Shown here: one piece after another, positions 1 to 64,000 of the stretch
How the letters are laid out: the number at the start of each line of letters is the position of its first letter
Numbering within the stretch: the first letter of the stretch is position 1
From: Flavobacteriales bacterium
Lineage (GTDB): Bacteria > Bacteroidota > Bacteroidia > Flavobacteriales_F > PHOS-HE28
Assembly: GCA_016704485.1 (NCBI GenBank)
Contig: JADJAA010000001.1
Coordinates: 1,554,824-1,618,823, forward strand
DNA: 64,000 bases
Direction of reading: 5' to 3'
Position numbers and translations under genes: made by a program
Notes under the pieces: model-generated
Told to the model about the DNA's origin: nothing
What the model saw: only the letters and a program-made list of their open reading frames with translations
The model's database searches: none

Positions 1-1266
1 TACTGCAAACGCATAGTCGGTGCCATCGTTCGCGTATCCGGCCACAATGATGTTGCCGTCCGGTTGAAGCGCACTCGAATTGGCCATGTCATCGAAACCG
101 TTAAAGTCGGTGATCACGATACCGACCGAGCCAAGATCTGGATCAGGCGTTCCATCCGCGTTGTATCGGACCAATGCAAAATCGGTACTTGCAGCATTAT
201 AGGAAGTCCCTGCCAACAACACTTTCCCGTCCGGCTGCAAGATGACAGAATTGCCCGTATCATCGAATCCGCCCGCGATGTCAGTTGTAATATGGCCGTC
301 CGTTCCGAAATCCGTGTCAGGCGTGCCATCGGTGTTATAGCGGATCAAAACAAAATCACTTGCTGAACCAGAACCGATGCTTCCGGCCAACAGGATCTTC
401 CCGTCCGGCTGGATCACTACTGAATTGCCGTTTCCCTGATCATAACCCAGATCGGTGGTCAATTTTCCATCATCACTAAAGCTGTTGTCCAAGCTGCCAT
501 CAACGTTGTATCTGGCCAGTGCGATGTCAAAGGTCGGAGACCAGTGTGAAACGCCCACCGCTACGATCTTCCCGTCCGGCTGAATGGCGACTGATCGAAT
601 GCGGGCAAAATTATAACCGAACTCCGTTGTCGATCTACCGTCAACACCGAAGTCGGTATCGAGCGTTCCATCCGGGTTGTAACGTACCAGGGCGAAAACC
701 CCGCTTACAATTTGTGACACATCTTCGTACGCACCCCCTGCAGCTATGATCTTCCCATCCGACTGGATCGCCAGTGATCCGACCTCAGCAGGCCCTCCAC
801 TTCCAACGGCAGTTGTCACTTTACCGTCCGTACCAAAACTGGTGTCAAGGGTGCCATCCGGGTTATACCGTGCCAACGCAAAGACGTACGTAGAGCCAAT
901 GTAAGCACCTCCGGCCATGATGATCTTTCCATCCGATTGTACCGCTACTGCATATACGGAGGCATTATTCAGTCCCATGTTGGTAGCCACCTTCCCATTG
1001 GTCCCAAAATCAGTGTCGAGGCTACCATCAACGTTGTAACCGACCGCACCGAAAGCGAAAAGCGAATTGTTCGTTACTGTTCCGACTACGACCAGCTTTC
1101 CGTCCGGCCTAATTGCAACAGATGCTCCTTGAGCATTCATGGATCCAAAATCGGTAGTCACCTTTCCATCTCCATCAAAACTGGCATCCAAGCTACCGGG
1201 TTGTGCGAATGTTGTTGGGCCAAGTGCGAGGAACAATGCGCAAAGGGTTGTTGCTGCGTAGTTCAT
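1..1266 (-). CDS. Secreted delta-60 / beta-propeller-type repeat protein (3' end outside window)
   Basis: Reverse strand from ATG at 1266 reads MNYAATTLCALFLALGPTTFAQ (signal peptide). It then shows repeated ~50-aa units of the form (SLDxSFGxDGKVTTxxG...SVAIQSDGKIIxAG), typical of the delta-60 repeat family found on Bacteroidota surface/T9SS proteins. The ORF is open to the window edge. Confidence 0.65.
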   Translation of the reverse strand, partial: MNYAATTLCALFLALGPTTFAQPGSLDASFDGDGKVTTDFGSMNAQGASVAIRPDGKLVVVGTVTNNSLFAFGAVGYNVDGSLDTDFGTNGKVATNMGLNNASVYAVAVQSDGKIIMAGGAYIGSTYVFALARYNPDGTLDTSFGTDGKVTTAVGSGGPAEVGSLAIQSDGKIIAAGGAYEDVSQIVSGVFALVRYNPDGTLDTDFGVDGRSTTEFGYNFARIRSVAIQPDGKIVAVGVSHWSPTFDIALARYNVDGSLDNSFSDDGKLTTDLGYDQGNGNSVVIQPDGKILLAGSIGSGSASDFVLIRYNTDGTPDTDFGTDGHITTDIAGGFDDTGNSVILQPDGKVLLAGTSYNAASTDFALVRYNADGTPDPDLGSVGIVITDFNGFDDMANSSALQPDGNIIVAGYANDGTDYAFAV

Positions 1267-1398
1267 GGTGTGTGGGTTTTGCTTGGGAATATAAAAAGCT
1301 TTCGTAAGTAAATTGGTAACAGTTCGGCTCTATGCGCGAGTATGGGCTGCATCGGATGTGTTCATGGGAACATTCGATCTGCTAACGGGTTTTCCTCA

Positions 1399-1692
1399 AT
1401 GCCAATATCGTTTAGCGTTATAACAGATATTCGTTCCGGGATCTTCTTTTACAATGATAGCATTTACTGCTGGCTCTTGGTTCGTAACAAAGTACATCTC
1501 CATTTCACCCTTGCCCTTCGCTTGAACTTTGCCTCTTGGAGTGAAGGTAAGTCCAGGCTCGCTCTTTACCAACGCATAGGTCGCCTCACTGATGTTGACT
1601 TGGCCAACCTCACCGCTGCTCTCCATACGACTTGCCGTGTTCACCGTATCGCCCCAGATGTCGTACTGGAATTTCTTCACGCCTACGAGCCC
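1399..1692 (-). pseudogene. Orphan 3' fragment of a class III adenylate/guanylate cyclase (remnant)
   Basis: Translation GLVGVKKFQYDIWGDTVNTASRMESSGEVGQVNISEATYALVKSEPGLTFTPRGKVQAKGKGEMEMYFV is ~80% identical to the C-terminus of the cyclase at 21999..23375. The residues upstream (MMIQFFYVRHSSSAGNCAW...) are not cyclase-like, so the N-terminal half of the catalytic domain is missing. Confidence 0.55.
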
Positions 1693-1819
1693 GCAGTGGG
1701 CGGCTGCCGCGCGGATACCGGATCGCCACGCACAGTTGCCTGCCGAGCTGCTGTGACGCACATAAAAGAACTGGATCATCACTGCACCGCTACCTGCCTA
1801 ACTGCTGCGCCGCGAAGAA

Positions 1820-3292
1820 TTAAAGCACTACTTGCTGAAGAACCCCTAACACCTCCACCATCGCAAGCGTATCCATCTTGCAATAGGCCAACAGGTCGGT
1901 CCGCAGTTGGGGTACGTTGCCGGTGTAGGTGCCGCTGGCGAGTTGCGTGAAGCGCAGACTGGCGGTGCCGCCTTCCTGCACGTTGAGGGTCTTGTAACTG
2001 AGTGTTGGCACTAAGGCAGGGAGTACCGTCTTGATGCCGTACTTGCCGTTCATTTGCGGGGCGTAGTACCAACCGTGTCTGAAGGCATCCATCAGGTCCT
2101 TGATGCGCGGTAGTAGTTGCTGGATGGCTGGTGCATGGTGTGGAAGGTCGCGCGCTAGATCGCGCAGCACCATGCGTTCGAAGGTTGCGTTGTACGCGAG
2201 GATGTCGCCCGTTGGACCAATGTCCTTGAGCAATTGCTGCACGAGTGCTTCGCGTGGATCGCTGGTGCCATCCGCTAGGAACTCATGGTGCGTTGCCGGT
2301 GCACTTGGTGCGGACTGCACATGCAAGCTGTATTGGAAGGGCATCTGCTGGAACGGACGTGTGCCGTCATAGAGCGGTATGCTCGGCATCATTGTCTCGA
2401 AATCGAAATGATGCACCGGGTATTCCAGCGCCGCCAACCACTGGTGTAGCGGTTCGTGCTGGATGTGTCCTTCGCCACTTTTCCATGCATTCACTTGCCG
2501 ACGTTGTGCAGCGCTGAGCTTTTCATTTTCCGGAATGTCCACCAGCTTCAGGATGCCCCGTTGGTACAACGACCATTTCTGTTCAGTAGCACCTGTTAGC
2601 TCGAATACCGACCGCTCCGGAATGTGCAACCAACAGTGTGGTTTGAAGTCGCACGGGTAGGGTGCATCGCATTGCGGACCAATGTCGACAACGGGTGCTT
2701 GCTCTTGTTGCACCACCTGTTTCAGCGCTTCGATGCGCGCGGGTATCGCCGCTTGCTCACGCAGTACCTCCGCAAGTACGGAGGTGCGGTTGAAGAGCTG
2801 CTGCACATCCACCGCGCCCTGTTTCACATAGCTGTTGTTCAAGTACACAATGCTGACATCCGCCAACGCGATGCTGCCCGAGATGACATAGTACTGCAAC
2901 GCAGCATCCTGCACATACACATCCTTCACGCCTGTGCTGCCTTTCACTTCAAATGCTTTCCATCCCTCGGCCGTATGCACCAGCAGGTCCAACGCGGCCA
3001 ACACACCGTCGCGCATGAACGCCGCTTCGTAGATCACCCGCTCACCGCGCGCAATGGCCGCTGCGGTATCCACCACGCTCTGCGCGAACTCGAACGGCGA
3101 AGGCGGCGCACAGTCCACTCCTCCTGGAAAAAGCTGCTGCGCCATCAACCCTACCGACGTGCCCGAATCAAAGATGGCCTGCTGCTGCGCACCGATGGGT
3201 GGCAACAGATCGCGCCGGTGCTTGTACAACCACAACGCCTTGGGACATTGCTTGCCCCGCATGTACGTGCTTTTGGAGAGTAGGTGGGACAT
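1820..3292 (-). CDS. DUF2779-family protein (predicted nuclease-like)
   Basis: 490-aa ORF with the family-typical N-terminus MSHLLSKSTYMRGKQCPKALWL. The length and motif architecture resemble DUF2779 proteins. This assignment rests on recall of the family consensus. Confidence 0.6.
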   Translation of the reverse strand: MSHLLSKSTYMRGKQCPKALWLYKHRRDLLPPIGAQQQAIFDSGTSVGLMAQQLFPGGVDCAPPSPFEFAQSVVDTAAAIARGERVIYEAAFMRDGVLAALDLLVHTAEGWKAFEVKGSTGVKDVYVQDAALQYYVISGSIALADVSIVYLNNSYVKQGAVDVQQLFNRTSVLAEVLREQAAIPARIEALKQVVQQEQAPVVDIGPQCDAPYPCDFKPHCWLHIPERSVFELTGATEQKWSLYQRGILKLVDIPENEKLSAAQRRQVNAWKSGEGHIQHEPLHQWLAALEYPVHHFDFETMMPSIPLYDGTRPFQQMPFQYSLHVQSAPSAPATHHEFLADGTSDPREALVQQLLKDIGPTGDILAYNATFERMVLRDLARDLPHHAPAIQQLLPRIKDLMDAFRHGWYYAPQMNGKYGIKTVLPALVPTLSYKTLNVQEGGTASLRFTQLASGTYTGNVPQLRTDLLAYCKMDTLAMVEVLGVLQQVVL

Positions 3293-3469
3293 GGGGGAGA
3301 ACTGATAGCACGCTCTCCGGGTCGGGGCCCGGAGTGACAGAGTTTAAAGGTGGGATAAACGCAGATAGAAATAGTGAAGGAGAGACCGCGTTCGCTGTCT
3401 TTTGCGAGGCAAGGAGGCTAGGCTCGAAAGCACGTTGTGAATGGTGAACGCACTTGTAGTCCCTCTGCG

Positions 3470-3814
3470 CTACTCGGTATCGATCTTCTTTGGTTCCTTC
3501 ACCGGTTCAGCGGTGCCGGTACCGGTCTCCTTATGCTCGAAGATGAAGTTCAACGGACTCAGTTGCTCTGCTGCAACTGCCACTTCCTTTTGTTGCACCA
3601 CAGCTTTTTCGCCGGTGCCATAGGTTACGTGTACCATGTGATCGCCAACGGGTGCATTGTGCATGAAGGGCGTGCCGGCCACTACTTCACCAACGGCGGT
3701 GCTGTCCACCATCACCTGGGCGTTCACGTTGGACATGACCAGGATCTTGCCGGTGGTCTGCGCTTGGATGAGCGAAGAAAGGAAAACGGTAATGATGATA
3801 ATGGAAGTGCGCAT
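3470..3814 (-). CDS. Small secreted hypothetical protein
   Basis: ORF with a probable start at MRTSIIIITVFLSSLIQAQ (signal peptide). No recognisable domain. Confidence 0.35.
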   Translation of the reverse strand: MRTSIIIITVFLSSLIQAQTTGKILVMSNVNAQVMVDSTAVGEVVAGTPFMHNAPVGDHMVHVTYGTGEKAVVQQKEVAVAAEQLSPLNFIFEHKETGTGTAEPVKEPKKIDTE

Positions 3815-3928
3815 CGGTTGAAATTTTGCGTGGTTTGGTTCCGGTATTTCGGTTGGCATGTCCGAACTTATCGGAATGCGGAGGTGAAGGTATAGTGTAT
3901 GATCACCATCTGCGGTTGGGAGATCGTG

Positions 3929-5674
3929 TTACTGCACCACCACGCTCAAGGTCCGCACGCGTTCACCTGCACGCACCACCACTAGGTAGCGACCTGCTGC
4001 GGCATCGGGCAACTGGATGGCTTGGCTCGGCGTGTTGCGCTGCTGTCCGCTCCAACACACCTTGCCACTTGCATCGAATACGTTGATGCTCGCTTGGTGC
4101 ATGTCCGATGGAAGCACCAAGTTGAAGCGCCCGGTGTTCGGATTCGGAAAGGCGATGATCATCTCCGCATCGACTTCCTCGTTGAGTGCAGTGATGACCA
4201 ACATGTAATCAGTAGTGAGCGTGCAGCCCGTTGCGGTGGTGACGGTAACACTGTATTGCCCACCTGTTGCAGCCACCACGAAAGGGGCGTCCGAGCCGGG
4301 CAAGGGTACGCCGTTCAGGCTCCACGCGTAGCTCTCGAAATCGCCTTGAACCAACAGCACTTGTCCGCTTGCTTCAATGGTGACCGATGGACACACCACG
4401 ATGGTATCGCTGTTAGCAGTACAGCCGAATGCATTCGTTGCAACACCCCACCACAAGCCGGTGCTATCCGTGGGAACGCAAGGGCCGTTCACGTTGGGCA
4501 CCGTGTCGCCGTTGTTGTACCAGACGTAGGTCAACGGAATGGTATCCGTGGCGCAGAGCAATGCTGCGGCGGTGTCATAGCTCGTGGAAAGTTGGGGTAC
4601 AGGGAACACACGGACCGTATCCGTATCGGTGAAGACCAATTGCGGTACCACGGAAATGGTGAGGCTGCCGAAGGTGCCGTTGCCCAACGCGAAAGGTACT
4701 ACGCCATTGCTGCCGGTCGGGATGTTGAACGTGCCGAGGTCATCGTCCTGGCTCACGGGATCTTCATCGAAGAAGGCGATCGAATACGGTGGGTTCGCTA
4801 AGAGGTGGCCCACATCGTTCCAGGTCATGCTCGTGCTGTTGTCTCCAGTGCCACTCGTGGTGCTGTTGCCGTTGCCATCGGTGAGCACGTAGTACAGATC
4901 CGGATCGCCCGTGCACGCACCGAAGAGCGATGGTTCCTCTACATCGCCGCACCAATTGTCGCTCACGCCGCCCAGCACTACATCGTTAAGTACGAAGCCG
5001 CCGATCGTTGTGGTGAGCGCTACCACATGATCGCCCGGCGTATCAAAACTTGCGCTCGGCGTGGCACTGTTGCTCGTGTTCCCGTTGCCAAGGTCCCACG
5101 CATAACTTGTGGGTGCCGGAGCGCCATCGAGCAACGCGGTGAACTGCACATCGGCACTTCCGCATCCGCTGCTGGGTGTGAATGTGAAACTTGCATTTCC
5201 ACCACTGCCCGCTTGCACTACCAACGTGACACCAAACGTCTGCGACACGTTCAACGTGAAACCGCTCGCTTCCACCTGTGCAATGATGTTGATCGCGATG
5301 GTGTACGTGCCACTTCCAATGGGTGTGCCGCACAGCCGCGCGCAACCATACTGGTTCACCTGCGGATAGTAGATGCCCAACGGTTCGTTCGACGTAAGCT
5401 CCATGCCGAAGGGCACCCCCGTGACACTGGTGATCGTCATCTGCAAAAAGTTGACGTTCATTCCCGTTCCCGGATCGGTGAAGTTGGCCGGTAACCAAAA
5501 GGTGATGTCGCTTGCATACGCTTCACCTGCCGTAGCATCGGGTGGTTGCAACGGACACAGGGTAGGGTAGGCCGGCGTGGCAAAACAAGTGGCATCGATC
5601 GCGCAGCTGATGCATTGCGCGTGTACGCTGCCCAACGCGAGCAGCGCAATAGTGAGGAGGAGTGTTCGGATCAT
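3929..5674 (-). CDS. Secreted protein with T9SS C-terminal sorting domain
   Basis: Likely start at MIRTLLLTIALLALGSVHAQ. The protein is Thr/Gly/Asn-rich with Ig/PKD-like character. The C-terminus ...AIQLPDAAAGRYLVVVRAGERVRTLSVVVQ is typical of the Por/T9SS secretion tail. Confidence 0.6.
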   Translation of the reverse strand: MIRTLLLTIALLALGSVHAQCISCAIDATCFATPAYPTLCPLQPPDATAGEAYASDITFWLPANFTDPGTGMNVNFLQMTITSVTGVPFGMELTSNEPLGIYYPQVNQYGCARLCGTPIGSGTYTIAINIIAQVEASGFTLNVSQTFGVTLVVQAGSGGNASFTFTPSSGCGSADVQFTALLDGAPAPTSYAWDLGNGNTSNSATPSASFDTPGDHVVALTTTIGGFVLNDVVLGGVSDNWCGDVEEPSLFGACTGDPDLYYVLTDGNGNSTTSGTGDNSTSMTWNDVGHLLANPPYSIAFFDEDPVSQDDDLGTFNIPTGSNGVVPFALGNGTFGSLTISVVPQLVFTDTDTVRVFPVPQLSTSYDTAAALLCATDTIPLTYVWYNNGDTVPNVNGPCVPTDSTGLWWGVATNAFGCTANSDTIVVCPSVTIEASGQVLLVQGDFESYAWSLNGVPLPGSDAPFVVAATGGQYSVTVTTATGCTLTTDYMLVITALNEEVDAEMIIAFPNPNTGRFNLVLPSDMHQASINVFDASGKVCWSGQQRNTPSQAIQLPDAAAGRYLVVVRAGERVRTLSVVVQ

Positions 5675-5739
5675 GGTGCAATGGCCTGCCCGAAGATCGG
5701 GTTCGGCGGGGGAAGATACTAGGATACAGCGCCCTTCGT

Positions 5740-6642
5740 TCATCGTGTTCTCCGGAGCCGAGAAGGCTCTTCAGACGTTGGCTCTTCGCCCCCGCGCAGA
5801 CCGTGCGCATCGCGCTCATCCAGAGTCCATTTGGGTTTGGCGGTCTTCAATCGCTTTTCCACTTTCTTAATGTGTTCGGCAGGTGGAATGTTCTCCGGTA
5901 GTGTGCCACCAATACGACGGATGGCATCACGCACCTCCTTGCCTACTGACTCGTGTGTGCGTATTGCCTGCTGATCCCCATGCACACCTTCCCGGGCCAA
6001 TTTGTCACGGGTCTGCGTCATGCGGAATTGGTTCGCAGCGAGTTCGGTTGCGTTCATGCGGTCCAGCAATTGCTCTTTGCCAGGGATGCCCTTGCGCTGT
6101 TTGATCTGTGCGTTACCAATACCTCCGTAGAGCCCTTTGTAACCAGCATCGTGGAATACACCGAACATGCGCCCGTTCACCCCAGCCTGTTGTGCAGCAC
6201 CGCTCAATGCTTTGAATTCTTCGGCTGTTTGCTTGCGAATTTGCAGCCGTTCTTTGTCTGCGGCCAATTGGTCATTCACTTCTTGGCGTCTCGCTTGCAC
6301 AACAAAATACTGCTGCGCTAAGGCGATCTCCGGCTTGCGAGGGTCGCCGTTGATGGCGATTAGATAGCAGGCGAATCGGGAGAGGTGGAAATCGGCCAAC
6401 TGGCGCTCACTGCCCGATCCAAGAGGGACCATTTTGCCGGCGCCGGCAAAATGGTCGGTCGGCTCATTCCCTGACTCTCTACACGCATCTTGTGCCCGTT
6501 TGATGGCCTGTTCAAATCGCCGCCATTGGTCATAACCTAACAACGGTTGCAGCGCTCTGGCACTCCAGAACTCGGCACCATGTGAATTGACCTGCTTCAG
6601 TTCTTCGAAGCTGGGCGGGGTAGGGTTCGGTAACTCACTCAT
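5740..6642 (-). CDS. BRO-N domain / DNA-damage-inducible protein D (DinD)-like protein
   Basis: N-terminus has FWSARALQPLLGYDQWRRFEQAIKRA (BRO-N-like). The ~300-aa length and C-terminal region are consistent with DinD-family annotations. Divergent from the RecQ-PRTase gene. Confidence 0.5.
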   Translation of the reverse strand: MSELPNPTPPSFEELKQVNSHGAEFWSARALQPLLGYDQWRRFEQAIKRAQDACRESGNEPTDHFAGAGKMVPLGSGSERQLADFHLSRFACYLIAINGDPRKPEIALAQQYFVVQARRQEVNDQLAADKERLQIRKQTAEEFKALSGAAQQAGVNGRMFGVFHDAGYKGLYGGIGNAQIKQRKGIPGKEQLLDRMNATELAANQFRMTQTRDKLAREGVHGDQQAIRTHESVGKEVRDAIRRIGGTLPENIPPAEHIKKVEKRLKTAKPKWTLDERDAHGLRGGEEPTSEEPSRLRRTR

Positions 6643-6849
6643 TCTGCTGACCGCTTTCTCGTCAACGCGGTTTGCACAATATACAGGCTTTGGACCAACA
6701 AATGAAGCTAACTACAATCCTCTAAAACCTTAATTCAGGAGCCGACCGCTTCGGCGTCTCCACAATCACAATGATCTCACAAATTGCCTACCTTTCATAG
6801 CGGTGTATTTGTAGATGAGGGTGGCATGGTGCAACCAAGATGAGGGAAC

Positions 6850-9003
6850 TTGAACGATCTTCGACCCGAACTAGCGCCCAATGTTACTAGCGCCCCACAA
6901 ACCCATGGATCCTGTCCTATGCGCACCTTAGAGGAAGATGCCTTGCGCTTGTTGCGGAGTTCGGTAGGGGATACCAAGGCCACCTTCAGGGAAGGTCAAC
7001 TGGAAGCCATCGTCGCCCTGGTCCGTGAGCGAAAGCGCTTGCTGGTGGTGCAATGTACCGGCTGGGGCAAGAGCAATGTGTATTTCATCAGTGCGAAGTT
7101 GCTGCGCGAAAAAGGGCATGGACCCACCGTTATCGTTAGTCCGCTATTGGCTTTGATGCGCAACCAATTGCAGGCCGCAGCGCGCATGGAGCTGAAGGCT
7201 ATCACCATCAACAGTGCCAACACGGATGAATGGGAGACGCTGCAAGAGCAGGTGGTATCCGGTGAAGCCGATGTGCTCCTGATCAGTCCGGAACGACTGG
7301 CCAACGAACGTTTTATCGCCGAGGTGCTGTTGCCCATCGCTGGACGCATCGGCATGCTCGTGGTGGACGAAGCGCATTGCATCAGCGATTGGGGGCACGA
7401 TTTCCGGCCCGACTATCGGCGCATCATCGCGATCCTGAAACAACTGCCTGCCAACCTACCGGTACTGGGTACAACCGCCACTGCCAACCAACGCGTGGTG
7501 GACGATCTGAAGGTGCAACTTGGCGACCTCACCATACAACGTGGGACCTTAGTGCGTGACAGTTTGATGCTCGATGCTGTGCAACTCCCCGACCAAGCCG
7601 CACGCCTCGCTTGGCGGACGCACTACCTGCCCCTGCTCCCCGGATCCGGTATCGTGTACACCCTTACCGTGCGCGATGCGGAGCGCGTTGCCGAATGGTT
7701 GCAACAGAACGGGATCGAAGCAAGGGCCTACCATGCCTCCGTCGTTGATACCGAAGATGGCGATCTGCGCGAGCGCTTGGAGCAGCAACTGCTCGATGGA
7801 AGCATCAAGGCCTTAGTTGCCACCACGGCACTCGGCATGGGCTACGACAAGCCCGACCTGGGTTTCGTGATCCACTTCCAAGCTCCCGGCTCCATCATCG
7901 GCTACTACCAACAAGTGGGGCGCGCCGGAAGGGCGATCGAGAAGGCCTACGGGATACTCCTACATGGCGAAGAAGATGCTGAGATCCATGCCTACTTTCA
8001 AGAGAACGCTTTCCCGAACGAGTCGAATGTGCTGCAGATACTGAAGACTTTAGAAGGTGGCAACGGTCTTTCCATCCGGCAACTGGAGCCGACCATGAAC
8101 CTGCGCTACGGGCAGTTGGAACAGGCCTTGAAATTCCTGAGCATGGAGGACCCTGCGCCGGTGGTGTTGCAGGACCATCTGTGGAAGCGCACACCGGTGG
8201 CCTACACCTTGGACCATGCGCACATCCAGCGCCTCATGGAACTACGAGAGCGCGAACGTGAGCAAGTTGTGGCCTACGTGCAACACACTGGCTGCCGCAT
8301 GGAATTCCTTCAACAGGCCTTGGATGATGTCGTGCATGCACCCTGTGGACATTGCGCCAATTGCTTGGACAAGCACTTCAAGGCGGACATGCCCCCAGCG
8401 GAAGTGGCCCGCGCGGCTACCTTTCTGCGCAGCGCGGAGATGGTACTCACCTGTCCGAAGGCACTACCCGCAGGTGGCTTGGATGCGCTCGACATTAAGG
8501 GCAACATACCGCTGGAGTTGCGCCCGCAGCCCGGAAGGATCCTCTGCCGTTGGGGCGACTCCGGTTGGGGCAAGTTGGTGGCGCAACAGAAGCACGACGG
8601 ACACTTCAAAGACGAACTCGTCCACGCCCTTGCCGAAATGGTGAACGAGCGCTGGTGTCCGGATCCGCCCCCAATGTGGGTGACCTGTGTGCCCTCCCTT
8701 CGCCATCCGGAATTGGTTCCCGATCTTGCACGCCGATTGGCCGCCAAGTTGGAACTTCCGTTCCACAACGTGGTGGAAAAGACCCGCCAGAACGAGGCGC
8801 AGAAAGCCATGCAGAACCGCTACCACCAGTGCCATAACCTCGATGGCGCCTTCGCCATCGGTACGGTGCCCGAAGGGCCTGTGCTATTGGTGGACGATGT
8901 GGTGGATTCCGGCTGGACCATTGCCATTCTTTCGGCACAACTGCTACAGGCCGGTTGTACCTTGGTGTACCCTATCGCACTAGCAAGCACCTCCCATACC
9001 TGA
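6850..9003 (+). CDS. RecQ-family SF2 helicase fused to a C-terminal ComF/GntX-type phosphoribosyltransferase (PRTase) module
   Basis: Walker A CTGWGKSNVYF and DEAHCISDWGHDFRPDYRRI (RecQ DEAH box). Helicase C motifs are present (ALGMGYDKPDLGFVIHFQAPGSIIGYYQQVGRAGR). A Cys-cluster HAPCGHCANC is followed by a ComF-like stretch KTRQNEAQKAMQNRYHQCHNLDGAFAI and the PRPP-binding motif VLLVDDVVDSGWTIAI. The alternative start at MRTLEED is near 6916. Confidence 0.8.
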   Translation: MNDLRPELAPNVTSAPQTHGSCPMRTLEEDALRLLRSSVGDTKATFREGQLEAIVALVRERKRLLVVQCTGWGKSNVYFISAKLLREKGHGPTVIVSPLLALMRNQLQAAARMELKAITINSANTDEWETLQEQVVSGEADVLLISPERLANERFIAEVLLPIAGRIGMLVVDEAHCISDWGHDFRPDYRRIIAILKQLPANLPVLGTTATANQRVVDDLKVQLGDLTIQRGTLVRDSLMLDAVQLPDQAARLAWRTHYLPLLPGSGIVYTLTVRDAERVAEWLQQNGIEARAYHASVVDTEDGDLRERLEQQLLDGSIKALVATTALGMGYDKPDLGFVIHFQAPGSIIGYYQQVGRAGRAIEKAYGILLHGEEDAEIHAYFQENAFPNESNVLQILKTLEGGNGLSIRQLEPTMNLRYGQLEQALKFLSMEDPAPVVLQDHLWKRTPVAYTLDHAHIQRLMELREREREQVVAYVQHTGCRMEFLQQALDDVVHAPCGHCANCLDKHFKADMPPAEVARAATFLRSAEMVLTCPKALPAGGLDALDIKGNIPLELRPQPGRILCRWGDSGWGKLVAQQKHDGHFKDELVHALAEMVNERWCPDPPPMWVTCVPSLRHPELVPDLARRLAAKLELPFHNVVEKTRQNEAQKAMQNRYHQCHNLDGAFAIGTVPEGPVLLVDDVVDSGWTIAILSAQLLQAGCTLVYPIALASTSHT

Positions 9004-10223
9004 TGGACCTAAGACCGGACGACCAAGCCACCTTGCTGCTTACCGCGCACCTGCCCGGAGGCAACGCCGTGCAGCCGCTCTCCACCGGCGAATGGTCACG
9101 GTTCAGTGCGTGGTTGCTTGCACATGAGCACACACCGGGCGACCTGTTCATTGGCGATCCGAAGCACACGCTGGCCACCTTTCAGGACAAGACCATCACC
9201 CTGGAGCGTATCGCACCGTTGCTGGATCGCGGTTTCCAAGTTGCCTTGTTGCTGGAGAAGTGGCAACGTGCAGGGCTCTGGGTGATCACGCGCTCCTCGC
9301 CGGATTATCCGCAACGGCTCACCACCATGCTCGGCGACCAAGCGCCGCCCTTGTTCCATGGTGCAGGCGACCGCCGCAAGCTGGAGACCAAGGCACTTGC
9401 TGTGATCGGATCGCGCAACGCCGCCGAGGCCGATCTGCACTTCGCCCGCCAACTGGGCCACGCCGCCGCACAACAGGGCTGGTCCATCGTAAGCGGTGGT
9501 GCGCGCGGTGTGGACGAAGCCTCCATGCGCGGTGCCATCGAAGCCAGTGGTACCGTGATCGGGGTGGTGGCCGATAGCCTGCTGAAGATGGCCACCAGTC
9601 ACAAGTACCGCGATGCCATCCAACGCAGTGACATCGTCCTGCTCTGTGCCTCGCACCCCGAAGTGGGTTTCTCCGGGGCCAATGCCATGGCGCGCAACAA
9701 GTATGTGTACTGCCTAAGCCGTGCGGCCGTGGTGGTGTGCTCCGATGCCAACAAGGGAGGTACCTGGGCCGGCGCCACTGAGGACCTGAAGAAGAAGTGG
9801 GTGCCCGTGTGGGTGAAGCACCATCCCGATCCACGCAGCGGCAACCGCGCACTGGTGGATCGTGGCGCACAGCCTTTGCCCGATTCCGATCCGCATGCCT
9901 TGGACATGGAGGACCTCGCCAAGGGTAAACTCTCCAGCGCTCAACTCTTCGAACTGCCCATTGCCTCCGACGTTGCCGCCGTATACCAAGCCTCCGGAAC
10001 CACGGCCCCGAAAGAGCTCACCGAAGCGGATGAGATGGAAGCCATCCTCAAGGCACTTGCCACTCCCATGACCGTGAAGGCCCTTGCCAAACATATCGCC
10101 ATGGACGAGGCCCGCATCAGCCACCTGCTGGACCAATTGGTACACCTGCACAAAGTGGAACCACCAACTGGCCGATCACGCAGCTACGCCCTAGCGGGTC
10201 CGGATCTTTTTAGTGGGGAGTGA
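9003..10223 (+). CDS. DprA/Smf-family (SLOG Rossmann) DNA-processing protein paralog, translationally coupled to the upstream helicase-PRTase
   Basis: ATG at 9003 overlaps the upstream TGA (TGATG). The DprA core is present: LAVIGSRNAAEADLHFARQLGHAAAQQGWSIVSGGARGVDEASMRGAIEASGTVIGVVADSL...ARNKYVYCLSRAAVVVCSDANKGGTWAGA. The C-terminal region is winged-helix-like (MTVKALAKHIAMDEARISHLLDQL). Confidence 0.8.
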   Translation: MDLRPDDQATLLLTAHLPGGNAVQPLSTGEWSRFSAWLLAHEHTPGDLFIGDPKHTLATFQDKTITLERIAPLLDRGFQVALLLEKWQRAGLWVITRSSPDYPQRLTTMLGDQAPPLFHGAGDRRKLETKALAVIGSRNAAEADLHFARQLGHAAAQQGWSIVSGGARGVDEASMRGAIEASGTVIGVVADSLLKMATSHKYRDAIQRSDIVLLCASHPEVGFSGANAMARNKYVYCLSRAAVVVCSDANKGGTWAGATEDLKKKWVPVWVKHHPDPRSGNRALVDRGAQPLPDSDPHALDMEDLAKGKLSSAQLFELPIASDVAAVYQASGTTAPKELTEADEMEAILKALATPMTVKALAKHIAMDEARISHLLDQLVHLHKVEPPTGRSRSYALAGPDLFSGE

Positions 10224-10435
10224 GTCGTGTCGCTCAGTACAGCTGGATCATGCTCTTCCCGGTTGAATTGGTAGTACGGTGTTTCTGGCATCGTGGCGTT
10301 CGTTCAAGTATGAACTTGCCGTATCTCGAATGATCGTTCCGGCCACGCGGCCTTTGATAGTGTTCTTTGAGAAAGTTAGCTAAGAGCTCTACTGCGTCGT
10401 TTTTCTATTGGTAGTGTTCAGCTCTCACCCCGCCA

Positions 10436-10633
10436 TCAATAGTCATTATGTTCCAAGATCACCTCCGGCGATAGATCCCATACCATGCTCCCCACGTGGT
10501 AACTGAACCATGCGTTAAAGACTTTCCAGCTCCGGTCCACAGGCCAAGTATCCTCATCCGGGCAAGTGCCGAACAGTTCCATCTCGAAAATGAACGGAGC
10601 ATACGGCTTCACCACATCGGCAATGTCCTTCAC
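10436..10633 (-). CDS. Small hypothetical ORF immediately downstream of the 1610-aa helicase gene
   Basis: 65-aa ORF on the same strand, 30 nt after the giant gene's stop. No recognisable domain. Confidence 0.2.
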   Translation of the reverse strand: MKDIADVVKPYAPFIFEMELFGTCPDEDTWPVDRSWKVFNAWFSYHVGSMVWDLSPEVILEHNDY

Positions 10634-10663
10634 GGTATTTGATGTTGACCAGCCTTTACCCTG

Positions 10664-13600
10664 TCAACCCAACGTGAACTGCACGCGAGGCAATACCACT
10701 TCATAGCTCTTATCCTTCTCCTTATCGTACCAATGCACAATGTATTCTGCCGTAGCGCCTGAAACACGATATCCCTCATTTGCGAAACGGGGTAGTGTCG
10801 AGTCAATGAACTTGCGCGCGTAGAGCAGCACATTGCCGTTCCCGGTGCCAAGACCAAGTGCACTTCCGTTCGTGAATTGTTTCTCATCCGGCACCATATT
10901 GGAGCCCGCAGAAAGGGATGTGATCCGGTCGGAGTTATATGAACACGATCCCAGGTTCACCTCCTTCATACCAAGCACGTATTCAAGTTTATTGGGCCGA
11001 GGGTATACCACCTCATTCGTTTCTCTGATCAACGAGGCATGTTTGTAGGTGGGAAGGAACTGATCATTCGTGTGGATCACTAATTGGTCCATTGATCTTG
11101 TGCAGGCCACATAGAGTAGGCGGAGGTCTTTGTCCTCCTCCATCGGGTAGTTCTTCTGGTATACGAACACGTTATTGAACTCCTTGCCCTTGCTCTTGTG
11201 CATGGTAGATACATGCACCACTCCTTTCTGTGGTTTCACGGCGTCGCTGATCCTGATCTCACGCACGAAAGCATCCCATTCTGATAGGTCATGTCGCCCT
11301 TGGTTCCCTTTCTTGAAGAGCGCAAGTAGGTCTTTCATGTCCGCCCGCAATGGATTCCCCTTGAGCCCTTCTATATATTCCTTAACGGCATTGTCCCAGA
11401 CCTCCTTGGGAATAACACCAATTCCTGGATGGCGTTCACGAACGAATTGGCCGAACGCTCGGACCTCGCGCAAGCGACCTACGGGGAAGTCATCCGAGCC
11501 ACCGATGTAGCGCGCCTTGACGCCATGTTGCTCCAGCATGGCCGTTGCCATGATCGCCTCATTGTTCGTGCGGGTCAATACACTTGTCGTGCCGGTGAGC
11601 GTCGACCGTGCGACGTCCTTTACCAGTCCTGTCAAATGATAGCCGCCGGAATATCGGACCACACGTTGCACTCCCGGCCGATCGTCATTTGCTACAAGTT
11701 CCTCACCATCTTTTATCCGGACTTTGATCTTGGAGGCAATATGATTCGTCAATCGAACGATCGTCTCCTTGCTCCGGTAATTCACAAGTAGGCTATGCGA
11801 TCGCGCCTTGAAGCGGGTTCGGAATTCCGACATGAATCTTGGCGATGCACCGCGCCATTCATAGATGTTCTGGTCGTCATCACCCACTGCGATGATGCGT
11901 GGTTTCTCTGCGGTCTCAGCAAGCATCTGGATCAGTTGCCATTGCTCCTGATCAACATCTTGGAATTCATCCAATACGATCACGCTTTTGTTCGCAATGG
12001 AGGTGACATCCACTTCGCCGGCATGGATAGCCGCCATGGTGCGGCTGATCACAGTTTCCGACCGGTCCAGATCGCCGAGCTGACCCATCAGTTCAAAACA
12101 CAAGCCATGGAATGTCGTGATCCGGATAAGGCCTCGATACTCCGGAACCATGGCATGGACGCGGTCGCGGAACTCCATTGCCGCAGCCTTCGAGAACGTG
12201 AGCATAAGGAATTGCTCAGGCTTCACATCCTCAATGAGCAGAAGGCTCGCCACCTTATGGACAAGGACCCGGGTCTTACCGCTCCCCGGACCCGCAGCAA
12301 CAAGGATCTGGTCCGTACTATCATTGACCACTCCCAATTGCTTCGTATCCAGATCCCCGAAAAGCTCAGTGAATCTGCTTCGGGTGATAGGCCGTGTGAT
12401 ATCGGTGCTGCGCTTCGGAAAGTATTTCTGCACGAAGACATCGTGCTCGAAGCGGAAATAGTCATCTACGAAAGATAACGCGGCCTGAACGCTTTCCATA
12501 CGGCGTGCTGCATACTCTCCCACCATATGGATCTGTTCCACCCTGTTCTGGTAATGATGCCTCAGGTTACCGTAATCCTCTTGGGTGTATTGCTTCCGTA
12601 CGTTCTGCTCCACGCGCTCCACATTCATCCGTTGGTACATGACCATGAACCCGTCCTGCAGGCTCAGTACATTCATGCCGTGTAGGAACAGCAATGCATC
12701 GGCAATGGCTTTCAGGTCATGCTCTTTGCCGAACATCCCTTCGGCCATTGCCGCTCTCAGCCCCAACAAGGAGAATTTCACACGCAATTCCTGCTTGGCA
12801 TCGTCAGCGAGCTTCGACGTATCGGGTACTAGTTTCTCAAGTTGTTCGAAACAAGCCAAGGCAAGTGCTTGGCGCGCTTCCACCTCCTTCCGTAGTTCTT
12901 CCGGGTCCTTCAATAGTGTTATCCTGTAGCTATCTGCTTGCCGGTCCAGGCGCTTGATCCCTACCAGTCTTCGTTTCTTCCAGATCAGGAACAGTGGCTT
13001 CAGATCCTCTATCCTGCTGTCCACCCCCTGGTCAAGAATGCCTTGGTTCAGCGCGCGATAGGTCACGGTCATTTCCTGTTCGGCCAGGAGCCCTACCAAT
13101 GCCTTTTCGGTATTCAGGATGCGTTGCAACCGTGCTTTGGAACCCGCACGTGGTCGACCATCCACATAGGCGGTCAGGTCCTGCTCATCGTTCAAGACCG
13201 CGATGTTCCGCAACAGTTGTACGGTCTCGATCACATCACGCAACTTCATTCCGAGATGACCCGCGACCACATCGACTTGCGATACACCCACTCCATCCTC
13301 ATCCGGTTTCACTAGTCGCTGCAATACCCGTATGCAATTCTCCTTCTGTTTTTCTGTTAATCCGGTATTGTCCCGTACTATCCGTAAGGCATCCTCCAGT
13401 CCTTTGACCATTAGACCGGTAGCGAAAACCTGCGGGGAGTTCAGCGTGCGCTTTATGTAGCCTCGGTCCTCTAGGGCTGCAAGGGATGCGGCCACGCGGT
13501 TCTGGATATCACGCATCTCTTCATCCCATCCCGCGGCTTTGGCAAGCTCCGAAGCCGAACGACTGATCTTGTCCCGGATCTTGGTCATGCCTTTTACCGC

Positions 13601-15496
13601 ACGCCATACCTGCTGTATCTCCTTTTGATTGAGCTTGGTCCGTTGAAGCAAGTGGAAATGGCCGCCCAGGTCATTCTCATTGTATAGGATGTAGCACTTG
13701 GCATCAATGTCTTTGTTGCGGCCAGCGCGACCGGCTTCCTGTACGTAGCTCTCCAGCGAACTGGAGATGTTGTAGTGGATGACGGATCGCACATCCTCCT
13801 TGTCCACACCCATACCGAAAGCCGAGGTTGCCACCATGACATCCACCTCACCATCCATGAAGCTCTCCTGATTGAGCTGCTTCTCTTCGCGCTCCATCTT
13901 GCCATGAAATCCGCGGACCGATATCCCGATCGCCTTGATGCGATCTACAAGCTCATCAACGCGTTTGGTCCGGCTTGCATACACGATCGCGGGTTTCTCA
14001 CAGGTGTTCAGCAGGCCCAATAACACACGTTGACGGGCTTCGGCAGTGGTGTCCTCCACAGGAAGGACCTCGTACTCCAGGTTCTCCCGCCGCGCTTGGC
14101 TTATATAGGGAATAAGGTCCAGACCAAGGCCATTCTTGAAATAGTTCCGGATGTCTTCCACCACTTGCGGCTTGGCGGTGGCAGTAAAACAGGATACGGG
14201 TATGGGCTTCTCGCGCCCAAGGTCGATCTGAAGCTGTTTCAGATAGGGCGCGATGTACAAGTAGTCCACCCTGAAATCATGCCCCCAACTGGAAAAGCAA
14301 TGGGCCTCATCTATAACGAACCGCGAGATCTGTCTCTTCTGCAGCAGACGGGAAAGCGTGGGAGAACGAAGCGTTTCCGGAGCGATATACAACAGGTGGA
14401 TCCCGCCATCCTCTACTTGCTTCAGGACTTCTTGCCGCTCCAATGGGGAAAGTAGTCCGCTCAGATGGGCCGCACGCACTATCTGGTGCCGATGTTCCAG
14501 CACCTCCACCTGATCTTTCATCAGCGAAACCAACGGCGAGATGACCACGGTGAGCGAACGGGTAAGCGCACCTTCCATTAGAGCAGGCAGCTGGAACGTG
14601 AGCGACTTGCCTCCGCCAGTGGGGAAGACGGTCAGGACCGACTCTCCGGCCAACGCTGAACCGACGGCCTTTTCCTGCACTCCAGCCTGGCTTTCACCGT
14701 CGAACAATCGGAAGTGATCATACCCGAAATACTCCTTCAGTCCGCGCTTTGCATCCATCCAGGTCGCACAGTACTCGCAGCCCGCATCATTACACTGTGC
14801 GAACCGCAGGTTATGCAGTACCTGTTGGGTAAAAGGCAAGCTATGTACGACCCAAGGGGGTAGGATGGATGCTTCATCGGTCGTGTCGATCAGGGCCAGC
14901 GCATGCGCGAGCTCTACAGGTCTATCAGTAGTAAAGCGTTGCAGCGGAGCAGAAGCGCAAATGAGGCCTGAGTAACGCGAGGTGATCAAGTCGGCTACGT
15001 CTGTCTTGTCCTGCTCATGTGCCGCAAGCTCGATCATGCCATCGTACCCTTCCTGTCCGGAAAGCAAACCGGCATAGACCGAACGCATGACAACAGGCAA
15101 ACAATTGAATGTACCTAAAAGTTCTTCCAATAGTTCGCGACACAGTTTTGCGTCACTGAGCGGATCGTTGTCGCCGTCCTCGTTGCGGATCTTGTAGCCC
15201 TTCACCAACTTGTGATAGGGCTTATTGGCGTACAGCAATGCACTCCAACACAAAGTATCCAAGAGCACCTTACCCTTTAATACATTCTGCCCCATGTGCT
15301 TCCGAAGCACAGGCGCATCATGGCCAACAAGGTTGTGCCCGGCGACAATGGTTGCCCTGTCTATCAGCTTCTTAAGTCCATCCAGCTTACGCTTGTGGAA
15401 TTCGCTGCTCCCGAGCACAGCTCCTACGTCCAGGAGTTTTTTACTCCGCTGATCTAACTCGAGATCCAGAATGAGGACCTTGTCCAGTGCGTTCAT
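10664..15496 (-). CDS. 1610-aa multidomain protein with DnaQ-like 3'-5' exonuclease, RecQ-like SF2 helicase and UvrD-like SF1 helicase domains
   Basis: N-terminal exonuclease-like LILDLELD...AGHNLVGHD. RecQ core: FPTGGGKSLTFQLPAL, VIDEAHCFSSWGHDFRVDY, AFGMGVDKEDVRSVIHYNISSSLESYVQEAGRAGR. UvrD core: VAAGPGSGKTRVLVHKVA, ITTFHGLCFEL, VLDEFQDVDQEQWQLIQ, AVGDDDQNIYEWRGASP, VSTMHKSKGKEFNNVFV...LLYVACTRSMDQLVIH. Confidence 0.85.
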   Translation of the reverse strand: MNALDKVLILDLELDQRSKKLLDVGAVLGSSEFHKRKLDGLKKLIDRATIVAGHNLVGHDAPVLRKHMGQNVLKGKVLLDTLCWSALLYANKPYHKLVKGYKIRNEDGDNDPLSDAKLCRELLEELLGTFNCLPVVMRSVYAGLLSGQEGYDGMIELAAHEQDKTDVADLITSRYSGLICASAPLQRFTTDRPVELAHALALIDTTDEASILPPWVVHSLPFTQQVLHNLRFAQCNDAGCEYCATWMDAKRGLKEYFGYDHFRLFDGESQAGVQEKAVGSALAGESVLTVFPTGGGKSLTFQLPALMEGALTRSLTVVISPLVSLMKDQVEVLEHRHQIVRAAHLSGLLSPLERQEVLKQVEDGGIHLLYIAPETLRSPTLSRLLQKRQISRFVIDEAHCFSSWGHDFRVDYLYIAPYLKQLQIDLGREKPIPVSCFTATAKPQVVEDIRNYFKNGLGLDLIPYISQARRENLEYEVLPVEDTTAEARQRVLLGLLNTCEKPAIVYASRTKRVDELVDRIKAIGISVRGFHGKMEREEKQLNQESFMDGEVDVMVATSAFGMGVDKEDVRSVIHYNISSSLESYVQEAGRAGRNKDIDAKCYILYNENDLGGHFHLLQRTKLNQKEIQQVWRAVKGMTKIRDKISRSASELAKAAGWDEEMRDIQNRVAASLAALEDRGYIKRTLNSPQVFATGLMVKGLEDALRIVRDNTGLTEKQKENCIRVLQRLVKPDEDGVGVSQVDVVAGHLGMKLRDVIETVQLLRNIAVLNDEQDLTAYVDGRPRAGSKARLQRILNTEKALVGLLAEQEMTVTYRALNQGILDQGVDSRIEDLKPLFLIWKKRRLVGIKRLDRQADSYRITLLKDPEELRKEVEARQALALACFEQLEKLVPDTSKLADDAKQELRVKFSLLGLRAAMAEGMFGKEHDLKAIADALLFLHGMNVLSLQDGFMVMYQRMNVERVEQNVRKQYTQEDYGNLRHHYQNRVEQIHMVGEYAARRMESVQAALSFVDDYFRFEHDVFVQKYFPKRSTDITRPITRSRFTELFGDLDTKQLGVVNDSTDQILVAAGPGSGKTRVLVHKVASLLLIEDVKPEQFLMLTFSKAAAMEFRDRVHAMVPEYRGLIRITTFHGLCFELMGQLGDLDRSETVISRTMAAIHAGEVDVTSIANKSVIVLDEFQDVDQEQWQLIQMLAETAEKPRIIAVGDDDQNIYEWRGASPRFMSEFRTRFKARSHSLLVNYRSKETIVRLTNHIASKIKVRIKDGEELVANDDRPGVQRVVRYSGGYHLTGLVKDVARSTLTGTTSVLTRTNNEAIMATAMLEQHGVKARYIGGSDDFPVGRLREVRAFGQFVRERHPGIGVIPKEVWDNAVKEYIEGLKGNPLRADMKDLLALFKKGNQGRHDLSEWDAFVREIRISDAVKPQKGVVHVSTMHKSKGKEFNNVFVYQKNYPMEEDKDLRLLYVACTRSMDQLVIHTNDQFLPTYKHASLIRETNEVVYPRPNKLEYVLGMKEVNLGSCSYNSDRITSLSAGSNMVPDEKQFTNGSALGLGTGNGNVLLYARKFIDSTLPRFANEGYRVSGATAEYIVHWYDKEKDKSYEVVLPRVQFTLG

Positions 15497-15553
15497 TAGC
15501 TGGGCGCAATGGCGTGGTGGATGAAACGGGCTGCGGAAGAGCTATGCATGGAT

Positions 15554-15697
15554 CACAAATTCAACACTCCTTCAATAACCCGAAAACTCTCCAACCCACT
15601 TTCTAGATCTTCCACGACCTCGGTGGTGCATTCCGTGGTCTGCGCTTGAACCAGCGTAGAAAGAATTACAGTTAGGAAGAGTAGGAGAGTTCGCATG
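15554..15697 (-). CDS. Possible 47-aa secreted peptide between the GmrSD and giant helicase genes
   Basis: MRTLLLFLTVILSTLVQAQTTECTTEVVEDLESGLESFRVIEGVLNL, a signal-peptide-like N-terminus. It falls below the ORF-track length cutoff and could be spurious. Confidence 0.2.
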
Positions 15698-15719
15698 GGG
15701 TGGTGCTGGTTGTTGAAAT

Positions 15720-17534
15720 TTACAAGCCTTCGTAATAGCCCTTGATCTTTTGTGCCATCAGGTGTTTGCGTTCCTCCAAAAAGGTCTGGTAGCTTTTTAC
15801 ATCATAGTCGAAGATAGCTGTTGGGATGCAGTTCTCGCGCATGTTCTTGCGCAGGTCGGCCATGTTACGCAGACCACCGATGTCACCTTTGCCTTGCTCA
15901 AGCTTGTCCGCAACGGTCGTAAAGTATACCGCTGGCGTTTTGTCACCGATCTTGATGTTTCCGGGTTGGTCCATGTACACCAGATTGCTCACGCGATTGT
16001 ACAGACTGCGACCCAAGCCATTCTTCTTCAACAAGCTGCGGGGGAAGATGTGGTGTACATCTCCGCGTGTAAGCAACATGTCGTTCACGGTGAGGTGCCG
16101 ACTGAACAGACCATGGTCGTTCGCGTTGGCTTGGGCAGCTAGGAATACGCCGAAGAACGGACTGCTCATCACTGGGCTTTCCAAATGCCCTGGAAGTACA
16201 GAATTCCAGAACGCATCACTCAGGTCACCTGCTTCGATCTCGGCTAAGTAGTCGGAAGCATTGCGTTCGTTCAGCCGTTTGATGTCAAAGTCGAATTGGC
16301 TTTCGAAGCTGCCCGTTGCACGTTCGGTCAAGATGCTCATAACGTACCAACGGCGCACCAAGCTTTGTAATTCATTGCCTCGGTCCATTCCTTGACGACG
16401 CAAATGCAGGTACAAGAAATAGGCGAAGTTGATCGCGTTCTTACTGCGCATCAACTTGCTGCGCACGAAGCCTGCCGACCGAAGGATCAACGTGAAGAAC
16501 TTGAAGTCAGTCTCATTCATGAAGCGGGCCACACCAGCGTCCAACTGCTTGAAAGAATTTTCCATAATGGTCTCCTCGAACGTGCGGTTCACGAAATCGC
16601 GTCCACTAAGTAGGCTGACCAGGTCGCTCATTTTACCACGACCGAATTCCACACCGCTGGCAACACGCAACATATCCGTGTAGGCCGGGTCATAGAGATC
16701 TTCGGTTTCGCTGCGTAGCCACTTCATGTTCTTGAAGTGCTCCGTGGCTGCGAACTCGGGGTCGTTCTCCTTGATGTGCTCGTAGTACTGCGGCTCTTTG
16801 CTCAGGTGGCAGAAGTAATCGATGGCCTTGCGCAGAACCGGACCACCATGGTGCTCGTTGCTGGCGATCTTGCTCATGGCAAAGTCCGCTTGGCTCAATA
16901 CGACTCCTTTGCTGTTGATGCGGATGAAGATCTCCGTTACCGTCTCTATGTCCAGTTCGTGGTTCAGTTCGATCACGCCGATCTGCCGCTTGGCTAAATT
17001 GGCCAATTGCCCAAGGCTGCTCTCCACAAGCTCGGCATCTGCATCCGGGTTTGCTGCGGTGTATGCTTTGTTCAATTTGATCAAGCTGAAACCACTCCCA
17101 AAGAACACCGCGATATCCGGCAACCACGCCTTGTCCTTTTGGATGATGGGCGTTTGCACCTCGAACTTCTGGGTGATGGGATGGAACGCGATCTTGATCT
17201 TGATCCGCGCATAATCCTTGTCCACCACGTATTCATCCATTAAAGCAGCACGCAATGCTGTTATGCGTTGTTGCCCATCGATCAAGATCTTCTTGCCGCT
17301 GCCAATGCTGCCATCTTTCAAGCGCACATCCGGGTTCTTCCATGTAATAATGTAGCCCACTGGAAAACCTTGGTAGATGCTATCCATCAGATCGCGGACT
17401 TTGCTCTTATCCCAAACGAATGGGCGCTGGATCTCGGGTATCGCGATCTCTTTCTCTTTCACCCACGACAATAAACTTTCGATAAGCGGCTGTTGGATAC
17501 TGTATTTCTGTGTTTGCATGATCGTGTTGAACAA
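15720..17534 (-). CDS. GmrSD-family type IV (modification-dependent) restriction endonuclease, DUF262 + DUF1524 fusion
   Basis: N-terminal DUF262/ParB-like motif IPEIQRPFVWDKSKVRDLMDSIYQGFPVGYII...LIDGQQRITAL. C-terminal His-Me finger of DUF1524 (DVHHIFPRSLLKKNG). Confidence 0.8.
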   Translation of the reverse strand: MFNTIMQTQKYSIQQPLIESLLSWVKEKEIAIPEIQRPFVWDKSKVRDLMDSIYQGFPVGYIITWKNPDVRLKDGSIGSGKKILIDGQQRITALRAALMDEYVVDKDYARIKIKIAFHPITQKFEVQTPIIQKDKAWLPDIAVFFGSGFSLIKLNKAYTAANPDADAELVESSLGQLANLAKRQIGVIELNHELDIETVTEIFIRINSKGVVLSQADFAMSKIASNEHHGGPVLRKAIDYFCHLSKEPQYYEHIKENDPEFAATEHFKNMKWLRSETEDLYDPAYTDMLRVASGVEFGRGKMSDLVSLLSGRDFVNRTFEETIMENSFKQLDAGVARFMNETDFKFFTLILRSAGFVRSKLMRSKNAINFAYFLYLHLRRQGMDRGNELQSLVRRWYVMSILTERATGSFESQFDFDIKRLNERNASDYLAEIEAGDLSDAFWNSVLPGHLESPVMSSPFFGVFLAAQANANDHGLFSRHLTVNDMLLTRGDVHHIFPRSLLKKNGLGRSLYNRVSNLVYMDQPGNIKIGDKTPAVYFTTVADKLEQGKGDIGGLRNMADLRKNMRENCIPTAIFDYDVKSYQTFLEERKHLMAQKIKGYYEGL

Positions 17535-17620
17535 CCTATGTATTGTCCTTCGTGTGATTATTGTTCAGCGCTGTATCAGTTAGCTGCGTGGCGAAGATGC
17601 GCCTAAAGTATTTGTTCAGA

Positions 17621-20600
17621 TCAAGCACTGCGCTCACCCGGCTGTGCGTTCCCTTGCACCCACTCCACTACCGAGATGATCTTATCCTGATCATTCTCAT
17701 TCGGGAATAGGCCGAAGATCCCTTCTTGGTGTAGGTCCGTGAACGTTGAACCCGGCTCTGCGAGCATGCGTTTGTCGATCACGCCGTTCACCGTGAGGTG
17801 CCGAATGATGGAATCGATGAAGTGGATCTGCGTAGCACTGAAGATGGAGCCGGACAAGAATTCGCCGAAGGCTGCTTTTGCTGCGCCTTCATCAAGGCCG
17901 ATGATGCTGCGAATGAAATAGCCTAGTGGCCGTTCCTCGCCAAGTTCCTTCATCAAAGCCTCCTTCGTGCCGCGTTCGTCTCCATCGAACAGGATGCGTT
18001 CCAGTTCCACTAGCTCAGCGGTCGTGATCGGCTCATTGGTGTATAGTTTGTGAATGGTAAGCTGGTGTTTGTGCGAGCGGATGAACTCCTCTACACGCAT
18101 CCGATAGCTACGCATGGTGTAGCTACCTGGCATGGAGATGATATCCTCACCCTCGCTCACCAACTCATCTCTCAGGTCCGAGTATACCACTTTGCGTTCC
18201 TCGCGCGGTATCAAGCGCACTAGATCGCGCAATTGTTTTCGTGTGAATTCCAAGGCTTCCAGACCGAACACAGCGGCTCGTTGTTGTTGATCATTTGCGA
18301 CATCAAGAACTGCTTTGATCGCTGGATACCGCTCCTGCACTACGGGAATGTTGGAGAGCCGGGCAAGCTGTGTGGCGGTTGAGGCCAACGTGCGGAACAG
18401 GCGATCTACTGACGGCGCCTCTTGGGCCACAGCAATTTCCAGATCGAGCATAAGTAGGTCAAATCGTTTGGCCAGCTCGTCCTTGTCCGGTAGTTCGATC
18501 AAGTGACCAACGGTCTCGAACAGATCACTGATCCCGCTTTTTGATAACGCATTCCATGCGGTACGTTCACGGTAGTGATCGAGCACACGTTGCGCAGGAC
18601 GAATGCGCACGGTGTGCCGCAATTCCCAAAGTGCCTGGACCCAACTATGCGCACTATTCAAAAGCTCAACGCGTAGTGCTTGATCTTTTGGTACCTGATG
18701 GGCTGGTTCACGCAGTTGTTCACTAAGTAGGATAGTTGCTTCAAAGATCCGTTGCGATAGGCTGGGGGAGCGCACAGGTTCAATGCCTTCCGGCCGCAGG
18801 TTGAAGAAGCTGTAGTTGCCACAGAGATCGAAGATCCTGAAGTTCTCCTTGTGCTGGCCGGGACCGAACAGATCCGGGCATAAGCGTGTGCCGCGGCCAA
18901 CCATTTGCCAGAACTTGGACTTGCTATAGACCGGTTTAAAGAACACCAAGTTCACGATCTCAGGAATATCAATACCCGTATCCAACATATCCACACTCAC
19001 GGCGATCTGTGGATACCGGTCCTTATCACTGAAATTATCTATGATGCTCTGGGAGTATTGCTCCTTACTGTGTACCACCGACATGAAATGCCCACCGTAC
19101 TGCGGGAACTGATCTTCAAAACGGTTCTGTATGGCCCGGGCATGGTCTATGTTCCTTGCAAAGACAACGGTCTTGCCCAGCTTCTCACCACCTTCCACTT
19201 TGATCCCGTTCTCCATCACATAGGCCAACACCTGATCGATGGTGTTCGAGTTGAAGAGCCAGTTATTGATCGCGGGCGCTCCGATCTCTTCGGGTATATT
19301 CCCTTGGTCGTCCCGGAAGGTCTCTTCGTAATGTGTCCTATCGCTCTCACTCAGGTCATCGTAGCGGATACCGCGTTGCAGAAAGCCGAAGTCCACTGCT
19401 TTGCCAATGGGCGGCACCAGAAAACGATCGGCTACGGCCTGCCCTAATTCATAGAACGATGTCGGGTTATGCTCTTCGCAATCGAACAAGGCATAGGTAT
19501 CCCGATCCCCTTGGTCGTGTGGTGTTGCAGTAAGGCCGACCAACAAGGAATCGAAATAGGTGAAAATAGCACCGTACCGATCGTACACTGAGCGATGCGC
19601 CTCATCCACAATGATCAGATCGAAGTGACCGACACCGAAGGTCTTCACATCATCACTCCGCACTTGGTCCACGCGGTTCATTACCGTGGGGTAGGTGCTG
19701 AAGACCACCCGTGCGCTTTCATCATAGCGCTGTTTGGTGAGATCCAATGTGGTAACATTCGGCAGGTTCTTCTCAAAGGCCCGTTTTGCCTGTGTGACCA
19801 AGGCATTGCGATCAGCGAGAAAGAGCACACGCTTCGCCCAATTCGCTTTCAGTAGAAGGTCCACTAACGCGGCAACGGTACGCGTCTTGCCAGCCCCAGT
19901 GGCCATTACGATCAATGCTTTTCGCTTAAGACCGCGCATGCCATCTTCATCCACCCAACTTTCTGCAACCCGCTTGATCGCTTGATGTTGGTAATAGCGT
20001 TCCACGATCTGCTCATCGATCGGCACATGCCGAATGTTCACACGACCGATACGCCGATCAACGACCCGTTGCAATTCGTCCCGCGTGTAAATGCCCTGTA
20101 CAGCGCGTGGACCATAAAAGGTGTCATCCCAGATCCACGTATCGAAACCGTTGCTATAGAATATCACCGGGCGCTGTCCGGTCATGCGTTCCAGGCAATC
20201 AGCGTAAAGGCTTGCTTGCACACGGCCTTGTTGGGCATCGTGGGTGGTGCGCTTGGCCTCTACTACGGCCAGCGGTTTACCATCTGCACCCCAGAGCACG
20301 TAATCTACCTTGCCGTTGCCGTTGGGATTGGTGCTCAATGGCATCCCTGTTACCGGGTATTCGATCACGTTGGATGCGGCAGGGTCCCAGCCTGCTTCGC
20401 GCAACAGTTCATCAATGAAGAGTAACCGTGTATCCGCCTCCGAATATTCAGAAGCAGGTATGGGTATGTTCTCATGGCGCTCCTTGCGCTCCTGGATCGC
20501 TGCCAGGCGTTCTGCCAATATCTGCTTTTCTCCTTCTAATTTCAACCGTTGCTCGCGCTCGGTCTCCATCGCTACACGTTGCGCTTCATAACGCTCCTGT

Positions 20601-21079
20601 AACTGTTGAAGCTCCGCGCTGTTCGGAACTTCCTTCACTTTCACTTGTACTATGAGTGCCTCCTCTTGGAATGTTCCTACCTCGATGTCGAATGCGCTGT
20701 ACGTACGACCCATCCATTTCAAGAACCGGAACAAGAGGCGCAATGAGGCTACGCTCTGGCTCTCCACCACCTTCTTATCATGCGCAGCGGCATTGCCGGT
20801 ACGCCGGATGTACTGCAGGTCGATGTAGATGGGTGGTGGTATCAGTACCCGGAAGGACCGTTCATCCATCAACGCGCTCAACTGGCTGTTGTAAGGGCGC
20901 TGTAGGTCACTGTCGTTATCATACAGCCAGTGCACGGTACGTTCCAACGCACGGCGGGCATACACGGCAGAGGCGATCGGTGCGGCCAAGGCATACCGCT
21001 CCGCGTCCATGGCCTCCTTCGCAATGGAGGGCCACTCTTCAACGAGGAAGCGGAAGTTGCTCGGGGTGCTCAACGACAT
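17621..21079 (-). CDS. hsdR: Type I restriction enzyme R subunit (HsdR) with N-terminal DUF4145-like extension
   Basis: HsdR_N nuclease region SEADTRLLFIDELLREAGWD...KVDYVLWGADGKPLAVVEAKR. SF2 motors: MATGAGKTRTVAAL and DLIIVDEAHRS. The 1152-aa length fits HsdR. Confidence 0.85.
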   Translation of the reverse strand: MSLSTPSNFRFLVEEWPSIAKEAMDAERYALAAPIASAVYARRALERTVHWLYDNDSDLQRPYNSQLSALMDERSFRVLIPPPIYIDLQYIRRTGNAAAHDKKVVESQSVASLRLLFRFLKWMGRTYSAFDIEVGTFQEEALIVQVKVKEVPNSAELQQLQERYEAQRVAMETEREQRLKLEGEKQILAERLAAIQERKERHENIPIPASEYSEADTRLLFIDELLREAGWDPAASNVIEYPVTGMPLSTNPNGNGKVDYVLWGADGKPLAVVEAKRTTHDAQQGRVQASLYADCLERMTGQRPVIFYSNGFDTWIWDDTFYGPRAVQGIYTRDELQRVVDRRIGRVNIRHVPIDEQIVERYYQHQAIKRVAESWVDEDGMRGLKRKALIVMATGAGKTRTVAALVDLLLKANWAKRVLFLADRNALVTQAKRAFEKNLPNVTTLDLTKQRYDESARVVFSTYPTVMNRVDQVRSDDVKTFGVGHFDLIIVDEAHRSVYDRYGAIFTYFDSLLVGLTATPHDQGDRDTYALFDCEEHNPTSFYELGQAVADRFLVPPIGKAVDFGFLQRGIRYDDLSESDRTHYEETFRDDQGNIPEEIGAPAINNWLFNSNTIDQVLAYVMENGIKVEGGEKLGKTVVFARNIDHARAIQNRFEDQFPQYGGHFMSVVHSKEQYSQSIIDNFSDKDRYPQIAVSVDMLDTGIDIPEIVNLVFFKPVYSKSKFWQMVGRGTRLCPDLFGPGQHKENFRIFDLCGNYSFFNLRPEGIEPVRSPSLSQRIFEATILLSEQLREPAHQVPKDQALRVELLNSAHSWVQALWELRHTVRIRPAQRVLDHYRERTAWNALSKSGISDLFETVGHLIELPDKDELAKRFDLLMLDLEIAVAQEAPSVDRLFRTLASTATQLARLSNIPVVQERYPAIKAVLDVANDQQQRAAVFGLEALEFTRKQLRDLVRLIPREERKVVYSDLRDELVSEGEDIISMPGSYTMRSYRMRVEEFIRSHKHQLTIHKLYTNEPITTAELVELERILFDGDERGTKEALMKELGEERPLGYFIRSIIGLDEGAAKAAFGEFLSGSIFSATQIHFIDSIIRHLTVNGVIDKRMLAEPGSTFTDLHQEGIFGLFPNENDQDKIISVVEWVQGNAQPGERSA

Positions 21080-21301
21080 GGAGGCGCAATTGACGATATT
21101 CTAAGCACTTGTACAATTACAAGATGCGAATAAGTCGAGCCTATGATGTGCGGCTTGTGATGGTAACTGCCGCGTGTGGCCCTTTACGGCTCTAAAATAC
21201 ATGTGGATACTTCAGAACCGGTCTTCTTGCTGCTAAGAGAATGCTAATTCCTCTGAAGCACTACATTGCGGACATGTGCACCCACACACGCCTGCTATTA
21301 G

Positions 21302-23375
21302 TTGCGATCGCCATTTTTGGTCGTAGGGCTATGCACGGCGCAACAAGATGGACCAACCGAGGAGGAGCAGCCAACAATTATCACGGCGGAACAACTGCAG
21401 GACTTTAATTCGGTAGTGCCCGGCATGGGTCGACAGATCCCGGGAATATACTTGTCCAACTACGGGCTTCTGTGTTACCACTTTGGGGATGATGGCACAT
21501 TCGCATCGCGCGACTTGAATGATTCCGGTTGGGTCGCAGCCGGTTCATGGTATGCGCCCATCACGTTGCCAAAGGAACAATTGGACACTGCGCAAGCCCT
21601 GTGGGTGCGGTACCATCTTCTCTGCGACAGTTCCCTGCGCGGTAGCCCATTGACACTAAGTTTGGGATCCATTGCCGGTATTGAGATCTTTTTGAACGGC
21701 CATCGGTTGGTGCACGTCCGGGAATTGCCGCCGGTTGTTCATGATCTTGATCAACCAATTTGGGACACGCTGCGGCGCTTTACCCTACCGATCACATTCG
21801 CGTGCCAAGGCGAACCAGAAGTGCTCGCTATTCGGATAGATCCGGCAAGGAATGGAATTCCCTACCCCACTTTGCACTATACGAACTTCGCCTACAACGT
21901 ACAGCTGTCCGCGATGCACTATGGTGTCTTCATCGGGGTCAACGCCATCATCTTTTGCTCGCCTTGGTCCTCTGGTCTTTGGACCGGAATGATAAGCAGT
22001 GGTGGCTACTGGCCCTGCTGGCCTTCGTTACAGGATCAGGGTATGCGCCAAGTTGACCAGTGAGATGGGCTTGTTGGGTTTGCCGTGGCCCACCATCCAG
22101 GTCATTGGCATTATTGACAAGATCCTCCTTCTATGGCCTATGTATGTGCTTATCATGGTCTTGTGGCGCATGCTAGGTGGGTTATCAAGTCGGCGCGCCT
22201 TTTGGCTCACCTTCGGTGTCTTGTTCGTTTCGGCAACCAGCGCTGGCCGCTTGTACTTTTTCGGGAAGATCTCCTGGTCATTTTCGGAGATCACGGGGGA
22301 ATACAGCATAGATGCAGGTTTGTCCGATGATCAGTGGCCACTTTTGGTCGCACTGGTGGTTGGTGCGGTACTGCGCTATTCCATAGCGCTCTGGTTCGCG
22401 ATCGAATTGATCCGACTTGGCATTCGCCTGGTGCGTAAGAAGGGTTTCGGACGTTGGATCGGGGCAGGGGCGCTTGTGTCCAGTCTGTTGAGTTTCCTCT
22501 TGACGTGCTTCGGCCTGGTCACTGAAATACCATCTACGACATGGCTCACACTTTCCGATTATCTCGCCTATGTTGCTGTGCCGGTTTCAGTCGTCATTTA
22601 TCTGGCCGTCACTGCCGCTCAAAACAACAAGCTGGTAGCGCGTCAACGGGATGATCTTGATCGCGAGGTGGACGACCGTACCGCCGAACTTGTAGCGGAG
22701 AAACAAGCGGTGTTGCGCGAGAAAGAACGCAGCGATGAACTACTCCTCAACATCCTGCCATCCGAAGTGGCGGAAGAACTAAAAGCCAACGGTTCGGCAA
22801 AGGCGCGGGACTTCGATCCCGCCACCATCCTGTTCACCGACTTCAAAGGCTTCACGGAGCTATCCGTGCAATTAAGTGCTCAGGATCTGGTGGCCGAGAT
22901 CAATACGTGTTTCGAGGCGTTCGATGGGATAATTTCCCGGTACGGTGTGGAGAAGATCAAGACCATTGGCGATGCTTACATGGCGGCAGGTGGCGTGCCT
23001 GATCCTCTGCGCGGATCACCGGCAGGTGTTGTAGAGGCCGCGTTGGAGATGCAGGAATTCATGGTCAGGTACAAAGCGCAACGAACAGCCTTGAACAAAC
23101 CGGCCTTCGAGATGCGTCTCGGTGTTCACACCGGCCCAGTGGTGGCGGGCATCGTGGGTGTGAAGAAGTTCCAGTACGATATCTGGGGCGACACCGTGAA
23201 CACGGCCAGCCGCATGGAGAGCAATAGCGAAGTGGGCCAAGTAAACATCTCGCAGAGCACCTATGAACTGGTGAAGAACGTGCCGGGACTTGCCTTCACA
23301 TCGCGAGGCAAAATACCAGTGAAAGGGAAAGGAGAGCTGGAAATGTACTTCGTAAAGAGAGGGCCGGTCGCATAG
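21302..23375 (+). pseudogene. 7TMR-DISM-type membrane adenylate/guanylate cyclase, apparently disrupted by frameshift(s)
   Basis: ORF 21302..22063 (frame 2) encodes a 7TMR-DISMED2-like extracellular domain and ends in a TM helix. ORF 21999..23375 (frame 0) encodes the remaining TM helices plus a class III cyclase domain (FTDFKGFTELS...IKTIGDAYMAAGG...GDTVNTASRMES). TM-like peptide also reads through in frame 1 (HHLLLALVLWSLDRNDKQWWLLALLAFVTG) between them. This suggests at least one and probably two frameshifts near 21930-22060. Confidence 0.55.
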
Positions 23376-23390
23376 CCATTTCCGATCCCT

Positions 23391-23460
23391 ACTCCCCCCA
23401 AAACGCCCCCTGCAGCAAAAGCCCGAACAAGTCCTCGCTCCGGCGTAGGTTCGCAGTGGA
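23391..23460. repeat. Orphan copy of the hsdS 3' terminus (direct repeat copy A, ~85% identical to 24314-24385)
   Basis: On the minus strand this short open frame encodes ...RSEDLFGLLLQGAFWGE*, homologous to the real HsdS C-terminus QSEGLFGSLLQGAFRGELGN*. It lies just 3' of the 324-aa gene. Confidence 0.7.
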
Positions 23461-23476
23461 ACACCGGTAGTGCTGT

Positions 23477-24274
23477 CTATCCACTCCACTTCACGATATC
23501 CGCCACTACCGTCTTGTAGCTCAAGCCACGCAGCCGTTTCACCACCACGATGCGGGTATCTCCGTACTGCTCTGCGCGTTCGACCGACGAGTCAGTTGGT
23601 CTACTTTCCTTGATCCCCAGCCCCGTGCGAAAATGCGACCACCACGTATCGTTGGTGAGCACCACACAGAGTTTCGGCTGTAATTCCTCCAGTTCCATGC
23701 GCACCAGATCCACGCATTCGGGTCGTTGCAGGATGCGCTCGTCCACATCCGGATTGGCCACTTCGCCACGGTTCTGCGGTGCGATCTTGTAGAGGTTGGA
23801 CCATACCAGTTGACGGTTCCATTCCCACGCGTCCTCATTTGTGATGCCGTGCCGAACCTGCATCAGCTTGACCGTGGCCTGCCAGAAGAACGATGACCAA
23901 GCGCGGTAGTTCTTCTCCCGTTCGGTATACCAGGCTTGTTCTTCCGGGCTACACTTGTTCAAGGTAGTGTTCGTCCACAACACGTTCACCCAATCCAACG
24001 GGGAGTGGTCTTTGAAGGGTTCGTTGGAGTAGCGCTTGCTCTCTTCTATGCGGCCCCTCGGTACTGCCTTCGTGAAGTCCCACTCCGGGTGCCAACCACC
24101 CACGGCCTGGCCGTAGACCAGCACATCAACCGGTTCATTCGTTCGCGTACCGATGCTCGGATAGAAGTCTGTGAAGTGGGTGCGTTGCGGAAAGGTGCGC
24201 GCCAGTCGACGTTGAAAGGCTTCCAAGTGTTGCTGGTAGGCGGCGTTATAGGTTGGTGAGAGGGTGCGATACAT
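23477..24274 (-). CDS. Hypothetical protein (cassette flanked by hsdS-terminus repeats)
   Basis: ORF 23477..24451 has its likely start at MYRTLSPTYNAAYQQ (24274), because the region upstream is occupied by repeat B/hsdS. No domain recognised. Confidence 0.45.
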   Translation of the reverse strand: MYRTLSPTYNAAYQQHLEAFQRRLARTFPQRTHFTDFYPSIGTRTNEPVDVLVYGQAVGGWHPEWDFTKAVPRGRIEESKRYSNEPFKDHSPLDWVNVLWTNTTLNKCSPEEQAWYTEREKNYRAWSSFFWQATVKLMQVRHGITNEDAWEWNRQLVWSNLYKIAPQNRGEVANPDVDERILQRPECVDLVRMELEELQPKLCVVLTNDTWWSHFRTGLGIKESRPTDSSVERAEQYGDTRIVVVKRLRGLSYKTVVADIVKWSG

Positions 24275-24302
24275 TATGTCCGTGCTGCGTGATCCTCTTC
24301 CG

Positions 24303-25448
24303 TTAGTTCCCCAACTCCCCCCGGAACGCCCCCTGCAACAAACTCCCGAACAAGCCCTCGCTCTGGTGTAAGCTTGCTGCAATGCAGGTGCGCTGCTTTT
24401 GGATGTTATGGAGTAATGTTCCGAACCGTTCCTGCGCTTTGAGTGGAACAAGTGGAATACGCATTCTTCGGATCTCTTCTGTTGTGATATTCTTGAAGAT
24501 GGCTCCCACCGACTTATCGCTGACCCCTACGGCGAGCATATTCAGATAATGGTAAATGAACCTCAGGTCAAAGCCTTTGTCAAAGTCACGAAATCCTGCA
24601 AATCCATCGTGTATGCAACAGTCGACCATCAGGATCGCTGGCAGGCCTGGCTTCCCACTTACAGCCATCACCAAGTCACCACGTTTCATTGGACGACTGC
24701 GCTGTGAGCCTTCAATCGTGAGTGAATCGATCTGAGGTGTCACATACATCCCATCACGGGTCAAGTCTGCAACCATTAGGCGAGGCACGGGACCTCCAAA
24801 GTATCGCGCATCACCCTGTGGTCTTGGACTGCTCCCACGGACGACCTCACACAACGAACCCAAGTCTACAGTTTCCCACCCCCTCTCATTCCGCACCGGA
24901 TCCCCGAACAGCTCCAAGAACAGGCTCTTGGCAAGTTGGTCGTAAACCGCCAAGGTTCGCCGGTCGTTGGCCACCAGCGCCTGCGCCTTGTCCAAGATCG
25001 CCGCGATGCGACGCTGCGTGGGGAGGGCGGGCGGAGCAAAAGGTAAGCTGCGGATATCTTCTATCTTGAAGCCTTTCACCGTCGCTCCGTTTCCACGCGA
25101 AATGAAGTAATTCTCTTTCGCAAATAGAAAGTAATAGAGATAGGTCTGGTCAACCTTGCCATTTATAACAAGCGCCTTCAGATCCTGATTGAATGCCATC
25201 GGCACGTTCGTGATCGACATGCGCCCAAGAGCCATGCGTGTTGCAATCAATAACGTTCCGGCTGGAACTATCTGTGTCGCACAATTATCTACACCGCGTT
25301 CAGTGATCGACTCGTACGTCTCCGAAATATGCTTTGATGTAAGATCCTTCACCGTAGCCCATGGGACATCACCTTCCCAATAGCCCTCGATATCGCGATT
25401 AGGAGTACCACCACCAAGTATCTGGATATAATTGCCCAGCACGCTCAT
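24303..25448 (-). CDS. hsdS: Type I restriction-modification specificity subunit (HsdS)
   Basis: 381 aa with two TRD-like halves and the conserved terminal ...LLQGAFRGELGN. It overlaps the hsdM stop by 4 nt (25445-25448). Confidence 0.8.
   Translation of the reverse strand: MSVLGNYIQILGGGTPNRDIEGYWEGDVPWATVKDLTSKHISETYESITERGVDNCATQIVPAGTLLIATRMALGRMSITNVPMAFNQDLKALVINGKVDQTYLYYFLFAKENYFISRGNGATVKGFKIEDIRSLPFAPPALPTQRRIAAILDKAQALVANDRRTLAVYDQLAKSLFLELFGDPVRNERGWETVDLGSLCEVVRGSSPRPQGDARYFGGPVPRLMVADLTRDGMYVTPQIDSLTIEGSQRSRPMKRGDLVMAVSGKPGLPAILMVDCCIHDGFAGFRDFDKGFDLRFIYHYLNMLAVGVSDKSVGAIFKNITTEEIRRMRIPLVPLKAQERFGTLLHNIQKQRTCIAASLHQSEGLFGSLLQGAFRGELGN
24314..24385. repeat. Direct repeat copy B; this is the genuine 3' end of hsdS
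   Basis: Sequence actcccccc(gg)aacgccccctgca(a)caaa(ct)cccgaacaag(c)cctcgctc(t)gg(t)gta(a)g... matches 23391-23460. The matching copy A is the orphan fragment above. Confidence 0.7.
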
Positions 25449-27004
25449 TTCAACAACGCCTCCAATTCGTCCAACAATTTCACACGGTCGGCGGCCAATT
25501 GGCGCAGGCCGGGTTCTCCCTTTTTGCCGTTGATCAGCTCGGCGGGCGTGGCATACTTCACTTGCTCGTACACCACCTCCTTGTAGCGGTTTATGCTGAG
25601 GTCCCAGTTGTTGGCCTTCAAGTCCGCAAAGGGCACCAGAAAGCTCTGGTCGGTTCGTGCACGTTTGCTTTCACCTTTCGCACCGAAGCGCGCTAGGATG
25701 TCGGCGATGTTGCTTTTCTCGTGCAGCGTTTTCGCTCCCTTGGTGGGCTCGGTGTATTGGAGTTCAAGCTGTTCTTCGGTGAGTTGCGGTGTGCGCTTAT
25801 CATCCAACGAGAAACCGTCGGCACGCATGTCGTAGAACCACACGTTGTCGGTACCGCCGCTATCGGTCTTGGTAAAGATCAGCACCGCGGTGCTCACCCC
25901 TGCATAGGGTTTGAATACGCCGCCGGGCATGCTGATCACCGCTTGCAATTGCTGGCGTTCGATCAGTTCCTGCCGCAGTTGCTTGTGCGCCTTGCTGCTG
26001 CCGAAGAGCACACCATCGGGCACGATCACAGCTGCGCGGCCACCTGTGCGGAGCATGCGCAGGATCAGACCTAGGAAGAGCAACTCGGTCTTCTTGCTGC
26101 TCACTGTGCGCAAGATCGCAGGGTCCACAGCGTCGTGGTCCAAGCTGCCTTTGAACGGCGGGTTCGCTAACACCAGCGAGAAGCGCTCACTGATGTGGCC
26201 TTGCTCTTTGCTAAGCGCATCCTGCCCGATCAGTTGCGGGTGCTCAATGCCGTGCAACATCATGTTCATGGCACCAATGCGCAACATGCTGGAGTCGAAC
26301 TCGACCCCGGTGAAGAGGTTGGTGTTGTAATGCTCGCGGAACTTCTTCTCGTGGAAGCTGTCCGGGTGCGTGCGCCGTATCTCTTCGCTTGCCGCCACCA
26401 AGAAACCGCACGTGCCGGCACTGGGATCGCAGATGGTATCGGTGGGTTGCGGAACCATCAGTTGCACCATCATGCGGATGATGTGGCGCGGTGTGCGGAA
26501 CTGGCCGTTGCGTCCTGCCGTAGCGATCTTGCCCAGCAGGTATTCATAGAGGTCGCCCTTGGTGTCGCGGTCGGCCATGTCCAGCGCGGCGATCATTTGC
26601 ACGGCGCGGTCCAGCAACCGCGCGGAGGGGATCATGAACGTAGCACCCTTCATGTGCTCACTGAACACGCTGCCCTCGCGCCCCATCTGCTTCATGAAAT
26701 CGAAGACCGTGAGGTTATCGTTCTTCGCATCAGGCCGCGTAAAGAGCGCGAACAATGTATCCGGGTCCTTGTCCTTGAAACTGCTCCACCGCAACGCCTT
26801 GTACTTGGGCGGGTAAATGGGATCCTTGATGGGCCCACCGAGCTTGGCGCTCTGCTTCTCTTTGGTGGTCTGGATCTCATCCATCCGGCGCAAAAAGAGC
26901 AAGTAGGTGATCTGTTCGATAACCGTGAGCGGATTGGCGATGCCGCCAGTCCAGAAGGCCTCCCAGAGGCGGTCGACGTCGGAGCGGAGTGTTCCGTTTA
27001 TCAT
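25445..27004 (-). CDS. hsdM: Type I restriction-modification N6-adenine DNA methyltransferase (HsdM)
   Basis: HsdM_N region present. Motif I ICDPSAGTCGFLVAA and motif IV LANPPFKGS are both intact. Confidence 0.9.
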   Translation of the reverse strand: MINGTLRSDVDRLWEAFWTGGIANPLTVIEQITYLLFLRRMDEIQTTKEKQSAKLGGPIKDPIYPPKYKALRWSSFKDKDPDTLFALFTRPDAKNDNLTVFDFMKQMGREGSVFSEHMKGATFMIPSARLLDRAVQMIAALDMADRDTKGDLYEYLLGKIATAGRNGQFRTPRHIIRMMVQLMVPQPTDTICDPSAGTCGFLVAASEEIRRTHPDSFHEKKFREHYNTNLFTGVEFDSSMLRIGAMNMMLHGIEHPQLIGQDALSKEQGHISERFSLVLANPPFKGSLDHDAVDPAILRTVSSKKTELLFLGLILRMLRTGGRAAVIVPDGVLFGSSKAHKQLRQELIERQQLQAVISMPGGVFKPYAGVSTAVLIFTKTDSGGTDNVWFYDMRADGFSLDDKRTPQLTEEQLELQYTEPTKGAKTLHEKSNIADILARFGAKGESKRARTDQSFLVPFADLKANNWDLSINRYKEVVYEQVKYATPAELINGKKGEPGLRQLAADRVKLLDELEALLK

Positions 27005-27017
27005 GGGGTGAAGATGG

Positions 27018-28226
27018 TCAATGTTTGGTGATGGTGGTAAATTCCCATTTAGACTGTCCGTTCAGTTCGACTTGTTTGACTTGGCCGGAAACGAGGTCGC
27101 CATCCACAAGGCTGTGTAGTTTTATCAGATCCTTGTTGATGTAGGCATCGCCAGCATGGGCGTAGGTGTTATCGTTGCGTTTCTTGACCACGACGCGGCC
27201 CAGTTCTTTGGTATCACCGTCGAGTAGGGGAACTCCGTCGCTGCCTACCGCTTCCTCGTGTAGCCAGGTTCGGTTCGCCTTGGGGTCTGGATACTTTGCT
27301 GCGAACTTCTTGAACCAGACCAACACGTCCATGAGCTGGAACACGATGGTGCTCAAGAGGTAAGGCGTTACACCATGCTCGTGTAGTGCTTCGAGATTGT
27401 CCAAGCTGTAATTGGAATCCTCAGCGGTCTCGTCCGCATGCGAGCTTTCGCTGGTTACCCGCAGAATATTGTCCAGTGCATCGGCAACGATCCGGGGCAT
27501 CATCGGGCGGTCACACTTCAAGGCCACCGTGGCCGAAGAACGGCTCGGATAAAGCACGCGCTCGCCCCGCAGGAACAGTGCTGACAAGCGTTGGTTGACC
27601 CTCGGCTTTACAAGGACATCGGGTAGTAACCCGTGCCGATGCGCGGCATAGAAGAAGTGCTCCACTACCTGACGCAAAGGATTCATGAATAAGCGATCAC
27701 TACCGGACTTGTCCCCGCGATCCACAAAGCGCAATGCGTCCATGAACATAGGGTCGGCAACGGCATCCAAATAAGGAACTTGGAGCACTGCGAACACATC
27801 GGCATACCTATCACGAAGCGCTTGCTCGTTGCTTCGATCAACAAGGCTCTGTAGTTCCGCGTATAGGTCCTTCTCGTTCCCTTTCAAGTACCGCCGCTCA
27901 TCACGACGGTTCTTTGTTGCACCTTCGTCAAAGCCGGTATTGATCACATACGGAATATGAATGTTCGCTCCTTTCCATTGGTCCAGATCCCTGCGGGCTT
28001 CATGCAGGTGGTCGATGTCCTCGGTGGGTGAATGTTCATCCACCTGCCCTCTGGCATCGAGGATCAAGGCTTTGAAACGCTTTTCTCGGATCGGTTCCTT
28101 AGCCTCGGCCCAGGTCTTGAACCAAGTCACTTCGAAACCGTGCGCGACCGCCTTAGCAATTTGGGCTTTGGCGTATGCTTCATCGTCATCTACTAAGGCG
28201 ATCGGAACCAGGTCAAACAGTGTCAT
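27018..28226 (-). CDS. Receiver (REC)-like domain protein with uncharacterised C-terminal output domain
   Basis: Likely start MTLFDLVPIALVDDDEAYAKA (acidic pair after beta-1). Putative phospho-acceptor Asp in KALILDARG. Thr in IPYVINTGF. The C-terminal ~300 aa are unknown and contain an Rx4H motif (RQVVEH). The start overlaps the stop of the upstream kinase gene by ~14 nt, and the gene ends 13 nt before the hsdM start. Confidence 0.55.
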   Translation of the reverse strand: MTLFDLVPIALVDDDEAYAKAQIAKAVAHGFEVTWFKTWAEAKEPIREKRFKALILDARGQVDEHSPTEDIDHLHEARRDLDQWKGANIHIPYVINTGFDEGATKNRRDERRYLKGNEKDLYAELQSLVDRSNEQALRDRYADVFAVLQVPYLDAVADPMFMDALRFVDRGDKSGSDRLFMNPLRQVVEHFFYAAHRHGLLPDVLVKPRVNQRLSALFLRGERVLYPSRSSATVALKCDRPMMPRIVADALDNILRVTSESSHADETAEDSNYSLDNLEALHEHGVTPYLLSTIVFQLMDVLVWFKKFAAKYPDPKANRTWLHEEAVGSDGVPLLDGDTKELGRVVVKKRNDNTYAHAGDAYINKDLIKLHSLVDGDLVSGQVKQVELNGQSKWEFTTITKH

Positions 28227-30909
28227 GCGAAATGGGAAGGTCAATGGTGAAGTGGACAAACATTTGAGTGGATACAGCTTCCCGGTCAAATGGTATCCAA
28301 TGATTCTCGTCTATACGTTGATCGCGTTCAAAACTCGATCGGTACTTGTCATCGCTCACTGGCAGGTTACCCGACACGAACTTTCCGCCGTGGTTGGCAA
28401 TGATCCGATCGATCAGATAGCCGCCTATGCCATTGCCCTTTTTCATGTCCAGACGCTTGCCAAAGGTGATGAAGTGCTCATGGGTAAAACCTTCCGGAAA
28501 GGGTTTGCCGTTGTTCTCGATGGTGATAACCAATCGCGTTCGTTGAGGTTCAATACGCGTTGATACCCTCACCCGTACGACCAATTGTTCCTGATCCGAT
28601 CGAAGGCCGTGTTTGGCCATATTGATGAACAAGTTCTGGATGACAAGTGCGAACTGTTGTTGATCGACATGTGCGATCACTCCTTCAGTGGTTTCTAGTC
28701 CAGCTTCACATTCGAAAATGACCATAAGCGCTTTCACCTGGTCGGCAAGTCCGCGCAATTCCGTTCGGAACAGTCGACGAAGGTCGATGGGCACTGGTCT
28801 TAGACTCTCCTTATCTGATCGGATCACCGCATTGATCAATTGAAAGAGACCGCGCATGCGATCCAATCCACTATTCATTGTATCTAGGGCGGTGGTGATC
28901 GTAGACTTTTCAACTGGGCCCAAACTGTTGAGTACTGCATGGATCTCGGCCATGGGTTGCTCCAGAAGCGCCACCACCGGGCGGAAGCTGTGCTCCACTG
29001 CACCAAGGATCTGCCACTCATCAGTGGAGAGGCCATGCTGTTTTTCCTGCCTAGCGATCTCCTCCTTCTTCGCCAATAGAATGGATTCCTTCCGTTCGCG
29101 AACAATGCGCAGTTGATCCTTGAGTTCGGGTAAGCGAACCCGAATTCTCAGAACGTCTGCTTTGGCTATGAAAGCGATCGTACTTCCTTGGTGGTATGCG
29201 TCGAGCTGATCTTGGATCGTGGGCGTTCTTAGTTCTGTTGCGAGGTATTCGGTATTAGCACGAGCCGCATCCACACGGAACATGAATACATTGCTTCCCA
29301 CGGCGATCGGTCCATCTACCGGGTCGAATAAGGTCGGCTTCAACTTTCCGCCCACCCGTGCAAGTAGCAGTGCTGGCACATCCAATCTCTTCAGTCCCTT
29401 CTTGACAGAACCGGTTTCATGTTGCCCATCACGCGCCGTGCGCCTCATGTCGAGGACATCCGTTGAAAGCTCGGAGACCTGGAAGAGCGGCAGACCGGCG
29501 AGGTCGCCCATGGAGAGGATATCGTCCGAAAGCACGGTGCCGAGTTCAACCACGTCCACACCATCCGCTTCGGCCACGATATGGGCTTGTTGAAGCAGGC
29601 TGGCAAACCGACTCATGCTCCAAGACACATGCTCGTCGGAACGGATGTCAGAAACCTTCACGTCCAAAACACCTTGTAAGGTATAAGTGCTATCCAACGC
29701 CTGCAGCACGCTGCTAACATCGAGTGTTATTTCGGATCGCGTCTTGTATGTGACATGCAAACCCGCATCCACGAATCGGACAGGCGCATTCGTTGGCCGT
29801 GATCCATTCAAAACAATGATCGAGGTCTTTATCCCTGAGTAGGGTGTGAAGGATCCTGCTGGCAACGAGATCACTGCTTCGAGCAACCCTAGGTCAAGAA
29901 TCTGTTTGCGTAGATGCGCTCTGTTGATGCCGAACAACATACTCTCGGGCACAAGGATCACCGCCTTCCCCTCGGGTGCAAGCCGCTTGAGGATCTGGTT
30001 GATCGCTATCTCATAGGGTTCTATCGCGCGTAGCCTTCCTTCCTCTTTCACTCGACCACCGAAAGGTGGTGCACTAATGCAATGCGTATACTTCTTGTTG
30101 GAAGCACCGGGTGCTGATGGTTCGTTCAAGGCGGCGTTCAGGTCTGCCCCGAGAATACGTGCTTGCAGCGTATTGAAGAAGAATGCGAATTGGTTGAAGA
30201 ATACCGCGTCGAGCTTTACAGAATGTGGCGCACGCGCTGCGAGCACTGCTGGCAATACGCTCGCATCCGCAGCTGGGTCGAATACCTCTTCCACGTCTCC
30301 GAGCAGCCGCGCCATAAGCATTGCAACGGACCATGGCGTACAGAACTGGCCCATGTGACTATCGCGCAAGAGGAGGCTACGCATTTCTTCCACATACTCG
30401 ATCGGTTCCAAACCCGCTGATGCCATGAGAAAAAGCTCAGTTTGTACTGGGCTTGTTGCCAGTGCGCCGCCATTTTTAAGAAGATACGAATGCTGCTCCC
30501 CAAAGTCCTTAAACTCCTCTGCCAATTCATTCAAGGTGGACCATAATCCTTCTCCTCTTTGAGCGATCGTAGGCAACACTCCTGCTGGGCGCACGGCCAA
30601 GGCATAAATGAGTGCCAGCTCCAAGCCAACGGTCTGCGCGAAGGGCATGGATCGTAGCGCATTGCGCAATTCCCATGCGTGGGCCTGAAAAAAACGGACC
30701 CGGTTCAACATACGTTCTGGATCCAACTGTAAACTACCGTCATCGGATATACTAACACGCCCACCAGACAACTCCACCTCAGCAAGCAAGCTCGATGGCT
30801 CAACGTCCTTCTGGCTCAATAAGACCTTGACGATATTACAGACACCCTCCAAAGTATCCGAGCCGTTCTTCAGGCGAAGGGCACATATTATGGCGTCTAT
30901 CAGTTTCAT
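28213..30909 (-). CDS. Fusion protein: degenerate N6-adenine MTase-like domain + HsdS-like TRD + histidine kinase (HisKA + HATPase_c)
   Basis: MTase fold present: GQFCTPWSVAMLMARLLG...VFDPAADASVL (the glycine-rich SAM loop is degenerate) and ISAPPFGG (motif IV with Asn/Asp replaced by Ala). TRD-like stretch: VGSNVFMFRVD...STIAFIAKADVLRIRVRLP. H-box: AVEHSFRPVVALL. N box: VIQNLFINMAKHG. G boxes: IENNGKPFP and GNGIGGYLIDRIIANHGG. Confidence 0.75.
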   Translation of the reverse strand: MKLIDAIICALRLKNGSDTLEGVCNIVKVLLSQKDVEPSSLLAEVELSGGRVSISDDGSLQLDPERMLNRVRFFQAHAWELRNALRSMPFAQTVGLELALIYALAVRPAGVLPTIAQRGEGLWSTLNELAEEFKDFGEQHSYLLKNGGALATSPVQTELFLMASAGLEPIEYVEEMRSLLLRDSHMGQFCTPWSVAMLMARLLGDVEEVFDPAADASVLPAVLAARAPHSVKLDAVFFNQFAFFFNTLQARILGADLNAALNEPSAPGASNKKYTHCISAPPFGGRVKEEGRLRAIEPYEIAINQILKRLAPEGKAVILVPESMLFGINRAHLRKQILDLGLLEAVISLPAGSFTPYSGIKTSIIVLNGSRPTNAPVRFVDAGLHVTYKTRSEITLDVSSVLQALDSTYTLQGVLDVKVSDIRSDEHVSWSMSRFASLLQQAHIVAEADGVDVVELGTVLSDDILSMGDLAGLPLFQVSELSTDVLDMRRTARDGQHETGSVKKGLKRLDVPALLLARVGGKLKPTLFDPVDGPIAVGSNVFMFRVDAARANTEYLATELRTPTIQDQLDAYHQGSTIAFIAKADVLRIRVRLPELKDQLRIVRERKESILLAKKEEIARQEKQHGLSTDEWQILGAVEHSFRPVVALLEQPMAEIHAVLNSLGPVEKSTITTALDTMNSGLDRMRGLFQLINAVIRSDKESLRPVPIDLRRLFRTELRGLADQVKALMVIFECEAGLETTEGVIAHVDQQQFALVIQNLFINMAKHGLRSDQEQLVVRVRVSTRIEPQRTRLVITIENNGKPFPEGFTHEHFITFGKRLDMKKGNGIGGYLIDRIIANHGGKFVSGNLPVSDDKYRSSFERDQRIDENHWIPFDREAVSTQMFVHFTIDLPISHDTV

Positions 30910-30971
30910 GCAACGGGGGTCAAAGTAAGCGGTGGAGGGTTATGGTGTAGATGTGTTTGCAGGTTATGATC

Positions 30972-32234
30972 TCAAGCGACTTTCTCCAGTCGGTTTGTCG
31001 GCAGAAGTTGGGCAGCCATACGATCCATGACCTCCCATTCCGGACGTGTGTACGAGTTGCTCTCCGTGACCACCGGGATCCTGAATTCGCCCATGGCATC
31101 CTCGCGCATAGCCCATTGATCCTTCTGGTCGTAGAGCTTTGTTCCGGGCAAAAGCATCAGCGGCCAAGCCTTAACGTCCCTGCAGCCTTTGGATAAGAGG
31201 TGGTCGATACTACGCTGGAAACTTTCCAAGGTCTGTCCGGGCAACCCGTAGATCAAACTCACTTCGAAAGGAATCTCGCGCTCCACAAGCTGTTCAATAG
31301 CAGCATCGACAAGATCCATCCGATTGGCGCGGTCAATTTTCTTGGACACTGCATGGTCCGTGGTCTGCAACCCGAACTCCAAGTGGAAGTTGGCTTGCGT
31401 ACAAAGGTCCAGGAATGCATTAACCTGTTGGCCTCGGATATTCTCAAAGCGCGATTGCAGGGTGAAGGTGGAGCGCGTACGGAGTTGAACGATCTCTTGC
31501 ATTATATCCAGGCACTCCTTCCCAGCGTTGAAGATGGGGTCGAGTATGTTCACGCGTTGCACACGATGTTCAGTGAGAAATGCTAACTCTTTAAAGACTT
31601 TATCCAGTGGGTGCTTATGCACGCGGTGAGTGGCGAGGTCGCGGTGTGCGCAAAATGAACACCGGTAGGGGCAGCCGCGTTTGGTCTCCAACCGTACCAT
31701 ACCGGCTCCCATTGGTACAGGCAATTCGCCAGTGAGATACGGTGAGGCCAGTTGTGTGAAGTCCACTGGTACGTTCACGAACACGGGTTCGTCGGCATCG
31801 AGATGGTCCGTCAATTCGGCAAAGGCTTGTTCGGCTTGTCCGGAGATGAAGACCTGGCAATCCGGATACCGACGCAGCAATTCTGCTCGGTTCCCGTAGG
31901 TGACTTGATACCCTCCGAGGACCACCTTGCCAAGGAACCCAAGACGACGAAGCAATGCGATGATGCCATTGGTGAGGTACTCGTTCCAGATGTAAGCCGA
32001 GAGCGCGATGGCGTTAAAGCGGCTCACATCAAGCGCCGCGAGTTGCACTTCGAATTGCTCGGGTGTGGCCGTGCCGCCGTGTTCGAGCATGTTGATCGAG
32101 AGGTGTTCCACGTGCATCTGTCCACGCAGCCGTTCATTACTCCGTTGGTGTGCCAAGAGAGATGCGATCGCCAAGGGCTTGGTGATCTCACCGTGCCGGA
32201 TCAGGTCGAAGGATATGATGAGCGTGTTCGTCAT
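30972..32234 (-). CDS. B12-binding-domain radical SAM protein
   Basis: N-terminal cobalamin-binding-like Rossmann region followed by a radical SAM cluster motif (MVRLETKRGCPYRCSFCAHR). The ~420 aa are counted from the probable start MTNTLIISFDL. Confidence 0.8.
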   Translation of the reverse strand: MTNTLIISFDLIRHGEITKPLAIASLLAHQRSNERLRGQMHVEHLSINMLEHGGTATPEQFEVQLAALDVSRFNAIALSAYIWNEYLTNGIIALLRRLGFLGKVVLGGYQVTYGNRAELLRRYPDCQVFISGQAEQAFAELTDHLDADEPVFVNVPVDFTQLASPYLTGELPVPMGAGMVRLETKRGCPYRCSFCAHRDLATHRVHKHPLDKVFKELAFLTEHRVQRVNILDPIFNAGKECLDIMQEIVQLRTRSTFTLQSRFENIRGQQVNAFLDLCTQANFHLEFGLQTTDHAVSKKIDRANRMDLVDAAIEQLVEREIPFEVSLIYGLPGQTLESFQRSIDHLLSKGCRDVKAWPLMLLPGTKLYDQKDQWAMREDAMGEFRIPVVTESNSYTRPEWEVMDRMAAQLLPTNRLEKVA

Positions 32235-32343
32235 TGGTCCTCGCCACCAAGGGTCTATATGGTTGGATAATCGCTCAACCAACGAACTTCCCTATGGCAA
32301 CGGACCAAAAGTCCCGGTCACCTGTGCAGTCTATCTGCACAGT

Positions 32344-33354
32344 TCATTTCGCGTAGTTCTTCTTCATTTCCATCACCCGCAAAAGCAGCGCTTGGCGTAG
32401 TTCTTCCGGCGCAATAACCTGTAGCCCTTCTCCATAAGATAACAACAAGGCTTGTAGCTCGTAGTTCAGCTTCACTTCTAAACGAATAGTCGCGCCGCCG
32501 TCTTTTCTCTTCACTACTTTCTGCGAACCGTGTATAGGCTTTGACTCCAAATAAGGCCAAAGTCTATCCGTGACTTGGATCTTGACAACAACAGCTTCTT
32601 GATCCGCAGGTACACTTACACCAACAACATCCTCAAAATACTCCGTGAAATCCACCTCATCGTTCGGTATGTATTTCACCTTACTGGGTACAATATCCCG
32701 GATCCGGTCCAAGGCCATATTGACAATACGCCCCTCTTCCTCAAGACCAAAAACAAACCAACGGTTGTTATACTGTTTCAAGTAATACGGATGGAGCAAC
32801 ACAATGCTAGGCGCATTTTGCTTGAAGCCTTGGTAAGATATTTCCAAGGCTTGCTCATTGATGATCGAATGAAATAATGTGGTAATGTGCTCGGCACCTT
32901 TCAAATACGGGTTCTGCTCAAACTCGATGACCTGAGCAGCCCCTTGTTTCAGCCCGAAACCAGCTTCCAACCGAGCAACTAATTCATCTACCCATTCAAA
33001 CTGCGGCATGCCCTTAAATCGGCTCAGCGTTAAGAGCGCCTCCTTCAATTGTTCCGCTTCGCTCTCGTTCAGCGGTCGCTTGTTGATAGAGAATTCAAGG
33101 TCACTGTACCGGTAAAAAGTACGCTTTCCGTCTTTGTGTTTCTCCAGCGGGATAGCCCATCCTTGTTCGCTCTCCATGTACTTGATGTCCTCGAAAACTT
33201 GGCGGCGGCTGATGCTTGCACCTGCTCCGGTGAACTCCTCCAACGCCATGTTGCAAGCTTCCATCAGGTCTTCGATGAAATACTCGCGCCCACGGTTCGC
33301 AAAGCAACGGTCCATTGTCTGATAGCGAATAAGGGCATTCTTATTTACGGGCAT
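32344..33354 (-). CDS. WYL-domain transcriptional regulator (wHTH-WYL; BrxR/CapW-like)
   Basis: The ~336-aa size and architecture match BrxR/CapW regulators. The WYL-like core is LLHPYYLKQYNNRWFVFG, with an N-terminal HTH region. It sits at the head of a same-strand defence gene block. Confidence 0.65.
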   Translation of the reverse strand: MPVNKNALIRYQTMDRCFANRGREYFIEDLMEACNMALEEFTGAGASISRRQVFEDIKYMESEQGWAIPLEKHKDGKRTFYRYSDLEFSINKRPLNESEAEQLKEALLTLSRFKGMPQFEWVDELVARLEAGFGLKQGAAQVIEFEQNPYLKGAEHITTLFHSIINEQALEISYQGFKQNAPSIVLLHPYYLKQYNNRWFVFGLEEEGRIVNMALDRIRDIVPSKVKYIPNDEVDFTEYFEDVVGVSVPADQEAVVVKIQVTDRLWPYLESKPIHGSQKVVKRKDGGATIRLEVKLNYELQALLLSYGEGLQVIAPEELRQALLLRVMEMKKNYAK

Positions 33355-33493
33355 CTCGGGTGGCTGAAATTAGGGCTGAACGGTGTTACCAGCCTCGTCT
33401 TTTATGGTCCTTCAGAAATACAAAAAACGGACTAATGCTTCTGCGCTCACTTTTCAAAAATCAATTGCATAGAGCAAATTAATCTTCCGCTGC

Positions 33494-33895
33494 CAGCTGG
33501 GTGGTAACCTGCACCAAGCTTGATGGTACCACACACCAAGCTTAGTGGTACCCTGTGCCAAGCTTAGTGGTACCTTGCACTAAGCTTGATGGTACCCTGC
33601 ACTAAGCTTAGTGGTACCCTGCACTAAGCTTAGTGGTACTCTGCACTAAGCTTAATGGTACCCTGCACCCAGTTGGGTGGTACCCTCCACCCAGCAGGGT
33701 GGTACCCTGCACCCAGTTGGGTGGTACCCTGCACTAAGCTTAGTGGTACCCTGCACTAAGCTTAGTGGTACTCTGCACTAAGCTTAATGGTACCCTGCAC
33801 CCAGTTGGGTGGTACCCTGCACCCAGTTGGGTGGTACCCTGCACCCAGTTGGGTGGTACCCCGCACTAAACTTAATGGTACCCGACACCAAGCTC
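33494..33895. repeat. 22-bp tandem repeat array (~18 units) with two unit types and a 6-unit higher-order repeat
   Basis: Unit T1 is ctgcactaagcttagtggtacc and contains palindromes ACTAAGCTTAGT and GGTACC. Unit T2 is ctgcacccagttgggtggtacc. The pattern (T1 T1 T1' T2 T2' T2) occurs twice. No ORF is present. Confidence 0.9.
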
Positions 33896-33983
33896 AATAG
33901 TGCATTCCATTGATCTTGAGGGAGTTCACCTGAACCAGCATTGCGCTTGTGCCTCGGGAACTTGAGGAAGTAAAAGGTGAAAT

Positions 33984-34206
33984 GGTCCGCTATCTATACC
34001 ATACTACTATAGGGCACATTGAACCTTAGTCTGGACTTCCGCCTTCGGAACTGCATTCGCTGCCAGATGATCATTGGGGTGCAATTATCCCAAACCTATA
34101 CCATATTACTATAGGGGGCATAAGCCTCCATCTCCGGCTCGTGAACTTTGGAGGTAAAGATGGTGTGATTTGACCTACTACCTATACCATATTACTATAT
34201 GGTGCT
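33984..34206. promoter_or_regulatory. Three dispersed copies of a ~21-bp dyad-symmetric site (cCTATAccatattacTATAGGg) spaced ~90-110 bp apart
   Basis: Copies at ~33986-34008, ~34094-34116 and ~34182-34204. The 6-bp inverted arms CCTATA/TATAGG are operator-like. Confidence 0.5.
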
Positions 34207-34287
34207 TTGCACCGTGCGCCTCGTGGTGCACACTTGTGGTTCAGAACTGCTTCATGTAGGCCTGGTGCAAGAGGCTGTATTTGTTCC

Positions 34288-34750
34288 ATTGGTACATGGC
34301 CTTGTCCCGTAAGTACATGTACTTGTGCCTTTGGTACATGTACTTGTCCCGTGAGTACATGTACTTGTCCCGTAAGTGCATGTACTTGTCCCGTGAGTAC
34401 ATGTACTTGTCCCGTGAGTACATGTACTTGTCCCGTAAGTACATGTACTTGTCCCGTAAGTACATGTACTTGTGCCGTTGGTACATGTACTTGTCCCGTA
34501 AGTACATGTACTTGTGCCGTTGGTACATGTACTTGTGCCGTTGGTACATGTACTTGTGCCGTGAGTACATGTACTTGTGCCGTGAGTACATGTACTTGTC
34601 CCGTAAGTACATGTACTTGTGCCGTTGGTACATGTACTTGTCCCGTAAGTACATGTACTTGTCCCGTAAGTACATGTACTTGTCCCGTAAGTACATGTAC
34701 TTGTCCCGTAAGTACATGTACTTGTGCCGTGAGTATGTGTACCTGTACCA
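34288..34750. repeat. 21-bp tandem repeat array (~22 units) built around the perfect palindrome GTACATGTAC
   Basis: Units are cccgt(a/g)agtacatgtacttgt and gccgttggtacatgtacttgt. All six frames are open across the array because the period is 21. Confidence 0.9.
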
Positions 34751-35352
34751 TGTGTAACGATACTTCAAGTTACAGTACACTTACTTGATACAGAGGTGCT
34801 TATGCCATTGCGTGGGGTATGCCTGCTTGTAACACGGGGACTGATAACCCACTCAGCGTCAGGCGTAAAGAGTGATCCGAACGTTGCCCGTGCTGCATAA
34901 CCCATCCTCGAGCGGCCGCGTGCGGGCTACAGTAAATGAAAAGAACCCCGGCCAGTTGTGCTAGGATTCTTCCGTTCGGGGATGGTGTATGAGTGGCAGG
35001 GTCGTCTGCTATGCGGCAGACTGACCCTGAGCGGGTTTAAAAATGCGCCGCTGCACTACGCAATGGGTAGCGGATGCGCAGTTCGCTTACCTGGTGGACC
35101 CCGCATCGCCCGAAGCGGAACTTCCGCACAAAGCAACCCTCTTGGTGCACTGCCCGGAACGCGGCGAGATCCGGCTGAATATATTGTCCAACGGTTCCAT
35201 CGCCGAACTACAGTTCACGGACTGCTATGAACCGATGTCCAGAACCACCAGCATAGCAGAAGAATCCGATCCGATGTCTCCTTTTACCGTGGTACATCGG
35301 CATTGGGATCACGGCAGTGAGGTGTAGGTGTGCCCCTCATTTGAATGGAACG

Positions 35353-35392
35353 ACCCCGCTGTTTTTGCTGGGTCGTTTTTTTTGCTGGGGGG
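35353..35392 (+). terminator. Rho-independent terminator (plus strand)
   Basis: acgaccc-cgctgtttttgct-gggtcgt stem-loop followed by T8. Confidence 0.5.
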
Positions 35393-35457
35393 CGCGAGAG
35401 ACGAGCTTCCATTCTTGCAGACCATGGATCAATGGGCATTGGATGGAATGTAAATTG

Positions 35458-36426
35458 TCAAGCCTTTATGAACTCGTTCACAAAAGCTTGTACAAATTGC
35501 TTGGCTAAAGCAGAGTAAGGCTTGGTCGGCTCTGTCAGTTGCATCAGCAATTCCACCTCTTGCTCGATCATCGCCTCAATTGTTCCTGTGGTCTTTTTTA
35601 CAAGTTTGTTCAATGTACGTGTTGGTACTTTATCCTTGAATGATCTGATATCCTTACCGATCTCGTTCGATAGGTCGATCAATTTCAAGATCATCTCAAA
35701 ACGCATTTTTAATCGCAGAATGTATTCTCTGCGCATATCGACCAACCCCTTTCTATTCAAGCCGTAGATCTCAATGGAACGGATCGCTTTTTGCCAATGG
35801 ATCTCCCTTTTTATCACGTTCTCTGATGAGGGCAAAGCAATGGCCTTCATTACTCCTGAGTCATCGTATTCCAAGTATTTGCTAGGTTCGTCCGTACAAG
35901 GGTTCAACAACAAACATTGTTCGCCTGAAATATCGAACAGCGGCGCACTCGCACGCATTGTTTCATCAAACAATGGAAAAGAGTTTGCCTTTCCTTGTTT
36001 TAGCTTTTTCCATTGATAGGACCCATCTATGGGGTTCTTTCGATACACATATTGATAGCGCGCTCTATTGCAGTCTATGCATGAAGGGAGTAGATTATCC
36101 CATTCCATTGCGAGCTTAGCATATACACCTACTTTAGTTTCGGTCTTGTTCGTCAATTCTACGAGCACTTCGGATTTGGGTCTGAAATGCTCAATATCCA
36201 GCGGTTGTGTGCGCGTGTAAGGTGATTCGCAATATGCACATTTACCATGGAACATAAGCTCCAACAACTCAGGCACTTTTTCGTGCTTGTAAAGCTTGAA
36301 ATCGGGCTTTAGGTCCTTGTGGAAATCGCTTCGAAGCCATGCTTCCACCTCTTCCTTTTCTTTGTTGAAGGCATCCGAGGTTATGGTAAGTGCCTGCGGG
36401 GCATTTACGCGTTTTCGTTTGATCAT
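35458..36426 (-). CDS. HNH endonuclease of the TIGR02646/PtuB type (Septu-like nuclease component)
   Basis: HNH motifs GKCAYCESPYTRTQPLDIEHFRPKS...WDNLLPSCIDCNRARYQ. 322 aa. Lies immediately downstream of the ATPase gene. Confidence 0.7.
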   Translation of the reverse strand: MIKRKRVNAPQALTITSDAFNKEKEEVEAWLRSDFHKDLKPDFKLYKHEKVPELLELMFHGKCAYCESPYTRTQPLDIEHFRPKSEVLVELTNKTETKVGVYAKLAMEWDNLLPSCIDCNRARYQYVYRKNPIDGSYQWKKLKQGKANSFPLFDETMRASAPLFDISGEQCLLLNPCTDEPSKYLEYDDSGVMKAIALPSSENVIKREIHWQKAIRSIEIYGLNRKGLVDMRREYILRLKMRFEMILKLIDLSNEIGKDIRSFKDKVPTRTLNKLVKKTTGTIEAMIEQEVELLMQLTEPTKPYSALAKQFVQAFVNEFIKA

Positions 36427-36434
36427 TGAAGAGC

Positions 36435-38822
36435 TCAGTTGTTCAGGCGCCAGGAAGCATCCGTTAAAGCCTCTATTATCTTCTTAGTGGGTTTGGGAAA
36501 TCGTACGTTGGTCGGTGACTTCATCAAGTGCTCATCGATCAGCCTCAACAAGTACATATCACGCCGACTACTACCGAGAATGCTCTTTCTGTTGAGTCGT
36601 TCATGTAGATCCTTCAGTTGTGCCTTACCCGAATCATCTAACGCCGATGCCTTCGCTATGAGGTTGTAATAGCGGTCAAAGAATTCAGCTGTGCGCGGGT
36701 CCAGGGTTGTACTTAATCCGAATAATTCTGAGGTAAGGAGCTGGTCGGAACGTAAGCCAGCCGGCGAATCCATGTCGTCGTGTACTGTAGCCATGGAAGG
36801 GTCGTCCACATTTCTCTTGACCAATGCTACTTCACCAGCACCCAGCCCATGCAGGCATAGTGGCTCATGGGTGCTCGCGATGAATTGGATAAGCGGAAAT
36901 GTCTGTTCCAATCTTCTTAAGATGCTCATGCGCCAACTCGGGTGCAGATGTGCACCGATCTCATCAATTAGTACCACGCCTCTAATTTGATGCGTATCCG
37001 TTGGATTGCCTGCCATTATATCACAGGCTAGACCAACCATGGTCTTGTAACCCGCACTAAAATGCTTTAAGCGGGTGAATGACCCGTTCACGAAAAGCCC
37101 GAATTGTGTTGGCTTGTTGTTTTCAAATTGAAAGTCGAGACGTGTAGAATTATCTGTAAGATCCAGCAGGTCCTTCAAGGCCACACAAACATCGAAGAAC
37201 TGCTGTTGATTCTTTACCACTATGGTACGTAACCACTCTTCGGCATCTACCATGGGATAGAACGGGTCAAAGAGGTTCTGGATGTTCTTATTCACTCCCC
37301 TTTTCTCTAACAGATCAGAACTCTTGCCTTTTTGCGGCAGCAATCGAACAGGCCCGTATGCACGAAGAAATATATTCGGGACCTCACCTTGCTCCCATTT
37401 TAATCCGCTATTCGTGATGTTCACTACGATAGGATCTGTTCGCTGATGAAAGTAGACTTCAATTCTACCTGACGTAGCTCCACGCCTCAAGCTAGTGCTG
37501 AAATGCTCCTTCATCTTACTCAAGGCTTTCTTGCCGCTGAGTATCAATGCAAGTGCTTCGAGCAGCGAACTTTTTCCTGACCCGTTCTCACCCAGCAGCA
37601 TTTTCCAACCGCTGTGTCGAAAGGTTTCCTGTTGTGGAGATTCGGAGCCGTTTTCGTCGATCGTCTTCCGGCGTTCCTCTTGATTGCCTCCCGCTGTTTC
37701 CGTGTTCAAGTCTAAGTTCAGTTCACGTTCTGTGTCTACTAGGTCTTTCGGGCGTTCTTGGGGGATCAAGAATACAGCCTTCTCGAAGATCCTGTAATTC
37801 TCAACTATTAATTTGCTAATGGTCAGCGCTTGATGCGCGACTTTCTCCTTGGACGGCGCATTCTCTGTGGCGGTTTTCGGAGGAGTTCTTTGCGCCTCGG
37901 AACTCGTCTTCTTTGGAGACTCCTTATTAGCGCGTGTTGATCCCGGTTTCGTACGCGCTCCGGTCTCAGCTTCTAATAAGGACCCAGGCTTATTGAGCCC
38001 TTTGCTTATTGTTTCGACGTGCAGGCCGTCGCCTTGAATGAGGATTTTTAGTCCGAAGTCCTCCTTAAGAACATGGTTACTCAGATTCCGCATTGGACTT
38101 TGCGGGTCTATCAGTCCTTTCAAGAAGTGATCTTCTTCTACGGTTCGAGGTAGTTTCTCACCCTTTTTTTTAAGAACCAGAGACTTTGTCAAGTCGCGAA
38201 CTCGGTGAACCATATCACTCCTTCTATTGATGGCGGATTTCCGGTTCAGGTCCAGAGTTTCAATGGTCACCTCGGCTCGTCGCTTCTGCATGTGCCCTAA
38301 AGTGGAACGAGGCTTTATCATTCCATTAGATGAATAGTCGAAGTACTCCTCCGGATCGTCTTCATAAGGATTCAGCAAATACGGTTCTTCTTTCTCGAGC
38401 GCACTCCCCCGAGGCTGGTCATCAGCATGCTTGATAGGAACACGTTTTCCGGCGATGGGAAACTGTGCTCCCTTTGCAAAACTGCACTCATTGCATATGG
38501 GTAGCATGTTCTGCCAATCAAACAATAGCCACCAATAGTGGTCGCCAACCTGCTCATTTGGTTCCACTTTTACCGGTCGGTACAGGTCGATGTGTACCGT
38601 CTTTTCATTCAAGGGTGCTTCGCAATACGCACATGCATTATTGGAGGTTTCCAGAAGATCTCGGTTTACATCACGAGAATACTGTGGAGCCTTGTGTCTT
38701 ATCTGGCTTCGCTTCTCTAAAGGTTGCGCATAAAACTTCCGAAGTTCATTGAACGTCTTCTCTCCTTCCGTACTGTACTGTAGGTCTGGTGGAGATACTT
38801 TACTTCGGTTCAGTTTTCTCAT
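36435..38822 (-). CDS. AAA_21/ABC-type ATPase (PtuA-like) with an additional N-terminal HNH-like domain
   Basis: N-terminal HNH-like region NACAYCEAPLNEKTVHIDLYRPVK...WQNMLPICNECSFAKG. A low-complexity linker is followed by Walker A MLLGENGSGKSSLLEAL, Walker B VVLIDEIGAHLHP and FIASTHEP. Confidence 0.7.
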   Translation of the reverse strand: MRKLNRSKVSPPDLQYSTEGEKTFNELRKFYAQPLEKRSQIRHKAPQYSRDVNRDLLETSNNACAYCEAPLNEKTVHIDLYRPVKVEPNEQVGDHYWWLLFDWQNMLPICNECSFAKGAQFPIAGKRVPIKHADDQPRGSALEKEEPYLLNPYEDDPEEYFDYSSNGMIKPRSTLGHMQKRRAEVTIETLDLNRKSAINRRSDMVHRVRDLTKSLVLKKKGEKLPRTVEEDHFLKGLIDPQSPMRNLSNHVLKEDFGLKILIQGDGLHVETISKGLNKPGSLLEAETGARTKPGSTRANKESPKKTSSEAQRTPPKTATENAPSKEKVAHQALTISKLIVENYRIFEKAVFLIPQERPKDLVDTERELNLDLNTETAGGNQEERRKTIDENGSESPQQETFRHSGWKMLLGENGSGKSSLLEALALILSGKKALSKMKEHFSTSLRRGATSGRIEVYFHQRTDPIVVNITNSGLKWEQGEVPNIFLRAYGPVRLLPQKGKSSDLLEKRGVNKNIQNLFDPFYPMVDAEEWLRTIVVKNQQQFFDVCVALKDLLDLTDNSTRLDFQFENNKPTQFGLFVNGSFTRLKHFSAGYKTMVGLACDIMAGNPTDTHQIRGVVLIDEIGAHLHPSWRMSILRRLEQTFPLIQFIASTHEPLCLHGLGAGEVALVKRNVDDPSMATVHDDMDSPAGLRSDQLLTSELFGLSTTLDPRTAEFFDRYYNLIAKASALDDSGKAQLKDLHERLNRKSILGSSRRDMYLLRLIDEHLMKSPTNVRFPKPTKKIIEALTDASWRLNN

Positions 38823-38823
38823 C

Positions 38824-40638
38824 TTAACTATGTGCTATTCTGTGGAACGTGTTCGCCAAATAGTGCTTCGGGTTAGTCCTGGCGATCAGGTCGAATTGTG
38901 CTTCGCTCAGGCCGGCCAGCATATTGGCATAGAGCTCCTTTTCTGATAGGTGGTTCCTCACGACAAAAAAGTCTGTACCGAACAGGACCCGTTCACCGAG
39001 TTTCTTCACTGAATGGTCGATCGTCTTTTTCAGTAACGGTTGTATCCACGGATCGTGCAATATGTAACTGATATCTGCATAAACGTTCTCATAGCGCAAC
39101 ATCATACTGCAAATGATCGTGTACCAGTCAGCTTCCATCCAGTGAGCGTAGACACGTGTCCATTGGATGCGCTTGTGTTCGTTGTCATAATACGATCGAT
39201 GAAATAATCCGCTTTCAGCATGCAGGTTCAGATCTTGGTTGTACTGGTCATTATCGGCTTCTAAATGTCGTTTCCATTCATCAACACCACCAAAATGTGC
39301 CAAGCAGATCTTCAATTGAGAAAGTGATCGGAATTTTTCATCGGGACCTTTTTCGAACAACGTTTGAATTCGGGGTTGGCAGCTCACGAGGTGCTCCCTC
39401 AAGAGGTCATCATCCAGCAGGCAGAGGTAGTTCAATGGATGTGTGTAGTTCTTTTGAAAGTCGATTCCGCGAAGTTCCAACAGGTCAATGGGTGCGATCA
39501 CCGTATCGTCATGTGCGTCCTCTATTCCGGTTGAACGCTTGAAGACAGGATGCTTTGCCATTTCATCAGTGATCTTGTCTCGGGAATATATTGTGCCATG
39601 CACGCAATGGGTCATGATCGGTAAACCTTCCTGAGCTGCATACGCCCACACGGGCAATAGGTCTTCATCGAAAGGATAATAACCTAAAGCCGGGTAGATC
39701 TTGAATCCGCAGCAACCATTGCTTAGATACTTCTGGACTTTACATTCAAGCAAGACTACTTTACCGTATTCTACTTTCCACTTGAAGAAGTCATCCTCTT
39801 CACGAATTCGGCGTGGATCAATGAAGATGAAAGGCAGTATTTGATGTCCATGATCTTCACCTTTGGTAAGTTTTACAAGCCCTTCCATTTGTTTGTGGAA
39901 ATCACCTAATCGGTGGACCTTCCCCGCACCCATGTATTTCATATCCATTGGTAGAACAATGAATTTGGTTTCGGCTGGGTACTGGGCCCGGAGTTTTTGA
40001 AAGAGTAGACTTAGTCGCCTTTGGTCATCACCGGTTTTCGCACTTTTCGTCTCGTAACCATAAGAGCTGAAGCGTGCGATAAGTACGTATCGCTCCAAAA
40101 GGTCCATGTACTCCGTAGCAGGAAAGCTCTTGATCATTGGAACAAACTTTTGTAGAAGGAACCAGATCTGTCTTCGAACGGCTGGGATGAATGCAATAAT
40201 TGCTGCTACGAATATGGTCTTGATCGCCCAGTGTAATTCATGAAAGTATAATTTATACTTTACAAGTAACGCCAAGAACGCCGCGATATATTTCGACCCG
40301 CCATAGAAGGTGCTTTCAACCAAAACTTCATAAAGGAATAATAACACATAGATCGTAACGATCAAATTAAACGCACCTCGTACAAACTTCAAGAAGCTGT
40401 TTCGTTGGATCCTGTTCTGCGCCTTTACCTTGTTTATGCGTATGGTTTCTTGTGCCGGTTCATACCGCTCGGCATACTTCCGTCGGTTGCACTTCACGTA
40501 AAGTTTCATGAAGTAATCCATTCGCGCCCACTTGTACAACGGCCACGGAAGAATACCCTTTGCATGCTCTGGAGGCACGTGATAGTTGTTGAACAAGTGC
40601 ACGTGGCAGTTCACTATGGGGTCCTTCACTTTACTCAT
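38824..40638 (-). CDS. Amidohydrolase-family (TIM-barrel metal-dependent hydrolase) protein with inserted hydrophobic membrane-like segments
   Basis: N-terminal metal-binding motif HxH (CHVHLF). A hydrophobic insertion follows (FNLIVTIYVLLFLYEVL, IAAFLALLV...IFVAAIIAFIPAV). The C-terminal region is ...LFGTDFFV. Its stop lies 1 nt upstream of the PtuA-like start. Confidence 0.6.
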   Translation of the reverse strand: MSKVKDPIVNCHVHLFNNYHVPPEHAKGILPWPLYKWARMDYFMKLYVKCNRRKYAERYEPAQETIRINKVKAQNRIQRNSFLKFVRGAFNLIVTIYVLLFLYEVLVESTFYGGSKYIAAFLALLVKYKLYFHELHWAIKTIFVAAIIAFIPAVRRQIWFLLQKFVPMIKSFPATEYMDLLERYVLIARFSSYGYETKSAKTGDDQRRLSLLFQKLRAQYPAETKFIVLPMDMKYMGAGKVHRLGDFHKQMEGLVKLTKGEDHGHQILPFIFIDPRRIREEDDFFKWKVEYGKVVLLECKVQKYLSNGCCGFKIYPALGYYPFDEDLLPVWAYAAQEGLPIMTHCVHGTIYSRDKITDEMAKHPVFKRSTGIEDAHDDTVIAPIDLLELRGIDFQKNYTHPLNYLCLLDDDLLREHLVSCQPRIQTLFEKGPDEKFRSLSQLKICLAHFGGVDEWKRHLEADNDQYNQDLNLHAESGLFHRSYYDNEHKRIQWTRVYAHWMEADWYTIICSMMLRYENVYADISYILHDPWIQPLLKKTIDHSVKKLGERVLFGTDFFVVRNHLSEKELYANMLAGLSEAQFDLIARTNPKHYLANTFHRIAHS

Positions 40639-40766
40639 TTTTGATCCAGTGCGTACTGATCACTTATAGAGATCTTATGATGCCAGTACTATCGGTCAGA
40701 AATGCATTGACTTGCCACCACATTATTGTGATGGCTCATGGTCGAATGGAACGTAAATCTGTGGAG

Positions 40767-41864
40767 TTAAGAATTAGGTACTATCTGCACACCAAACCGG
40801 AACTGGAAATTCTTCTTCACGAAATCATCTCCGGAATACCAATTAGCCACTATTCGAACGACGCTATTCAATGCTAAACCTGCGCTGAATTGCCAAAGAT
40901 CGATACCTCCCTCTGACGTACGATCAAGATTATGCCAAAAAACAGCATTTCCACTTATGTGAGAATAGCGCACTTGACCAAAAAGAGCCATGCGATCCTT
41001 AATCCCAGTAAGTGAAAATACCATTTCTGCACCATTATCAAAGTTTTGGCCAACGACATTTGTGTCTACCCCGATCTTAGGAAGATCGAAGGATAATCGA
41101 GGTGCATAATGCAAGCGAATGGACAATCGACGGTTCAGTGAGGTAAATCCGACAATTGGCACACCGAAATTCAAAACCCCGTTTCCGCCACCGCCAAGAA
41201 TACGTTGCACCTGATCTTGGAAAGTGGCGCTGGAGTCTGAAACTGGCACTGTATCTGGCTCACTCGTCTTGTTGCTGATCAGCGCACCAAAACCCATTCG
41301 CACTGGTCCGAAATAATCATAAACAACCTCCGAGTATAGAGATGCTTTCTGTGCTTGCCCACTATACGTGAGGAGATTATTCTTTAGGAGTTTTCCCCGT
41401 TCCTCTTCAGAACTGAAACCATCGTAGAAATATTCCGTCGCAATTCGCCGGACCGCCAAGCCATAAAGCCCTTCTGTTACATCCGGATCGAACCGGATGC
41501 GCAACAATTCTTCTCTGTACGACTGGAAATCCTGCCTTCGCTGTCGATATGCGGCTTTCAGTGAATCGATCAGTTCTTTTGAATCGGCGGAGCGGTCATT
41601 ATCCAGTGCTTGGAACGAAGCTCTTCGGAATGCTTGTTTGTGTTTCTTGTTTTCGGCTCGATCGTCTTTCAAAAATGCATATACACTCTTTACTTGTATT
41701 GACGAATCAGACGGTTCAAGGAATTTATTCAGTTCAACTTTTGTTAAGTCTATGTTGCTTTTCCGAGACTCACTGTTTGGAAAAACAAATGGCCCCGTTT
41801 GTGCGAACATTGTGCATGAGGTTGAAAGCAGGAATATCGCAATTGTTGTTCGTCTCATTGTCAT
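40767..41864 (-). CDS. Secreted hypothetical protein (signal peptide; possible outer-membrane protein)
   Basis: N-terminus MTMRRTTIAIFLLSTSCTMFAQ. No domain recognised. Confidence 0.45.
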   Translation of the reverse strand: MTMRRTTIAIFLLSTSCTMFAQTGPFVFPNSESRKSNIDLTKVELNKFLEPSDSSIQVKSVYAFLKDDRAENKKHKQAFRRASFQALDNDRSADSKELIDSLKAAYRQRRQDFQSYREELLRIRFDPDVTEGLYGLAVRRIATEYFYDGFSSEEERGKLLKNNLLTYSGQAQKASLYSEVVYDYFGPVRMGFGALISNKTSEPDTVPVSDSSATFQDQVQRILGGGGNGVLNFGVPIVGFTSLNRRLSIRLHYAPRLSFDLPKIGVDTNVVGQNFDNGAEMVFSLTGIKDRMALFGQVRYSHISGNAVFWHNLDRTSEGGIDLWQFSAGLALNSVVRIVANWYSGDDFVKKNFQFRFGVQIVPNS

Positions 41865-41884
41865 ATACTTTTCAGTTCAATTAT

Positions 41885-42676
41885 TTAGACTTCTACACCA
41901 TAAGATTCCGTGAACGCCGCTTCAGCGTATGATTTGCTGGCGTAAGCAAACCCTTTGTCTCCCCACAGAGTGGTTCCCCAACTGTTTCGCACGATGAAAT
42001 GATCAGGCGTGTATCCGACAATAGAGACAGCGTGGCCACCTAGGTTGTCGCTGGCACGGTAGCGCGCTAGTTTGCCCCGTGTCTCTTTCGCATCCATAAA
42101 GGCGTTGTCACAGTTCAGCCGGGTGAGAATGGGGCCTTTGTTGGCGATCCAGCGCCGCCATTCATTCAGGTCTTGGCCTAATGAGAAGTAGCGCATCACC
42201 TTCAACTGCGCAGCAATCGCGTAGAACACATCGGTCTCATCCGGATAGAGTATTCCGCGACCGAAAGGCAACACGCTATCCAGCACTGCGCCGTATTTGC
42301 GCGATACATCGAGTGCTGCTTTCAGACTGGTTCCATCGCTTTCAATGAATGAGGTTGGTTTGTCGGTGAATTCATCGATCTCCTTTGCGGCCATCCATGT
42401 AAAGCGCGTGCTAAGCCTACGGTTGGTGGCGATCCTTCCGGCTTTTGCGAAATGCCAACGCAGCACACCTTCGGCGCAAGCCCAGCCAACGCACGAGCCG
42501 GTACTTCCTTGGTCGCCAATGGTCCACCAATCTTCTCGCAAGTCTTTTTTAGGCGGAGGTGGTGCTGGTGCGCGTAGTGCGCCAGCGGCACGTGCTGTGT
42601 GCAAGTTCCAATCGTTTGCGGTGTTCAATGAAGGAAGGCAATTGAGGACGCGGGGAGGTGATTTCTTTGTTGCCAT
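41885..42676 (-). CDS. C1 (papain-like) cysteine peptidase family protein
   Basis: Motif QGSTGSCVGWACAEG around the catalytic Cys. A His-containing region lies near the C-terminus (GGHAVSIVGY). Confidence 0.55.
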   Translation of the reverse strand: MATKKSPPRVLNCLPSLNTANDWNLHTARAAGALRAPAPPPPKKDLREDWWTIGDQGSTGSCVGWACAEGVLRWHFAKAGRIATNRRLSTRFTWMAAKEIDEFTDKPTSFIESDGTSLKAALDVSRKYGAVLDSVLPFGRGILYPDETDVFYAIAAQLKVMRYFSLGQDLNEWRRWIANKGPILTRLNCDNAFMDAKETRGKLARYRASDNLGGHAVSIVGYTPDHFIVRNSWGTTLWGDKGFAYASKSYAEAAFTESYGVEV

Positions 42677-42708
42677 TTTTTTGAGGAATTTGTTGACTTA
42701 AGCTTCGT

Positions 42709-43362
42709 TCATGCGCTCCACCGCCACCCCAACACATCACTCGCCGGGTAACTACTTACACAAACACTATTACTCTGATTACCGCCTAACACCATGATGC
42801 CGGTACCGCGCGTTTCGAGGTAGAAGGCCACATGGCCACTGGTGGTGCTGTTGCCGCGTTTGAAGACTGCGATGCATCCGGGAACGGGCTCGTTAATTTT
42901 TTTGCCCCATTGCAACCAGCTGCGAGCGGCGGCGGAGTTGGTGCCGCGCAAGTTTGCTTTGGTGATGCACCAGTTAACGAATGACGAGCACCATGCCACC
43001 TCATCGGTGGTTGCTTTGAGACCTGTAGTACTGTGGTATTCAATTATGCGCTGGTTATGCTCAGGACCTGGATATTCCTTAACACCGATCTCTGCACGGG
43101 CGATCTTCAACCAAGCAGGCTCATCTATCGGTGGAGCGGTGGCAACCGGTTCGATGTAGGTGGTGCTTACCCAACCGGTAAGTGTGCCATCGCGCAATTT
43201 TGCGCTCACTTGCGCCCAACCATTCCGCGGTCCTTGCAAGAGGTCCAATGCGGTATGCTGCGGTAGGCGACCGATGATGGATCGATTGGTACTTGGGCCT
43301 TCGCGAAGGCGAAGTACAGAGGCGGTGGTGCGGTGAGTTGGCATGGTGTTTCGTTCGAACAA
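42709..43362 (-). CDS. SH3-like + CHAP/NlpC-P60-type amidase domain protein (TIGR02594-like)
   Basis: Conserved Cys in WCSSFVNWC and His in GHVAFY. The N-terminal region is SH3b-like. Confidence 0.5.
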   Translation of the reverse strand: MFERNTMPTHRTTASVLRLREGPSTNRSIIGRLPQHTALDLLQGPRNGWAQVSAKLRDGTLTGWVSTTYIEPVATAPPIDEPAWLKIARAEIGVKEYPGPEHNQRIIEYHSTTGLKATTDEVAWCSSFVNWCITKANLRGTNSAAARSWLQWGKKINEPVPGCIAVFKRGNSTTSGHVAFYLETRGTGIMVLGGNQSNSVCVSSYPASDVLGWRWSA

Positions 43363-44064
43363 AAGTCACGAGAGGATGATCTGCTCACAATACCCAGTTA
43401 CAGGTATTCTGATATTACAGCTGGATATGTTTATAGTAGAAACCAAGTTGAAGCCGACGTTAAGCAGTGCAAATGGTACGCATGCGCATTCGGGCTTTAA
43501 TACCTCCCGCCCATTCCCATCCAAGAAACTTCTATCGATCCATTGTGCATTCATGTGGTACTTCTTGTTGGTGTTACACAAGTACTTCTTCCACCACGTC
43601 GCAGGATCATGTGCGGGTTCTTCTGTCAGCAGGCCAGGAACCCATGATCGGTGTGATCAACTTCTTTGCAAAGGCGAAATAAGCGCATTGTTGAATGCGC
43701 CTACTCCCGAAAAACCCTAGGGTACTACTCCCGAAAAATCATAGGGGTGGAGACCTATACTAACAGTGCGGATTGTCGCGGAAAATGTGTATTGCGTTCT
43801 GCGCGTTGCGATGAATTCGTTGTGCTTTTGTGCAGGATACGATCAGGTACATAGAGGGGAATATCCAAGTACAGCAATGGTTATCGGTGGTCGGTCGGTT
43901 ACGGCTTGGCGTTGTGCAGGAGGTTGCATGGTGCATTACGCGCTTTCGTTGGGTTGCATTTTGTCGGGAGATCCGTAACATAATTTCTGGAATAGCACTG
44001 CGTGTTTTTCGGGAGTACCCCCCTATGAAAAACACGCAGTGCCACCTCGAACGGGGCCGGTACT

Positions 44065-44865
44065 TTGGCCGCCAGAATAGAACCACATTCCATGACCCAG
44101 TTCCGGTACGTCCCCAAGAAAGAATTCACGTGTATCTCGCGTGATTTTTCCCTTCATATTCAACGCGGTCCGGTTGCTTCTCCCCAACCGATCGTGGTGC
44201 CCCAGCTGCGCTTTTCGGTCGACGATGTCAGTAGAGCGCTGGATTCGTTGGCTACTTGCGCGGCTGGGCAAGGGAACCTGCGCGGCATCACCGTTCACTT
44301 CGGGTTGGATAGGAATGGCGCGCTGGATCTGGTATTGCAGTTCGTCTGCATGTACCCGGTAAACGGCACGGCCGATACCTACACCTATACGCCTACCGCT
44401 ACCTACTATGTTATTGTTGGTGGTCATTTGGTGCGTGCACCTGATGCCATAACGAATTGGTTGGCGGATAGCGGCGACCGGTATACGAAGGAGGTGGTGA
44501 AACGCCGCACGGACGGCCCAACGTGGGAGCCTTTCCGGTCGGGTGTGGATGTTACGAGCATCACGTTCCTCTACGAGGGTGAGTTGGATCTGTTGATCGC
44601 CGAGAACGGATTGACCGGGAGCGACCTGCTGGAACTGGTGCCTGCTGCGGAGCCGGCAACATGGAAAGAGGATGGTCACGGTGGCATTGAGGAGAAGGAC
44701 TTTTACCAGAGCCTCTGTTGGGTTGGTGTAGGGGTGGAATTGGATGATGTGGATCACACTGAGAAGTTCAAGAACAAGGGGGCGGATCTGGGTTCGCTCT
44801 GCCCGCCGAATTGTGCATTGCTTTATTTACCGGAAAGAGGGCAACCCCGCAGGCCTGGCTGTTGA
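44065..44865 (+). CDS. Hypothetical protein
   Basis: 266-aa ORF with coding-like composition. No recognisable domain. Confidence 0.35.
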   Translation: MAARIEPHSMTQFRYVPKKEFTCISRDFSLHIQRGPVASPQPIVVPQLRFSVDDVSRALDSLATCAAGQGNLRGITVHFGLDRNGALDLVLQFVCMYPVNGTADTYTYTPTATYYVIVGGHLVRAPDAITNWLADSGDRYTKEVVKRRTDGPTWEPFRSGVDVTSITFLYEGELDLLIAENGLTGSDLLELVPAAEPATWKEDGHGGIEEKDFYQSLCWVGVGVELDDVDHTEKFKNKGADLGSLCPPNCALLYLPERGQPRRPGC

Positions 44866-44886
44866 ACGCATGCGGTTCCTGCACAT

Positions 44887-45546
44887 GTGGTATACTTGGG
44901 CATGGGCGCAGCCGATATCAATAGGATACTCCTCTTAGTGAGCATGAGCATAGCGCTGGGTTTTTGGTTACGGATACCGGTACCTCGCCAACCGGCGTTC
45001 CGGGTGGTGGGTCTGCTGATCGGTGCCGGGCTGCTCATGGAACTAATGGGTGCTGCACTGGCATGGCGAAGCGTGAATAACACCGCGTTCTACAATGGTT
45101 ACGCATTGGTCGATTGCTTGATCGCGCTATGGATCTGCTACCTGATGGTGCCTGCACGGATCCTGGTGGTAGCGATCGGTGCAGCACTCGTGGTCAGTGC
45201 AATGGCATGGGATTTTATGGACCGGGACGCTGACCCGAACGTATTTCTTGGTCGCGGTATCGTGCTTAGCGCGGTAGTACTTACTCTGGTGCTTATGGCC
45301 GTGCTGTGGCAGTTGGCGCAGACCAGTGCTGTGCCGTTGCAGCTCGTGCCAGGGTTCTGGCTCTTCATGGGGCTATTGGTCTACTTCGGTTGCATGTCGC
45401 CGATCCTCACCATCATCGATCGCGTGTACGCGCAGGACCATGCGCTTGCCCAACGGCTCTACCAGATCATGCCGATGCTGTGTGTAACGCGTTATGCCAT
45501 CACTGCATTTGCCTGTAAATTGGAAAGCAGTACCGCACATGGATGA
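44887..45546 (+). CDS. Polytopic membrane protein (possible sensor partner of the downstream kinase)
   Basis: About six hydrophobic helices. Overlaps the kinase start. Confidence 0.45.
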   Translation: MVYLGMGAADINRILLLVSMSIALGFWLRIPVPRQPAFRVVGLLIGAGLLMELMGAALAWRSVNNTAFYNGYALVDCLIALWICYLMVPARILVVAIGAALVVSAMAWDFMDRDADPNVFLGRGIVLSAVVLTLVLMAVLWQLAQTSAVPLQLVPGFWLFMGLLVYFGCMSPILTIIDRVYAQDHALAQRLYQIMPMLCVTRYAITAFACKLESSTAHG

Positions 45547-46321
45547 TCCTTCGCTCATATTCGCTATGCTGATCGGCACGTTGCTGCTGGTGATCATGAT
45601 CAGCATCACGGGACTCTTGCTTGTGGTGAATGCGAACAAGCGCCATAAGCACCGTGCTGAAATGGCCGAGGCGGACCTTCGGCGCAAGCAGGAAGTAGTA
45701 AGTGCGGATCGCGATTCGCGCGAACAGACTTTGAGCATCATCGGTCGCGAGCTGCATGACAGTGTGGGGCAGTTGCTCACCGCTGCGCGCATGGGCTTTT
45801 CCACCGTACCGGAATATACGGATGAGCCACGCATCATGGCCATGGGGGCCTTGAAGGAAGCCATTGACGAAGTGCGGTTGTTGGGGAGGACCTTGAACAA
45901 TGATAAGTGGAAGACCCGCACCTTGGCGATGGCGATCACCGATGAGGCCAACCGCATCATGCGCATCCGTACGGTGCACGTGGAGGTGGAGATAGAAGAT
46001 GATCCGTTGGATCCACCTACGGATACGAAGATCATTCTTTATCGCTCGTTCCAAGAGGCGCTGAACAATGCACTGAAACATGCGGATGCCCAACACATCC
46101 GTGTACGCATGAGCGGCGTTGTACAGCACACGCTATCCATTACGGATGATGGGTGCGGGTTCGATCCGCTCGCGGTAACGGAGGGCACCGGTTTGCTGAA
46201 TATCCGCAACCGCTGCGCACTGATCGGTTACGATGCTACCTTGGTGACCGCCATGGGCACTGGTTGCTCCTGGACATTTAGCCCTCTCCCCAATGGAAAC
46301 ATCCGTAGCGCTGATCGATGA
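45539..46321 (+). CDS. Sensor histidine kinase, HisKA_3/NarX-DesK type
   Basis: One TM helix (LIFAMLIGTLLLVIMISITGLLLVV). H-box GRELHDSVGQLL. HATPase region NNALKHADAQHIRVRM...ITDDGCGFD...GTGLLNIRNRCALIGY. Confidence 0.75.
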   Translation: MDDPSLIFAMLIGTLLLVIMISITGLLLVVNANKRHKHRAEMAEADLRRKQEVVSADRDSREQTLSIIGRELHDSVGQLLTAARMGFSTVPEYTDEPRIMAMGALKEAIDEVRLLGRTLNNDKWKTRTLAMAITDEANRIMRIRTVHVEVEIEDDPLDPPTDTKIILYRSFQEALNNALKHADAQHIRVRMSGVVQHTLSITDDGCGFDPLAVTEGTGLLNIRNRCALIGYDATLVTAMGTGCSWTFSPLPNGNIRSADR

Positions 46322-46961
46322 CCACCACATGGTGCGCAAAGGCCTGGCCAGCATCGTGAACAGTATGGAAGGGTACCGGGTTACCATGGATTTCCCGAAC
46401 GGCAAGGAATTCGTGGACGCGTTGAATGTTACCAACTTGCCGCAGATCGCGATCGTGGACCTGAGCATGCCCGTCATGAACGGGTTCGAGACCATGGATT
46501 GGCTCCGGAAAAATGCGCCTTCGGTGCGTGCGTTGGCCTTGACCTTCGATGCGGCGGAAGATGCCATGGTGCGTGCGATACGCTCCGGTGCACGCGGGTT
46601 CCTATTGAAGGAAGCGCCGCCATCGGAACTAAAGCTCGCACTGGATAGTTTGATGTTGACGGGCTACTACCACACCGAGGATGTGCTGCAGGGCATGATG
46701 AATTCCAATGAAGAGAAGACCGTGTACGAACGCCAAAGCGAAGAACTGGGTGGACTACTGACGGCACGCGAAATGGAGTTCCTGCTATTGGTATGTGCAG
46801 CGGAAGAACATACCTACGAACACGTGGCGGAATTAATGGGCATCCAAGGCCGCACCGTGGATTACTACCGCAAAAGCCTCTTCGAGAAACTCAACGTAAA
46901 GAGTAAGGTGGGCATGGTGCTCTTCGCCGCGCGGCACGGGCTTTTGCCGTTGGACGCGTGA
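46293..46961 (+). CDS. NarL/FixJ (LuxR-type HTH) response regulator
   Basis: REC domain: VALIDDHHMVRKGL...IAIVDLSMPVMNG. LuxR HTH: LTAREMEFLLLVCAEEHTYEHVAELMGIQGRTVDYYRKSLFEKL. Confidence 0.85.
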   Translation: METSVALIDDHHMVRKGLASIVNSMEGYRVTMDFPNGKEFVDALNVTNLPQIAIVDLSMPVMNGFETMDWLRKNAPSVRALALTFDAAEDAMVRAIRSGARGFLLKEAPPSELKLALDSLMLTGYYHTEDVLQGMMNSNEEKTVYERQSEELGGLLTAREMEFLLLVCAAEEHTYEHVAELMGIQGRTVDYYRKSLFEKLNVKSKVGMVLFAARHGLLPLDA

Positions 46962-47054
46962 ATGGAGTTAGTGTTTCTGACTGCTGTTCACGTGTGAAGA
47001 GCAATTGGATAGCGATGCGGCTCGATGTTTATATTTACATATCCCTTTCGAACA

Positions 47055-47822
47055 ATGAAGACCTCCAGCATCCTTATTCTCTGTACATTCCTACTCAGCA
47101 CCTCCTGTCGGAAGGATATCGCGATCGAAGATGATCCGGGGATCGATCCATCGCCGATGACAAGTATTGCCAACATCGGTGATACGATCGAATTCGGGCT
47201 GGTGGACAATATGCTGATCGATAGCGATTCGATCGTGCTTCAGCCTGGCATAAACCAGTCGCTTACGCATAACATGGATGTGGATGCGGATGGGGTCACG
47301 GACTTTCAGATCTTTATGCAAACCTCTGTTTCCTTGGGTGCCGGTTTCCAGGCTTATTCGTTTATGCGGAGCGTGCATCCGAATGCCACAGTGCGCGGTC
47401 TGCTGCGGCCCGATACGACGTTCGTTCATGATGATACGGTAAGTGTCGATAACATCATCCACCGGGTCTACTCGTGCAGACGGGTGGGACCATTGGATCC
47501 GATCAGTTCCATCGTGCCGGACGTTACGAAGATCCTTCCGTTCCAAAGTGGTGACGAGCTCACCGTAATGGATGCGTTCTACGCGGATACGATCGCTTTG
47601 CGTCGCACGAACTATTCATCGCCCGTTCCGAACTATGAACCACCTTACCAAATACAGACTACAGGCGATAGTGATTGCTTCCTGCTTCCACTTGGCGAGG
47701 TGGTGTACATCGGCTTCGCGATGATGGATGGAAGCGGCAGTGAACGCTTGGGCTGGTGGAAGCTGAACCATGTTACCGCTTCCAGGATCGTGATCTACGA
47801 ACAGGCGATACAAGCGCCGTAG
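47055..47822 (+). CDS. Lipoprotein, paralog A of a tandem pair
   Basis: MKTSSILILCTFLLSTSCRKD lipobox. High identity to the next gene (e.g. GDTIEFGLVDNMLIDSDS vs GDTITFGLVDNMLINGDS, and C-terminal ERLGWWKLNHVTASRIVIYEQAIQ in both). Confidence 0.55.
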   Translation: MKTSSILILCTFLLSTSCRKDIAIEDDPGIDPSPMTSIANIGDTIEFGLVDNMLIDSDSIVLQPGINQSLTHNMDVDADGVTDFQIFMQTSVSLGAGFQAYSFMRSVHPNATVRGLLRPDTTFVHDDTVSVDNIIHRVYSCRRVGPLDPISSIVPDVTKILPFQSGDELTVMDAFYADTIALRRTNYSSPVPNYEPPYQIQTTGDSDCFLLPLGEVVYIGFAMMDGSGSERLGWWKLNHVTASRIVIYEQAIQAP

Positions 47823-48013
47823 GGTAGTGTGAACACGATCGTGTGTGCGTACATCGAAACGTTGGGTATCAGCGGCACCGATGAATATGTCGCAGGGTCC
47901 TGAAGGGGAGAGCCGACGAAGGTTTGGTGCGACGGCGAAGGTTGAATTGATCGTGTAGTTCAACAACGCATTCACAATGCATCAGTGCATACATTTACAT
48001 ATTCTCCCATGCC

Positions 48014-48778
48014 ATGAAGAACTCCAGCATTCTAATTTTCTGTGCGATCATTCTCAGCACTTCATGCCGAAAGGAACATGGAATTGAGGATCCTGCGGGT
48101 AGCGGTCCCTCGCCGGTGCAGACAACGATCAACGTGGGTGATACGATCACCTTCGGGTTGGTGGACAATATGCTGATCAACGGAGATTCCGTCGTTCTGG
48201 AACCGATGATCAACCAATCGGTCACGCATGACATGGACGTGGATGCGGATGGGATCACGGACTTTCAGATCTTTCTGCAAACGAACTTTTCCATGGGTGG
48301 CGGTTTCCAGGCCTATTCCGTCCTGACGAGCCAACATGCGAATGCTACCCTGCGCAGTTTTCAACGTTCTGATACGTCATTCGTTCATGACGATACGGTC
48401 AGTGTATCCATGATCCACCGTGTCTATTCCTGTCGGCGCTTGGCACTGGTTGATCAGATCAGCTCCATAGTACCGAACGTTACGAAGATCCTGTGGTTCC
48501 ACACTGACTACATGCTCACCAGTGAGGATGCATTCTACGCGGATGCAATACAATTAAGGCGCACCAATTCAGGAGTATCAACTCCGAACTATGAACCTCC
48601 TTATCAGATCGTGTCGGAAACAATTAATGATTGCTTCCTGTTACCACTTGGTGAGGTGCTGTATATAGGCTTCGCGATGGTGGATGGTAACGGCAGTGAG
48701 CGCTTGGGCTGGTGGAAGCTGAACCATGTGACTGCTTCCAGGATCGTCATCTACGAACAGGCGATACAAGTACCTTAG
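48014..48778 (+). CDS. Lipoprotein, paralog B of a tandem pair
   Basis: MKNSSILIFCAIILSTSCRKE. See paralog A. Confidence 0.55.
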   Translation: MKNSSILIFCAIILSTSCRKEHGIEDPAGSGPSPVQTTINVGDTITFGLVDNMLINGDSVVLEPMINQSVTHDMDVDADGITDFQIFLQTNFSMGGGFQAYSVLTSQHANATLRSFQRSDTSFVHDDTVSVSMIHRVYSCRRLALVDQISSIVPNVTKILWFHTDYMLTSEDAFYADAIQLRRTNSGVSTPNYEPPYQIVSETINDCFLLPLGEVLYIGFAMVDGNGSERLGWWKLNHVTASRIVIYEQAIQVP

Positions 48779-49019
48779 ATAGGGAGTTGGAGGTCAGTTC
48801 GCGTGCGACCTCAAACCGCTGCTTCAAGCTTTTGCTGGGTATCTCAAAGAGGACCCCGCAGTTGCTGTTCATTGCGCCAATGAGAAACTGGGTCGCTGCC
48901 GGAAGGAAGAAGCCCAGGCAAAGGTTTGATGAGTCGCAGGGTCCTGAAGCGGAGACCAGGCGAAGGTATGAGATCCGGTGAAGGTTTGATGCGAACGTGA
49001 CGATCCAGCGATAGCAGAT

Positions 49020-49253
49020 TCACCCCTTTTTCGGTGGGAAGGGCTTGATCCGCTCCGATATGTATTCGGAGGTCTCTTCCAAGTTGCCGGGTTGTTCGCC
49101 GGTGCCGGAATCCACTCGTCCTAATTCCACTTCATCGTCATCCATTTTCATGCTCGCCATGTAGTAGCCGCCGGGCCCTTTTACGTGGTGGAATCCTGGT
49201 ACACCTTCCGCAGCAACGTTCGGATTAACGGGTGTGTGCTTCTGCTTTTTCAT
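49020..49253 (-). CDS. Small hypothetical protein
   Basis: 77-aa ORF with no recognisable domain. Confidence 0.3.
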   Translation of the reverse strand: MKKQKHTPVNPNVAAEGVPGFHHVKGPGGYYMASMKMDDDEVELGRVDSGTGEQPGNLEETSEYISERIKPFPPKKG

Positions 49254-49437
49254 GGTGATGGTGGTTGGTATTATTTACACGGCATATTCAAAGGTACTAC
49301 TCGCGTGCCATGTTCTTGTGCATAGCTACTGCAAGATCTGTTCCTTTCATTGATTGATCGCTTCTTGACGATCCATTCCTGTTTTAGTTTTTATTTTGTT
49401 CGTTGTGTTTCGCGGGATCATGATGGTGTTGAATGAG

Positions 49438-49482
49438 AATAGGCGGTCTGCTCCCGCAGACCGCCTATTCCTATTTCTTGCT
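49438..49482 (-). terminator. Stem-loop terminator candidate downstream of the CsbD-like gene
   Basis: aggcggtctgc-tccc-gcagaccgcct hairpin with flanking T-rich tracts on both strands. Confidence 0.4.
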
Positions 49483-49525
49483 ACTTGCTTTGTAGCAAGT
49501 TCATGTACTGAGGTGATCGGCACGA

Positions 49526-49753
49526 TCAGTGCGCCTGTTTTTCTTTGTTGAATGCAGACCGCATATCTTCTACGATATCGCGCACTTGATCTTTGGTCTT
49601 GCCCAACTTCTGCTGCATCTTACCATATAGCTCATCCTCTTTTCCTTCAGCGTAGGTCAGATCATCATCGGTCAACTCGCCGTACTTCTGCTTTAGTTTA
49701 CCTTTCAGTTCGTTCCAGTTGCCTTTCAACTTGTCTTCGGTTGGTGTGCTCAT
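49526..49753 (-). CDS. CsbD-family stress-response protein
   Basis: 75 aa: [50 protein letters not shown], the typical CsbD pattern. Confidence 0.7.
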
Positions 49754-50082
49754 CTTTATTGGGGTTTTAGTTAATGATTCGTGTTAACACTTTAATGGGT
49801 GCACGTGCCATGCCATGGAGTTCGTAAGGGTGGTCATGCCCACTGTACGCGGGGCTTACGAGGCATTCGGCACCTTGCTCTGGCGTTCCTGAATTGTGGA
49901 ACCAAGCCACACGTTGGGGTGTAGGTTCCACATGATGCGTTCATTCCGGCACGGACCTCGTGATCTTCTTGTTCGTGCTACACGCTTACGTAGATAGGGT
50001 GTGTATGCCGCCGACGCCTATTCGTAAAGGATCGGTACGCGAATGGTAATGAACCCAGCGAACCCTTAAAAACACCAACCAA

Positions 50083-50574
50083 ATGAAAATGTTGAAGAGC
50101 AATTTGATAATGGCCTCGCTAGTAGCCGGGTCTTTTCTTGTAGTGAGCTGCAACAACACGCCAGCAGAGCAGCGCGACGAGATGAATGATAAAGTGGAAA
50201 AGATCGAGGACAAAGCGATCGACGCGACGACCGCACGGGATTGGCAAGCCGAACGCACGGAGATCATGAACGACCTACGCGACCTGCGCACGAAGGTTGA
50301 CAACAAGCTCGCGGAGGTGAATGAGGACCTTGCGAATACGGATATCAAGCCAAGTGTGAAAGCGGACAAGGAGGCAATGAAAGCTGAATTGACCAAGGAG
50401 CTGAACATGTTGGACGAGAAGATCGGTAACGTTGAGAATGCGACCGCCGATGCTTGGGATATGACCAAGTCCGATGCCGAGAACACCTCGAAAGAAGTGA
50501 AGTCCTGGTGGGAGACCCAAAAGGAAAAGGTGGATGCGGAGACCGATGCCGACCATGACAAGGACGGACATTAA
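50083..50574 (+). CDS. Lipoprotein, hypothetical (coiled-coil/acidic)
   Basis: Signal peptide + Cys (LVVSCNNT). Followed by a GAAGGGGC...GCCCCTTC hairpin. Confidence 0.45.
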   Translation: MKMLKSNLIMASLVAGSFLVVSCNNTPAEQRDEMNDKVEKIEDKAIDATTARDWQAERTEIMNDLRDLRTKVDNKLAEVNEDLANTDIKPSVKADKEAMKAELTKELNMLDEKIGNVENATADAWDMTKSDAENTSKEVKSWWETQKEKVDAETDADHDKDGH

Positions 50575-50638
50575 TTCGAATATGATGTTGAGGTGAAAGT
50601 TGACATCATCACTCCCGTTGAACGTTCGGGAGAAGATC

Positions 50639-52447
50639 AGAAGGGGCTGTCTCGAAAGGGATGGCCCCTTCTTGTTTTGATGGGGATTGGATGTGGTGCT
50701 GATTCAGAGACCTACCAGATCGGGATTATTTGCGGCCTTGCCCGTGTAAAGGACAGGACCGAACCCAAGGCACTTTTTAGACGTTCCTCAGCCCTTTTTT
50801 GAAGGATCCTGACCAACTTCTTCAGGTTGATCGCAGTTGCAAGTAGTCCGGTTTCCAAGGCGACTTTATCGAGTCCCCTTAGCATGAACCGGGTGAAGCC
50901 TTTGTTCTGCTTGAGGTTACCGAAGGCCGATTCCACTTCCACCGGTCTAGCGCTTCGGTGCATTAGACCTTCTTCGCTGGTGAGCTTTTCTCGGGCTTGG
51001 GCTTTAAGTTCGTTAAGCCGATGGTTCACTTCGATGATCCGGTTACCCTTGGCCTTGTGGCAAACACCATTCATGGGGCATGTGGCGCAGTTGCTTGCTT
51101 GGTAGCGCGATACGGTTTGCACATACCCGGCCTTTGTTGTTGAGCGCTGGTCACCGATATGCCGCATGGGCTGGCCTATGGGGCAGGTATACTCGTTCCT
51201 TGCAGCGTTGTAGTGGAGTCTGTTTTGTACAAAGGGGTGTTTTTCCCAGTAGCTCTTTTGTTGTTCACGGTGGAAGTAGTTGTACTTCACAAAAGCCTCC
51301 ACGCCCTCGCCTTCCAAGTATTCGTAATTCTGCTCCGAGCCATAGCTCCGCCATGCGGCGGACCACAGCCGCTTGGGGCAGTTTGCCCAACTGGGCTTGT
51401 AGTTCCTTGTAGTGGGGATCAGTGTCTTGGTGTCGGTGGTGTCCTGATGTAGGCTGTAGTGTATGATGAACTGGTTCTGGGTGCTCCATTGCACGTTGTA
51501 GCCGGCCTTGAGTTGTCCGTTGCCCATGTGGTCGTCCTTCATGCGCATGAAGGTGGCTCCGCGATCGGTCTTCGAGTAGCTACCGCGCTCGCCCAAGATG
51601 GACTCTTGCATCTTGTACTTGCGCACGTTGTCCGGCCAGTTCCTCTTGGCGTAAGAGAGCTTTTGCTTGGTCTTCGGATCGATCTTCTTGTCCTTGAGCG
51701 CGGCGTTGATCGCATCAATGGTCTGGGCCACTTTCTTCGGGTCGAGTTCTTCCATCTCACCGGGGTCATCGCCCTGTAGTTCTTCAGCGGCTACTCCTTG
51801 GGTGTAGTTCCAGAGCTCCTCCAACTGGGCTTTCATTTTCTTCTTGTTGGTGGCAATGCTCTTGGCCCAAACGAAGGTGTACTTATTGGCATTGGCCTCG
51901 ATCTTGGTGCCATCGGTGTACACTGCTTTGAGATCCACATGACCCGCTTCCATCAACAACAGAACCACTTGGCTGAACACTTCTTTGATGTGGTTCTTGA
52001 GCCGCTGGGCACGGAACCGATTGACCGTGTGGTGATCCGGACGCTTCATCCCGGCAAGCCACATGAAATGGATGTTCTCCTGGATCGCTGCCTCGATCTT
52101 ACGCGAGGAGTAGATGTTGTTCAGGTAAGCATAGACCAATACCTTGAGCAACATACGCGGGTGGTAACTAGAGGTGCCGCCACCCTTGTACGTGTCGGCC
52201 AGCGAACCGATGTCGATCTGGTCGATAACCGAACCAACTACACGTACGGCATGTGTCTTTGAGATGAGTTCTTCCAACGATGGTGGCAAGAGCATCGCTT
52301 GACTCGGGTCGTAGTCCTTGAACACGACTTTTCTTTGTGAAGCCATGCCCGAAGGTCGATCACCCAAAACGAGTTGTCAAGATCAACTTCCAACGGCTTT
52401 TCAACAAAATGAAAAGGGCTGCCTCTTTTGAGACAGCCCCTTCTTTT
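50639..52447. mobile_element. IS1182-family insertion sequence (~1.8 kb) with ~30-bp hairpin-containing terminal inverted repeats
   Basis: The left end is agaaggggctgtctcgaaagggatggcccc (50639-50670). The right end in reverse complement is agaaggggctgtctcaaaagaggcagccc (52417-52447). A single DDE transposase ORF lies inside. Confidence 0.7.
50712..52367 (-). CDS. IS1182-family DDE transposase
   Basis: N-terminal FKDYDPSQAMLLPPSLEELISKTHAVRVV, which is IS1182-family typical. ~550 aa, with C-terminal Cys-rich region TCPIGQ...CATCP. Confidence 0.8.
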   Translation of the reverse strand: MGDRPSGMASQRKVVFKDYDPSQAMLLPPSLEELISKTHAVRVVGSVIDQIDIGSLADTYKGGGTSSYHPRMLLKVLVYAYLNNIYSSRKIEAAIQENIHFMWLAGMKRPDHHTVNRFRAQRLKNHIKEVFSQVVLLLMEAGHVDLKAVYTDGTKIEANANKYTFVWAKSIATNKKKMKAQLEELWNYTQGVAAEELQGDDPGEMEELDPKKVAQTIDAINAALKDKKIDPKTKQKLSYAKRNWPDNVRKYKMQESILGERGSYSKTDRGATFMRMKDDHMGNGQLKAGYNVQWSTQNQFIIHYSLHQDTTDTKTLIPTTRNYKPSWANCPKRLWSAAWRSYGSEQNYEYLEGEGVEAFVKYNYFHREQQKSYWEKHPFVQNRLHYNAARNEYTCPIGQPMRHIGDQRSTTKAGYVQTVSRYQASNCATCPMNGVCHKAKGNRIIEVNHRLNELKAQAREKLTSEEGLMHRSARPVEVESAFGNLKQNKGFTRFMLRGLDKVALETGLLATAINLKKLVRILQKRAEERLKSALGSVLSFTRARPQIIPIW

Positions 52448-52754
52448 TGGTTGAAGGTGTTGCCGGTGTTGCGCATGATCGGGGAATTCTCGCACAGGGT
52501 ATTTTTAAGGAAGTGCCTATGCATGCGGCTTCCACCCTTCGGCATGAACTATGTTCCAGTATAGGCATCATGGAAAAGCCATCAATGAAACCCCAAGAAC
52601 GTGGTGATCGAACGGTTCCGAAGAAAGAGCACACGCCACCAATTAAACCCAGAAAGCAGCCGCGCGCACCACGACCGGACCGCGGCGTTGCACCCGGAAT
52701 TACAGGGTGACGTGAACACGATCAACATACACGAACAGTTAAAGAACACATACA

Positions 52755-53318
52755 ATGAACAACGAATTGAAAGGAAAGAAAGTAGCCATACTGGCAACGA
52801 ACGGATTTGAGGACAGTGAACTACGCAGCCCAAAGGAAGCATTGGAAAAAGCCGGTGCAACCACCCACATCGTATCACTGGAAAGTGGTTCCATCAAAGG
52901 ATGGAAAGATGGTGATTGGCACGGGTCGATCGAAGTGGATACGACCGTGAAAGAGACGACGAGCGATGCGTACGATGCCCTGGTTCTTCCCGGCGGAGTG
53001 ATAAACCCGGACCTATTGCGCGCCAACGCCGATGCCGTGAACTTCGTGAAGGCATTCTTCAAACAGAAAAAGCCCGTGGCCGCAATTTGTCATGGTCCGT
53101 GGATGCTTGCAGAAGCAGGCGTACTGGAAGGTAGAGGCATAACCAGTTACAAGAGCATAAAAACCGATATGGTAAATGCCGGCGCGATCTGGGTGGATGA
53201 TGAAGTAGTGGTGGATGAAGGTCTTGTGACCAGCCGCTCGCCCAAGGATCTCCCTGCATTCAATGCCAGATTGGTAGAAGAAGTTGCAGAAGGCAAGCAC
53301 GCGAAACAAACGGCGTAG
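52755..53318 (+). CDS. DJ-1/PfpI-family protein
   Basis: Nucleophile elbow VAAICHGPWML. 187 aa. Confidence 0.85.
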   Translation: MNNELKGKKVAILATNGFEDSELRSPKEALEKAGATTHIVSLESGSIKGWKDGDWHGSIEVDTTVKETTSDAYDALVLPGGVINPDLLRANADAVNFVKAFFKQKKPVAAICHGPWMLAEAGVLEGRGITSYKSIKTDMVNAGAIWVDDEVVVDEGLVTSRSPKDLPAFNARLVEEVAEGKHAKQTA

Positions 53319-53339
53319 TGCTGGGATATTAAAAAGATA

Positions 53340-53372
53340 AAGGCGCCATTCGGATCCGGGTGGCGCCTTTTT
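53340..53372 (+). terminator. Rho-independent terminator after the DJ-1/PfpI gene
   Basis: aggcgcca-ttcggatccgggt-ggcgcct followed by ttttt. Confidence 0.5.
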
Positions 53373-53539
53373 GTGATCTCGTAATGGAGTGATTTCCGCG
53401 TAAATCGTATGGCTAACACTGTTCTAGTTGAGCGCGTGTTGAAAACGGGTAAAGCAAGAAGCACAATGGGGAACATTTGCCGCGTTGATAGAGCATCCGA
53501 ACAGGGCATACTAAGAAATATGCGGGGCATAGCATTTGC

Positions 53540-54169
53540 TTGAGTACCATGAATAAAATTCCTCACATGCGCTATTCCATTAAACTTCTCGCTTTTGCTT
53601 CGTTTCTCATGGGTACTTCCGCCGCTGCACAGAATTGGGGCATCGGTTTCCGGCTAGGCGATCCGAGCGGATTGACCTTGAAACACTACTGGAACAACAA
53701 AGCCCTTGAAGTGAGCGTCGGACGCGCCCAGTTCTTTACAGGGAACAGTTTCTACAACAGGCAATATCAGCGGTGGTATGATCGCCGTGGCTATAACTAC
53801 GATAAGCACGAGTTCCTGGGGTACGGTACTTCGGTGCCGATCGGGGTGCAGGTCCATTACCTTATTCAGAACCCTATTGGTAATGTAAATGGTCTGAGTT
53901 GGTATTTCGGTTTCGGAGGGCAAGCACATGTTGCGAGCTATCGGTTCAGCTACCGCTACAAATTACCGAACGACAATGACTGGATCTATGTGAGCGATGA
54001 GCGTGTGAGCAGTGTCGACTTGGGAATTGATGCCGTTCTTGGTATAGAATACACCTTCCCGAAAGCGCCGGTATCCCTCTTTGCGGATGGAACAGTGTAC
54101 ATGGAACTGTTCGATGATCCGTTCGTTTTCTTTTTGCAACCGGGTACTGGGGTGCGGTTCCGGTTCTGA
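53540..54169 (+). CDS. Small outer-membrane beta-barrel family protein
   Basis: Signal peptide, alternating aromatic/hydrophilic strands and a C-terminal ...VRFRF. Confidence 0.5.
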   Translation: MSTMNKIPHMRYSIKLLAFASFLMGTSAAAQNWGIGFRLGDPSGLTLKHYWNNKALEVSVGRAQFFTGNSFYNRQYQRWYDRRGYNYDKHEFLGYGTSVPIGVQVHYLIQNPIGNVNGLSWYFGFGGQAHVASYRFSYRYKLPNDNDWIYVSDERVSSVDLGIDAVLGIEYTFPKAPVSLFADGTVYMELFDDPFVFFLQPGTGVRFRF

Positions 54170-54239
54170 GGATATGTGATACTATTGACTACAGCGAAAC
54201 GTATATCGTGTAAAACGTGAGAATAGTAATTGGTTGGTT

Positions 54240-55724
54240 CTAATGCGCTACGACCAAACGGCCAACAAGCAGCTCCTTAACGGTTCTCACTATCACTGTA
54301 TAATTTCCGTTTGAAAGGTCGCTAACATACAGCACGTGTTCACGCGCACCGGACATTATCTGCTCTTGGTGTGACATTTTCCCAGTGGCATCGATCACCT
54401 CTATGTGAATTGGACCTGCAAGTGGTGGTATTTGTACGCGCACCTGTTGGTCAGCGGGTACCGGGTAGATTAGAAGTAATTCGTTGTTCAGTTGGTACTC
54501 GGCAATTCCGACGGTGCTGCTTAATGTGTCCCATGTCAAGAATAGACGGGGCGGTACAGAACCCGAATACATATCCTTCGTCCCGAACGCCACGAAACCA
54601 TCATTGGTCACCAGCATGCTCGTTCCCCGGTCACGGAGCGAGTCGCCATAAACCCGTGACCAAATGGAATCGCCATTGGCCGCTACAGCAGTAACACAGA
54701 GTTGATTCATGTCCGGTGTCACAAAGCTTCCGCTTGTTCCAACGAGCAAGTACGTACCGTCCGACAAGGACAGCGCTTGTTGAAACCGGGTGGCATACTG
54801 GCGATCCCATAAGGTGGCACCAAGTGTATCCGTATGGATCAGTCGACTAGTTGAGTATTCGTTGCTCAGCGTCATCAACAGACCATTATCCACCGTAGTT
54901 ATAATGTCCACGACCGTTCTGATCGAGGAATCGGTTACCGTTACAAAACCCAGCGGAACTCCATCATCGTCCAGCTTTCCAAGTCTTACGTAGCTGTTAT
55001 TCTGGCCCACCGTGTCCAACGCTGTGGCCAGTAAATAACGCCCTGCCCGGTGACCCGCACTACCTATGCAGGCCCCAAAGAAAGGATCGGACTCCTGGAT
55101 CATAGCCATGTTAATGGTATTACCCTGTGTATCCAACGTGTAATTCTCGAACCACGTCGGTTGAATATAACCGACCACGATGTTCGGCTCTTGGGTATCC
55201 AGAGCAAGCAGGTGTATTTCCTGATCGTCCGTTTCCCATGCGTCGGCCAATATTCTGGCGCAGGGTAGGTCGTACACATGCCTCCAGAGAATAGTTCCTT
55301 GCTGATCGATCTTCATGGCGAAAACTTGGGGCATAGGGATGGTCGAGTACGCAAAACCACAATAGGTCCAATTCATGCTTGCCGTTCCGGCGATCAGGGT
55401 ATTCCCATCGAATAGATCAACAACATGTGAAATAGTGTAGGGCACCAACGAATCGATCCGTTGGGTCCACAGGGTATCGCCATTGGGCTGTGTTTTCAGT
55501 AAGTACGTAGCGAGGGGTGGGTCCTCGAAAGGAATCCCGCTTCCGGTTGTCCAACCACCATGAATACTGGCGCATAGCAATAAGTTCCCATCGCTGGTAC
55601 GGTGCATGGTATGCGCATAGACACGTCTTCCCGCGTATGGGTATTGATTACTCCAGTCGACCCATTGCGTGCTGGCTGAAATGAACAAAAGGCAACCCAG
55701 TCCAGCTAATACGATCCGTACCAT
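54240..55724 (-). CDS. Secreted protein with T9SS C-terminal sorting domain
   Basis: N-terminal signal peptide MVRIVLAGLGCLLFISAS. C-terminus ...GNYTVIVRTVKELLVGRLVVAH. Confidence 0.55.
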   Translation of the reverse strand: MVRIVLAGLGCLLFISASTQWVDWSNQYPYAGRRVYAHTMHRTSDGNLLLCASIHGGWTTGSGIPFEDPPLATYLLKTQPNGDTLWTQRIDSLVPYTISHVVDLFDGNTLIAGTASMNWTYCGFAYSTIPMPQVFAMKIDQQGTILWRHVYDLPCARILADAWETDDQEIHLLALDTQEPNIVVGYIQPTWFENYTLDTQGNTINMAMIQESDPFFGACIGSAGHRAGRYLLATALDTVGQNNSYVRLGKLDDDGVPLGFVTVTDSSIRTVVDIITTVDNGLLMTLSNEYSTSRLIHTDTLGATLWDRQYATRFQQALSLSDGTYLLVGTSGSFVTPDMNQLCVTAVAANGDSIWSRVYGDSLRDRGTSMLVTNDGFVAFGTKDMYSGSVPPRLFLTWDTLSSTVGIAEYQLNNELLLIYPVPADQQVRVQIPPLAGPIHIEVIDATGKMSHQEQIMSGAREHVLYVSDLSNGNYTVIVRTVKELLVGRLVVAH

Positions 55725-55899
55725 GTATTGTGTCCTTTACACGAATGTAGTCGCTTTATTGTAGTGCAAGATCACCGCGGCTATATTAACTCTATGCTAA
55801 GATCATGCACCCGGTTATTAAGGCTGGCGGCAACCCACCCCGTTGCAACGATACTCCTTGGTATCATAATCTCCAAATAATATCAACAGCAACAATCTC

Positions 55900-56727
55900 C
55901 TACCCACCCAACTCCAACACCTCATCCCCATCTCCCCAAACAGCCCCGCGAACTTCCATCTGCTCCAACCCAAGTAGTGGCAACAACGCCGTGAACTGTT
56001 CCGTAGCGCCACTTGTGTAAGCAACCAAGCCACCAACTTGCTTCGCGGGTGCGTTCAGGTCGCGCTGTTCAAGGATCCGGTCGACCTGTTTTGCAACGGC
56101 AGGTGCCGGGTCGATGATGCGGACACTAGGGCCAAGGATGCGTTCGATCAACGGGCGTACGAACGGGTAGTGCGTGCAGCCCAATACCAATGCGTCGATG
56201 TTCTTGGCCAGCATCGGTTCCAGCCAACCGCGCAGCATTTTTTCTGTATGATCGGTCTCTAACTCGCCGGCTTCTATTTGTTGCACCAGGCCGGGGCAAG
56301 GTTGGTGGATCACTTCAACATCCTTCGCAAAGCGACCGACCACACTGGCATAGACAGCGCTTTGGAAAGTGGCCGTGGTGGCGATAACGCCCACGACACC
56401 GCTGAGCGTTTGTTCCACGGCCGGTTTTACTGCTGGCTCCATGCCGACGAACGCGACGGTAGGGAAGTGTGCGCGCAAGTGGGCGAGTGCTGCGGCAGAA
56501 GCGGTGTTGCACGCTATCACAATGAGTTTGCAATCCGCTGCGATCAATACCCGGGTTATGGCGGTGCTGAATTGACGTACTTCCTCCAACGAACGCTGTC
56601 CGTAGGGAATGTGTACCGTATCCGCGAAATAGAGCAGGCGCTCCGTAGGGAGCGCCTGCTGCATTGCATTGGTCACTGTTAACCCACCGATCCCGCTGTC
56701 GAAGATACCGATGGGACGTGGGTCCAT
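55900..56727 (-). CDS. murI: Glutamate racemase
   Basis: IGIFDSGIGGLTV...VIACNTAS...LGCTHYP. Confidence 0.85.
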   Translation of the reverse strand: MDPRPIGIFDSGIGGLTVTNAMQQALPTERLLYFADTVHIPYGQRSLEEVRQFSTAITRVLIAADCKLIVIACNTASAAALAHLRAHFPTVAFVGMEPAVKPAVEQTLSGVVGVIATTATFQSAVYASVVGRFAKDVEVIHQPCPGLVQQIEAGELETDHTEKMLRGWLEPMLAKNIDALVLGCTHYPFVRPLIERILGPSVRIIDPAPAVAKQVDRILEQRDLNAPAKQVGGLVAYTSGATEQFTALLPLLGLEQMEVRGAVWGDGDEVLELGG

Positions 56728-56731
56728 CTGA

Positions 56732-57247
56732 TCAAGGGATCTTCAATTCGGCTTTTACCAACGGTAGAATGTCCTCACCTTTATCGTAGTACAGGACAAA
56801 GCCCGTGCTTACATCGAAGATGTAGACGAAGTTGTTCGCTTCAGCTACTTTCTTGATCGCCGCGTTGGTCTCCGTTACCATAGGACGCAACAATTCCTCT
56901 TCCTGCTTGGCTAGGTCCTCCTGTGCTTTTTCCTGCGCTGCTTGGATGCGTTGCTCCAGATCTTGGATCTCCGTCACAACCATATCTTTTTGTGTCTGGG
57001 TCATGTCCGGGGCATCTTTTTGTGCATCGGCAACTTTTTGCTGGTACTCGGCACCCATCGCTTTCAAGCGATCATCCAAGGTCTTGGCAAAGTCCTGCAT
57101 TTTCGTTTCAGCTGCTTTGCGGCCAGGTAGCAAGAGCATCAATTGCTGGCGATCGATGTGACCGAGCTTCTGTGCGGTGGCCATCGGTACGGTGCTCAGC
57201 AATAAGCCGAGTGCGAGAAATACAGTTTTCATTGTTCGTTTGTTCAT
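56732..57247 (-). CDS. OmpH/Skp-family periplasmic chaperone
   Basis: Signal peptide followed by a coiled-coil protein of Gln/Lys/Glu-rich OmpH type. Canonical position between murI and bamA. Confidence 0.7.
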   Translation of the reverse strand: MNKRTMKTVFLALGLLLSTVPMATAQKLGHIDRQQLMLLLPGRKAAETKMQDFAKTLDDRLKAMGAEYQQKVADAQKDAPDMTQTQKDMVVTEIQDLEQRIQAAQEKAQEDLAKQEEELLRPMVTETNAAIKKVAEANNFVYIFDVSTGFVLYYDKGEDILPLVKAELKIP

Positions 57248-57897
57248 CGTGGTTTTACTTCGTCCTTGCCGCCTCTAGGGTCAATTCCGCCCTTTCCGGG
57301 ATCAGGCTTTTCTTCTTCCGGCGGGTCTTCGCCGAATTTCTCATCGTCGTTCGCGCCATCGGTCCCTTCCTTTCCCGGACGGATACCAAGCTTGCGCAGA
57401 ACAGTATCGCTCTTATCGTATTTCTCACTGGCGAACAACAGATTGCTGCTGCTTCCGCCCAGGTCGAACACAGCGATATAGCTGGTTCCTGCTATTTCCT
57501 TGATCGCATCGTATACGCGGTCCTGGATCGGCTTGATGAGTTCTTCGCGCTTCTTGAAGAGATCACCACCAGGGCCGAATCTGCGTTTCTGCAGGTCACG
57601 TGCTTCGCGTTCGCGACGATCGATCTCCTCCATGCGACTGCGCTTCATCTCTTCCGTAAGGAGGATCGCTTCCGCATTGTACGACTCACGCATCCGTTTG
57701 ATCCCCAGATGCCGTTCATCGATCTCCTCCTGCCACTGCGCACTCGAGCGATCGAGCTCTTTCTGTGCCGTACTGTATTCCGGCATATTATCCATGATGT
57801 ACTTGGTGTTCACGAATGCGATCCGTTGTGCATCCATCTTTGGGGCGAATGCAAAAGCAGCTAGCAGAGCGATCGTATATATGAGGTTGTTCTTCAT
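57244..57897 (-). CDS. OmpH/Skp-family periplasmic chaperone (second copy)
   Basis: Signal peptide. IAFVNTKYIMDNMPEYSTAQKELDRSSAQWQEEI, typical OmpH. Confidence 0.7.
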   Translation of the reverse strand: MKNNLIYTIALLAAFAFAPKMDAQRIAFVNTKYIMDNMPEYSTAQKELDRSSAQWQEEIDERHLGIKRMRESYNAEAILLTEEMKRSRMEEIDRREREARDLQKRRFGPGGDLFKKREELIKPIQDRVYDAIKEIAGTSYIAVFDLGGSSSNLLFASEKYDKSDTVLRKLGIRPGKEGTDGANDDEKFGEDPPEEEKPDPGKGGIDPRGGKDEVKPR

Positions 57898-57926
57898 GCG
57901 GAGCCGTCGAAAATAGGTGATCCGGT

Positions 57927-60467
57927 CTATAACTCGCCAAGATCTATGCCGATCGTGAAATGGAACTGACTTTTGGCCATGCTCGGAAGATTCGGTACAT
58001 CATCCAAACGCCACCCGTAATCCAAGCCCATGGGGCCGAACATCGGGAGGTTCAATCGCAATCCTATACCAGCTGAACGGTATAGTTTGAAGGGGTCGAA
58101 ATCATTGAAACTGCCGTAGCTGTTACCGGCTTCCAGGAACGCAAGGGTGAAAATGGTGGCCGATGGGTTCAAGGAGATCGGGTAGCGCAATTCCGCGGTG
58201 TATTTGGCCACTACGAAATTCCCGGTGTTCGGTGCGAGCGAGAAATCATCATAGCCGCGTAAGCCCAATATCTCACGACCATCCAACTGGAAGCCCGTTA
58301 ACGCACTTCCACCCAAATAGAACCGCTCGAACGGCGAATCGCCCAACGAACTGTTGTACCTTCCCAAGAAGCCGAATCCGGCACGGGTCATCAACACCAA
58401 ACTGCGACCGCTTTTCGGGTTGGTGAGCTTATTGAACCACTGCGTACTGAATTTCCATTTGTGGAACTCCGCCCATTCGTAACGCTGCTCCGGTTCCAGA
58501 TCCGCCCAATCGCGCTCCGGTTGGAAGAGCGAATAGGGTGGGGTGGCCTTCACGGATATCGTGGTGTTCGATCCTGTTCTGGAGAAGAACGGTTGGTCGA
58601 TGGAGCTACGCGATAACTGGAGCGTGTAGGAAAGCACATTGCTGACACCGTTCGTGAACGAGAAGACCACGGCTCCGCTCGAATAGTTCTTCAGATCGTA
58701 CAATTGATAGCCCAAGGTCTGGCGGAGGATGAAATAGTTGTCCGGCCACTGCAGACGCTTGCCGATGCCTAGGGTTACACCTGTAATGATCAAGGATTGG
58801 CGCAATGGGTTTGCTATGCGGCCATCTTCGGTGTCTATGAACCTGTTCTCGCCATTGGTCTGTACACTGCGATACGCGGATATGCTGAGCGCATTCGGTT
58901 TCCGGCCACCCAACCAAGGTTCCACGAAGGATAAGCTGTACGATTGGAAGAACCGTCCGTTGGTCTGTGCTCTAAGGTTCAACGTCTGGCCATCTCCGCT
59001 AGGCAAAGGTGTCCATGCCGAACCTTTGAACAGATTCCGCATGCTGAAGTTGGTGAACGATAGGCCCAATGAGAGCACTACGCGCCCTGCGCCCCAACCA
59101 CCGCTCAATTCCAATCGGTCACTTGGTTTTTCCTCTACGGTGTACTCCAGATCCACGGTGCCGGTACGTGCATCCTGGATCGGATTCACACCCATAGATT
59201 CCGGATTGAAGTAACCCAAGGTGGAGAGCTCCCGCTGTGTACGGATCACATCACTGCGGTTGAACAATTGTCCCGGCTTTGTGTAGATCTCTCTGCGGAT
59301 CACATGTTCCGTGGTCTTCGTATTGCCTTTTATGATCACGTTCCGGATGCGGTATTGTTTGCCCTCGCGGATCCGGATATCGATATCGATGCTATCGCCA
59401 GGTACAAGTAGCTCAATGGGGTCCGGATAGAACGCCAGGTAACCATCATCCATGTACAACGAGCTGATGTCGCGGCCTGCTTGGTTCATGTACAATCTGC
59501 TGTCCAGCAATTTCTTGTTGTAGATATCGCCTTTGTTGATGTTCATGATCTCCGCCAACTGCGCATCCGAGTGCTTGCTGTTGCCGGTGTAGGTGATGTT
59601 GCGGAAACGGAATTCAGGACCTTCATCCATGGCGATCTCCACCCTTACCCGTTTCTCCCTCACGAAATACATGGTATCCGACACGATGGCCGCGTTGCGA
59701 TAGCCTTTTTCATTGTACAGGTCCAACACGCTGTTCTTGTCGTTCCTGTACTCGCTCCATAGGAATTTGCTGCTGCCGAAGAAATTCCACCAGCGCTTCT
59801 GGCGGGTCTTCTTCATCGCCTTGCGCAGCTTTCTCGATTTGATATTGTTGTTCCCGGTGAACACCACATCCTTGATCTTCACTTTCTTGTTCTTCTCCAC
59901 CTCAAGGATCAACAGTACACTATTCTCCGGTGCGGTCTTTACCGTGTCATTGATCTGGATGATGTTCACGCTGGCCTTCAGGAATCCTTTATCGATGTAA
60001 TAGCGTTCGATCGCATTCGAGGCATTGGCGATCAGGGCATCATTCACTTGTTGCCCGCGGACCAATTGGATCTCTTCGCGCAATTTATCAGCTTCGCTCT
60101 TGTTCGGGCCCTTGAACTTGAAACGCGATAGGCGAGGCTTTTCGACCACAATGATGTTCAGGAAGATGACTCGCCCACGGATCTCCGCTGCATCGATGCG
60201 GACATCGCTGAACAACTGCTGGTCCCACAATTGGCGGATCGCGTTGGTGATCCGTTCGCCGGGCACCGTGACCTTATCACCTACTTGCAGCCCTGTGAAC
60301 AGTTTTACGGCGTTAGGATCCGTAGTAACGGTGCCGCTAACGGTGATCCCACCGATCTCATATTCCGATGCATGCGCCGGATCCATGGTAGGCCCGCTGG
60401 TCTGTGCGAAAGCTGAACCGCCGATGAACACTAGAAGAAGTACGATATACCAACGCATTGCTTTCAA
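57927..60467 (-). CDS. bamA: Outer membrane protein assembly factor BamA
   Basis: 846 aa. POTRA repeats followed by an Omp85 barrel. C-terminal ...FHFTIGIDL. Confidence 0.85.
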   Translation of the reverse strand: MKAMRWYIVLLLVFIGGSAFAQTSGPTMDPAHASEYEIGGITVSGTVTTDPNAVKLFTGLQVGDKVTVPGERITNAIRQLWDQQLFSDVRIDAAEIRGRVIFLNIIVVEKPRLSRFKFKGPNKSEADKLREEIQLVRGQQVNDALIANASNAIERYYIDKGFLKASVNIIQINDTVKTAPENSVLLILEVEKNKKVKIKDVVFTGNNNIKSRKLRKAMKKTRQKRWWNFFGSSKFLWSEYRNDKNSVLDLYNEKGYRNAAIVSDTMYFVREKRVRVEIAMDEGPEFRFRNITYTGNSKHSDAQLAEIMNINKGDIYNKKLLDSRLYMNQAGRDISSLYMDDGYLAFYPDPIELLVPGDSIDIDIRIREGKQYRIRNVIIKGNTKTTEHVIRREIYTKPGQLFNRSDVIRTQRELSTLGYFNPESMGVNPIQDARTGTVDLEYTVEEKPSDRLELSGGWGAGRVVLSLGLSFTNFSMRNLFKGSAWTPLPSGDGQTLNLRAQTNGRFFQSYSLSFVEPWLGGRKPNALSISAYRSVQTNGENRFIDTEDGRIANPLRQSLIITGVTLGIGKRLQWPDNYFILRQTLGYQLYDLKNYSSGAVVFSFTNGVSNVLSYTLQLSRSSIDQPFFSRTGSNTTISVKATPPYSLFQPERDWADLEPEQRYEWAEFHKWKFSTQWFNKLTNPKSGRSLVLMTRAGFGFLGRYNSSLGDSPFERFYLGGSALTGFQLDGREILGLRGYDDFSLAPNTGNFVVAKYTAELRYPISLNPSATIFTLAFLEAGNSYGSFNDFDPFKLYRSAGIGLRLNLPMFGPMGLDYGWRLDDVPNLPSMAKSQFHFTIGIDLGEL

Positions 60468-61219
60468 CCCGGGGTCACTTGTTCACTGATAAGGCCGAAG
60501 CGACGCTCACGGTTCTGATAATCGAGTATGGCACTGTAGAGATGCTCTTTCTTGAAATCCGGCCACAGTACAGGCGTGAACCAGAGTTCCGCATAGGCGA
60601 TCTGCCACAGCAGGAAATTGCTGATCCGTTGCTCTCCACTGGTGCGGATCAATAGTTCCGGATCGGGGATACCGGCGGTGGTGAGTTCGTTGCCGATCAT
60701 TTGCTCATCGATCTCTTCCGGATCGATCTCGCCGTTCTTGGCAGCCCTTGCAAGGTTGCGGGCCATGCGCAGGATCTCCCAACGTGAACTGTAGCTCAGG
60801 GCCAGTACCAAGGTTATCCGATCGTTCTTGGCGGTATTGTCGATCGCATTGCGCAGGGTATCCCGGCATGTAGCAGGAAGGCTTTCAACATCGCCGATCG
60901 CTTGCAGCCGAACGCCGTTCTTGTTCAATTCCTCCAGCTCACCCGCTATGGTCTGCACCAAGAGGTCCATCAATGCAGCGACTTCATTCGCTGGTCGGTT
61001 CCAGTTCTCCGTGCTGAATGCGTAGAGCGTTAAGTATTCCACGCCCACCTCCGTAGCAGCAACCAAGGCTTCGCGTACACTGCGTACACCGGTGGCGTGG
61101 CCCACTACGCGGTGCTCGCCGTTCGCCTTGGCCCAACGCCCATTGCCATCCATAATGATAGCAATATGCTTCGGCACCTTGGTGGTGTCGATGCGGCCAA
61201 GTATTTCTTCGGTGGTCAA
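60464..61219 (-). CDS. uppS: Isoprenyl transferase (undecaprenyl diphosphate synthase)
   Basis: HIAIIMDGNGRWAK...LTLYAFSTENWNRP. Confidence 0.9.
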   Translation of the reverse strand: MTTEEILGRIDTTKVPKHIAIIMDGNGRWAKANGEHRVVGHATGVRSVREALVAATEVGVEYLTLYAFSTENWNRPANEVAALMDLLVQTIAGELEELNKNGVRLQAIGDVESLPATCRDTLRNAIDNTAKNDRITLVLALSYSSRWEILRMARNLARAAKNGEIDPEEIDEQMIGNELTTAGIPDPELLIRTSGEQRISNFLLWQIAYAELWFTPVLWPDFKKEHLYSAILDYQNRERRFGLISEQVTPG

Positions 61220-61262
61220 GGGCGTATTAAAATGGGGTGCAAAGGTCGCGAAATTCGCGGTA

Positions 61263-62105
61263 TCAATTTCTTCGACGCATCCAGTTGTACTGTTCGTCGC
61301 AATCGGAGAATCTGCTCAGGATGTAAGTGATCGAAAATCCGGTGTACTGGTACCAATCGCGTGTGTTCGTATCGCCCCGTGCACGGCCTGCATTGGAGAT
61401 GCCCGCCTGGGGCAGTCCACTGCGGTCCGCGTAGATCGCAGCGATGGGTCCGTTCTCGAACTCTAGCAATCCATTATCCACGTATTTCCCGCTCACATCG
61501 TCGATATAATCCGTCCAGGTGCGACGTAGTCCCCATTCCAACTGGAAGTCGAACCGGCCCACATTGGCCTTCAACCCGGCACCGAACGGAATGGCGATCT
61601 GATCGATCTTGTAGATGTCCCTATCTGCTACCGTTGTGCCTTGGCCCTCTGTTCCTAATGGTTGTAACCGGATCCAGGTATCACCCAGTTGCGCTTGCGG
61701 GTCGGCCCTGAAATAAGCAAGCCCACCAAAAATGAACGGTGTCCAGAATTTGCCTTCTTTGCCTTTGTCGCGGTATTTGAAGAAATTGATCTCAAATAGA
61801 ACGGCAGCCTCGAACAAGCGGGAACGGAAGCTCAGGTTGCGTAGCTGTTGTAGGCTATCCGGACTATTGCTGTCCGAAGCCTGTAAAGTTCCGTAAAGCC
61901 CTTGAAGGCGAATGGCATAGCGATCGTTGATGTTATGCCGGAACACAATGCCGACCGCTGGTTTAGTGCCTTTTGGATAGTGCCGCGTAGGATTCAGGTC
62001 ACCGATGTAGTACATAAGGCCACCGGTGATGCCGATCTCATTCACTTGGGCGTGAACCTGTATCAGCGAGCCGATCACAATGAGTAGGCAGATCTTGCGT
62101 AGCAT
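61263..62105 (-). CDS. Outer-membrane beta-barrel hypothetical protein (DUF6089-like position between nadK and uppS)
   Basis: Signal peptide MLRKICLLIVIGSLIQVHAQ. Beta-strand-rich sequence. Confidence 0.45.
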   Translation of the reverse strand: MLRKICLLIVIGSLIQVHAQVNEIGITGGLMYYIGDLNPTRHYPKGTKPAVGIVFRHNINDRYAIRLQGLYGTLQASDSNSPDSLQQLRNLSFRSRLFEAAVLFEINFFKYRDKGKEGKFWTPFIFGGLAYFRADPQAQLGDTWIRLQPLGTEGQGTTVADRDIYKIDQIAIPFGAGLKANVGRFDFQLEWGLRRTWTDYIDDVSGKYVDNGLLEFENGPIAAIYADRSGLPQAGISNAGRARGDTNTRDWYQYTGFSITYILSRFSDCDEQYNWMRRRN

Positions 62106-62206
62106 CCCGGTACCAACGTTCGTAGCCCGGAATTGGTATGTCCTAGCTAGCGAGCGCGAAGGTAATCTGGATCCGCAACCTCTGAGTCCTTCTACTGACC
62201 TACATA

Positions 62207-63109
62207 TCAACGTTTAGCGTTCTTTTCCACTTTCGGACTCCGGATATCCAAGCCCCAATTGAGCTTTGCCCGTAACGTGGGTAGGAATTCCCCTTCTTCG
62301 ATCTGGATCATCTTTACCACAAAATCGGCCTTGCGCACGGTGACCATGCTTTGTCCGTGGATCGCATGGCTGCGCGAATCGAGATTCAATAGGCACTTGG
62401 CCGAACGCGCCTCCAGTTGAAGGTGGAGCGTTAAATGATTGGGGACCACAAAGGGCCGCACATTGAGGTTATGCGGACTGATGGGTGTGATGATCAGCGC
62501 ATTGTTCGATGGGTCCAGCACAGGGCCGCCACAACTGAGTGAATAGGCGGTGGATCCAGTGGGTGTGGCAATGATCAATCCATCGGCCCAATACGTGTTC
62601 AGGTAGGTCTCGCCCAAGTGTACATGCACGGCAAGCATGCTCGCACTGTCCCGTTTGTGAAGGGTTACCTCGTTCAGCGCGAAATTCTGCGTGCTCAGTA
62701 TATCCGCATGGTTCGTAACTTCTACCAACGAGCGGTCCAATATGGTGTGCTTGCCTTGTTTGATCACCGCGAGTGCTTCGTCCACTTCCTCTAAGCGAAC
62801 ATTGGATAAGAAGCCCAACCGGCCCAAGTTGATCCCTACTACGGGTACTTCGGATCGGCCTACCATGGCCACGGTATCCAGCAAGCTGCCATCGCCACCA
62901 AGGCTGATCATCATATCCAACCCCTGTGCCTCGAGCGGCGCTTCAGTGAGGACCTTCCACGGAATTGATCCCGCAGTCTCATTGAGCCAAGTGGCCATAT
63001 CGGGAGTCAATGCCAACTCAAGCCCAGCTGCATGGATCTGTTCCAATACACGGATAACAGCAGGTGTGCCGCTAATATCCTTTGCTCTACCATTTACACC
63101 TACGCGCAT
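62207..63109 (-). CDS. nadK: NAD(+) kinase
   Basis: GGDGSLL motif. NADK fold motifs (DGLIIATPTGSTAYSLSCGGPV). Confidence 0.85.
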   Translation of the reverse strand: MRVGVNGRAKDISGTPAVIRVLEQIHAAGLELALTPDMATWLNETAGSIPWKVLTEAPLEAQGLDMMISLGGDGSLLDTVAMVGRSEVPVVGINLGRLGFLSNVRLEEVDEALAVIKQGKHTILDRSLVEVTNHADILSTQNFALNEVTLHKRDSASMLAVHVHLGETYLNTYWADGLIIATPTGSTAYSLSCGGPVLDPSNNALIITPISPHNLNVRPFVVPNHLTLHLQLEARSAKCLLNLDSRSHAIHGQSMVTVRKADFVVKMIQIEEGEFLPTLRAKLNWGLDIRSPKVEKNAKR

Positions 63110-63211
63110 CCGTTGGTCGTTGGGTTCCGTCCAAAGATATTGCAGTTGGGTGTATTCCCATTTCGCGTGTTGCGAACATGCTTACATCCAAGAATAAGTT
63201 CAAGGTGCGTG

Positions 63212-64000
63212 CTAGAATGGATGCGTAAAATGCAAAAAGAAACCGCTCTCGCCCAAGGCATTGAAGGTGTATTCCAACCGTGCTACCTGATCATAACTGG
63301 TAACTAGGTCCAGACCAAGGCCATAGCCGGACATGGGTGAATTCGCCAGAAAGTTCTGATCGGCATAGCGGCTATCCCATACGTAACCCGCATCCACGAA
63401 TGCATCCAAGTACAACGCGAAATACACGGTGCGGAAACTCTCAATGGGAATGAACTCCACCCGGAAGGTCTTCGGTTTGAACAACGCGAACAGGAAGTTG
63501 GCCTTGCCCAATGCATAATGATCACCGTCGATCACATAGTACTCATAGCCTCGCACTGAATTGCGGTATCCCAATCCTTGTTGCACATAATAAGGCTGCC
63601 TACCGAAGGTGCGTTTGCCGCGTGCGCCCAGAGCGAAGGTGAAGCGTTCGTTCAATTTGAACCAACGGGTAGCTTCCAGGTAGGCCGTGGTAACTTCCGG
63701 TGCATTCTTGTCCAATAGCCCTAATCCGTAACGGTCCAGTCTTAGCTCAGCAAAATGACCTTTCGTCGGGAACGATCGGAGGTTCCGTTTATCCCAGGTC
63801 ACGGAATAAGTGAGGCTCAGGTAACGGGTGGTGTTGGAGTTGCCGTTGAAATAATCCTCAGCCACGTGTACGATCGTATCCGCCACTTCGGCCTGTGTGA
63901 AGCCCAATCGCCAGCTATGTCGGAAATCATGGGTCTTGCGCAAGGTTGCGCCGATGTCGGCGCTCCACACATCCCTGTTGCTCCCATCCGGGTTCCGGAT
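63212..64000 (-). CDS. Outer-membrane beta-barrel family protein (5' end outside window)
   Basis: C-terminal ...GFFLHFTHPF with alternating aromatic strands. The ORF is open to the window edge. Confidence 0.4.
   Translation of the reverse strand: MRNPDGSNRDVWSADIGATLRKTHDFRHSWRLGFTQAEVADTIVHVAEDYFNGNSNTTRYLSLTYSVTWDKRNLRSFPTKGHFAELRLDRYGLGLLDKNAPEVTTAYLEATRWFKLNERFTFALGARGKRTFGRQPYYVQQGLGYRNSVRGYEYYVIDGDHYALGKANFLFALFKPKTFRVEFIPIESFRTVYFALYLDAFVDAGYVWDSRYADQNFLANSPMSGYGLGLDLVTSYDQVARLEYTFNALGESGFFLHFTHPF

Follow-up and report, generated by a model that had tools for sequence, protein, structure and literature searches.

Proteins joining a RecQ-like helicase to a phosphoribosyltransferase (PRTase) were first described in 2012, with RqlH of M. 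smegmatis (Ordonez 2012). RqlHI was shown in 2013 and 2015 to behave as a toxin-antitoxin pair, and phage defence by PsyrTA, as the system is also called, was reported in 2022 (Millman 2022). Among these homologues, the 3'-5' polarity of the helicase is known from M. smegmatis, and PRTase-dependent toxicity, physical toxin-antitoxin interaction and neutralisation are known from E. coli and P. syringae. Mutation of K49 or D148 of E. coli RqlH abolishes helicase activity, and mutation of D663 abolishes toxicity. In one study E. coli PsyrTA had no protective activity against the phages it tested, so the defence phenotype is context-dependent; moreover, RqlI is missing from most Gram-positive genomes that encode RqlH, which shows that not every helicase-PRTase of this kind is a toxin requiring a PsyrA/RqlI antitoxin. 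A literature search found no paper devoted to the mechanism of PsyrTA.

Here we describe a two-gene locus from a Flavobacteriales MAG from activated sludge, contained in a window of 64,000 nt (the whole stretch of DNA that was analysed). By homology to the characterized pairs, from which toxicity, neutralisation and protection are read across to this copy, the locus is very probably a PsyrTA (= RqlHI) toxin-antitoxin operon acting in abortive-infection defence. It shares domain order and an upstream toxin gene with PsyrTA/RqlHI (P. syringae, E. coli F11; M. smegmatis RqlH), and differs only in host and context: a large defence island, beside dinD, unlike the E. coli rqlHI genes, which sit between gntU and yhgN. 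The architecture is already known and the locus is an ordinary copy of a published system; the first-pass annotation had called the RecQ-PRTase fusion distinctive, a description that does not survive comparison with RqlH.

Table 1. Features of the psyrTA locus (coordinates in the window; aa, residues of the encoded protein).
Feature	Residues	Coordinates	Strand	Basis
Divergent intergenic region, dinD (-) / psyrT (+)		6643..6918	.	sequence and repeats
psyrT/rqlH, predicted toxin: RecQ-like helicase + ComF-like PRTase fusion, ATG start (MRTLEED...)	694 aa	6919..9003	+	PADLOC, RqlH identity, P0001, gene calls
RecQ-like SF2 ATPase core	aa 1-353	6919..7977	+	Pfam, TIGR00614, PDB matches
RqlH-specific linker	aa 354-444	7978..8250	+	between RecQ homology end (~353) and Zn domain (~445)
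RecQ-type tetracysteine Zn-binding domain	aa 445-483	8251..8367	+	PF16124, Cys spacing
ComF-like phosphoribosyltransferase domain, predicted	aa 490-694	8386..9000	+	structure model and motif
TGATG junction		9001-9005	+	context cTGATGg; TGA 9001-9003, ATG 9003-9005, one-base overlap
psyrA/rqlI, predicted DprA-like antitoxin	406 aa	9003..10223	+	PADLOC, RqlI identity
DprA/SLOG-type Rossmann domain	aa 87-291	9261..9875	+	PF02481, 6.8e-36; PF18306 SLOG cluster4, 2e-12
Putative C-terminal winged helix-turn-helix	aa ~345-398	10035..10196	+	sub-threshold matches only

Gene organisation

The longest psyrT reading frame (6850-9003) opens with TTG and encodes 717 aa, the length at which the protein was initially reported. 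That frame exists as described; judged by sequence comparison, however, translation almost certainly starts at the ATG at 6919, because an identical 694-aa protein (P0001) is recorded from at least 22 contigs, gene callers place the start there, and alignments to the PADLOC PsyrT profile and to E. coli RqlH begin at residues 3-11. The other two structural observations made at first reading were correct: the psyrT stop codon shares one base with the start codon of the second gene, in the TGATG that is also found at the E. coli rqlHI junction, and that second gene is a full-length DprA-like gene (DNA_processg_A, 6.8e-36).

The psyrTA promoter presumably lies in the divergent intergenic region, which would thus have a regulatory role. 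This region holds two sets of short direct repeats, ACTAGCGCCC (6870-6879 and 6886-6895) and AGATGAGGG (6813-6821 and 6838-6846). Scans of 6500-10800 for sigma-70 promoters and terminators returned a number of sites no higher than in shuffled sequence.

Domain composition of PsyrT

The PADLOC PsyrT profile matches the protein over nearly its full length (951.9 bits; residues 3-693 against positions 3-686 of 689), and identity to E. coli RqlH is 59% over 688 aa. Several lines of evidence identify the N-terminal part as a RecQ-like helicase: firstly, Pfam recognises DEAD (2.6e-22) and Helicase_C (5e-14); secondly, the score of the recQ_fam model TIGR00614 (242.9) exceeds the cut-off (219.8); thirdly, residues 5-353 are matched by RecQ, BLM and RECQ1 in the PDB; and lastly, in the 694-aa numbering, motif I (GWGKS, 48-52), motif II (DEAH, 150-153) and motif VI (QQVGRAGR, 331-338) are intact. 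A canonical RecQ was considered and rejected: PsyrT has an SF2 ATPase core and a Cys4 Zn-binding domain in common with canonical bacterial RecQ, but it lacks an HRDC domain (no Pfam match in PsyrT), carries an inserted linker of ~90 aa and ends in a PRTase in place of the usual C-terminus, and it falls short of the corresponding models (TIGR01389, 273.2 against 640.2; PRK11057, 203 against 1015).

The linker yields only a weak winged-helix-like hint (RPA_C, E 0.12); a spacer of ~90 aa has been described in M. smegmatis RqlH (Ordonez 2012). Beyond it, cysteines 459, 476, 479 and 482 are spaced C-x16-C-x2-C-x2-C, and PF16124 (RecQ_Zn_bind; cut-off 25) scores 24.4 bits on the whole protein and 26.3 bits on this segment alone.

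The C-terminal domain contains a PRPP loop, VLLVDDVVDSGWT, at aa 655-667 (nt 8881-8919). Sequence models recognise this part of the protein faintly: Pfam Pribosyltran gives a weak 19.3 bits, below its cut-off, while comF reaches 20.1 against a cut-off of 233.55 and GntX 21.9 against 304. A sequence-only PDB search with the domain retrieved neither ComF nor ShosT, only marginal matches to PRPP-synthetase and OPRTase loops at E values of at least 0.01, and a fold comparison was therefore required. The predicted structure has a confident PRTase fold with ComF as its nearest relative. On the basis of this model and of the PRPP-loop motif we assign the C-terminus as a predicted PRTase, with Pfam, GntX and ComF scores all below curated thresholds.

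The domain reading of the first-pass annotation held in part. The complete DEAH helicase core is present, and the structure comparison together with the PRPP loop upheld the C-terminal ComF-like PRTase; the proposed Zn-ribbon is a RecQ-type tetracysteine domain and not a zinc ribbon of ComF. Every hallmark that Ordonez 2012 gave for RqlH is found: a RecQ-like ATPase, a linker of ~90 aa, a Cys4 Zn domain and a ComF-like PRTase, together with the lack of an HRDC domain. The residues that matter in E. coli RqlH have counterparts as well, K51 corresponding to K49, D150 to D148 and D660 to D663.

PsyrA and related families

PsyrA matches its PADLOC profile with 414.9 bits (1-387 of 398) and is 45% identical to E. 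coli RqlI over 291 aa. Its Rossmann domain carries SGGARGVD at aa 164-171 and shows weak similarity to LOG-type phosphoribohydrolases, both at the level of families and of solved structures. PDB matches of PsyrA comprise DprA (3maj), ShosA (9vzo and 8zva, both weak) and a MoCo carrier protein (2iz5); the DprA, SLOG and MoCo-carrier matches are clear. The C-terminus gave sub-threshold matches to HTH_20, HTH_IclR, HTH_5 and MarR (E 0.03-0.16) and to Csa3 (E 0.0018), in line with the HTH domain that RqlI is reported to have.

We also considered whether PsyrA might be the housekeeping DprA (Smf). It misses the equivalog cut-offs (TIGR00732, 88.9 against 191.15; PRK10736, 53.6 against 495), and across phyla the conserved partner of its gene is psyrT, not housekeeping genes; because of these two findings we rejected this identity. 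The window holds no second DprA-like open reading frame.

The same findings bear on whether the locus could be a competence-like unit for uptake or processing of single-stranded DNA, analogous to ComFA helicase, ComFC and DprA, as had been offered as one of two initial interpretations. Since the curated cut-offs for ComF, GntX and DprA are all missed by far, and psyrA is coupled to psyrT across phyla, we rejected that module as well. Furthermore, the helicase belongs to the RecQ family by its TIGR00614 score and is fused to the PRTase, the E. coli homologue acts as a toxin-antitoxin pair, and competence context is absent: Pfam and PADLOC detected no competence-pilus or ComEC families among the larger open reading frames of the window's first ~48 kb. 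A role in competence is thus very improbable.

The other initial interpretation was a ShosTA-like toxin-antitoxin defence module. Its general part stands, as the PsyrTA profiles match at full length and place the locus in a toxin-antitoxin defence family. ShosTA has much in common with it: a PRTase toxin whose PRPP site is required for toxicity, a DprA-fold antitoxin and, shared with PsyrTA/RqlHI systems, DNA damage, filamentation and phage defence via growth arrest; PsyrA is also recognised by the ShosA profile and, weakly, by ShosA structures. However, that profile reaches 79.5 bits, far below the score of the PsyrA profile, and in both profile and structure the locus resembles PsyrTA or ComF much more strongly than it does ShosTA. 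ShosT combines an N-terminal pyrophosphatase/hydrolase with its PRTase, in place of the RecQ helicase and Zn domain seen here. Moreover, RqlI binds its partner RqlH, but no such binding occurs between ShosA and ShosT. This architecture refutes membership, and we regard assignment to ShosTA proper as next to impossible.

Distribution, proposed action and neighbourhood

Of 78 related loci, which come from many phyla, 75 have a PsyrA homologue directly downstream of the PsyrT relative, with a spacing of -8 to +14 nt in 73 of those 75 pairs. The distribution of the pair is patchy and accessory: in E. coli it is carried by 1656 of 5426 genomes (30%), and it occurs on a few plasmids, haloarchaeal megaplasmids among them. 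Relatives found across many phyla at 46-59% identity suggest horizontal transfer. Phage genomes yielded no PsyrT homologue at E<=1e-50.

This pattern has to be weighed against a model put forward by Russell & Mulvey, in which RqlH cooperates with RqlI in a helicase complex for DNA maintenance or repair. This would be a RecQ-like function of housekeeping type, in which the helicase is loaded or regulated by its DprA-like partner; toxicity would arise only as a by-product of imbalance, and the complex would not serve in defence. The solitary RqlH of most Gram-positive genomes and the study that detected no protection by E. coli PsyrTA are in keeping with it, as is M. smegmatis RqlH, a true 3'-5' helicase from an organism without classical RecQ. 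The accessory, patchy occurrence of the pair and its apparent horizontal spread argue against it, as do the position of the present copy inside a dense defence island and the reported phage defence (Millman 2022). We therefore consider maintenance an improbable primary role, and note that the maintenance and defence readings are not mutually exclusive.

Under the preferred PsyrTA reading, PsyrT would be a 3'-5' RecQ-like DNA helicase with the ComF-like PRTase as its toxic part. PsyrA, a DprA-fold protein, would be translated from the shared transcript through coupling at the TGATG and would bind and restrain PsyrT. Infection or another insult may disturb the toxin:antitoxin balance or yield aberrant DNA; freed PsyrT, using PRPP-binding site and helicase together, would then damage or stall DNA replication, and the resulting SOS response and filamentation would stop growth and leave the phage cycle incomplete.

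The structural closeness of the PRTase to ComF, which handles single-stranded DNA, and its fusion with a 3'-5' helicase suggest one variant that we consider unlikely: PsyrT may use PRPP to modify the unwound strand, for instance through phosphoribosylation of its bases or ends, in place of a small metabolite, and PsyrA would shield single-stranded DNA or reverse the modification. If true, this would apply to the whole family and not specially to the present copy. Likewise, the acceptor substrate of PsyrT and its trigger are problems of the whole family, and this locus makes neither easier to solve.

The locus adds a Bacteroidota example of PsyrTA within a well-populated defence island. Public records name its genes 'RecQ family ATP-dependent DNA helicase' and 'DNA-processing protein DprA'; such names mask a defence toxin-antitoxin pair, so the locus matters mainly for annotation.

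The defence genes among which psyrTA is embedded comprise a GmrSD-like gene, a type I RM system, Septu, PDC-M51 and PDC-S13. Nearby defence genes and a divergent DinD-like gene had both been pointed out at first reading, and both are real; DinD is not a conserved partner. When DinD, the GmrSD-like gene and the giant helicase were compared by tblastn with the 4 kb on either side in 80 relatives, none was found, the sole matches being cross-matches between PsyrT itself and the RecQ core of the giant helicase, and we rejected a functional link of psyrTA to any of the three. Rfam gave no match over the whole window, and a tRNA scan for an island boundary found none. The adjoining gene encodes a 1610-aa exonuclease-RecQ-UvrD fusion, which we judge more unusual than psyrTA.

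Identity of the psyrT-psyrA pair

Scanning with PADLOC, a library of defence-system profiles, matched the helicase-PRTase protein to PsyrT at 951.9 bits (residues 3-693 against positions 3-686 of 689) and its partner to PsyrA at 414.9 bits (1-387 of 398), with ShosA scoring only 79.5 bits on the latter; these matches therefore settle the identity of the pair as PsyrTA. The P. syringae PsyrT/PsyrA pair (Sberro 2013) is the same system as RqlH/RqlI (PMC4670107). PsyrT is 59% identical to E. coli RqlH over 688 aa, PsyrA is 45% identical to RqlI over 291 aa, and E. coli rqlH-rqlI has the same TGATG junction. The pair is thus an already known system, and the RecQ-PRTase fusion, which the first-pass annotation had called distinctive, defines a large, described family: RqlH was defined by Ordonez, Unciuleac & Shuman 2012 (PMC3378886), with 3'-5' translocase and helicase activity and a wide distribution including Bacteroidetes.

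The longest psyrT ORF (6850-9003, + strand) opens with TTG and encodes the 717 aa proposed at first; the fusion ORF is real, but translation most likely begins at the ATG at 6919, for a protein of 694 aa. We favor this start because of an identical 694-aa record (P0001, 'MAG: RecQ family ATP-dependent DNA helicase [Flavobacteriales bacterium]', carried by at least 22 contigs), because of the gene callers, which also place a 406-aa gene directly 3' of that of P0001, and because alignments with the profiles and with E. coli RqlH begin at residues 3-11 of the 694-aa protein. As originally read, stop and start overlap (TGATG, 9001-9005): the junction is cTGATGg, in which the TGA (9001-9003) and the ATG (9003-9005) of the second + strand ORF, ending at 10223, share one base. 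Just 5' of the psyrT start, 6813-6895 contains two different short direct repeats, each an exact pair; PsyrA, through its putative HTH, might use them as operators, or they may be due to chance.

PsyrT matched the Pfam families DEAD (2.6e-22), Helicase_C (5e-14) and RecQ_Zn_bind, with Pribosyltran below threshold. Its zinc module, taken earlier for a ComF-type Zn-ribbon, is instead a RecQ-type tetracysteine domain (PF16124, 26.3 bits versus a cut-off of 25 when scanned alone), and K51, D150 and D660 correspond to K49, D148 and D663 of E. coli RqlH. PsyrA matched DNA_processg_A (6.8e-36) and SLOG cluster4, and its domains agree with the description of RqlI: it has a DprA fold, resembles a MoCo carrier protein (PDB 2iz5) and shows a weak HTH at its C-terminus. 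Housekeeping DprA was rejected as its identity on scores below curated cut-offs (TIGR00732, 88.9 versus 191.15; PRK10736, 53.6 versus 495). The window holds no second DprA-like ORF.

Distribution and predicted mode of action

The search for PsyrT homologs returned at least 8000 scored candidates, every one at E<=1e-20, the best 120 of which are full-length and 57-100% identical. We examined neighborhoods in 80 loci (46-59% identity) on contigs sampled at one genome per species. These span Proteobacteria, Bacteroidota, Cyanobacteria, Chloroflexota, Acidobacteriota, Verrucomicrobiota, Planctomycetota, Gemmatimonadota, Spirochaetota, Actinomycetota, Bacillota and others, a breadth that suggests horizontal spread. 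Among 78 loci with 900 nt or more of sequence beyond the helicase gene, 75 have a PsyrA homolog directly 3' of it, and in 73 of these 75 pairs the spacing falls within -8 to +14 nt (overlap classes are approximate, as start choice favored the codon nearest the stop); rqlI is described as always downstream of rqlH, usually near or overlapping (PMC4670107). Full-length homologs occur in 12 plasmid records, including haloarchaeal megaplasmids, and none was found in phage genomes at E<=1e-50. A distant DNA search found the locus in 1656 of 5426 complete E. coli genomes; in DSM 103246, gntU and yhgN flank it, and its two genes are annotated, in order, as 'RecQ family ATP-dependent DNA helicase' and 'DNA-processing protein DprA'.

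In E. coli, RqlH without RqlI is genotoxic, causing an SOS response and filamentation (Russell & Mulvey 2015; PMC4670107); toxicity depends on the PRTase site D663, K49A and D148A abolish helicase activity, and RqlI binds RqlH (PMC4670107). In the best-supported account, drawn from homologs, PsyrT would be a 3'-5' helicase that causes DNA damage and filamentation through its PRPP-binding PRTase domain, in concert with its other parts; PsyrA would bind and restrain it, and if this restraint is lost during infection the cell would be arrested. Millman et al. 2022 list PsyrTA (RqlHI) among phage-protective systems and describe a DprA-like antitoxin and PRTase toxin common to PsyrTA and ShosTA. 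In the related ShosTA, the toxin PRTase binds PRPP and disrupts purine metabolism; ShosA binds ssDNA and RecA but not its toxin, whereas RqlI binds RqlH. We retain a role in DNA maintenance as a minor alternative, itself compatible with defence, because an E. coli PsyrTA gave no protection in one study and RqlH occurs without RqlI in most Gram-positive genomes (PMC4670107).

The surrounding defence island

psyrTA sits in a defence island. The first-pass annotation took defence genes and a divergent DinD-like gene to favor a conflict or DNA-damage role. The neighborhood is real, but within 4 kb on either side of the locus none of the 80 relatives has DinD, the GmrSD-like protein or the giant helicase, so that the proximity of dinD is lineage-specific and gives no hint of function. 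Neither tRNA genes nor Rfam elements were found that would mark an island boundary.

Features of the psyrTA region (window positions; PsyrT residues in 694-aa numbering)
Feature	Position	Strand	Remark
DUF2779 protein, 490 aa	1820-3292	-	weak Cas4-like (PD-(D/E)xK) PADLOC match; left island edge
PKD-domain protein, 604 aa	3929-5743	-	type IX secretion sorting tail
dinD	5740-6642	-	divergent from psyrT; NF008573 364.5 bits, above 242; Bro-N domain; PADLOC PDC-S13
AGATGAGGG x2	within 6813-6895		direct repeat, 25 nt apart
ACTAGCGCCC x2	within 6813-6895		direct repeat, 16 nt apart
PsyrT GWGKS	aa 48-52
PsyrT DEAH	aa 150-153
PsyrT QQVGRAGR	aa 331-338
PsyrT Cys	aa 459/476/479/482
PsyrT VLLVDDVVDSGWT	aa 655-667
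65-aa ORF	10436-10633	-	directly downstream of giant helicase gene; consistent calls in sister assemblies
Giant helicase, 1610 aa	10664-15496	-
GmrSD_N (DUF262-type) protein	15720-17534	-	PADLOC HEC-05
hsdR	17621-21079	-
253-aa ORF	after hsdR		no family match
Guanylate/adenylate cyclase, 458 aa	21999-23375	+
324-aa ORF	23477-24451		no family match
hsdS	24303-25448
hsdM	25445-27004
423-aa protein	between hsdM and 898-aa protein		no above-threshold match
898-aa protein	28213-30909		N6-MTase + specificity-like + HATPase_c
Radical-SAM/B12-binding protein	within 30972-33354	-	PADLOC candidate PDC-M51A, 388.9 bits
WYL/WCX regulator	within 30972-33354	-	adjoins PDC-M51A gene
Septu PtuB	35458-36426		in low-GC segment
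Septu PtuA, 795 aa	36435-38822		N-terminus also matches PtuB profiles

dinD shares 4 nt with the start of the PKD-protein gene, an odd apparent operon (3929-6642, -) pairing a DNA-damage-inducible gene with a secreted protein. The giant helicase, an exonuclease-RecQ-UvrD fusion, is more unusual than psyrTA: a RecQ-like SF2 core (recQ_fam 283.8, above 219.8) precedes a UvrD-like SF1 helicase. The best 120 homologs listed are full-length (1550-1628 aa) and named only 'RecQ family helicase', those with a named organism being Bacteroidota only; two have differing genomic contexts. In two sister MAG assemblies the gene is called as two ORFs (L004, 13746-18577, 786+828 aa; L005, 13745-18576, 1201+394 aa), either by assembly-error frameshifts or by real inactivation. 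The adjacent 65-aa ORF has no family match.

In L006, a strain variant (20606-22084), DUF1643 and PDDEXK_5 genes replace the type I R gene adjoining the GmrSD-like gene; the island therefore differs between closely related strains. The type I RM system of the window (17621-30909) is interrupted by unrelated genes. Farther on, GC content drops to 0.44-0.48 in 34000-42000 (0.52-0.61 elsewhere), and this segment looks like a separate, later insertion; beside Septu it holds a 604-aa protein (amidohydrolase tail only), a papain-like protease and an SH3-CHAP protein.

Follow-up and report, generated by a model that had tools for sequence, protein, structure and literature searches.

Hna, an ExoDinG-like protein that combines an exonuclease with an SF2 module, is a single-protein defense system whose 3'-5' exonuclease activity on ssDNA is controlled by ATP and a phage SSB (bioRxiv 10.1101/2025.11.12.688083). 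Its helicase motifs gate the activity rather than unwind DNA (bioRxiv 10.1101/2025.11.12.688083). Hna defends by abortive infection. Here, we describe a gene found in a 64,000-nt stretch of DNA from a Flavobacteriales bacterium (the window, meaning the whole stretch analyzed). Its product carries a nuclease domain and two helicase motors in one chain. The interpretation that we favor, and to which we give about even chances, is that the gene specifies a stand-alone, horizontally mobile helicase-nuclease with a role in conflicts with foreign DNA, be it phage or plasmid, and is not the recQ or uvrD of the cell. Literature searches found no paper on an exonuclease-RecQ-UvrD fusion. A 2011 paper in FEMS Microbiol Lett reportedly covers three Bacteroides fragilis RecQ homologues, which might include a member of this family. 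The NCBI family name, "RecQ family ATP-dependent DNA helicase," comes with the GO term DNA recombination; this current label conceals two of the three activities.

The gene is a single-gene unit (Table 1). A sequence-only reading of the window had proposed a single 1,610-aa polypeptide, and the ORF was indeed complete, with homologues of about 1,600 aa aligning across 100% of its length. The identical protein was found on at least 22 metagenome contigs. Domain boundaries were drawn by HMM and structure prediction, as that reading had suggested, and six parts were mapped, the RecQ and UvrD cores by profiles and the N-terminal domain by an AlphaFold (AF2) model. From the N to the C terminus, the order is a DEDD exonuclease, a helical module with four cysteines, a RecQ core, a winged-helix array, a UvrD core, and a 130-aa tail. 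All three sets of catalytic motifs were 96 to 100% conserved among 70 species-level homologues. Near the gene, scans for sigma-70 promoters and intrinsic terminators gave nothing useful, and a near match to the Bacteroidota -7 box (TGAATTTG), 60 to 67 nt upstream of the gene, was the sole promoter-like signal seen.

Table 1. Positions of the gene, the parts of its product, and neighboring features in the window
Feature	Residues (aa)	Position in window	Strand	Basis or remark
Complete ORF	1,610 aa + stop codon	10664..15496	(-)	ATG start; ORF listing and translation
DnaQ-like (RNase H fold) DEDD 3'-5' exonuclease domain, predicted	1-134	15095..15496	(-)	Fold and motifs
Helical module with four invariant Cys	135-250	14747..15094	(-)	AF2 and conservation
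RecQ-family SF2 helicase core	251-630	13607..14746	(-)	Pfam, TIGR00614, PDB structures
Four winged-helix-like units (about 640-960) and conserved helical end	631-1044	12365..13606	(-)	AF2, Foldseek
UvrD/PcrA-like SF1A motor core (1A/2A)	1045-1480	11057..12364	(-)	Pfam, NCBIfam, PDB structures
Conserved C-terminal domain	1481-1610	10667..11056	(-)	Family conservation; ...GY...VEY.V.WY...YEVVLPR...
PsyrT		6850-9003		PADLOC, 952 bits; part of a true PsyrTA pair, immediate neighbor of the giant helicase gene
Tiny ORF	59-65 aa	10436-10633		Downstream of the gene
GmrSD		15720-17534	(-)	Co-oriented with the giant helicase gene
hsdR (type I R-M)		17621-21079	(-)	Co-oriented with the giant helicase gene

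Three regions of the protein are specific to the family, namely, the N-terminal, middle, and C-terminal regions. A Pfam search at an E value of up to 10 returned nothing for any of them, and phmmer and hmmsearch comparisons with the PDB gave only chance-level matches, except for a Fur winged helix (E = 5e-3) in the middle region. Neither the N-terminal nor the middle region had a PADLOC match, and the C-terminal domain had no PADLOC or PDB-profile match; a Pfam search of 20 C-terminal tails was likewise empty. These three regions matched no housekeeping or known defense family in the searches, PADLOC included. Since no PADLOC (2023) model covers the whole protein or its family-specific regions, the protein is not a recognized defense system. 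No DNA match to the gene was found in E. coli genomes.

The DEDD-like exonuclease assigned to the N terminus by the sequence-only reading was supported by the predicted fold and by conserved motifs; no sequence model matched this domain. The AF2 model (pLDDT of 87.6) has a beta1-3/alpha/beta4/alpha/beta5/alpha topology. When it was compared with the PDB by Foldseek, the top 50 matches were nearly all DEDD exonuclease domains (probability of about 1; best E = 5e-3), with Staphylococcus aureus DinG at the top and Pol II exo, Cap18, RNase T, and TREX1 also among them. In BFVD, all six matches with an E value of 1e-3 or lower were polymerase-exo, RNase H-like, or DnaQ proteins, and the E values for viral polymerase exo domains reached 1.5e-4. 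The motifs are D11-x-E13 (Exo I), H54-N55-x3-H59-D60 (Exo II), and N110-x-P112-x2-D115 (Exo III), accompanied by D80-T-L and a conserved loop, P93-Y-H95-x3-K99. The four acidic residues were kept in nearly all of 70 sequences (D11, 97%; E13, 96%; D60, 99%; D115, 100%) and lie at the secondary-structure positions expected for DEDD exonucleases. The model thus points to a DnaQ-like DEDD 3'-5' exonuclease fold, for which activity is predicted. This activity is not certain because the fifth catalytic residue of DEDDh/y enzymes, a His or Tyr located 4 to 5 residues before the Exo III Asp, is absent from its canonical place, where residues 110 and 111 are both Asn. The conserved Y94-H95 loop might substitute for it.

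The exonuclease domain is followed by the helical module, whose helices were well predicted by AF2. Its four cysteines (C180, C235, C240, and C243) were invariant in 121 of 121 homologues, and the module probably forms a Zn-binding element immediately before RecQ motif 0. Motif 0 of the RecQ core is followed by PTGGGKS (motif I, K297), DEAHC (motif II), SWGxDFR (aromatic loop, W404), TATA, and QEAGRAGR; these five were 100% conserved in 70 homologues. Pfam recognized DEAD (273-448) and Helicase_C (495-594). The score against TIGR00614 (recQ_fam; 283.8 bits, cutoff of 219.8) places the core in the RecQ family, with an alignment confined to profile positions 3 to 356 of 470. Among structures, the RecQ entries 1oyw (E. 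coli; E = 2e-53) and 4tmu matched at E values of about 1e-53. The canonical RecQ equivalogs were out of reach (TIGR01389, 312.8 versus 640.2 bits; PRK11057, 237 versus 1,015), and the canonical profile aligned only at positions 4 to 352 of 591. Pfam found neither RQC (Zn/WH) nor HRDC, and RQC is absent by sequence after the RecQ core; the winged helices located beyond this core could not be identified as RQC.

The middle region had been described as about 300 uncharacterized residues. It actually spans about 430 aa, with four winged-helix-like units and a helical end, and it occurs only in the architecture of about 1,600 aa. Its AF2 model (pLDDT of 78, pTM of 0.49) shows a repeated H-E-H-H-E-E pattern and is closed by a conserved helical segment (...QQIHxVGEYA...). 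Foldseek matched it to winged helices of RPC3, TFIIIC, ORC, PadR, and MarR, all at E values of 0.01 or higher. The winged-helix array probably serves as a DNA-binding spacer that separates the two motors.

The second motor contains AGPGSGKT (motif I, K1074), DExQD (II), VGDDDQNIY (III), NYRS (IV), and, for motifs V and VI, T-x-H-K-x-KG-x-EF and YVA-x-TR. GPGSGKT, DExQD, GDDDQ, NYRS, and VA-x-TR were 96 to 100% conserved in 70 homologues. Over residues 1050 to 1477, Pfam detected UvrD-helicase (PF00580, 1.3e-40), AAA_19, UvrD_C, and UvrD_C_2, which identifies an SF1A core; the UvrD structure 3lfu matched at E = 7e-25, and PcrA (1pjr) and Deinococcus radiodurans UvrD (4c2u) also matched. Domain 1B is absent, with 33 residues (1140 to 1172) replacing positions of about 93 to 209 of the uvrD/pcrA/rep profiles. 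Most of 2B is absent too, as UvrD_C aligned at positions 266 to 348 of 350 and in a short initial part but nowhere else. Scores against the NCBIfam uvrD, pcrA, and rep models were 132 to 139 bits, compared with equivalog cutoffs of 911 to 1,144. Both helicase cores had been called full, which is true only of the motor cores (1A/2A in the case of UvrD), because RQC and HRDC are missing from the RecQ part and 1B and most of 2B from the UvrD part. The two motors had also been thought to translocate with opposite polarity. This is wrong by textbook knowledge: the RecQ and UvrD/PcrA/Rep (SF1A) families both translocate 3'->5', and both motors of the window protein would be expected, from family membership alone, to do the same.

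In the window, the gene shares its orientation with GmrSD and hsdR, just as first read. It lies in an island with PsyrTA on one side and GmrSD, type I R-M, an MTase-HATPase fusion, a WYL regulator, and Septu on the other. The RecQ core aligned with the neighboring PsyrT at 31% identity over 365 aa (E = 8e-37), with DEAHC and SWGHDFR common to both, which confirmed the paralogy proposed earlier. The tiny downstream ORF does exist, but it is strain specific and no partner: it and a 47-aa upstream ORF occurred only in the same strain (L001 to L003), about 70 other loci had no conserved small ORF beside the gene, and the tiny ORF had no PADLOC match. Both ORFs were rejected as partners for their strain specificity. 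Within the species, the flanks were swapped while the gene stayed, with type I R-M in L001 and L002 and DarTG plus an MmeI-type R-M system in L003.

Among relatives, no neighbor was conserved, the best neighbor cluster being present in 6 of 80 loci, and the median gaps to the adjacent genes were 225 nt upstream and 133 nt downstream. No integrase, relaxase, or conjugation gene was a conserved neighbor in these 80 loci. Close relatives carry the gene beside McrBC, DarTG, CBASS (SMODS plus S_4TM), TIR, or an MmeI-type R-M system, and relatives also have it next to an AAA_21-DUF4276 pair, AbiEii, a reverse transcriptase, an Eco57I-type enzyme, GmrSD, or PLD; in Desulfosporosinus it sits between two other helicase-nuclease giants, and in Acinetobacter sp. 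MD2 it adjoins the G2P replication gene of a filamentous phage. As a raw count, about 20 of 122 immediate neighbors (32 loci) had restriction or defense-type domains: SLFN-g3 helicase, McrBC, and AAA_5 (3 each), N6_Mtase, GmrSD, ResIII, and Fic (2 each), and HindIII, DUF4238, and DUF1016. An R-M, McrBC, or GmrSD homologue was present within about 8 kb in at least 13 of 54 long loci, a raw count and a lower bound, as it came from a small seed set of these three groups. Contexts annotated with Pfam were defense islands in five of eight cases and housekeeping neighborhoods in three, again as raw counts. For the half of the family made up of Flavobacterium, Chitinophagaceae, and Bacteroidales, 98 immediate neighbors were mostly housekeeping genes (such as Era/EngA GTPases, oxidoreductases, and pseudouridine synthases), and few were of a defense type. 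Flavobacterium species share partial synteny around the gene.

A genome scan found the architecture of about 1,600 aa in at least 592 species genomes among the matches listed. Carriers are mostly Bacteroidota, with scattered Proteobacteria, Firmicutes, and Fibrobacteres. The phyletic survey proposed in the sequence-only reading thus gave a cross-phylum family without a conserved neighbor. The gene tree departs from taxonomy, with Halioglobus grouped with Flavobacteriaceae, Sphingobacterium placed inside the Flavobacterium clade, and Acinetobacter, Desulfosporosinus, Desulfobacterales, Eubacteriales, and Fibrobacteres scattered among Bacteroidales and Chitinophagaceae. Read in this way, the tree topology shows horizontal transfer across phyla. 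Family members were on 21 plasmid records, including Aliarcobacter pACIB, where the gene directly adjoins parAB and rep, and a Bacteroides finegoldii plasmid, where it is near SSB and ParA genes. None of 50,697 phage records contained the family, and in IMG/VR it was found on just 9 of 2.9 million contigs, for the most part at their edges. No split-gene or alternative architecture was seen among the best 150 representatives, and short family matches resembled fragments truncated by contig ends. The copies in Massilibacteroides and some MAGs are broken inside domains and are therefore pseudogenes or assembly errors. An apparent second copy in Psychroserpens (L024) was rejected, the other 1,615-aa ORF being an SprB/PKD adhesin.

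A widespread, horizontally moving family found in a phage-defense island is a good candidate for a one-gene defense nuclease. With its domain composition, conserved active sites, single-gene organization, mobility, and island context, the gene is a candidate single-gene defense system, for which the defense role, substrates, motor polarity, and coupling of modules are predictions. The idea of a dedicated machine rather than a housekeeping one had been put forward from the sequence, and it retains the defense island, the lack of a conserved neighbor, and the cross-phylum tree in its favor; the polarity argument and the tiny ORF dropped out of it, and the housekeeping neighbors in the distant half of the family count against it. 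The protein could instead be an accessory DNA-repair or replication-restart enzyme that uses its 3'-5' exonuclease and helicase activities, like WRN or ExoDinG, on stalled forks, gaps, and recombination intermediates of the host chromosome and has no immune role, which we consider possible but rather doubtful. All three of its modules come from classical repair families, yet the protein lacks the RQC, HRDC, 1B, and 2B accessory domains of the housekeeping enzymes and scores far below the RecQ and UvrD equivalog cutoffs. An exonuclease joined to RecQ is the arrangement of WRN, and one joined to an SF2 module is that of DinG; Bacillus subtilis DinG reportedly mitigates replication stress (PMC12525004). 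The NCBI name and its GO term also fit repair, as do the many loci among housekeeping genes and the partial synteny in Flavobacterium. However, neighbors are never conserved across genera, the distribution is patchy and cross-phylum with a gene tree incongruent with taxonomy, and the gene lies repeatedly within R-M, McrBC, or GmrSD islands whose flanks turn over at the strain level.

A function on behalf of mobile elements, such as their own replication, their establishment, competition with rival elements, or the countering of host restriction, appears improbable to us. It would agree with the 21 plasmid records, with the G2P neighbor in Acinetobacter sp. MD2, and with the horizontal transfer indicated by the tree. 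Plasmids commonly carry defense genes too, so plasmid carriage cannot separate this explanation from a defense role; moreover, most copies are chromosomal, without a conserved integrase, relaxase, or conjugation neighbor in the 80 loci, and the family is missing from phage records and rare in IMG/VR. The paralogy of the RecQ core with the neighboring PsyrT, together with a PADLOC PsyrT score of 240 bits and the small ORF that comes after the gene, would suit a toxin of a toxin-antitoxin-like pair resembling PsyrT/RqlH, with the tiny ORF as the antitoxin. This explanation is largely refuted and very improbable, as neither small ORF is conserved beyond the strain, the tiny one has no PADLOC match, and the gene has no conserved partner of any size.

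If the protein is a defense helicase-nuclease, the winged-helix array and the C-terminal domain would hold it on DNA bearing ssDNA or a 3' end, for example, the intermediates that an invader forms in replication or recombination. Its two ATP-driven motors, both running 3'->5', one RecQ-like (SF2) and the other a stripped-down UvrD-like motor (SF1A), could then unwind or reel in the DNA; alternatively, one of them could act as a switch that depends on ATP, a role reported for both Hna and GajB. The N-terminal DEDD exonuclease would degrade the exposed 3'-ended strand. We put forward only tentatively the stronger proposal that this protein of about 1,600 aa is a previously unrecognized, widespread single-gene system against phages or plasmids that spans at least 590 species, mainly in Bacteroidota, with a mechanism new among helicase-nucleases. 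In that mechanism, same-polarity motors of different superfamilies, tethered by the winged-helix array, would act on one DNA substrate, and they might pull strands in opposite ways, or one might gate the other, feeding the 3'-5' exonuclease.

Immunity in Bacteroidota is much less explored than that in Proteobacteria. Should the defense reading be true, a large and easily tested single-gene system would be added to the Bacteroidota repertoire. It would be, as judged by our literature and database searches, the first studied chain with an SF2 RecQ motor, an SF1A UvrD motor, and a proofreading-type exonuclease. It also raises the mechanistic question of why two 3'->5' motors are needed. If it acts in repair, the protein would still interest helicase researchers as a bacterial exonuclease-helicase that resembles WRN but has one more motor.

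Each known system shares part of this design. DpdF (PDLC02864, 327 bits) and PsyrT (240 bits) matched residues of about 247 to 651, that is, the motor core only. The true PsyrT next to the gene scores 952 bits, and with no DprA-like antitoxin partner the gene falls outside PsyrTA/RqlHI; it also falls outside Dpd, as NCBIfam DpdF gave 224 bits against a cutoff of 550 and no dpd (7-deazaguanine) genes were among the neighbors. In Gabija, which is likewise found in defense islands, GajB models matched the UvrD-like module with up to 165 bits. GajB is paired there with the OLD nuclease GajA, whereas the nuclease of the window family is fused and of a different fold, and no OLD/GajA neighbor is conserved, so the family is not Gabija. 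RecBCD, AddAB, and AdnAB also combine two ATP-driven DNA motors with a nuclease, both motors being UvrD-like in AdnAB. They are, however, multisubunit enzymes with PD-(D/E)XK (RecB-type) nucleases, whereas the window protein is a single chain with a DEDD nuclease; RecBCD pairs opposite polarities (SF1A plus SF1B), and the window protein has SF2 plus SF1A, both expected to run 3'->5'. WRN, like the window protein, starts with a DEDD-fold 3'-5' exonuclease and continues with a RecQ core, and WRN helicase structures matched at an E value of about 6e-39. WRN is eukaryotic, with RQC, HRDC, and a DEDDy site, whereas the window protein is without RQC and HRDC by sequence, has Asn at the Exo III H/Y position, and has a UvrD motor appended; the resemblance is probably a convergent assembly of domains. 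Hna/ExoDinG proteins, too, are single chains from one gene that combine a DEDD-fold 3'-5' exonuclease with an SF2 ATPase. The SF2 module of the window protein is RecQ-like and not DinG/XPD-like, which sets it apart from that family, and it adds a winged-helix array, a UvrD-like SF1A motor, and a C-terminal domain. By analogy, the window protein may work like Hna without being a member of the Hna family.

The studied ORF runs from 15496 to 10664 on the minus strand, with an ATG start and 1610 codons (ORF listing and translation). The sequence-only reading, which was largely right apart from four corrections, described a single polypeptide with an exonuclease, a full RecQ helicase and a full UvrD helicase. 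The ORF and both motors were found and a DEDD fold was predicted, but the two helicases are complete only as motor cores. In NCBIfam, the first motor matched the RecQ family (TIGR00614, 283.8 bits against a cutoff of 219.8) but missed the RecQ equivalog cutoff by far (312.8 versus 640.2). Because only positions 3 to 356 of the 470-position TIGR00614 profile were aligned, the RQC and HRDC regions are missing. The second motor matched UvrD, PcrA and Rep as two separate segments; since nothing in it corresponds to domain 1B (profile ~93 to 209) and UvrD_C aligned only over its final portion, it is a stripped 1A/2A core. Solved structures matched were E. coli RecQ (1oyw, 2e-53), WRN helicase (~6e-39) and UvrD (3lfu, 7e-25). 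The proposed paralogy with the RecQ core at 6850-9003 was borne out (31% identity over 365 aa, E=8e-37). Judged by sequence, the protein is in the RecQ family at the subfamily level and among SF1A UvrD-like helicases at the motif level. Canonical RecQ, UvrD, DpdF, PsyrT, GajB and Hna were also considered as its identity, and it lacked their defining features.

The N-terminal, middle and C-terminal regions of the protein had no Pfam or PADLOC match. An AlphaFold model of the N-terminal region (15 homologues, pLDDT 87.6) displayed the topology beta-beta-beta-alpha-beta-alpha-beta-alpha, the order of RNase H-fold exonucleases. A Foldseek search of the PDB gave almost exclusively DEDD 3'-5' exonuclease domains, the best match being S. 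aureus DinG (E=5e-3), with further matches to the exonuclease domains of Pol II and other family-B polymerases, Cap18, RNase T and TREX1. All six BFVD matches at E<=1e-3 (Foldseek) were polymerase-exonuclease or DnaQ-like. D11, E13, D60 and D115 lie at the expected Exo I, II and III places and are 96 to 100% conserved. The His/Tyr that defines DEDDh/y enzymes is Asn here and may be supplied by a conserved, poorly modelled loop, P93-Y-H95-x3-K99. Fold and acidic residues thus assign the region, as modelled, to the DEDD exonuclease superfamily. Across the window protein and 69 species-level sequences from both deep clades, the motifs of the exonuclease and both ATPases were 96 to 100% conserved; therefore, all three activities appear to be under selection.

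Residues 135 to 250 are helical and contain four invariant cysteines, C180 and C235-x4-C240-x2-C243, with a consensus LDP after them (aa 180-243, window 14767-14958). This arrangement resembles the RecQ Zn-binding motif (CxxCxxC-LDP), located N-terminal rather than C-terminal to the helicase core; its alignment with PsyrT 486-507 was weak and non-significant. The middle region, previously put at ~300 aa and uncharacterised, is ~430 aa long and structured. Its model (~631-1044, pLDDT 78, pTM 0.49) showed four winged-helix-like repeats and then a helical end, and its structural and profile matches, all of weak significance, were only to winged-helix proteins (RPC3, TFIIIC, ORC, PadR, MarR and Fur). 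In the C-terminal region, the last 130 aa are conserved.

Full-length homologues of ~1600 aa showed 44 to 77% identity at 100% query cover; those that carry a name are annotated 'RecQ family ATP-dependent DNA helicase'. The middle region is specific to the family, and a search of 1.84 billion representative proteins with its profile yielded 918 clusters at E<=1e-3, of which 306 reached E<=1e-30. In all full-length matches this region lay at ~605-1050 of a ~1600-aa protein, so there is essentially one architecture. A scan of one genome per species listed at least 592 carrier species, mostly Bacteroidota; others listed were Halioglobus, Acinetobacter sp. MD2 and Desulfosporosinus, and metagenome-assembled Fibrobacteres, Balneolaceae, Desulfobacterales and Eubacteriales. 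Of 80 retained loci, 73 contained a family ORF, mostly of ~1600 aa, with a few broken inside domains. Two-ORF breaks inside the UvrD or middle region occurred in Massilibacteroides vaginae (L087, 8168-12988) and at loci L036, L038 and L083; one example, 1156 aa plus 428 aa, is in an isolate genome. This suggests occasional gene decay or assembly errors.

A neighbour-joining tree conflicted with taxonomy at many places. Halioglobus and Ekhidna fell inside Flavobacteriaceae, Sphingobacterium inside the Flavobacterium clade, Amniculibacterium inside Chitinophagaceae, and non-Bacteroidota members were scattered among Bacteroidales and Chitinophagaceae. The sequences therefore indicate repeated horizontal transfer. 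The family was found in 21 plasmid records, in none of 50,697 phage records, and in only 9 IMG/VR contigs, mostly at contig edges.

The unit is a single gene. No neighbour was conserved across 80 species-level loci, the commonest neighbour cluster occurring in 6, and gaps to neighbours were typically 130 to 230 nt. No small flanking ORF was conserved at family loci: the two in the window were called in same-strain metagenome contigs and were absent at all other loci. They are thus probably not functional partners; the downstream one is the tiny ORF of the sequence-only reading. The sequence TGAATTTG at 15556-15563 (minus strand), 60 to 67 nt before the start codon, differs at a single position from the Bacteroidota -7 promoter element TAnnTTTG. 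Scans of the gene's surroundings detected neither a sigma-70-type promoter nor an intrinsic terminator.

A metagenome contig matches the window at 99.94% identity. Type IX secretion (Por_Secre_tail) genes mark the organism as a member of Bacteroidota. The studied gene lies between PsyrTA, convergent toward its 3' end, and GmrSD (15720-17534). On the far side of GmrSD, the order is hsdR, an inserted cyclase gene, then hsdS and hsdM, followed by an N6-MTase/HATPase fusion, genes for a radical-SAM protein and a WYL-WCX regulator, and finally a Septu pair. The type I system (17621-27004) is interrupted, with hsdM and hsdS apart from hsdR. In the near-identical contig L001, the cyclase gene forms a single 711-aa ORF, whereas in the window it is spread over two frames (21302-22063 and 21999-23375; 3 indels, 99.86% identity), either as a pseudogene or through a sequencing error. 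The methylase fusion and the two genes after it may be a further unclassified defence module. Septu lies in a low-GC stretch (44 to 48% at 34-42 kb). In L003, a contig of the same species, the studied gene, GmrSD and PsyrTA were retained, and DUF1643, PDDEXK_5, DUF3644, DarTG and an MmeI-type enzyme replaced the type I system, a modular turnover typical of a defence island.

Domains of the studied protein (aa) and features around its gene (window positions)
Feature	Position	Strand	Remarks
DEAD	aa 273-448		Pfam
Helicase_C	aa 495-594		Pfam
UvrD-helicase, AAA_19, UvrD_C, UvrD_C_2	aa 1050-1477		Pfam
Small upstream ORF, 47 aa	15553-15696	-	Signal-peptide-like start; same strain only
Small downstream ORF, 59-65 aa	10436-10633	-	Same strain only
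PsyrTA (RqlH/RqlI-type)	6850-10223	+	Complete pair; PADLOC
PsyrT, RecQ-like toxin	6850-9003	+	PADLOC, 952 bits
PsyrA, DprA-like antitoxin	8955-10223	+	PADLOC, 415 bits
hsdR	17621-21079		Type I R-M
Guanylate-cyclase-domain gene	~21241-23376	+	Opposite orientation, between hsdR and hsdS/hsdM
Unknown 324-aa ORF	23477-24451		Between hsdR and hsdS/hsdM
hsdS	24303-25448		Type I R-M
hsdM	25445-27004		Type I R-M
N6-adenine methylase-GHKL (HATPase_c) fusion, 898 aa, then radical-SAM and WYL-WCX genes	28213-33354 (all three genes)	-	Type I specificity-subunit matches also
Radical-SAM protein	30972-32282	-	After methylase fusion
WYL-WCX regulator	32344-33354	-	After radical-SAM gene
Septu system	35458-38822	-	PtuB and 795-aa protein
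PtuB	35458-36426	-	Septu
795-aa Septu protein	36435-38822	-	N-terminus matches PtuB models; 402-772 matches PtuA models

We examined the neighbourhoods of relatives. A 77% relative has McrBC on one side and DarTG on the other, and a 75% relative follows GmrSD and a type I system with embedded TIR and CBASS genes. The Winogradskyella copy adjoins a type I system, AbiEii and a reverse transcriptase; the Cellulophaga copy adjoins an Eco57I-type enzyme, GmrSD, RNase H and PLD. Desulfosporosinus sp. UBA8487 (L057, 4068-18605) has three consecutive giant helicase-nuclease genes, with the family gene (1602 aa) flanked by PLD-ResIII-DUF3427 (1038 aa) and DUF4011-AAA_11/12-MTES_1575 REase (1673 aa). 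Three further contexts were plain housekeeping neighbourhoods. Restriction- or defence-type domains occurred in ~20 of 122 immediate neighbours at 32 loci, mostly of the window's clade, and the 98 neighbours of a second batch (25 loci from Flavobacterium, Chitinophagaceae and Bacteroidales) were mostly housekeeping genes. R-M, McrBC or GmrSD homologues were present in at least 13 of 54 long loci (BLAST, small seed set). These raw counts are suggestive of a defence-gene association, short of statistical proof. The two deep clades of the tree (loci L010-L089) differ: the window's clade (marine Flavobacteriia and relatives) is often beside GmrSD, McrBC or type I R-M, whereas the Flavobacterium/Chitinophagaceae/Bacteroidales clade is mostly beside housekeeping genes, and the association is distinctly stronger in the half to which the studied gene belongs. 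GmrSD and McrBC, both modification-dependent restriction systems, recur as neighbours.

Most likely, the studied gene is an accessory gene for conflicts with foreign DNA and a candidate single-gene helicase-nuclease defence system, because its three-enzyme architecture is intact, it stands as a single gene, it moves horizontally, its island turns over between strains, and restriction-type systems recur beside it. All evidence for defence is contextual, and the context is mixed. A WRN- or DinG-like accessory enzyme for repair or fork processing would suit the families of the domains and the numerous housekeeping contexts; however, it fits poorly with the transfer pattern and the island turnover, and the accessory domains used by repair helicases are lost here. 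Plasmid copies that adjoin par/rep genes suggest a mobile-element function, but most copies are chromosomal and lack element hallmarks. On Aliarcobacter cibarius pACIB (L095, 6994-12952), the family gene directly adjoins parA/parB and rep, and in Acinetobacter sp. MD2 (L054, 6086-13003) it adjoins a filamentous-phage G2P replication gene. A toxin-antitoxin pair with the tiny downstream ORF is essentially excluded by the restriction of that ORF to one strain.

In the proposed conflict role, the winged-helix array and C-terminal domain would place the protein on DNA bearing ssDNA or 3' ends. Its motors would unwind or reel in DNA, or else gate activity, and the DEDD domain would degrade the 3'-ended strand. 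RecQ and UvrD-type (SF1A) helicases both translocate 3'->5', so the earlier argument from opposite polarity fails. Both motors here are expected to do the same, which speaks against a RecB/RecD-like action on the two strands of one end. Instead, they could run one behind the other along a single strand, draw the two strands in opposite directions, or split the work, one as motor and the other as switch.

We found no description of an exonuclease-RecQ-UvrD fusion in the literature searched, and PADLOC 2.0 has no full-length or region-specific model for the family. This unusual architecture is also widespread, and the defence hypothesis is cheap to test. In kind, the family would belong with helicase-nuclease conflict proteins; it is already in databases under a generic name and is functionally unexplored. 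Its closest functional precedent is the ExoDinG-like Hna, which also joins an exonuclease and an SF2 ATPase in one protein. Hna acts alone as a 3'-5' ssDNA exonuclease, kept inactive by ATP-dependent dimerisation and released by phage SSB; Gabija, Nhi, Hachiman and Cas3 are named as further helicase-nuclease defences (bioRxiv 10.1101/2025.11.12.688083).

Follow-up and report, generated by a model that had tools for sequence, protein, structure and literature searches.

Multi-hsdS shufflons, such as those of Streptococcus, Mycoplasma, and Bacteroides, are built from inverted repeats and silent hsdS genes with target-recognition domains (TRDs), usually accompanied by a tyrosine recombinase. Type I R-M loci also harbor accessory genes, either as restriction-linked ORFs or as prrC/rloC-type insertions between the hsd genes. 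More generally, hsdS inversions and domain movement are established features of Type I systems, in which repeated hsdS segments mark phase variation (PMC5198162, PMC3077401), and TRDs that cannot be aligned, lying between conserved blocks, are the classic mosaic pattern of hsdS domain movement (PMC3077401). As for the gene found between the repeats described below, a described protein of comparable size is Brig1, of 261 aa, for which the best reported PDB match is the family-4 UDG of S. tokodaii, 4ZBY/4ZBX (PMC11078745).

The locus considered here belongs to a Flavobacteriales bacterium and lies in a window of 64 kb, by which we mean the whole stretch of DNA that was analysed. It carries a complete hsdS gene, a second and isolated copy of the end of that gene, and, between the two, a gene that will be called X. 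As in hsdS TRD swapping, the repeat coincides with the C-terminal conserved region, one of the two blocks that enclose TRD2, the other being the central conserved region, but here the product is a stranded extra tail and an unrelated gene, with neither a new specificity allele nor a second TRD. The locus resembles the multi-hsdS shufflons in that an hsdS segment occurs in it more than once, whereas inverted repeats of this segment and silent TRD copies are lacking in the window, no recombinase family was matched by the ORFs scanned in its first 46 kb, and the contigs compared show no heterogeneity. The presence of X and of varied cargo between hsdS and hsdR recalls the prrC/rloC-type insertions, although X is predicted to be a UDG-fold protein and not an anticodon nuclease. 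X, of ~265 aa, is similar to Brig1 in having a confident model with 4ZBY/4ZBX as its best PDB match, a likeness of size and structure match. Moreover, like the UDG-fold antiviral DNA glycosylases Brig1 and Brig2, X is found in a defence island, and where it occurs away from R-M loci it has a WYL regulator as its partner; it is set apart from them by having no PADLOC or NCBIfam match, and by KRLRG replacing the His-Pro motif KHPQGK of its distant relatives.

Our reading, to which we give a probability of about 0.6, is that the extra tail is a non-functional and decaying remnant of an hsdS end, left as a one-off recombination scar in the hotspot between hsdS and hsdR, and that it is not part of a working switch.

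The hsdS gene and the second copy of its end

The features of the locus are collected in Table 1. The gene hsdM is immediately upstream of hsdS, with an overlap of 4 nt, and X, the extra tail, and a cyclase gene stand between this pair and hsdR.

Table 1. Features of the hsd locus, in window coordinates
Feature	Position	Strand	Support or context
hsdR, 1152 aa	17621..21079	-	Pfam ResIII, EcoEI_R_C, HSDR_N
Class III adenylate/guanylate cyclase with membrane domain	21240..23375	+	convergent on X and tail A
Tail A, orphan hsdS 3' relic, 21 codons, ANLRRSEDLFGLLLQGAFWGE then TAG	23387..23454	-	
Gene X, 265 aa, predicted divergent UDG superfamily member	23477..24277	-	homologue alignment and P0001
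Tail B, conserved 3' block of functional hsdS, codons ...SLHQSEGLFGSLLQGAFRGELG	24310..24377	-	
hsdS, 381 aa, two target-recognition domains	24303..25448	-	Pfam Methylase_S (PF01420), 2 stretches, E 2.7e-31
hsdM, 519 aa	25445..27004	-	Pfam N6_Mtase, HsdM_N

The gene with the functional copy of the tail, copy B or tail B, encodes a Type I R-M specificity subunit (HsdS). An earlier note on this DNA had taken copy B for the true C-terminal coding end of hsdS, and this is what it is: the gene is complete, with two Methylase_S stretches, and copy B encodes ...ASLHQSEGLFGSLLQGAFRGELGN before the stop codon at 24303-24305, that is, the end of the 381-aa protein. The central conserved region of hsdS is at ~24871-25027, and both the central and the terminal blocks are conserved across lineages.

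The same note had reported direct repeats of ~85% identity at 23391-23460 and 24314-24385, and a repeat search of the window recovers them at 23387-23454 and 24310-24377, as one direct family of two copies, 68 nt long and 82% identical, with a spacing of 923 nt. By blastn the copies are 85% identical over 61 nt, while their direct comparison gives 57 identical positions out of 74, with 13 nt as the longest perfect run. When the alignment is extended outward, the similarity stops on both sides. This extent corresponds to the sole block conserved across the 13 hsdS tails of the family, and apart from the 60-65 nt of the tail block, the 3' half of hsdS shows no conservation from allele to allele.

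Regarding copy A, or tail A, the earlier description of an orphan short frame stands, as it encodes ANLRRSEDLFGLLLQGAFWGE in ~21 codons and then stops prematurely at 23389-23391, where TTG has turned into TAG. It starts ~22 nt past the stop codon of X and ends ~13 nt from that of the convergent cyclase gene, and tblastn relates it to four HsdS proteins with E-values from 7e-5 to 1e-2. Of the 13 hsdS tails in the comparison, it diverges most, being 73-83% identical to the others, as against 75-98% for the functional tails among themselves, and it alone alters the otherwise invariant core TTCGGGAG[C/T]TTGTTGCAG (S to L, G to D), as expected for a dead relic. Being in frame, truncated, devoid of a start codon and of a TRD, and apparently under relaxed constraint, tail A is, as judged from its sequence, an hsdS pseudogene fragment. 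A role as a terminator or as an RNA structure was also considered for tail A and rejected, as no terminator was found in it and its fold is not significant (z-score 0.06).

Gene X and the cargo of the hsdS-hsdR interval

The gene lying exactly between the two copies had been described as encoding 324 aa. Its position is correct, but its size is not: the 324-aa ORF comes from extending the frame to a TTG and thereby overlaps hsdS, and because all the homologues of X begin at the ATG at 24277, as does P0001, the deposited protein (265 aa, MYRTLSP...), the real gene spans 23477-24277.

Sequence searches with X in Pfam, PADLOC, NCBIfam, and PDB returned no matches. Its AlphaFold model has a pLDDT of 92.3 and a pTM of 0.91, and in a Foldseek search against the PDB ranks 1-37 are all UDG, TDG, SMUG1, UdgX, or MUG, with probabilities up to 0.99, E-values of only about 5e-3, and TM-scores of 0.3-0.5; by this model, X is predicted to have the alpha/beta UDG fold. 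PF03167 is the top match in 7 of 10 distant members of the X family, at a sub-threshold 14-19 bits versus 24.3, and NCBI gives distant members the name UDG family protein.

In UDGs, motif A is of the G-x-x-P-G type and follows strand 1, while motif B is of the H-P-S type. X has GQAVGGW after strand 1, and its segment WSNLYKIAP...NP appears family-4-like in our reading of the alignment and the model. The His-Pro of motif B is present in the gammaproteobacterial members (KHPQGK), with KRLRG or KRP instead in those from Flavobacteriales; the X of the window carries KRLRG where the distant members have KHPQGK. The family is large and unannotated, with about 1,300 clusters at 50% identity, and its members are found repeatedly in Type I R-M loci and beside WYL regulators, which makes it a reasonable candidate for a putative defence glycosylase.

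Between X and hsdR each lineage has a cargo of its own, which includes the cyclase, HipA with a HIRAN-like gene, an 1827-aa ATPase with RES/Xre pairs, and AAA_15 with DUF4276. In at least two Type I families unrelated to each other, the interval from hsdS to hsdR holds X together with varied cargo, with a GIY-YIG gene among the latter. Further scars in this locus family are the 55-aa ORFs of L068, L071, and L082-84, which are N-terminal stumps of this GIY-YIG gene, and the orphan hsdS end of L061 described below. The cyclase has 711 aa in sister contigs, and three 1-nt indels break the copy in the window. When cyclase homologues were sought beside hsdS elsewhere, the nearest, at about 50% identity, were in ordinary non-R-M contexts. 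Judging from these gene contents, the hsdS-hsdR interval is a hotspot of accessory-gene exchange in this group of Flavobacteriales.

Possible origins of the orphan tail

Comparison with other lineages shows the locus to be a mosaic, in which tail B and X are collinear with lineage L055, while the center of hsdS and the cyclase match lineage L085. Positions 24363-23494, which include tail B, the spacer, and X, align with L055 as a single block of 886 nt, and the cyclase is 92.7% identical to that of L085 at the DNA level, with the homology ending at 23366. The central region of hsdS is 100% identical to L085 over 123 nt, and 88-91% identical to L055 and L001, while tail B shares 86-92% identity with the end of hsdS in L001, L055, and L085. 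In the corresponding slot, L085 holds a 273-aa gene and a GIY-YIG gene with a single tail, although its sequence comprises only 3.5 kb and begins within the cyclase, so that X could sit elsewhere in that lineage. Between lineages the hsdS TRDs are unalignable at the DNA level and the central and terminal blocks are 81-100% identical; the TRD2 of the window resembles neither that of L055 nor that of L085, and therefore the left crossover cannot be placed. The coincidence of the repeat with the conserved block, the L055/L085 mosaic, and the other genes in the L085 slot all agree with the earlier suggestion that recombination or insertion has left its mark at the conserved tail of hsdS.

The path that we favor for this scar would start from an ancestor with an L085-like backbone, in which the cyclase gene lay directly opposite the end of hsdS. 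A related locus would then have supplied DNA with TRD2, tail B, and X, the tail and X being contiguous in L055, and this DNA would have been joined upstream by a homologous crossover, either in the conserved center of hsdS or in hsdM, and downstream by an illegitimate (non-homologous) junction just before the resident tail. As an outcome, the old TRD would have been lost and the old tail stranded behind X, where it may have gained substitutions and its stop codon, and the two repeats would by now be too short and too diverged for ready recombination. We infer both the order of these events and the illegitimate nature of the right-hand junction. The pre-insertion hsdS-cyclase ancestor is hypothetical, because no relative was found with an intact hsdS whose tail-A-type end directly abuts the cyclase. 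Moreover, the start of the relic and the 5' edge of the conserved block are within ~22 nt of each other, which under a random illegitimate join would be a coincidence.

A crossover inside the tail would explain this start near the block edge more naturally, and it is part of a Campbell-type capture, in which a circularised fragment with a tail and X would have entered by a single homologous crossover at the resident tail, duplicating the latter around X. This course is unlikely, yet it has several observations in its favor: the two copies flank X exactly, the repeat has the length of the conserved block, the tail and X are a contiguous unit in L055, and tail A has GAC (SEDLFG) in common with the tail of L085 and its 3' end in common with tail B, a pattern of very few sites that is compatible with hybrid copies. 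It would have had just 60-65 nt of roughly 85-90% homology on offer, however, with the longest perfect run now at 13 nt, and it still needs an illegitimate step for the circularisation. In addition, no tail follows X in L001, L055, L061, L064, L068, L071, and L074, none of the six metagenome loci that carry the tail has two copies (0/6), no second tail occurs among about a dozen other lineages, and about 22 contigs include no excision or absence variant. Homologous capture of cassettes is not a general mechanism, as no other X or hsdS-family locus has a second tail. A cassette captured by homologous recombination, to which this course amounts, had been among the proposals of the earlier note.

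Rather improbable is a past arrangement of hsdS1, X, and hsdS2, from which a deletion would have spared only the last 21 codons of hsdS2. Tail A is a genuine hsdS end from this family, and large 5' deletions are known to leave 3' stumps of hsdS in such loci: in L061, an orphan hsdS end of 74 codons abuts a gene whose secreted product has a Por_Secre_tail sorting domain; the hsdS-like frame may even extend a few codons upstream of tail A, given the weak similarity of VDRQH to the IDxQx of other alleles. Against it, X is not followed by an hsdS in any of the relatives sampled, and the deletion would have to stop exactly where X ends, at its stop codon.

Repeated hsdS segments are a hallmark of phase-variable Type I systems, and the earlier note had accordingly considered the remnant of a shufflon or of an alternative TRD system. 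An active system of this type, or a programmed excision of X via the repeats, is very improbable. The copies are direct, with no inverted pair involving either of them; at 82% identity, their perfect runs do not exceed 13 nt; and tail A has no TRD attached. In the 64 kb, tblastn with four HsdS proteins detected no silent hsdS or TRD copy, nor any further fragment beyond hsdS and tail A. No integrase, invertase, or transposase family was found among the ORFs of 180 aa or longer that were scanned in positions 1-46 kb of the window, and no recombinase is present among the called genes of the sister contigs around the repeat. The gene order is identical in the 23 contigs found via X and the 22 found via hsdR, which come from several metagenomes and from the same species, so that related strains provide no presence/absence variant of the X cassette; seven same-species contigs, when aligned, are 99.9% identical over 15.4 kb. 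Likewise, the locus does not have the traits of an integrative element or cassette with att-type repeats: X has a predicted UDG fold and is not a recombinase, none of the other X or hsdS-tail loci compared has two tails, no tRNA gene was found, and no break in composition surrounds the cassette. Lastly, the idea that the similarity arose by chance, or belongs to a dispersed repeat with no relation to hsdS, is refuted, because a degenerate pattern for the 29-nt core, with up to 3 mismatches allowed, has two sites only in the 64 kb (0 expected in 100 shuffles), tail A in the hsdS frame reads the family motif SE.LFG.LLQGAF.GE, tblastn with HsdS recovers it, and a metagenome scan with the tail pattern matched hsdS ends exclusively.

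The orphan tail and gene X in Type I R-M loci

With the one-off scar as the preferred reading, the orphan tail is a small evolutionary trace, whose value is that of a dated breakpoint: it would show the turnover of accessory genes in the hsdS-hsdR interval, with the conserved end of hsdS at one of the junctions. In a bolder view, which we regard as quite improbable, the conserved 60-nt hsdS tail would be a portable homology "handle" for the capture and exchange of accessory defence genes among Type I R-M operons. If so, the window would represent one intermediate caught in the act, with both handles still present, and the captured gene, with its predicted UDG fold, may be a Brig-like glycosylase directed against modified phage DNA. 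The more useful by-product of this analysis is the family of gene X with its predicted UDG fold, which can be tested as a candidate defence glycosylase.

The repeat pair and its locus

A repeat search returned a single family with two copies in direct orientation, 23387-23454 and 24310-24377 (68 nt, 82% identical, spacing 923 nt), which bears out the hsdS-tail direct repeats of the earlier note. The two copies are 85% identical over 61 nt by blastn, and position by position they share 57 of 74 nucleotides, the longest stretch without a mismatch being 13 nt. The repeat core, taken as a 29-nt degenerate pattern with up to three mismatches, has two sites only in the 64 kb against none expected in shuffles, and alignment of both copies outward with wider flanks (MAFFT) found no similarity beyond the block edges. 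Copy B (tail B), on the minus strand, encodes a peptide ending in ASLHQSEGLFGSLLQGAFRGELGN and a stop, and it closes an HsdS of 381 aa that has two Methylase_S domains, confirming it as the real hsdS C-terminal end. Copy A (tail A), also on the minus strand, encodes ANLRRSEDLFGLLLQGAFWGE and a stop. The intervening gene, gene X, is not 324 aa long as had been read, since that frame is a TTG-extended reading overlapping hsdS by about 150 nt; it starts at the ATG at 24277, as in its deposited protein P0001 and all homologues, and its true length is 265 aa.

Features of the Type I restriction-modification (R-M) locus and adjoining genes
Feature	Position	Strand	Remark
WYL/WCX regulator	32344-33354	minus	
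B12/radical-SAM protein	30972-32282	minus	PADLOC PDC-M51A, E 7e-117
898-aa protein	28213-30909	minus	N6-methyltransferase, TRD-like region and HATPase_c fusion
402/423-aa protein	27018-28289	minus	without family
hsdM	25445-27004	minus	
hsdS	24303-25448	minus	
gene X	23477-24277	minus	
tail A	23387-23454	minus	orphan
class III cyclase	21240-23375	plus	convergent
hsdR	17621-21079	minus	
GmrSD-like gene	15720-17534	minus	
DEAD/UvrD helicase	10664-15496	minus	1610 aa

Gene X, the relic and the cyclase thus lie between hsdM-hsdS and hsdR, and the entire window is a defence island, in which neither a tRNA gene nor a G+C discontinuity was found, nor a match to a recombinase family among ORFs of at least 180 aa across 1-46 kb. 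More defence-type genes flank the locus at 6850-17534 and 35458-40638, namely a RecQ-like helicase with a DprA/SLOG protein, the DEAD+UvrD double helicase, GmrSD, an HNH protein, a 795-aa AAA_21/SMC-like ATPase and an amidohydrolase-domain protein. The four-gene module 5' of hsdM (27018-33354) is conserved with Type I genes in three lineages (the window, L001 981-6206 and L055 1-7254), and it may be one composite system. Compared with all seven sister contigs, in which a 700-711-aa ORF is intact, the cyclase gene of the window has three single-base indels; these are probably homopolymer errors of long-read assembly and not marks of a true pseudogene.

Tail A as an hsdS relic

Alignment of 13 hsdS ends revealed a single conserved block of about 60-65 nt, with the consensus (A)GCCTxCGxCxGAGCGAGGxxTTGTTCGGGAGCTTGTTGCAGGGGGCGTT, while the sequences upstream (the second target-recognition domain, TRD2, and linker) and downstream could not be aligned. 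When the window is compared with the related loci L001, L055 and L085, the parts of hsdS that align at the DNA level are limited to the central conserved region (88-100%) and the tail (86-92%). The window repeat is therefore simply as long as the family-wide C-terminal conserved region.

Among these 13 ends tail A is the outlier, being 73-83% identical to the others, as against 75-98% among the functional tails, and it alone alters the invariant core GGGAG[C/T]TTGTTGCAG (Ser to Leu). Moreover, it has a Gly to Asp change in SEGLFG, common to L085, a Trp at a variable position and a Leu codon changed from TTG to TAG, and it lacks both a start codon and a TRD. No terminator-like hairpin was found at tail A, and its fold is unremarkable (z = 0.06). 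We interpret tail A as a pseudogene fragment on which constraint has been relaxed. Two further observations concern the tails. At tail B (24278-24385, minus), the terminal part of the hsdS mRNA can fold into a 13-bp stem, GCAGCAAGCUU / AGUUUGUUGC (fold z-score -2.4); no such stem forms in the corresponding part of tail A. Immediately 5' of tail A (23461-23491, minus), the codons in the hsdS frame are SGVDRQHYRCST, and VDRQH resembles the I/L-D/E-x-Q-x found there in other HsdS proteins; if the likeness is real, the relic overlaps the last codons of gene X; alternatively, the likeness may be coincidental.

A mosaic junction and the arrival of tail A

Related loci were gathered through homologues of gene X and by a search of metagenome contigs for the tail pattern. 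The contigs that belong to the window's own species, drawn from several wastewater metagenomes and MAGs, all have one gene order, with no presence/absence or inversion polymorphism (23 contigs via gene X, 22 via hsdR); an alignment of seven of them gave about 99.9% identity over 15.4 kb, with both tails present. In many lineages gene X lies in the hsdS-hsdR interval, either 21 nt after hsdS (L055), after a 277-294-aa gene (L001, L061, L065) or after other genes (L068, L071), and in L074 it occurs in a quite different Type I family (HsdM only 26% identical). A tail after gene X is absent in every other lineage with this arrangement, and the cargo between gene X and hsdR differs in each.

Two loci disclose the composition of the window locus. 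Positions 24363-23494 (tail B, spacer and gene X) align with L055 as one unbroken 886-nt block (72%), which indicates that tail and gene X are an inherited unit. L085, a 3.5-kb metagenome contig, matches the window in the central region of hsdS (100% over 123 nt) and in the cyclase (92.7% DNA identity), where the homology stops at 23366, 9 nt short of the stop codon. Where the window has gene X, this contig has two other genes, one of 273 aa and a GIY-YIG gene of 269 aa, which lie between its only hsdS tail and the cyclase. The window locus therefore combines an L085-like backbone with an L055-like tail-X unit in a mosaic, and tail A lies exactly at the seam beside the cyclase. What is shown is that tail A is an hsdS end, truncated and diverged, and that it lies at a mosaic junction within a hotspot of cargo turnover. 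Homologues of the cyclase, about 50% identical, occur in ordinary chromosomal contexts and reveal no donor.

As the route of arrival, we favour replacement by DNA from a related locus, inferred to have carried TRD2, tail B and gene X. It would have entered by homologous recombination with the resident locus on the upstream side and by an illegitimate join just in front of the resident tail on the downstream side. Homology-facilitated illegitimate recombination is known from transformation studies, and the favoured route would share its pattern. Campbell-type insertion of a circularised tail-X fragment via the tail itself is equally parsimonious in step number and explains why the relic starts within about 22 nt of the block's 5' edge, but it would have only about 60 nt of imperfect homology to work with and has left no trace in any other locus, and we consider it unlikely. 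Decay of a second hsdS downstream of gene X is quite improbable; such a gene was seen in none of the relatives sampled. The earlier note had proposed a captured cassette or shufflon remnant: the recombination scar at the hsdS tail stands, and a functioning shufflon or programmed excision of gene X is disfavoured, as the repeats are direct with no perfect match above 13 nt, tail A lacks a TRD, the ORFs scanned yielded no recombinase and the population shows a single arrangement.

Similar debris occurs elsewhere. In L061 (1937-2162; likewise L062 and L081), an orphan hsdS 3' fragment comprising the last 74 codons, 98.6% identical to the hsdS of L065, directly follows a secreted-protein gene with a Por_Secre_tail sorting domain (L061/L062); the L061 locus has lost hsdM and the 5' part of hsdS and kept gene X and hsdR. 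The 55-aa ORFs between hsdS and gene X (L068 3115-3282; L071 2033-2200; L082-L084) are N-terminal stumps of the GIY-YIG nuclease gene, intact in L085 (1050-1859), and they represent further debris of cargo turnover.

Gene X and cargo turnover

Searches with gene X against Pfam, PADLOC, NCBIfam and PDB sequences gave no match. It is nevertheless a real, conserved protein, with homologues in 52 clusters at 90% identity and a family of 1,341 clusters at 50% identity (profile search, E <= 1e-3). For a confident AlphaFold model built on 25 homologues (pLDDT 92.3, pTM 0.91), the first 37 PDB matches by Foldseek all belong to the uracil-DNA glycosylase (UDG) superfamily, including family-4 UDG 4ZBY/4ZBX, TDG, SMUG1, UdgX and MUG, with probabilities up to 0.99, but with E-values of only about 5e-3 and TM-scores of 0.3-0.5. 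In addition, PF03167 (UDG) is the top, sub-threshold Pfam match in 7 of 10 distant members, and NCBI records name the Marinomonas and Shewanella members 'uracil-DNA glycosylase family protein'. These have KHPQGK where the window protein has KRLRG, a replacement suggesting that the active site may be altered in the Flavobacteriales branch. Members of this large unannotated UDG-fold group were noted in the window and in L010, L012, L015-L017 and L075. In Flavobacteriales the family lies within Type I R-M loci; away from such loci, its most frequent neighbour is a WYL/WCX regulator of roughly 306 aa immediately downstream (10 loci). The 261-aa antiviral glycosylase Brig1 has 4ZBY as its best structural match (PMC11078745), as does the model of gene X, and the UDG-like Brig2 is described as a second antiviral glycosylase (10.1101/2025.10.29.685425). 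Both provide functional precedents, and gene X ranks as a candidate defence glycosylase of the Brig type.

The insertion of accessory genes into Type I loci is familiar. So too are recombination at hsdS conserved regions and hsd gene remnants (e.g., PMC3077401), and the case of tail A is a fresh instance of this phenomenon, not a new kind. It appears very improbable that the hsdS tail works in general as a homology handle by which defence cargo is captured, a reading weakened because no second two-tail structure was found in the dozen or so lineages sampled. The scar is a record of cargo turning over within a Type I operon, and the gene it encloses points to an uncharacterised UDG-fold family tied to R-M loci and WYL regulators.

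Follow-up and report, generated by a model that had tools for sequence, protein, structure and literature searches.

Type I restriction-modification (R-M) loci of Bacteroidota carry an accessory two-component module, a histidine kinase and a response regulator. The kinase appears from its sequence to be a soluble sensor whose input is a catalytically dead HsdM paralog fused to a single HsdS-type target recognition domain (TRD). The pair described here lies within a window of 64,000 nucleotides, the whole stretch of DNA that was analysed. Its two open reading frames are real, conserved genes rather than chance ones, and their domains suggest that the pair probably serves as a checkpoint in defence whose effector is directed at RNA, linking restriction to a backup response.

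Organization of the locus

The genes described here are all on the minus strand. A WYL/WCX transcriptional regulator (32344..33354; Pfam WYL 3.3e-10, WCX 1.7e-11) heads the cassette and is followed by a B12-binding radical SAM enzyme (30972..32282; Pfam Radical_SAM 3.3e-13, B12-binding 6.7e-4; PADLOC candidate PDC-M51A 6.6e-117), for which ATG 32234 is the probable true start, giving a 420-aa product. The kinase (28213-30909, 898 aa) and the response regulator come next, and then an intact Type I methyltransferase gene, hsdM (25445..27004; motifs DPSAGTCGF and NPPF; Pfam N6_Mtase 1.6e-57, HsdM_N 3.8e-12; PADLOC MTase_I 1.7e-168), which overlaps by 4 nt the gene for a specificity subunit with two TRDs, hsdS (24303..25448; Pfam Methylase_S 2.7e-31 in two stretches; PADLOC Specificity_I 1.9e-66). 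The locus ends, after intervening genes, with an hsdR of the EcoAI/EcoEI type that has an N-terminal DUF4145 (17621..21079; PADLOC REase_I 2.7e-160; Pfam ResIII, EcoEI_R_C and DUF4145).

The junctions around the pair are tight, as an earlier sequence-only reading had described. The kinase stop codon (TGA, 28215-28213) lies within the start of the regulator gene (ATG 28226), an overlap of 14 nt, and the regulator gene ends at 27018, leaving a 13-nt gap before hsdM starts at 27004 on the same strand. We take ATG 28226, rather than an upstream TTG, as the true start because an identical 402-aa protein is present in the database and because the N-termini of homologs agree with it. With these distances, kinase and regulator are predicted to be translationally coupled 13 nt from hsdM, and the overlap and spacing indicate a single transcript.

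A histidine kinase with a dead methylase as its input

The N-terminal region of the kinase (aa 1-180; 30370..30909) consists of a winged-helix-like region and a helical domain similar to the N-terminal domain of HsdM, and leads into a pseudo-HsdM methyltransferase fold (aa 181-400; 29710..30369) and one HsdS-like TRD (aa 456-595; 29125..29544). The N6-adenine methyltransferase (MTase) fold and the TRD, both proposed in the sequence-only reading, were recovered by Pfam (N6_Mtase, 5.7e-15), by PADLOC Type I specificity-subunit profiles (aa 472-640, best 4e-8) and by BLASTP against the neighbouring intact HsdM. In the BLASTP alignment motif X is kept (GQFCTP opposite GQFRTP), and the two catalytic signatures are degenerate, with DPAADASVL opposite DPSAGTCGF at the SAM-binding motif I and APPF opposite NPPF at motif IV. 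Their loss, first read from this one protein, is family-wide: motifs I (DPAADAS) and IV (APPF) are degenerate in 19/19 close homologs, and four distant homologs have them degraded differently.

The conserved-region helix that follows the TRD in HsdS-type proteins continues straight into the DHp helical hairpin (aa 596-700; 28810..29124), on which the phospho-acceptor H640 is located (codon 28990-28992), and the protein ends with a catalytic ATP-binding (CA) domain (aa 701-898; 28216..28809; Pfam HATPase_c 1.7e-8). The kinase is intact, as had been claimed: H640 (in AVEHSFRPV), N763, N799/G801 and G827/G829 do not vary among 19 homologs, nor do H767 and G842 of the CA domain, and the H, N, G1 and G2 boxes are retained in distant homologs too.

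The TRD is the best-conserved domain of the kinase. It is 69-86% identical between loci that carry two Type I families whose HsdM proteins are only ~22% identical, the genuine HsdS proteins of the same loci are 31-39% identical, and the TRD does not co-vary with HsdS. The sensor had been suggested to read the modification state of DNA; a conserved TRD of its own, kept alongside two unrelated Type I families, argues against the reading of the neighbour's methylation site, and the sensor need not share the neighbour's sequence specificity.

The response regulator and its two output domains

The regulator begins with a receiver domain (aa 1-127; 27846..28226) with D57 as the phospho-acceptor (codon 28056-28058). 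Residues D13, D14, D15, D57, T97 and K115 are invariant in 22 close homologs; over 100 diverse family members D57 and K115 remain invariant and D14 nearly so. The family, which is absent from Pfam and PADLOC, comprises 801 cluster representatives at E <= 1e-3 in a search of 1.84 billion proteins.

What had been taken for a single output domain is in fact two. The first is an unannotated helical domain (aa 128-322; 27261..27845) that found no match in Pfam, PADLOC or PDB sequences. It has a conserved R185-x3-E189, S262-H263 and D300, and R185, E189, H263 and D300 are conserved over the 100 diverse members. The HEPN-like Rx4H motif reported earlier is present in this protein (R185...H190), but homologs have Y, K, S or Q in place of H190, and at the canonical HEPN arginine position Arg is not conserved in the family. 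Comparison of the domain with DUF4145 by hhalign gave a weak match (P = 0.013, probability 3%) in which H263 is aligned to the HEPN histidine, and the arrangement R-x3-E...H has its counterpart in the PrrC triad Arg320-Glu324-His356 (PMC1484252). The helical domain is possibly HEPN-like.

The second output domain is an S1/cold-shock-like (S1/CSD) OB fold (aa 323-402; 27021..27260). S1CSD-TOTE-2 matches were obtained in 19/22 close regulators (best 2.6e-6), together with Rho_RNA_bind (3.5e-4) and, in the wider family, OB_RNB, and the C-terminus is all-beta in the AF2 model. Regulator variants of ~300 aa lack the S1 domain.

Linkage to Type I loci

A survey of homolog neighbourhoods, a check proposed with the sequence-only reading, placed the pair beside Type I hsdM/hsdS (within 10 kb) in 13/13 loci examined, including pairs only 22-24% identical, a count inflated by shared ancestry since every context is from one phylum, Bacteroidota. 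An hsdR was on the same contig in every locus where this could be checked, with an 82% identical ortholog in the same position in L005 and orthologs on the contigs of L001, L009 and the P0018 locus. The pair usually lies behind a WYL regulator and often behind a B12 radical SAM gene as well: L001, L004, L005 and L006 have WYL orthologs 56-68% identical ahead of the kinase, and WYL genes also precede the distant pairs of L013, L014 and L016. In Type I loci of these genomes the stretch from hsdS to hsdR also houses Tiamat, Uzume, RES-Xre, GmrSD, Fic and a cyclase, and the WYL regulator at the cassette head and these nested genes give the pair a defence context.

Proposed function and alternatives

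We give an even chance to the reading that the pair is an accessory module in which the dead-methylase kinase would sense a ligand in its DNA-binding groove and the HEPN-like/S1 regulator would then act on RNA, as a second line behind restriction. The kinase would dimerise through its DHp, as histidine kinases do, and the dimer would resemble an M2S1 methylase core, with a helical bundle at its centre, a pair of M-like lobes and a pair of TRDs. The groove might hold DNA carrying some fixed feature, or else an anti-restriction protein that mimics DNA and is directed at Type I cores; either ligand would move the helices and so alter the balance of kinase and phosphatase activities. Phosphorylation of D57 would turn the HEPN-like and S1 output onto RNA, and the outcome, as for PrrC, would be arrested growth or an abortive infection. 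Such a PrrC-like second-line role is plausible by analogy, and Detocs already shows a His-Asp relay put to use in defence (10.1101/2023.01.24.525353). The idea of a decoy draws solely on the conservation of the TRD and on the exchange of Type I families, and the preferred model assigns no role to the radical SAM gene.

We consider it unlikely that the pair is instead a housekeeping regulator of the restriction system, in which the kinase would keep watch for chromosomal DNA that is unmethylated or hemimethylated, or follow the state of the R-M complex, and the regulator's S1 domain would bind RNA or ssDNA and tune hsdR/hsdM expression or restriction alleviation, protecting the host after acquisition of the locus or DNA damage. 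The place of the pair as the first genes of the hsdM-hsdS operon and its translational coupling would suit this role, as would an S1/CSD domain that binds nucleic acid and is not itself catalytic, the lack of a match between the regulator and any toxin family, and the known need of Type I systems for restriction alleviation (PMC11109961). However, with a TRD that does not track HsdS specificity in a module that moves between unrelated Type I families, sites methylated by the partner could not be read; a WYL transcription factor is already there for regulation; and the strict conservation of R-x3-E, H and D looks like a catalytic set, not a binding surface. In addition, HsdR orthologs of this family, at 46-50% identity, are on record for many named Bacteroidota species, as against only ~20 close homologs of the kinase, so most such systems presumably work without the pair.

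In active N6-adenine methyltransferases, motif X and the PPF of motif IV contact the flipped base, and the pseudo-MTase of the kinase retains both. This would fit a second, rather improbable alternative in which the dead pocket is a reader of a DNA modification not made by the neighbouring methylase, possibly the product of the adjacent B12 radical SAM enzyme, so that the trio is self-contained. In L001, L003, L004, L006 and L010 the gene just ahead of the kinase encodes a radical SAM ortholog 75-85% identical, a radical SAM-kinase-regulator block travels between two unrelated Type I families, and the enzyme matches a PADLOC defence candidate; yet L005, L013, L014, L016 and L017 have the pair without the radical SAM gene, and the enzyme belongs to a class B clade without known DNA-modifying activity, its best NCBIfam similarities being small-molecule C-methyltransferases and P-methyltransferases, far under cut-off.

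Co-location might also reflect defence-island clustering, with the pair acting independently or as an ordinary environmental two-component system that inserts into Type I loci. Type I loci do act as docking sites for the nested genes listed above, and the pairs of L013 and L017 are encoded on the strand opposite to hsdM/hsdS. We regard this as very unlikely, as the other nested genes differ between loci while hsdM/hsdS adjoin the pair in all 13, the junctions in the window point to one transcript, and a sensor with HsdM and HsdS ancestry would be difficult to account for if it had no functional link to Type I biology. Least credible is that the 898-aa protein is a divergent active methyltransferase or a MORC/MutL-kind GHKL ATPase rather than a phosphorelay kinase, for which one may cite the occurrence of GHKL ATPases in R-M contexts, the lack of a Pfam HisKA match to the protein, and the distant L017 homolog, with its 259-bit N6_Mtase score and its retained DPACG.

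Comparison with known systems

The kinase architecture had been thought undescribed, and no description of a dead-MTase/TRD kinase was found in full-text literature searches, PADLOC v2, Pfam or NCBIfam. Among the closest known systems is PrrC, guarded by the Type Ic system EcoprrI (with its relative RloC): like the pair, it is an accessory element within a Type I hsd locus with a proposed role once restriction is impaired, and both have an Arg-x3-Glu...His constellation in the effector, the PrrC RNase domain being classed as HEPN (PMC3710099). However, PrrC is controlled by an ABC-type NTPase domain and direct contact with EcoprrI, with no kinase or receiver, whereas the pair would be controlled by a His-Asp phosphorelay with a sensor copied from HsdM and HsdS. 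Homology to PrrC is not established, since no PrrC, RloC or HEPN-family model matched in a PADLOC scan of 100 regulator-family members.

Detocs (DtcA/DtcB/DtcC) also joins a histidine kinase to a response regulator with an effector output in place of a DNA-binding domain, and its defence requires the phospho-His and phospho-Asp residues (10.1101/2023.01.24.525353). It differs in sensing through TPR repeats, in its stand-alone buffer receiver DtcB, in its mostly PNP ATP-nucleosidase effector and in having no R-M tie; the pair has a pseudo-methylase and TRD sensor, no buffer receiver, and a helical and S1 effector.

The top PADLOC matches of the kinase are methyltransferase and specificity-subunit models, and the regulator has none. 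Unlike the Type I M2S1 core, half-size HsdS proteins and the MTase-TRD fusions of Type IIG and Type ISP systems, the kinase has lost motifs I and IV, its TRD is conserved instead of hypervariable, and its conserved-region helix enters a kinase without pairing with a second TRD. MADS (mad1-8) is likewise a multi-gene system built on a Type I-like methylase and specificity subunit, and PADLOC mad2 matches the MTase part of the kinase at 7.3e-13. The MADS detection model needs MAD6-8 (10.1101/2023.03.30.534895), which had no match among the proteins scanned here, and we rejected MADS membership, the mad2 match being generic MTase similarity. Finally, the WYL/WCX regulator at the cassette head resembles BrxR-type regulators of BREX and other defence islands (PMC9122601), a likeness that covers the first gene of the cassette and not the kinase-regulator pair.

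A degenerate methylase fused to a histidine kinase within a Type I locus

Pfam and PADLOC scans of the window assign seven minus-strand genes to one Type I restriction-modification (R-M) locus. Read in the direction of transcription, a WYL/WCX regulator (32344-33354) and a B12-binding radical SAM enzyme (30972-32282) are followed by the 898-aa kinase (28213-30909), the 402-aa regulator (27018-28226), an intact hsdM (25445-27004) and hsdS (24303-25448). Next come a minus-strand gene for a 265-aa conserved hypothetical protein (23477-24274; 59% identical to the gene at the same place in a homologous locus, L001) and, beyond an opposite-strand class III nucleotidyl cyclase (21999-23375, +), hsdR (17621-21079, -), which encodes an N-terminal DUF4145 domain (aa 26-106). 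The kinase stop and the regulator ATG overlap by 14 nt, the regulator ends 13 nt before hsdM, and hsdM and hsdS overlap by 4 nt. An HsdR identical to that of the window is recorded in an NCBI Flavobacteriales metagenome-assembled genome. The cyclase matches Guanylate_cyc (7e-56) and, weakly, Pycsar PycC (1e-15), and its N-terminal half is without a domain match. No tRNA was found as an island marker, and a scan for sigma-70 promoters and terminators, with a model unsuited to Bacteroidota promoters, returned fewer sites than shuffled sequence.

The kinase matches Pfam N6_Mtase and HATPase_c (1.7e-8), and PADLOC Type I specificity-subunit profiles match aa 472-640. It has the fold of HsdM, followed by an HsdS-type target-recognition domain (TRD), of which there is one, not the two specificity-varying TRDs of a true HsdS. 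When aligned with the intact neighbouring HsdM, motif X (GQFxTP) is kept, motif I reads DPAADASVL opposite DPSAGTCGF, and motif IV reads APPF opposite NPPF. Nineteen close homologs (33-65% identity) all conserve the D-P-x-A-D core in motif I, and none has the glycine loop; motif IV is x-P-P-(F/L), with A, I, V, M or K, and never Asn or Asp, before the two prolines. Four distant homologs are defective in other ways (motifs I/IV: NPAGGIL/NLPF, NPAAGFS/VPPF, NPHAGEA/D-PF and DPACGNA/VLPF), and intact motif IV occurs in none of them. Assignment as an active Type I HsdM, a gamma-class N6-adenine methyltransferase, fails on both the glycine-rich loop of motif I and the (N/D)PP(F/Y/W) of motif IV.

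The kinase half has the opposite fate. H640, the conserved phospho-accepting histidine on the helical hairpin (DHp), and N763, N799, G801, G827 and G829 in an ATP-binding (CA) domain with N, G1 and G2 boxes are invariant in the 19 close homologs, and the kinase boxes are kept in the four distant ones. Because the same pattern recurs in all of these proteins, loss of the methyltransferase with retention of the kinase is a property of the family and not decay in a single genome. The sequence-only reading had described a methyltransferase fold with degenerate motifs I and IV, joined with a TRD to an intact histidine kinase, and both parts of that description hold up in the profile searches and across the homologs. 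We also note a distant kinase homolog (L014, 6513-9996) that carries an N-terminal Pfam HARE-HTH domain and is preceded by a DUF7255 gene; there, the regulator is separated from hsdM by DUF2130 and a PDDEXK_13/REase-ARP nuclease.

The regulator combines a conserved receiver, a helical middle domain and an S1 domain

In 22 close regulator homologs no change is seen at D13, D14, D15, D57, T97 or K115, and among 100 diverse members of the family D57 and K115 are still invariant and D14 nearly so; the acidic pair, phospho-acceptor Asp, Thr/Ser and Lys of a two-component receiver are thus all in place. Pfam Response_reg matches 16 of the 22 close homologs. Phosphotransfer from kinase to regulator is predicted, and the adjacency and translational coupling of the two genes are observed directly. 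The C-terminal 80 residues form an S1/cold-shock-like OB fold, matched by S1CSD-TOTE-2 in 19 of the 22 as well as by Rho_RNA_bind and OB_RNB.

Between these domains, the helical segment at aa 128-322 has no match in Pfam, PADLOC or PDB sequences: its profile returned only chance matches to ribosomal protein uS8 (E about 1) from the PDB sequences, and Pfam and PADLOC scans of 100 family members gave no consistent family. Searching 1.84 billion proteins with the same profile gave 801 cluster representatives at E <= 1e-3, nearly all of which measure 300 or 400 aa and have the middle domain at the same position. Among 100 diverse members, R185 and H263 never vary, and E189, D300, Y289 and W304 are nearly invariant. 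The domain defines an unannotated output family of about 800 clusters, with R185, E189, H263 and D300 as a clear candidate for its active site. Scans of genome and metagenome contigs with a single peptide pattern recovered only one and two loci, respectively, and so understate the size of the family. A tblastn search with the regulator against a plasmid collection (E <= 1e-3) gave no match; a member on a Fulvitalea plasmid was detected by profile HMM. In one metagenomic protein (P0143, 975 aa) the middle domain occupies aa 702-888 and is preceded by 700 aa without a Pfam match, so that the system may also exist in a fused form.

An Rx4H motif resembling that of HEPN RNases had been proposed for this domain at R185...H190. 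It does not survive the comparison: H190 is replaced by Y, K, S or Q in close homologs, which rules the motif out as an active site. A second candidate, R256-x6-H263, is confined to the window's subfamily; other members have N, S, H, T or K in place of the Arg, and only H263 is invariant. The regulator thus lacks the conserved Rx4-6H motif expected of a HEPN domain. When its profile was compared with that of the HsdR N-terminal DUF4145 domains, which belong to the HEPN family, 107 columns aligned with H263 on the HEPN histidine, at a P-value of 0.013 (control 0.27) and a probability of only 3%. The locus may accordingly hold two HEPN-like domains, one at the HsdR N-terminus (DUF4145, aa 26-106) and one in the middle of the regulator. 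The catalytic triad of PrrC is Arg320-Glu324-His356 (PMC1484252), and an Arg-x3-Glu...His constellation is conserved in the regulator (R185-x3-E189 and H263), which is linked to a Type I system in 13/13 loci; the resemblance is at the level of motifs only. We regard an RNase assignment of the middle domain, read from these alignments, as a lead rather than a result.

The pair is linked to hsdM and hsdS across unrelated Type I systems

The neighbourhood survey covered 13 distinct loci: the window, L001 (= L007, L015), L003, L004 with its near-copy L009, L005, L006, L010 (= L008, L011), L012, the locus of protein P0018, L013, L014, L016 and L017, the last four found via regulators or kinases that are only 22-24% identical. 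Every one of the 13 has a pseudo-methyltransferase kinase followed by a regulator-family member, with hsdM and hsdS within 10 kb. Most loci also have a WYL gene upstream. Two of the carriers are cultured: Fulvitalea axinellae DSM 100852, a strain held in a culture collection, and Psychroflexus curvus. On plasmid pFA12 of the former (L017, NZ_AP025326; kinase WP_338396319), the pair is convergent with an hsdM-hsdS-AAA-hypothetical-hsdR array; in the assembly of the latter (L016, GCA_020164585), the gene calls split hsdM in two, and the pair is separated from it by a serine recombinase.

An apparent absence of hsdR from several loci was rejected, as HsdR orthologs are on the same contigs; in L015 hsdR comes directly after TmtA and two Xre-RES pairs. 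The ~1820-aa helicase that follows hsdS in several loci was likewise rejected as a component, since it proved to be Tiamat TmtA and hsdR lies beyond it. In other loci the hsdS-hsdR gap holds Tiamat, Uzume, Xre-RES pairs, GmrSD pairs or Fic, and because these genes differ between loci, the gap behaves as a docking site for varied defence genes. In L004, an 89-aa ORF (12055-12324), with a 28-residue stretch 64% identical to the window's HsdR, precedes two Xre-RES pairs and Tiamat; insertions into this gap may have left it behind.

Close members of the kinase-regulator family are carried by two unrelated Type I systems, one with a 519-aa HsdM and an EcoEI-type HsdR, the other with an HsdM of ~800 aa and a T1R_D3-type HsdR. 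Between the two systems HsdM, and likewise HsdS, is ~22% identical. Across them the kinase TRD is 69% (window vs L010) and 86% (L004 vs L012) identical, and it is the best conserved domain of the kinase (51% mean identity); true HsdS proteins are only 31-39% identical between loci whose HsdM are 78-87% identical. A TRD common to the kinase and the neighbouring HsdS was sought and rejected, with no BLAST similarity in the window and weak generic similarity elsewhere. Because the kinase TRD does not change together with HsdS, the kinase does not appear to be a reader of its neighbour's methylation sites, and the earlier proposal that it senses the modification state set by the adjacent Type I system is disfavoured.

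A possible decoy of the restriction complex

The reading we favour, at even odds, is that the pair acts as a defence checkpoint behind restriction. In a bolder and less likely version, the kinase would be a decoy of the Type I methylase core: its dimer would present a dead M2S1-like groove to capture whatever attacks or evades the real enzyme, with DNA-mimic anti-restriction proteins of the Ocr/ArdA type or invading DNA as candidates, and would signal, via an HsdS coiled-coil helix fused to the DHp and a His-Asp relay, to a HEPN-like RNase. In either version, the HsdS-type conserved-region helix (aa 596-625) would run into the DHp helix that bears H640, such that the kinase dimer would approximate an M2S1 core in which the signalling helix forms the central coiled coil. 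A ligand bound in the DNA groove would then shift the balance of kinase and phosphatase, and phosphorylated D57 would act as the switch for an output directed at RNA. If the decoy version were true, R-M would be guarded by a pseudo-enzyme that copies its target and feeds into a two-component relay, and hundreds of lineages would carry such a guard, portable between Type I families.

That the pair instead regulates the establishment of R-M is doubtful. It is improbable that the kinase reads a modification made by the radical SAM enzyme, whose gene, like a DUF2130 gene, is frequent among the loci and dispensable. Mere clustering within a defence island is more improbable still, as the pair is constant across loci, unlike the gap genes. 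That the kinase is an ATPase outside any relay or an active methylase is very unlikely.

The radical SAM protein matches PDC-M51A, a gene of a PADLOC candidate system, over nearly its full length (6.6e-117), and it is the only gene of the radical SAM-kinase-regulator block that PADLOC includes; no other PDC-M51 model matched the kinase, the regulator, the WYL or DUF2130 proteins or the small proteins, and the literature searched does not mention PDC-M51. The gene is 75-85% identical across loci, moves with the kinase-regulator pair between the two Type I families and is absent from five loci.

Relationship to known defence systems

The pair resembles PrrC in its place and presumed purpose, but the N-terminal ABC-type NTPase of PrrC and RloC is replaced by a receiver in the regulator, and a PADLOC scan of 100 regulator-family members (E <= 1) gave matches to neither PrrC nor RloC models; we therefore rejected membership of that group. 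With Detocs it shares a His-Asp relay, although Detocs has a TPR kinase (DtcA), a stand-alone receiver (DtcB) and a receiver joined to a PNP or other effector (DtcC). Here the listed PADLOC matches to the kinase are methyltransferase and specificity-subunit models, the regulator has none, and no cassette contains a stand-alone receiver gene, so Detocs was rejected as well. So was MADS: MAD6, MAD7 and MAD8, required by the published detection model, are without a match in the window, where similarity to MADS is confined to MAD2-like and MAD5-like matches on the methylase and S proteins.

Type I loci that host second-line effectors (PrrC) and His-Asp relays used in defence (Detocs) are both already known, and the present family would join the two. 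We found no description of its architecture in full-text searches of the literature available without subscription. The new principle, if borne out, would be the use of a pseudo-enzyme copy of a restriction complex as the sensory domain of a kinase, and the family offers a tractable route to how cells detect failed or evaded restriction. Database entries name the kinases 'N-6 DNA methylase' or 'type I restriction-modification system subunit M' and give the regulators as 'hypothetical' or 'cold shock protein', annotation that our reading would correct; any methylome or defence survey in which these genes pass for methyltransferases would overcount.

Other genes in the window

Directly downstream of hsdR is a gene for a 604-aa GmrSD_N-family protein (15720-17534, -; PADLOC HEC-05, 1.7e-30). 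Farther on, a DpdF/PsyrT-like SF2 helicase and a UvrD SF1 helicase are joined in one 1610-aa protein (10664-15496, -), near a PsyrA/DprA-like gene (8955-10223, +) and a RecQ-like helicase that ends in a phosphoribosyltransferase domain (6850-9003, +); the region 6850-15496 looks like an enlarged PsyrTA-type module. On the other side of the R-M locus, a low-complexity segment (34182-34788) has long overlapping ORFs on both strands, and its translation matches models of beta-roll and antifreeze repeats below threshold; it probably either encodes a repeat protein or consists of non-coding repeat DNA. A Septu pair (35458-38822, -) includes a 795-aa PtuA with an extra N-terminal region (aa 1-240) that matches PtuB profiles, in addition to the separate PtuB gene.
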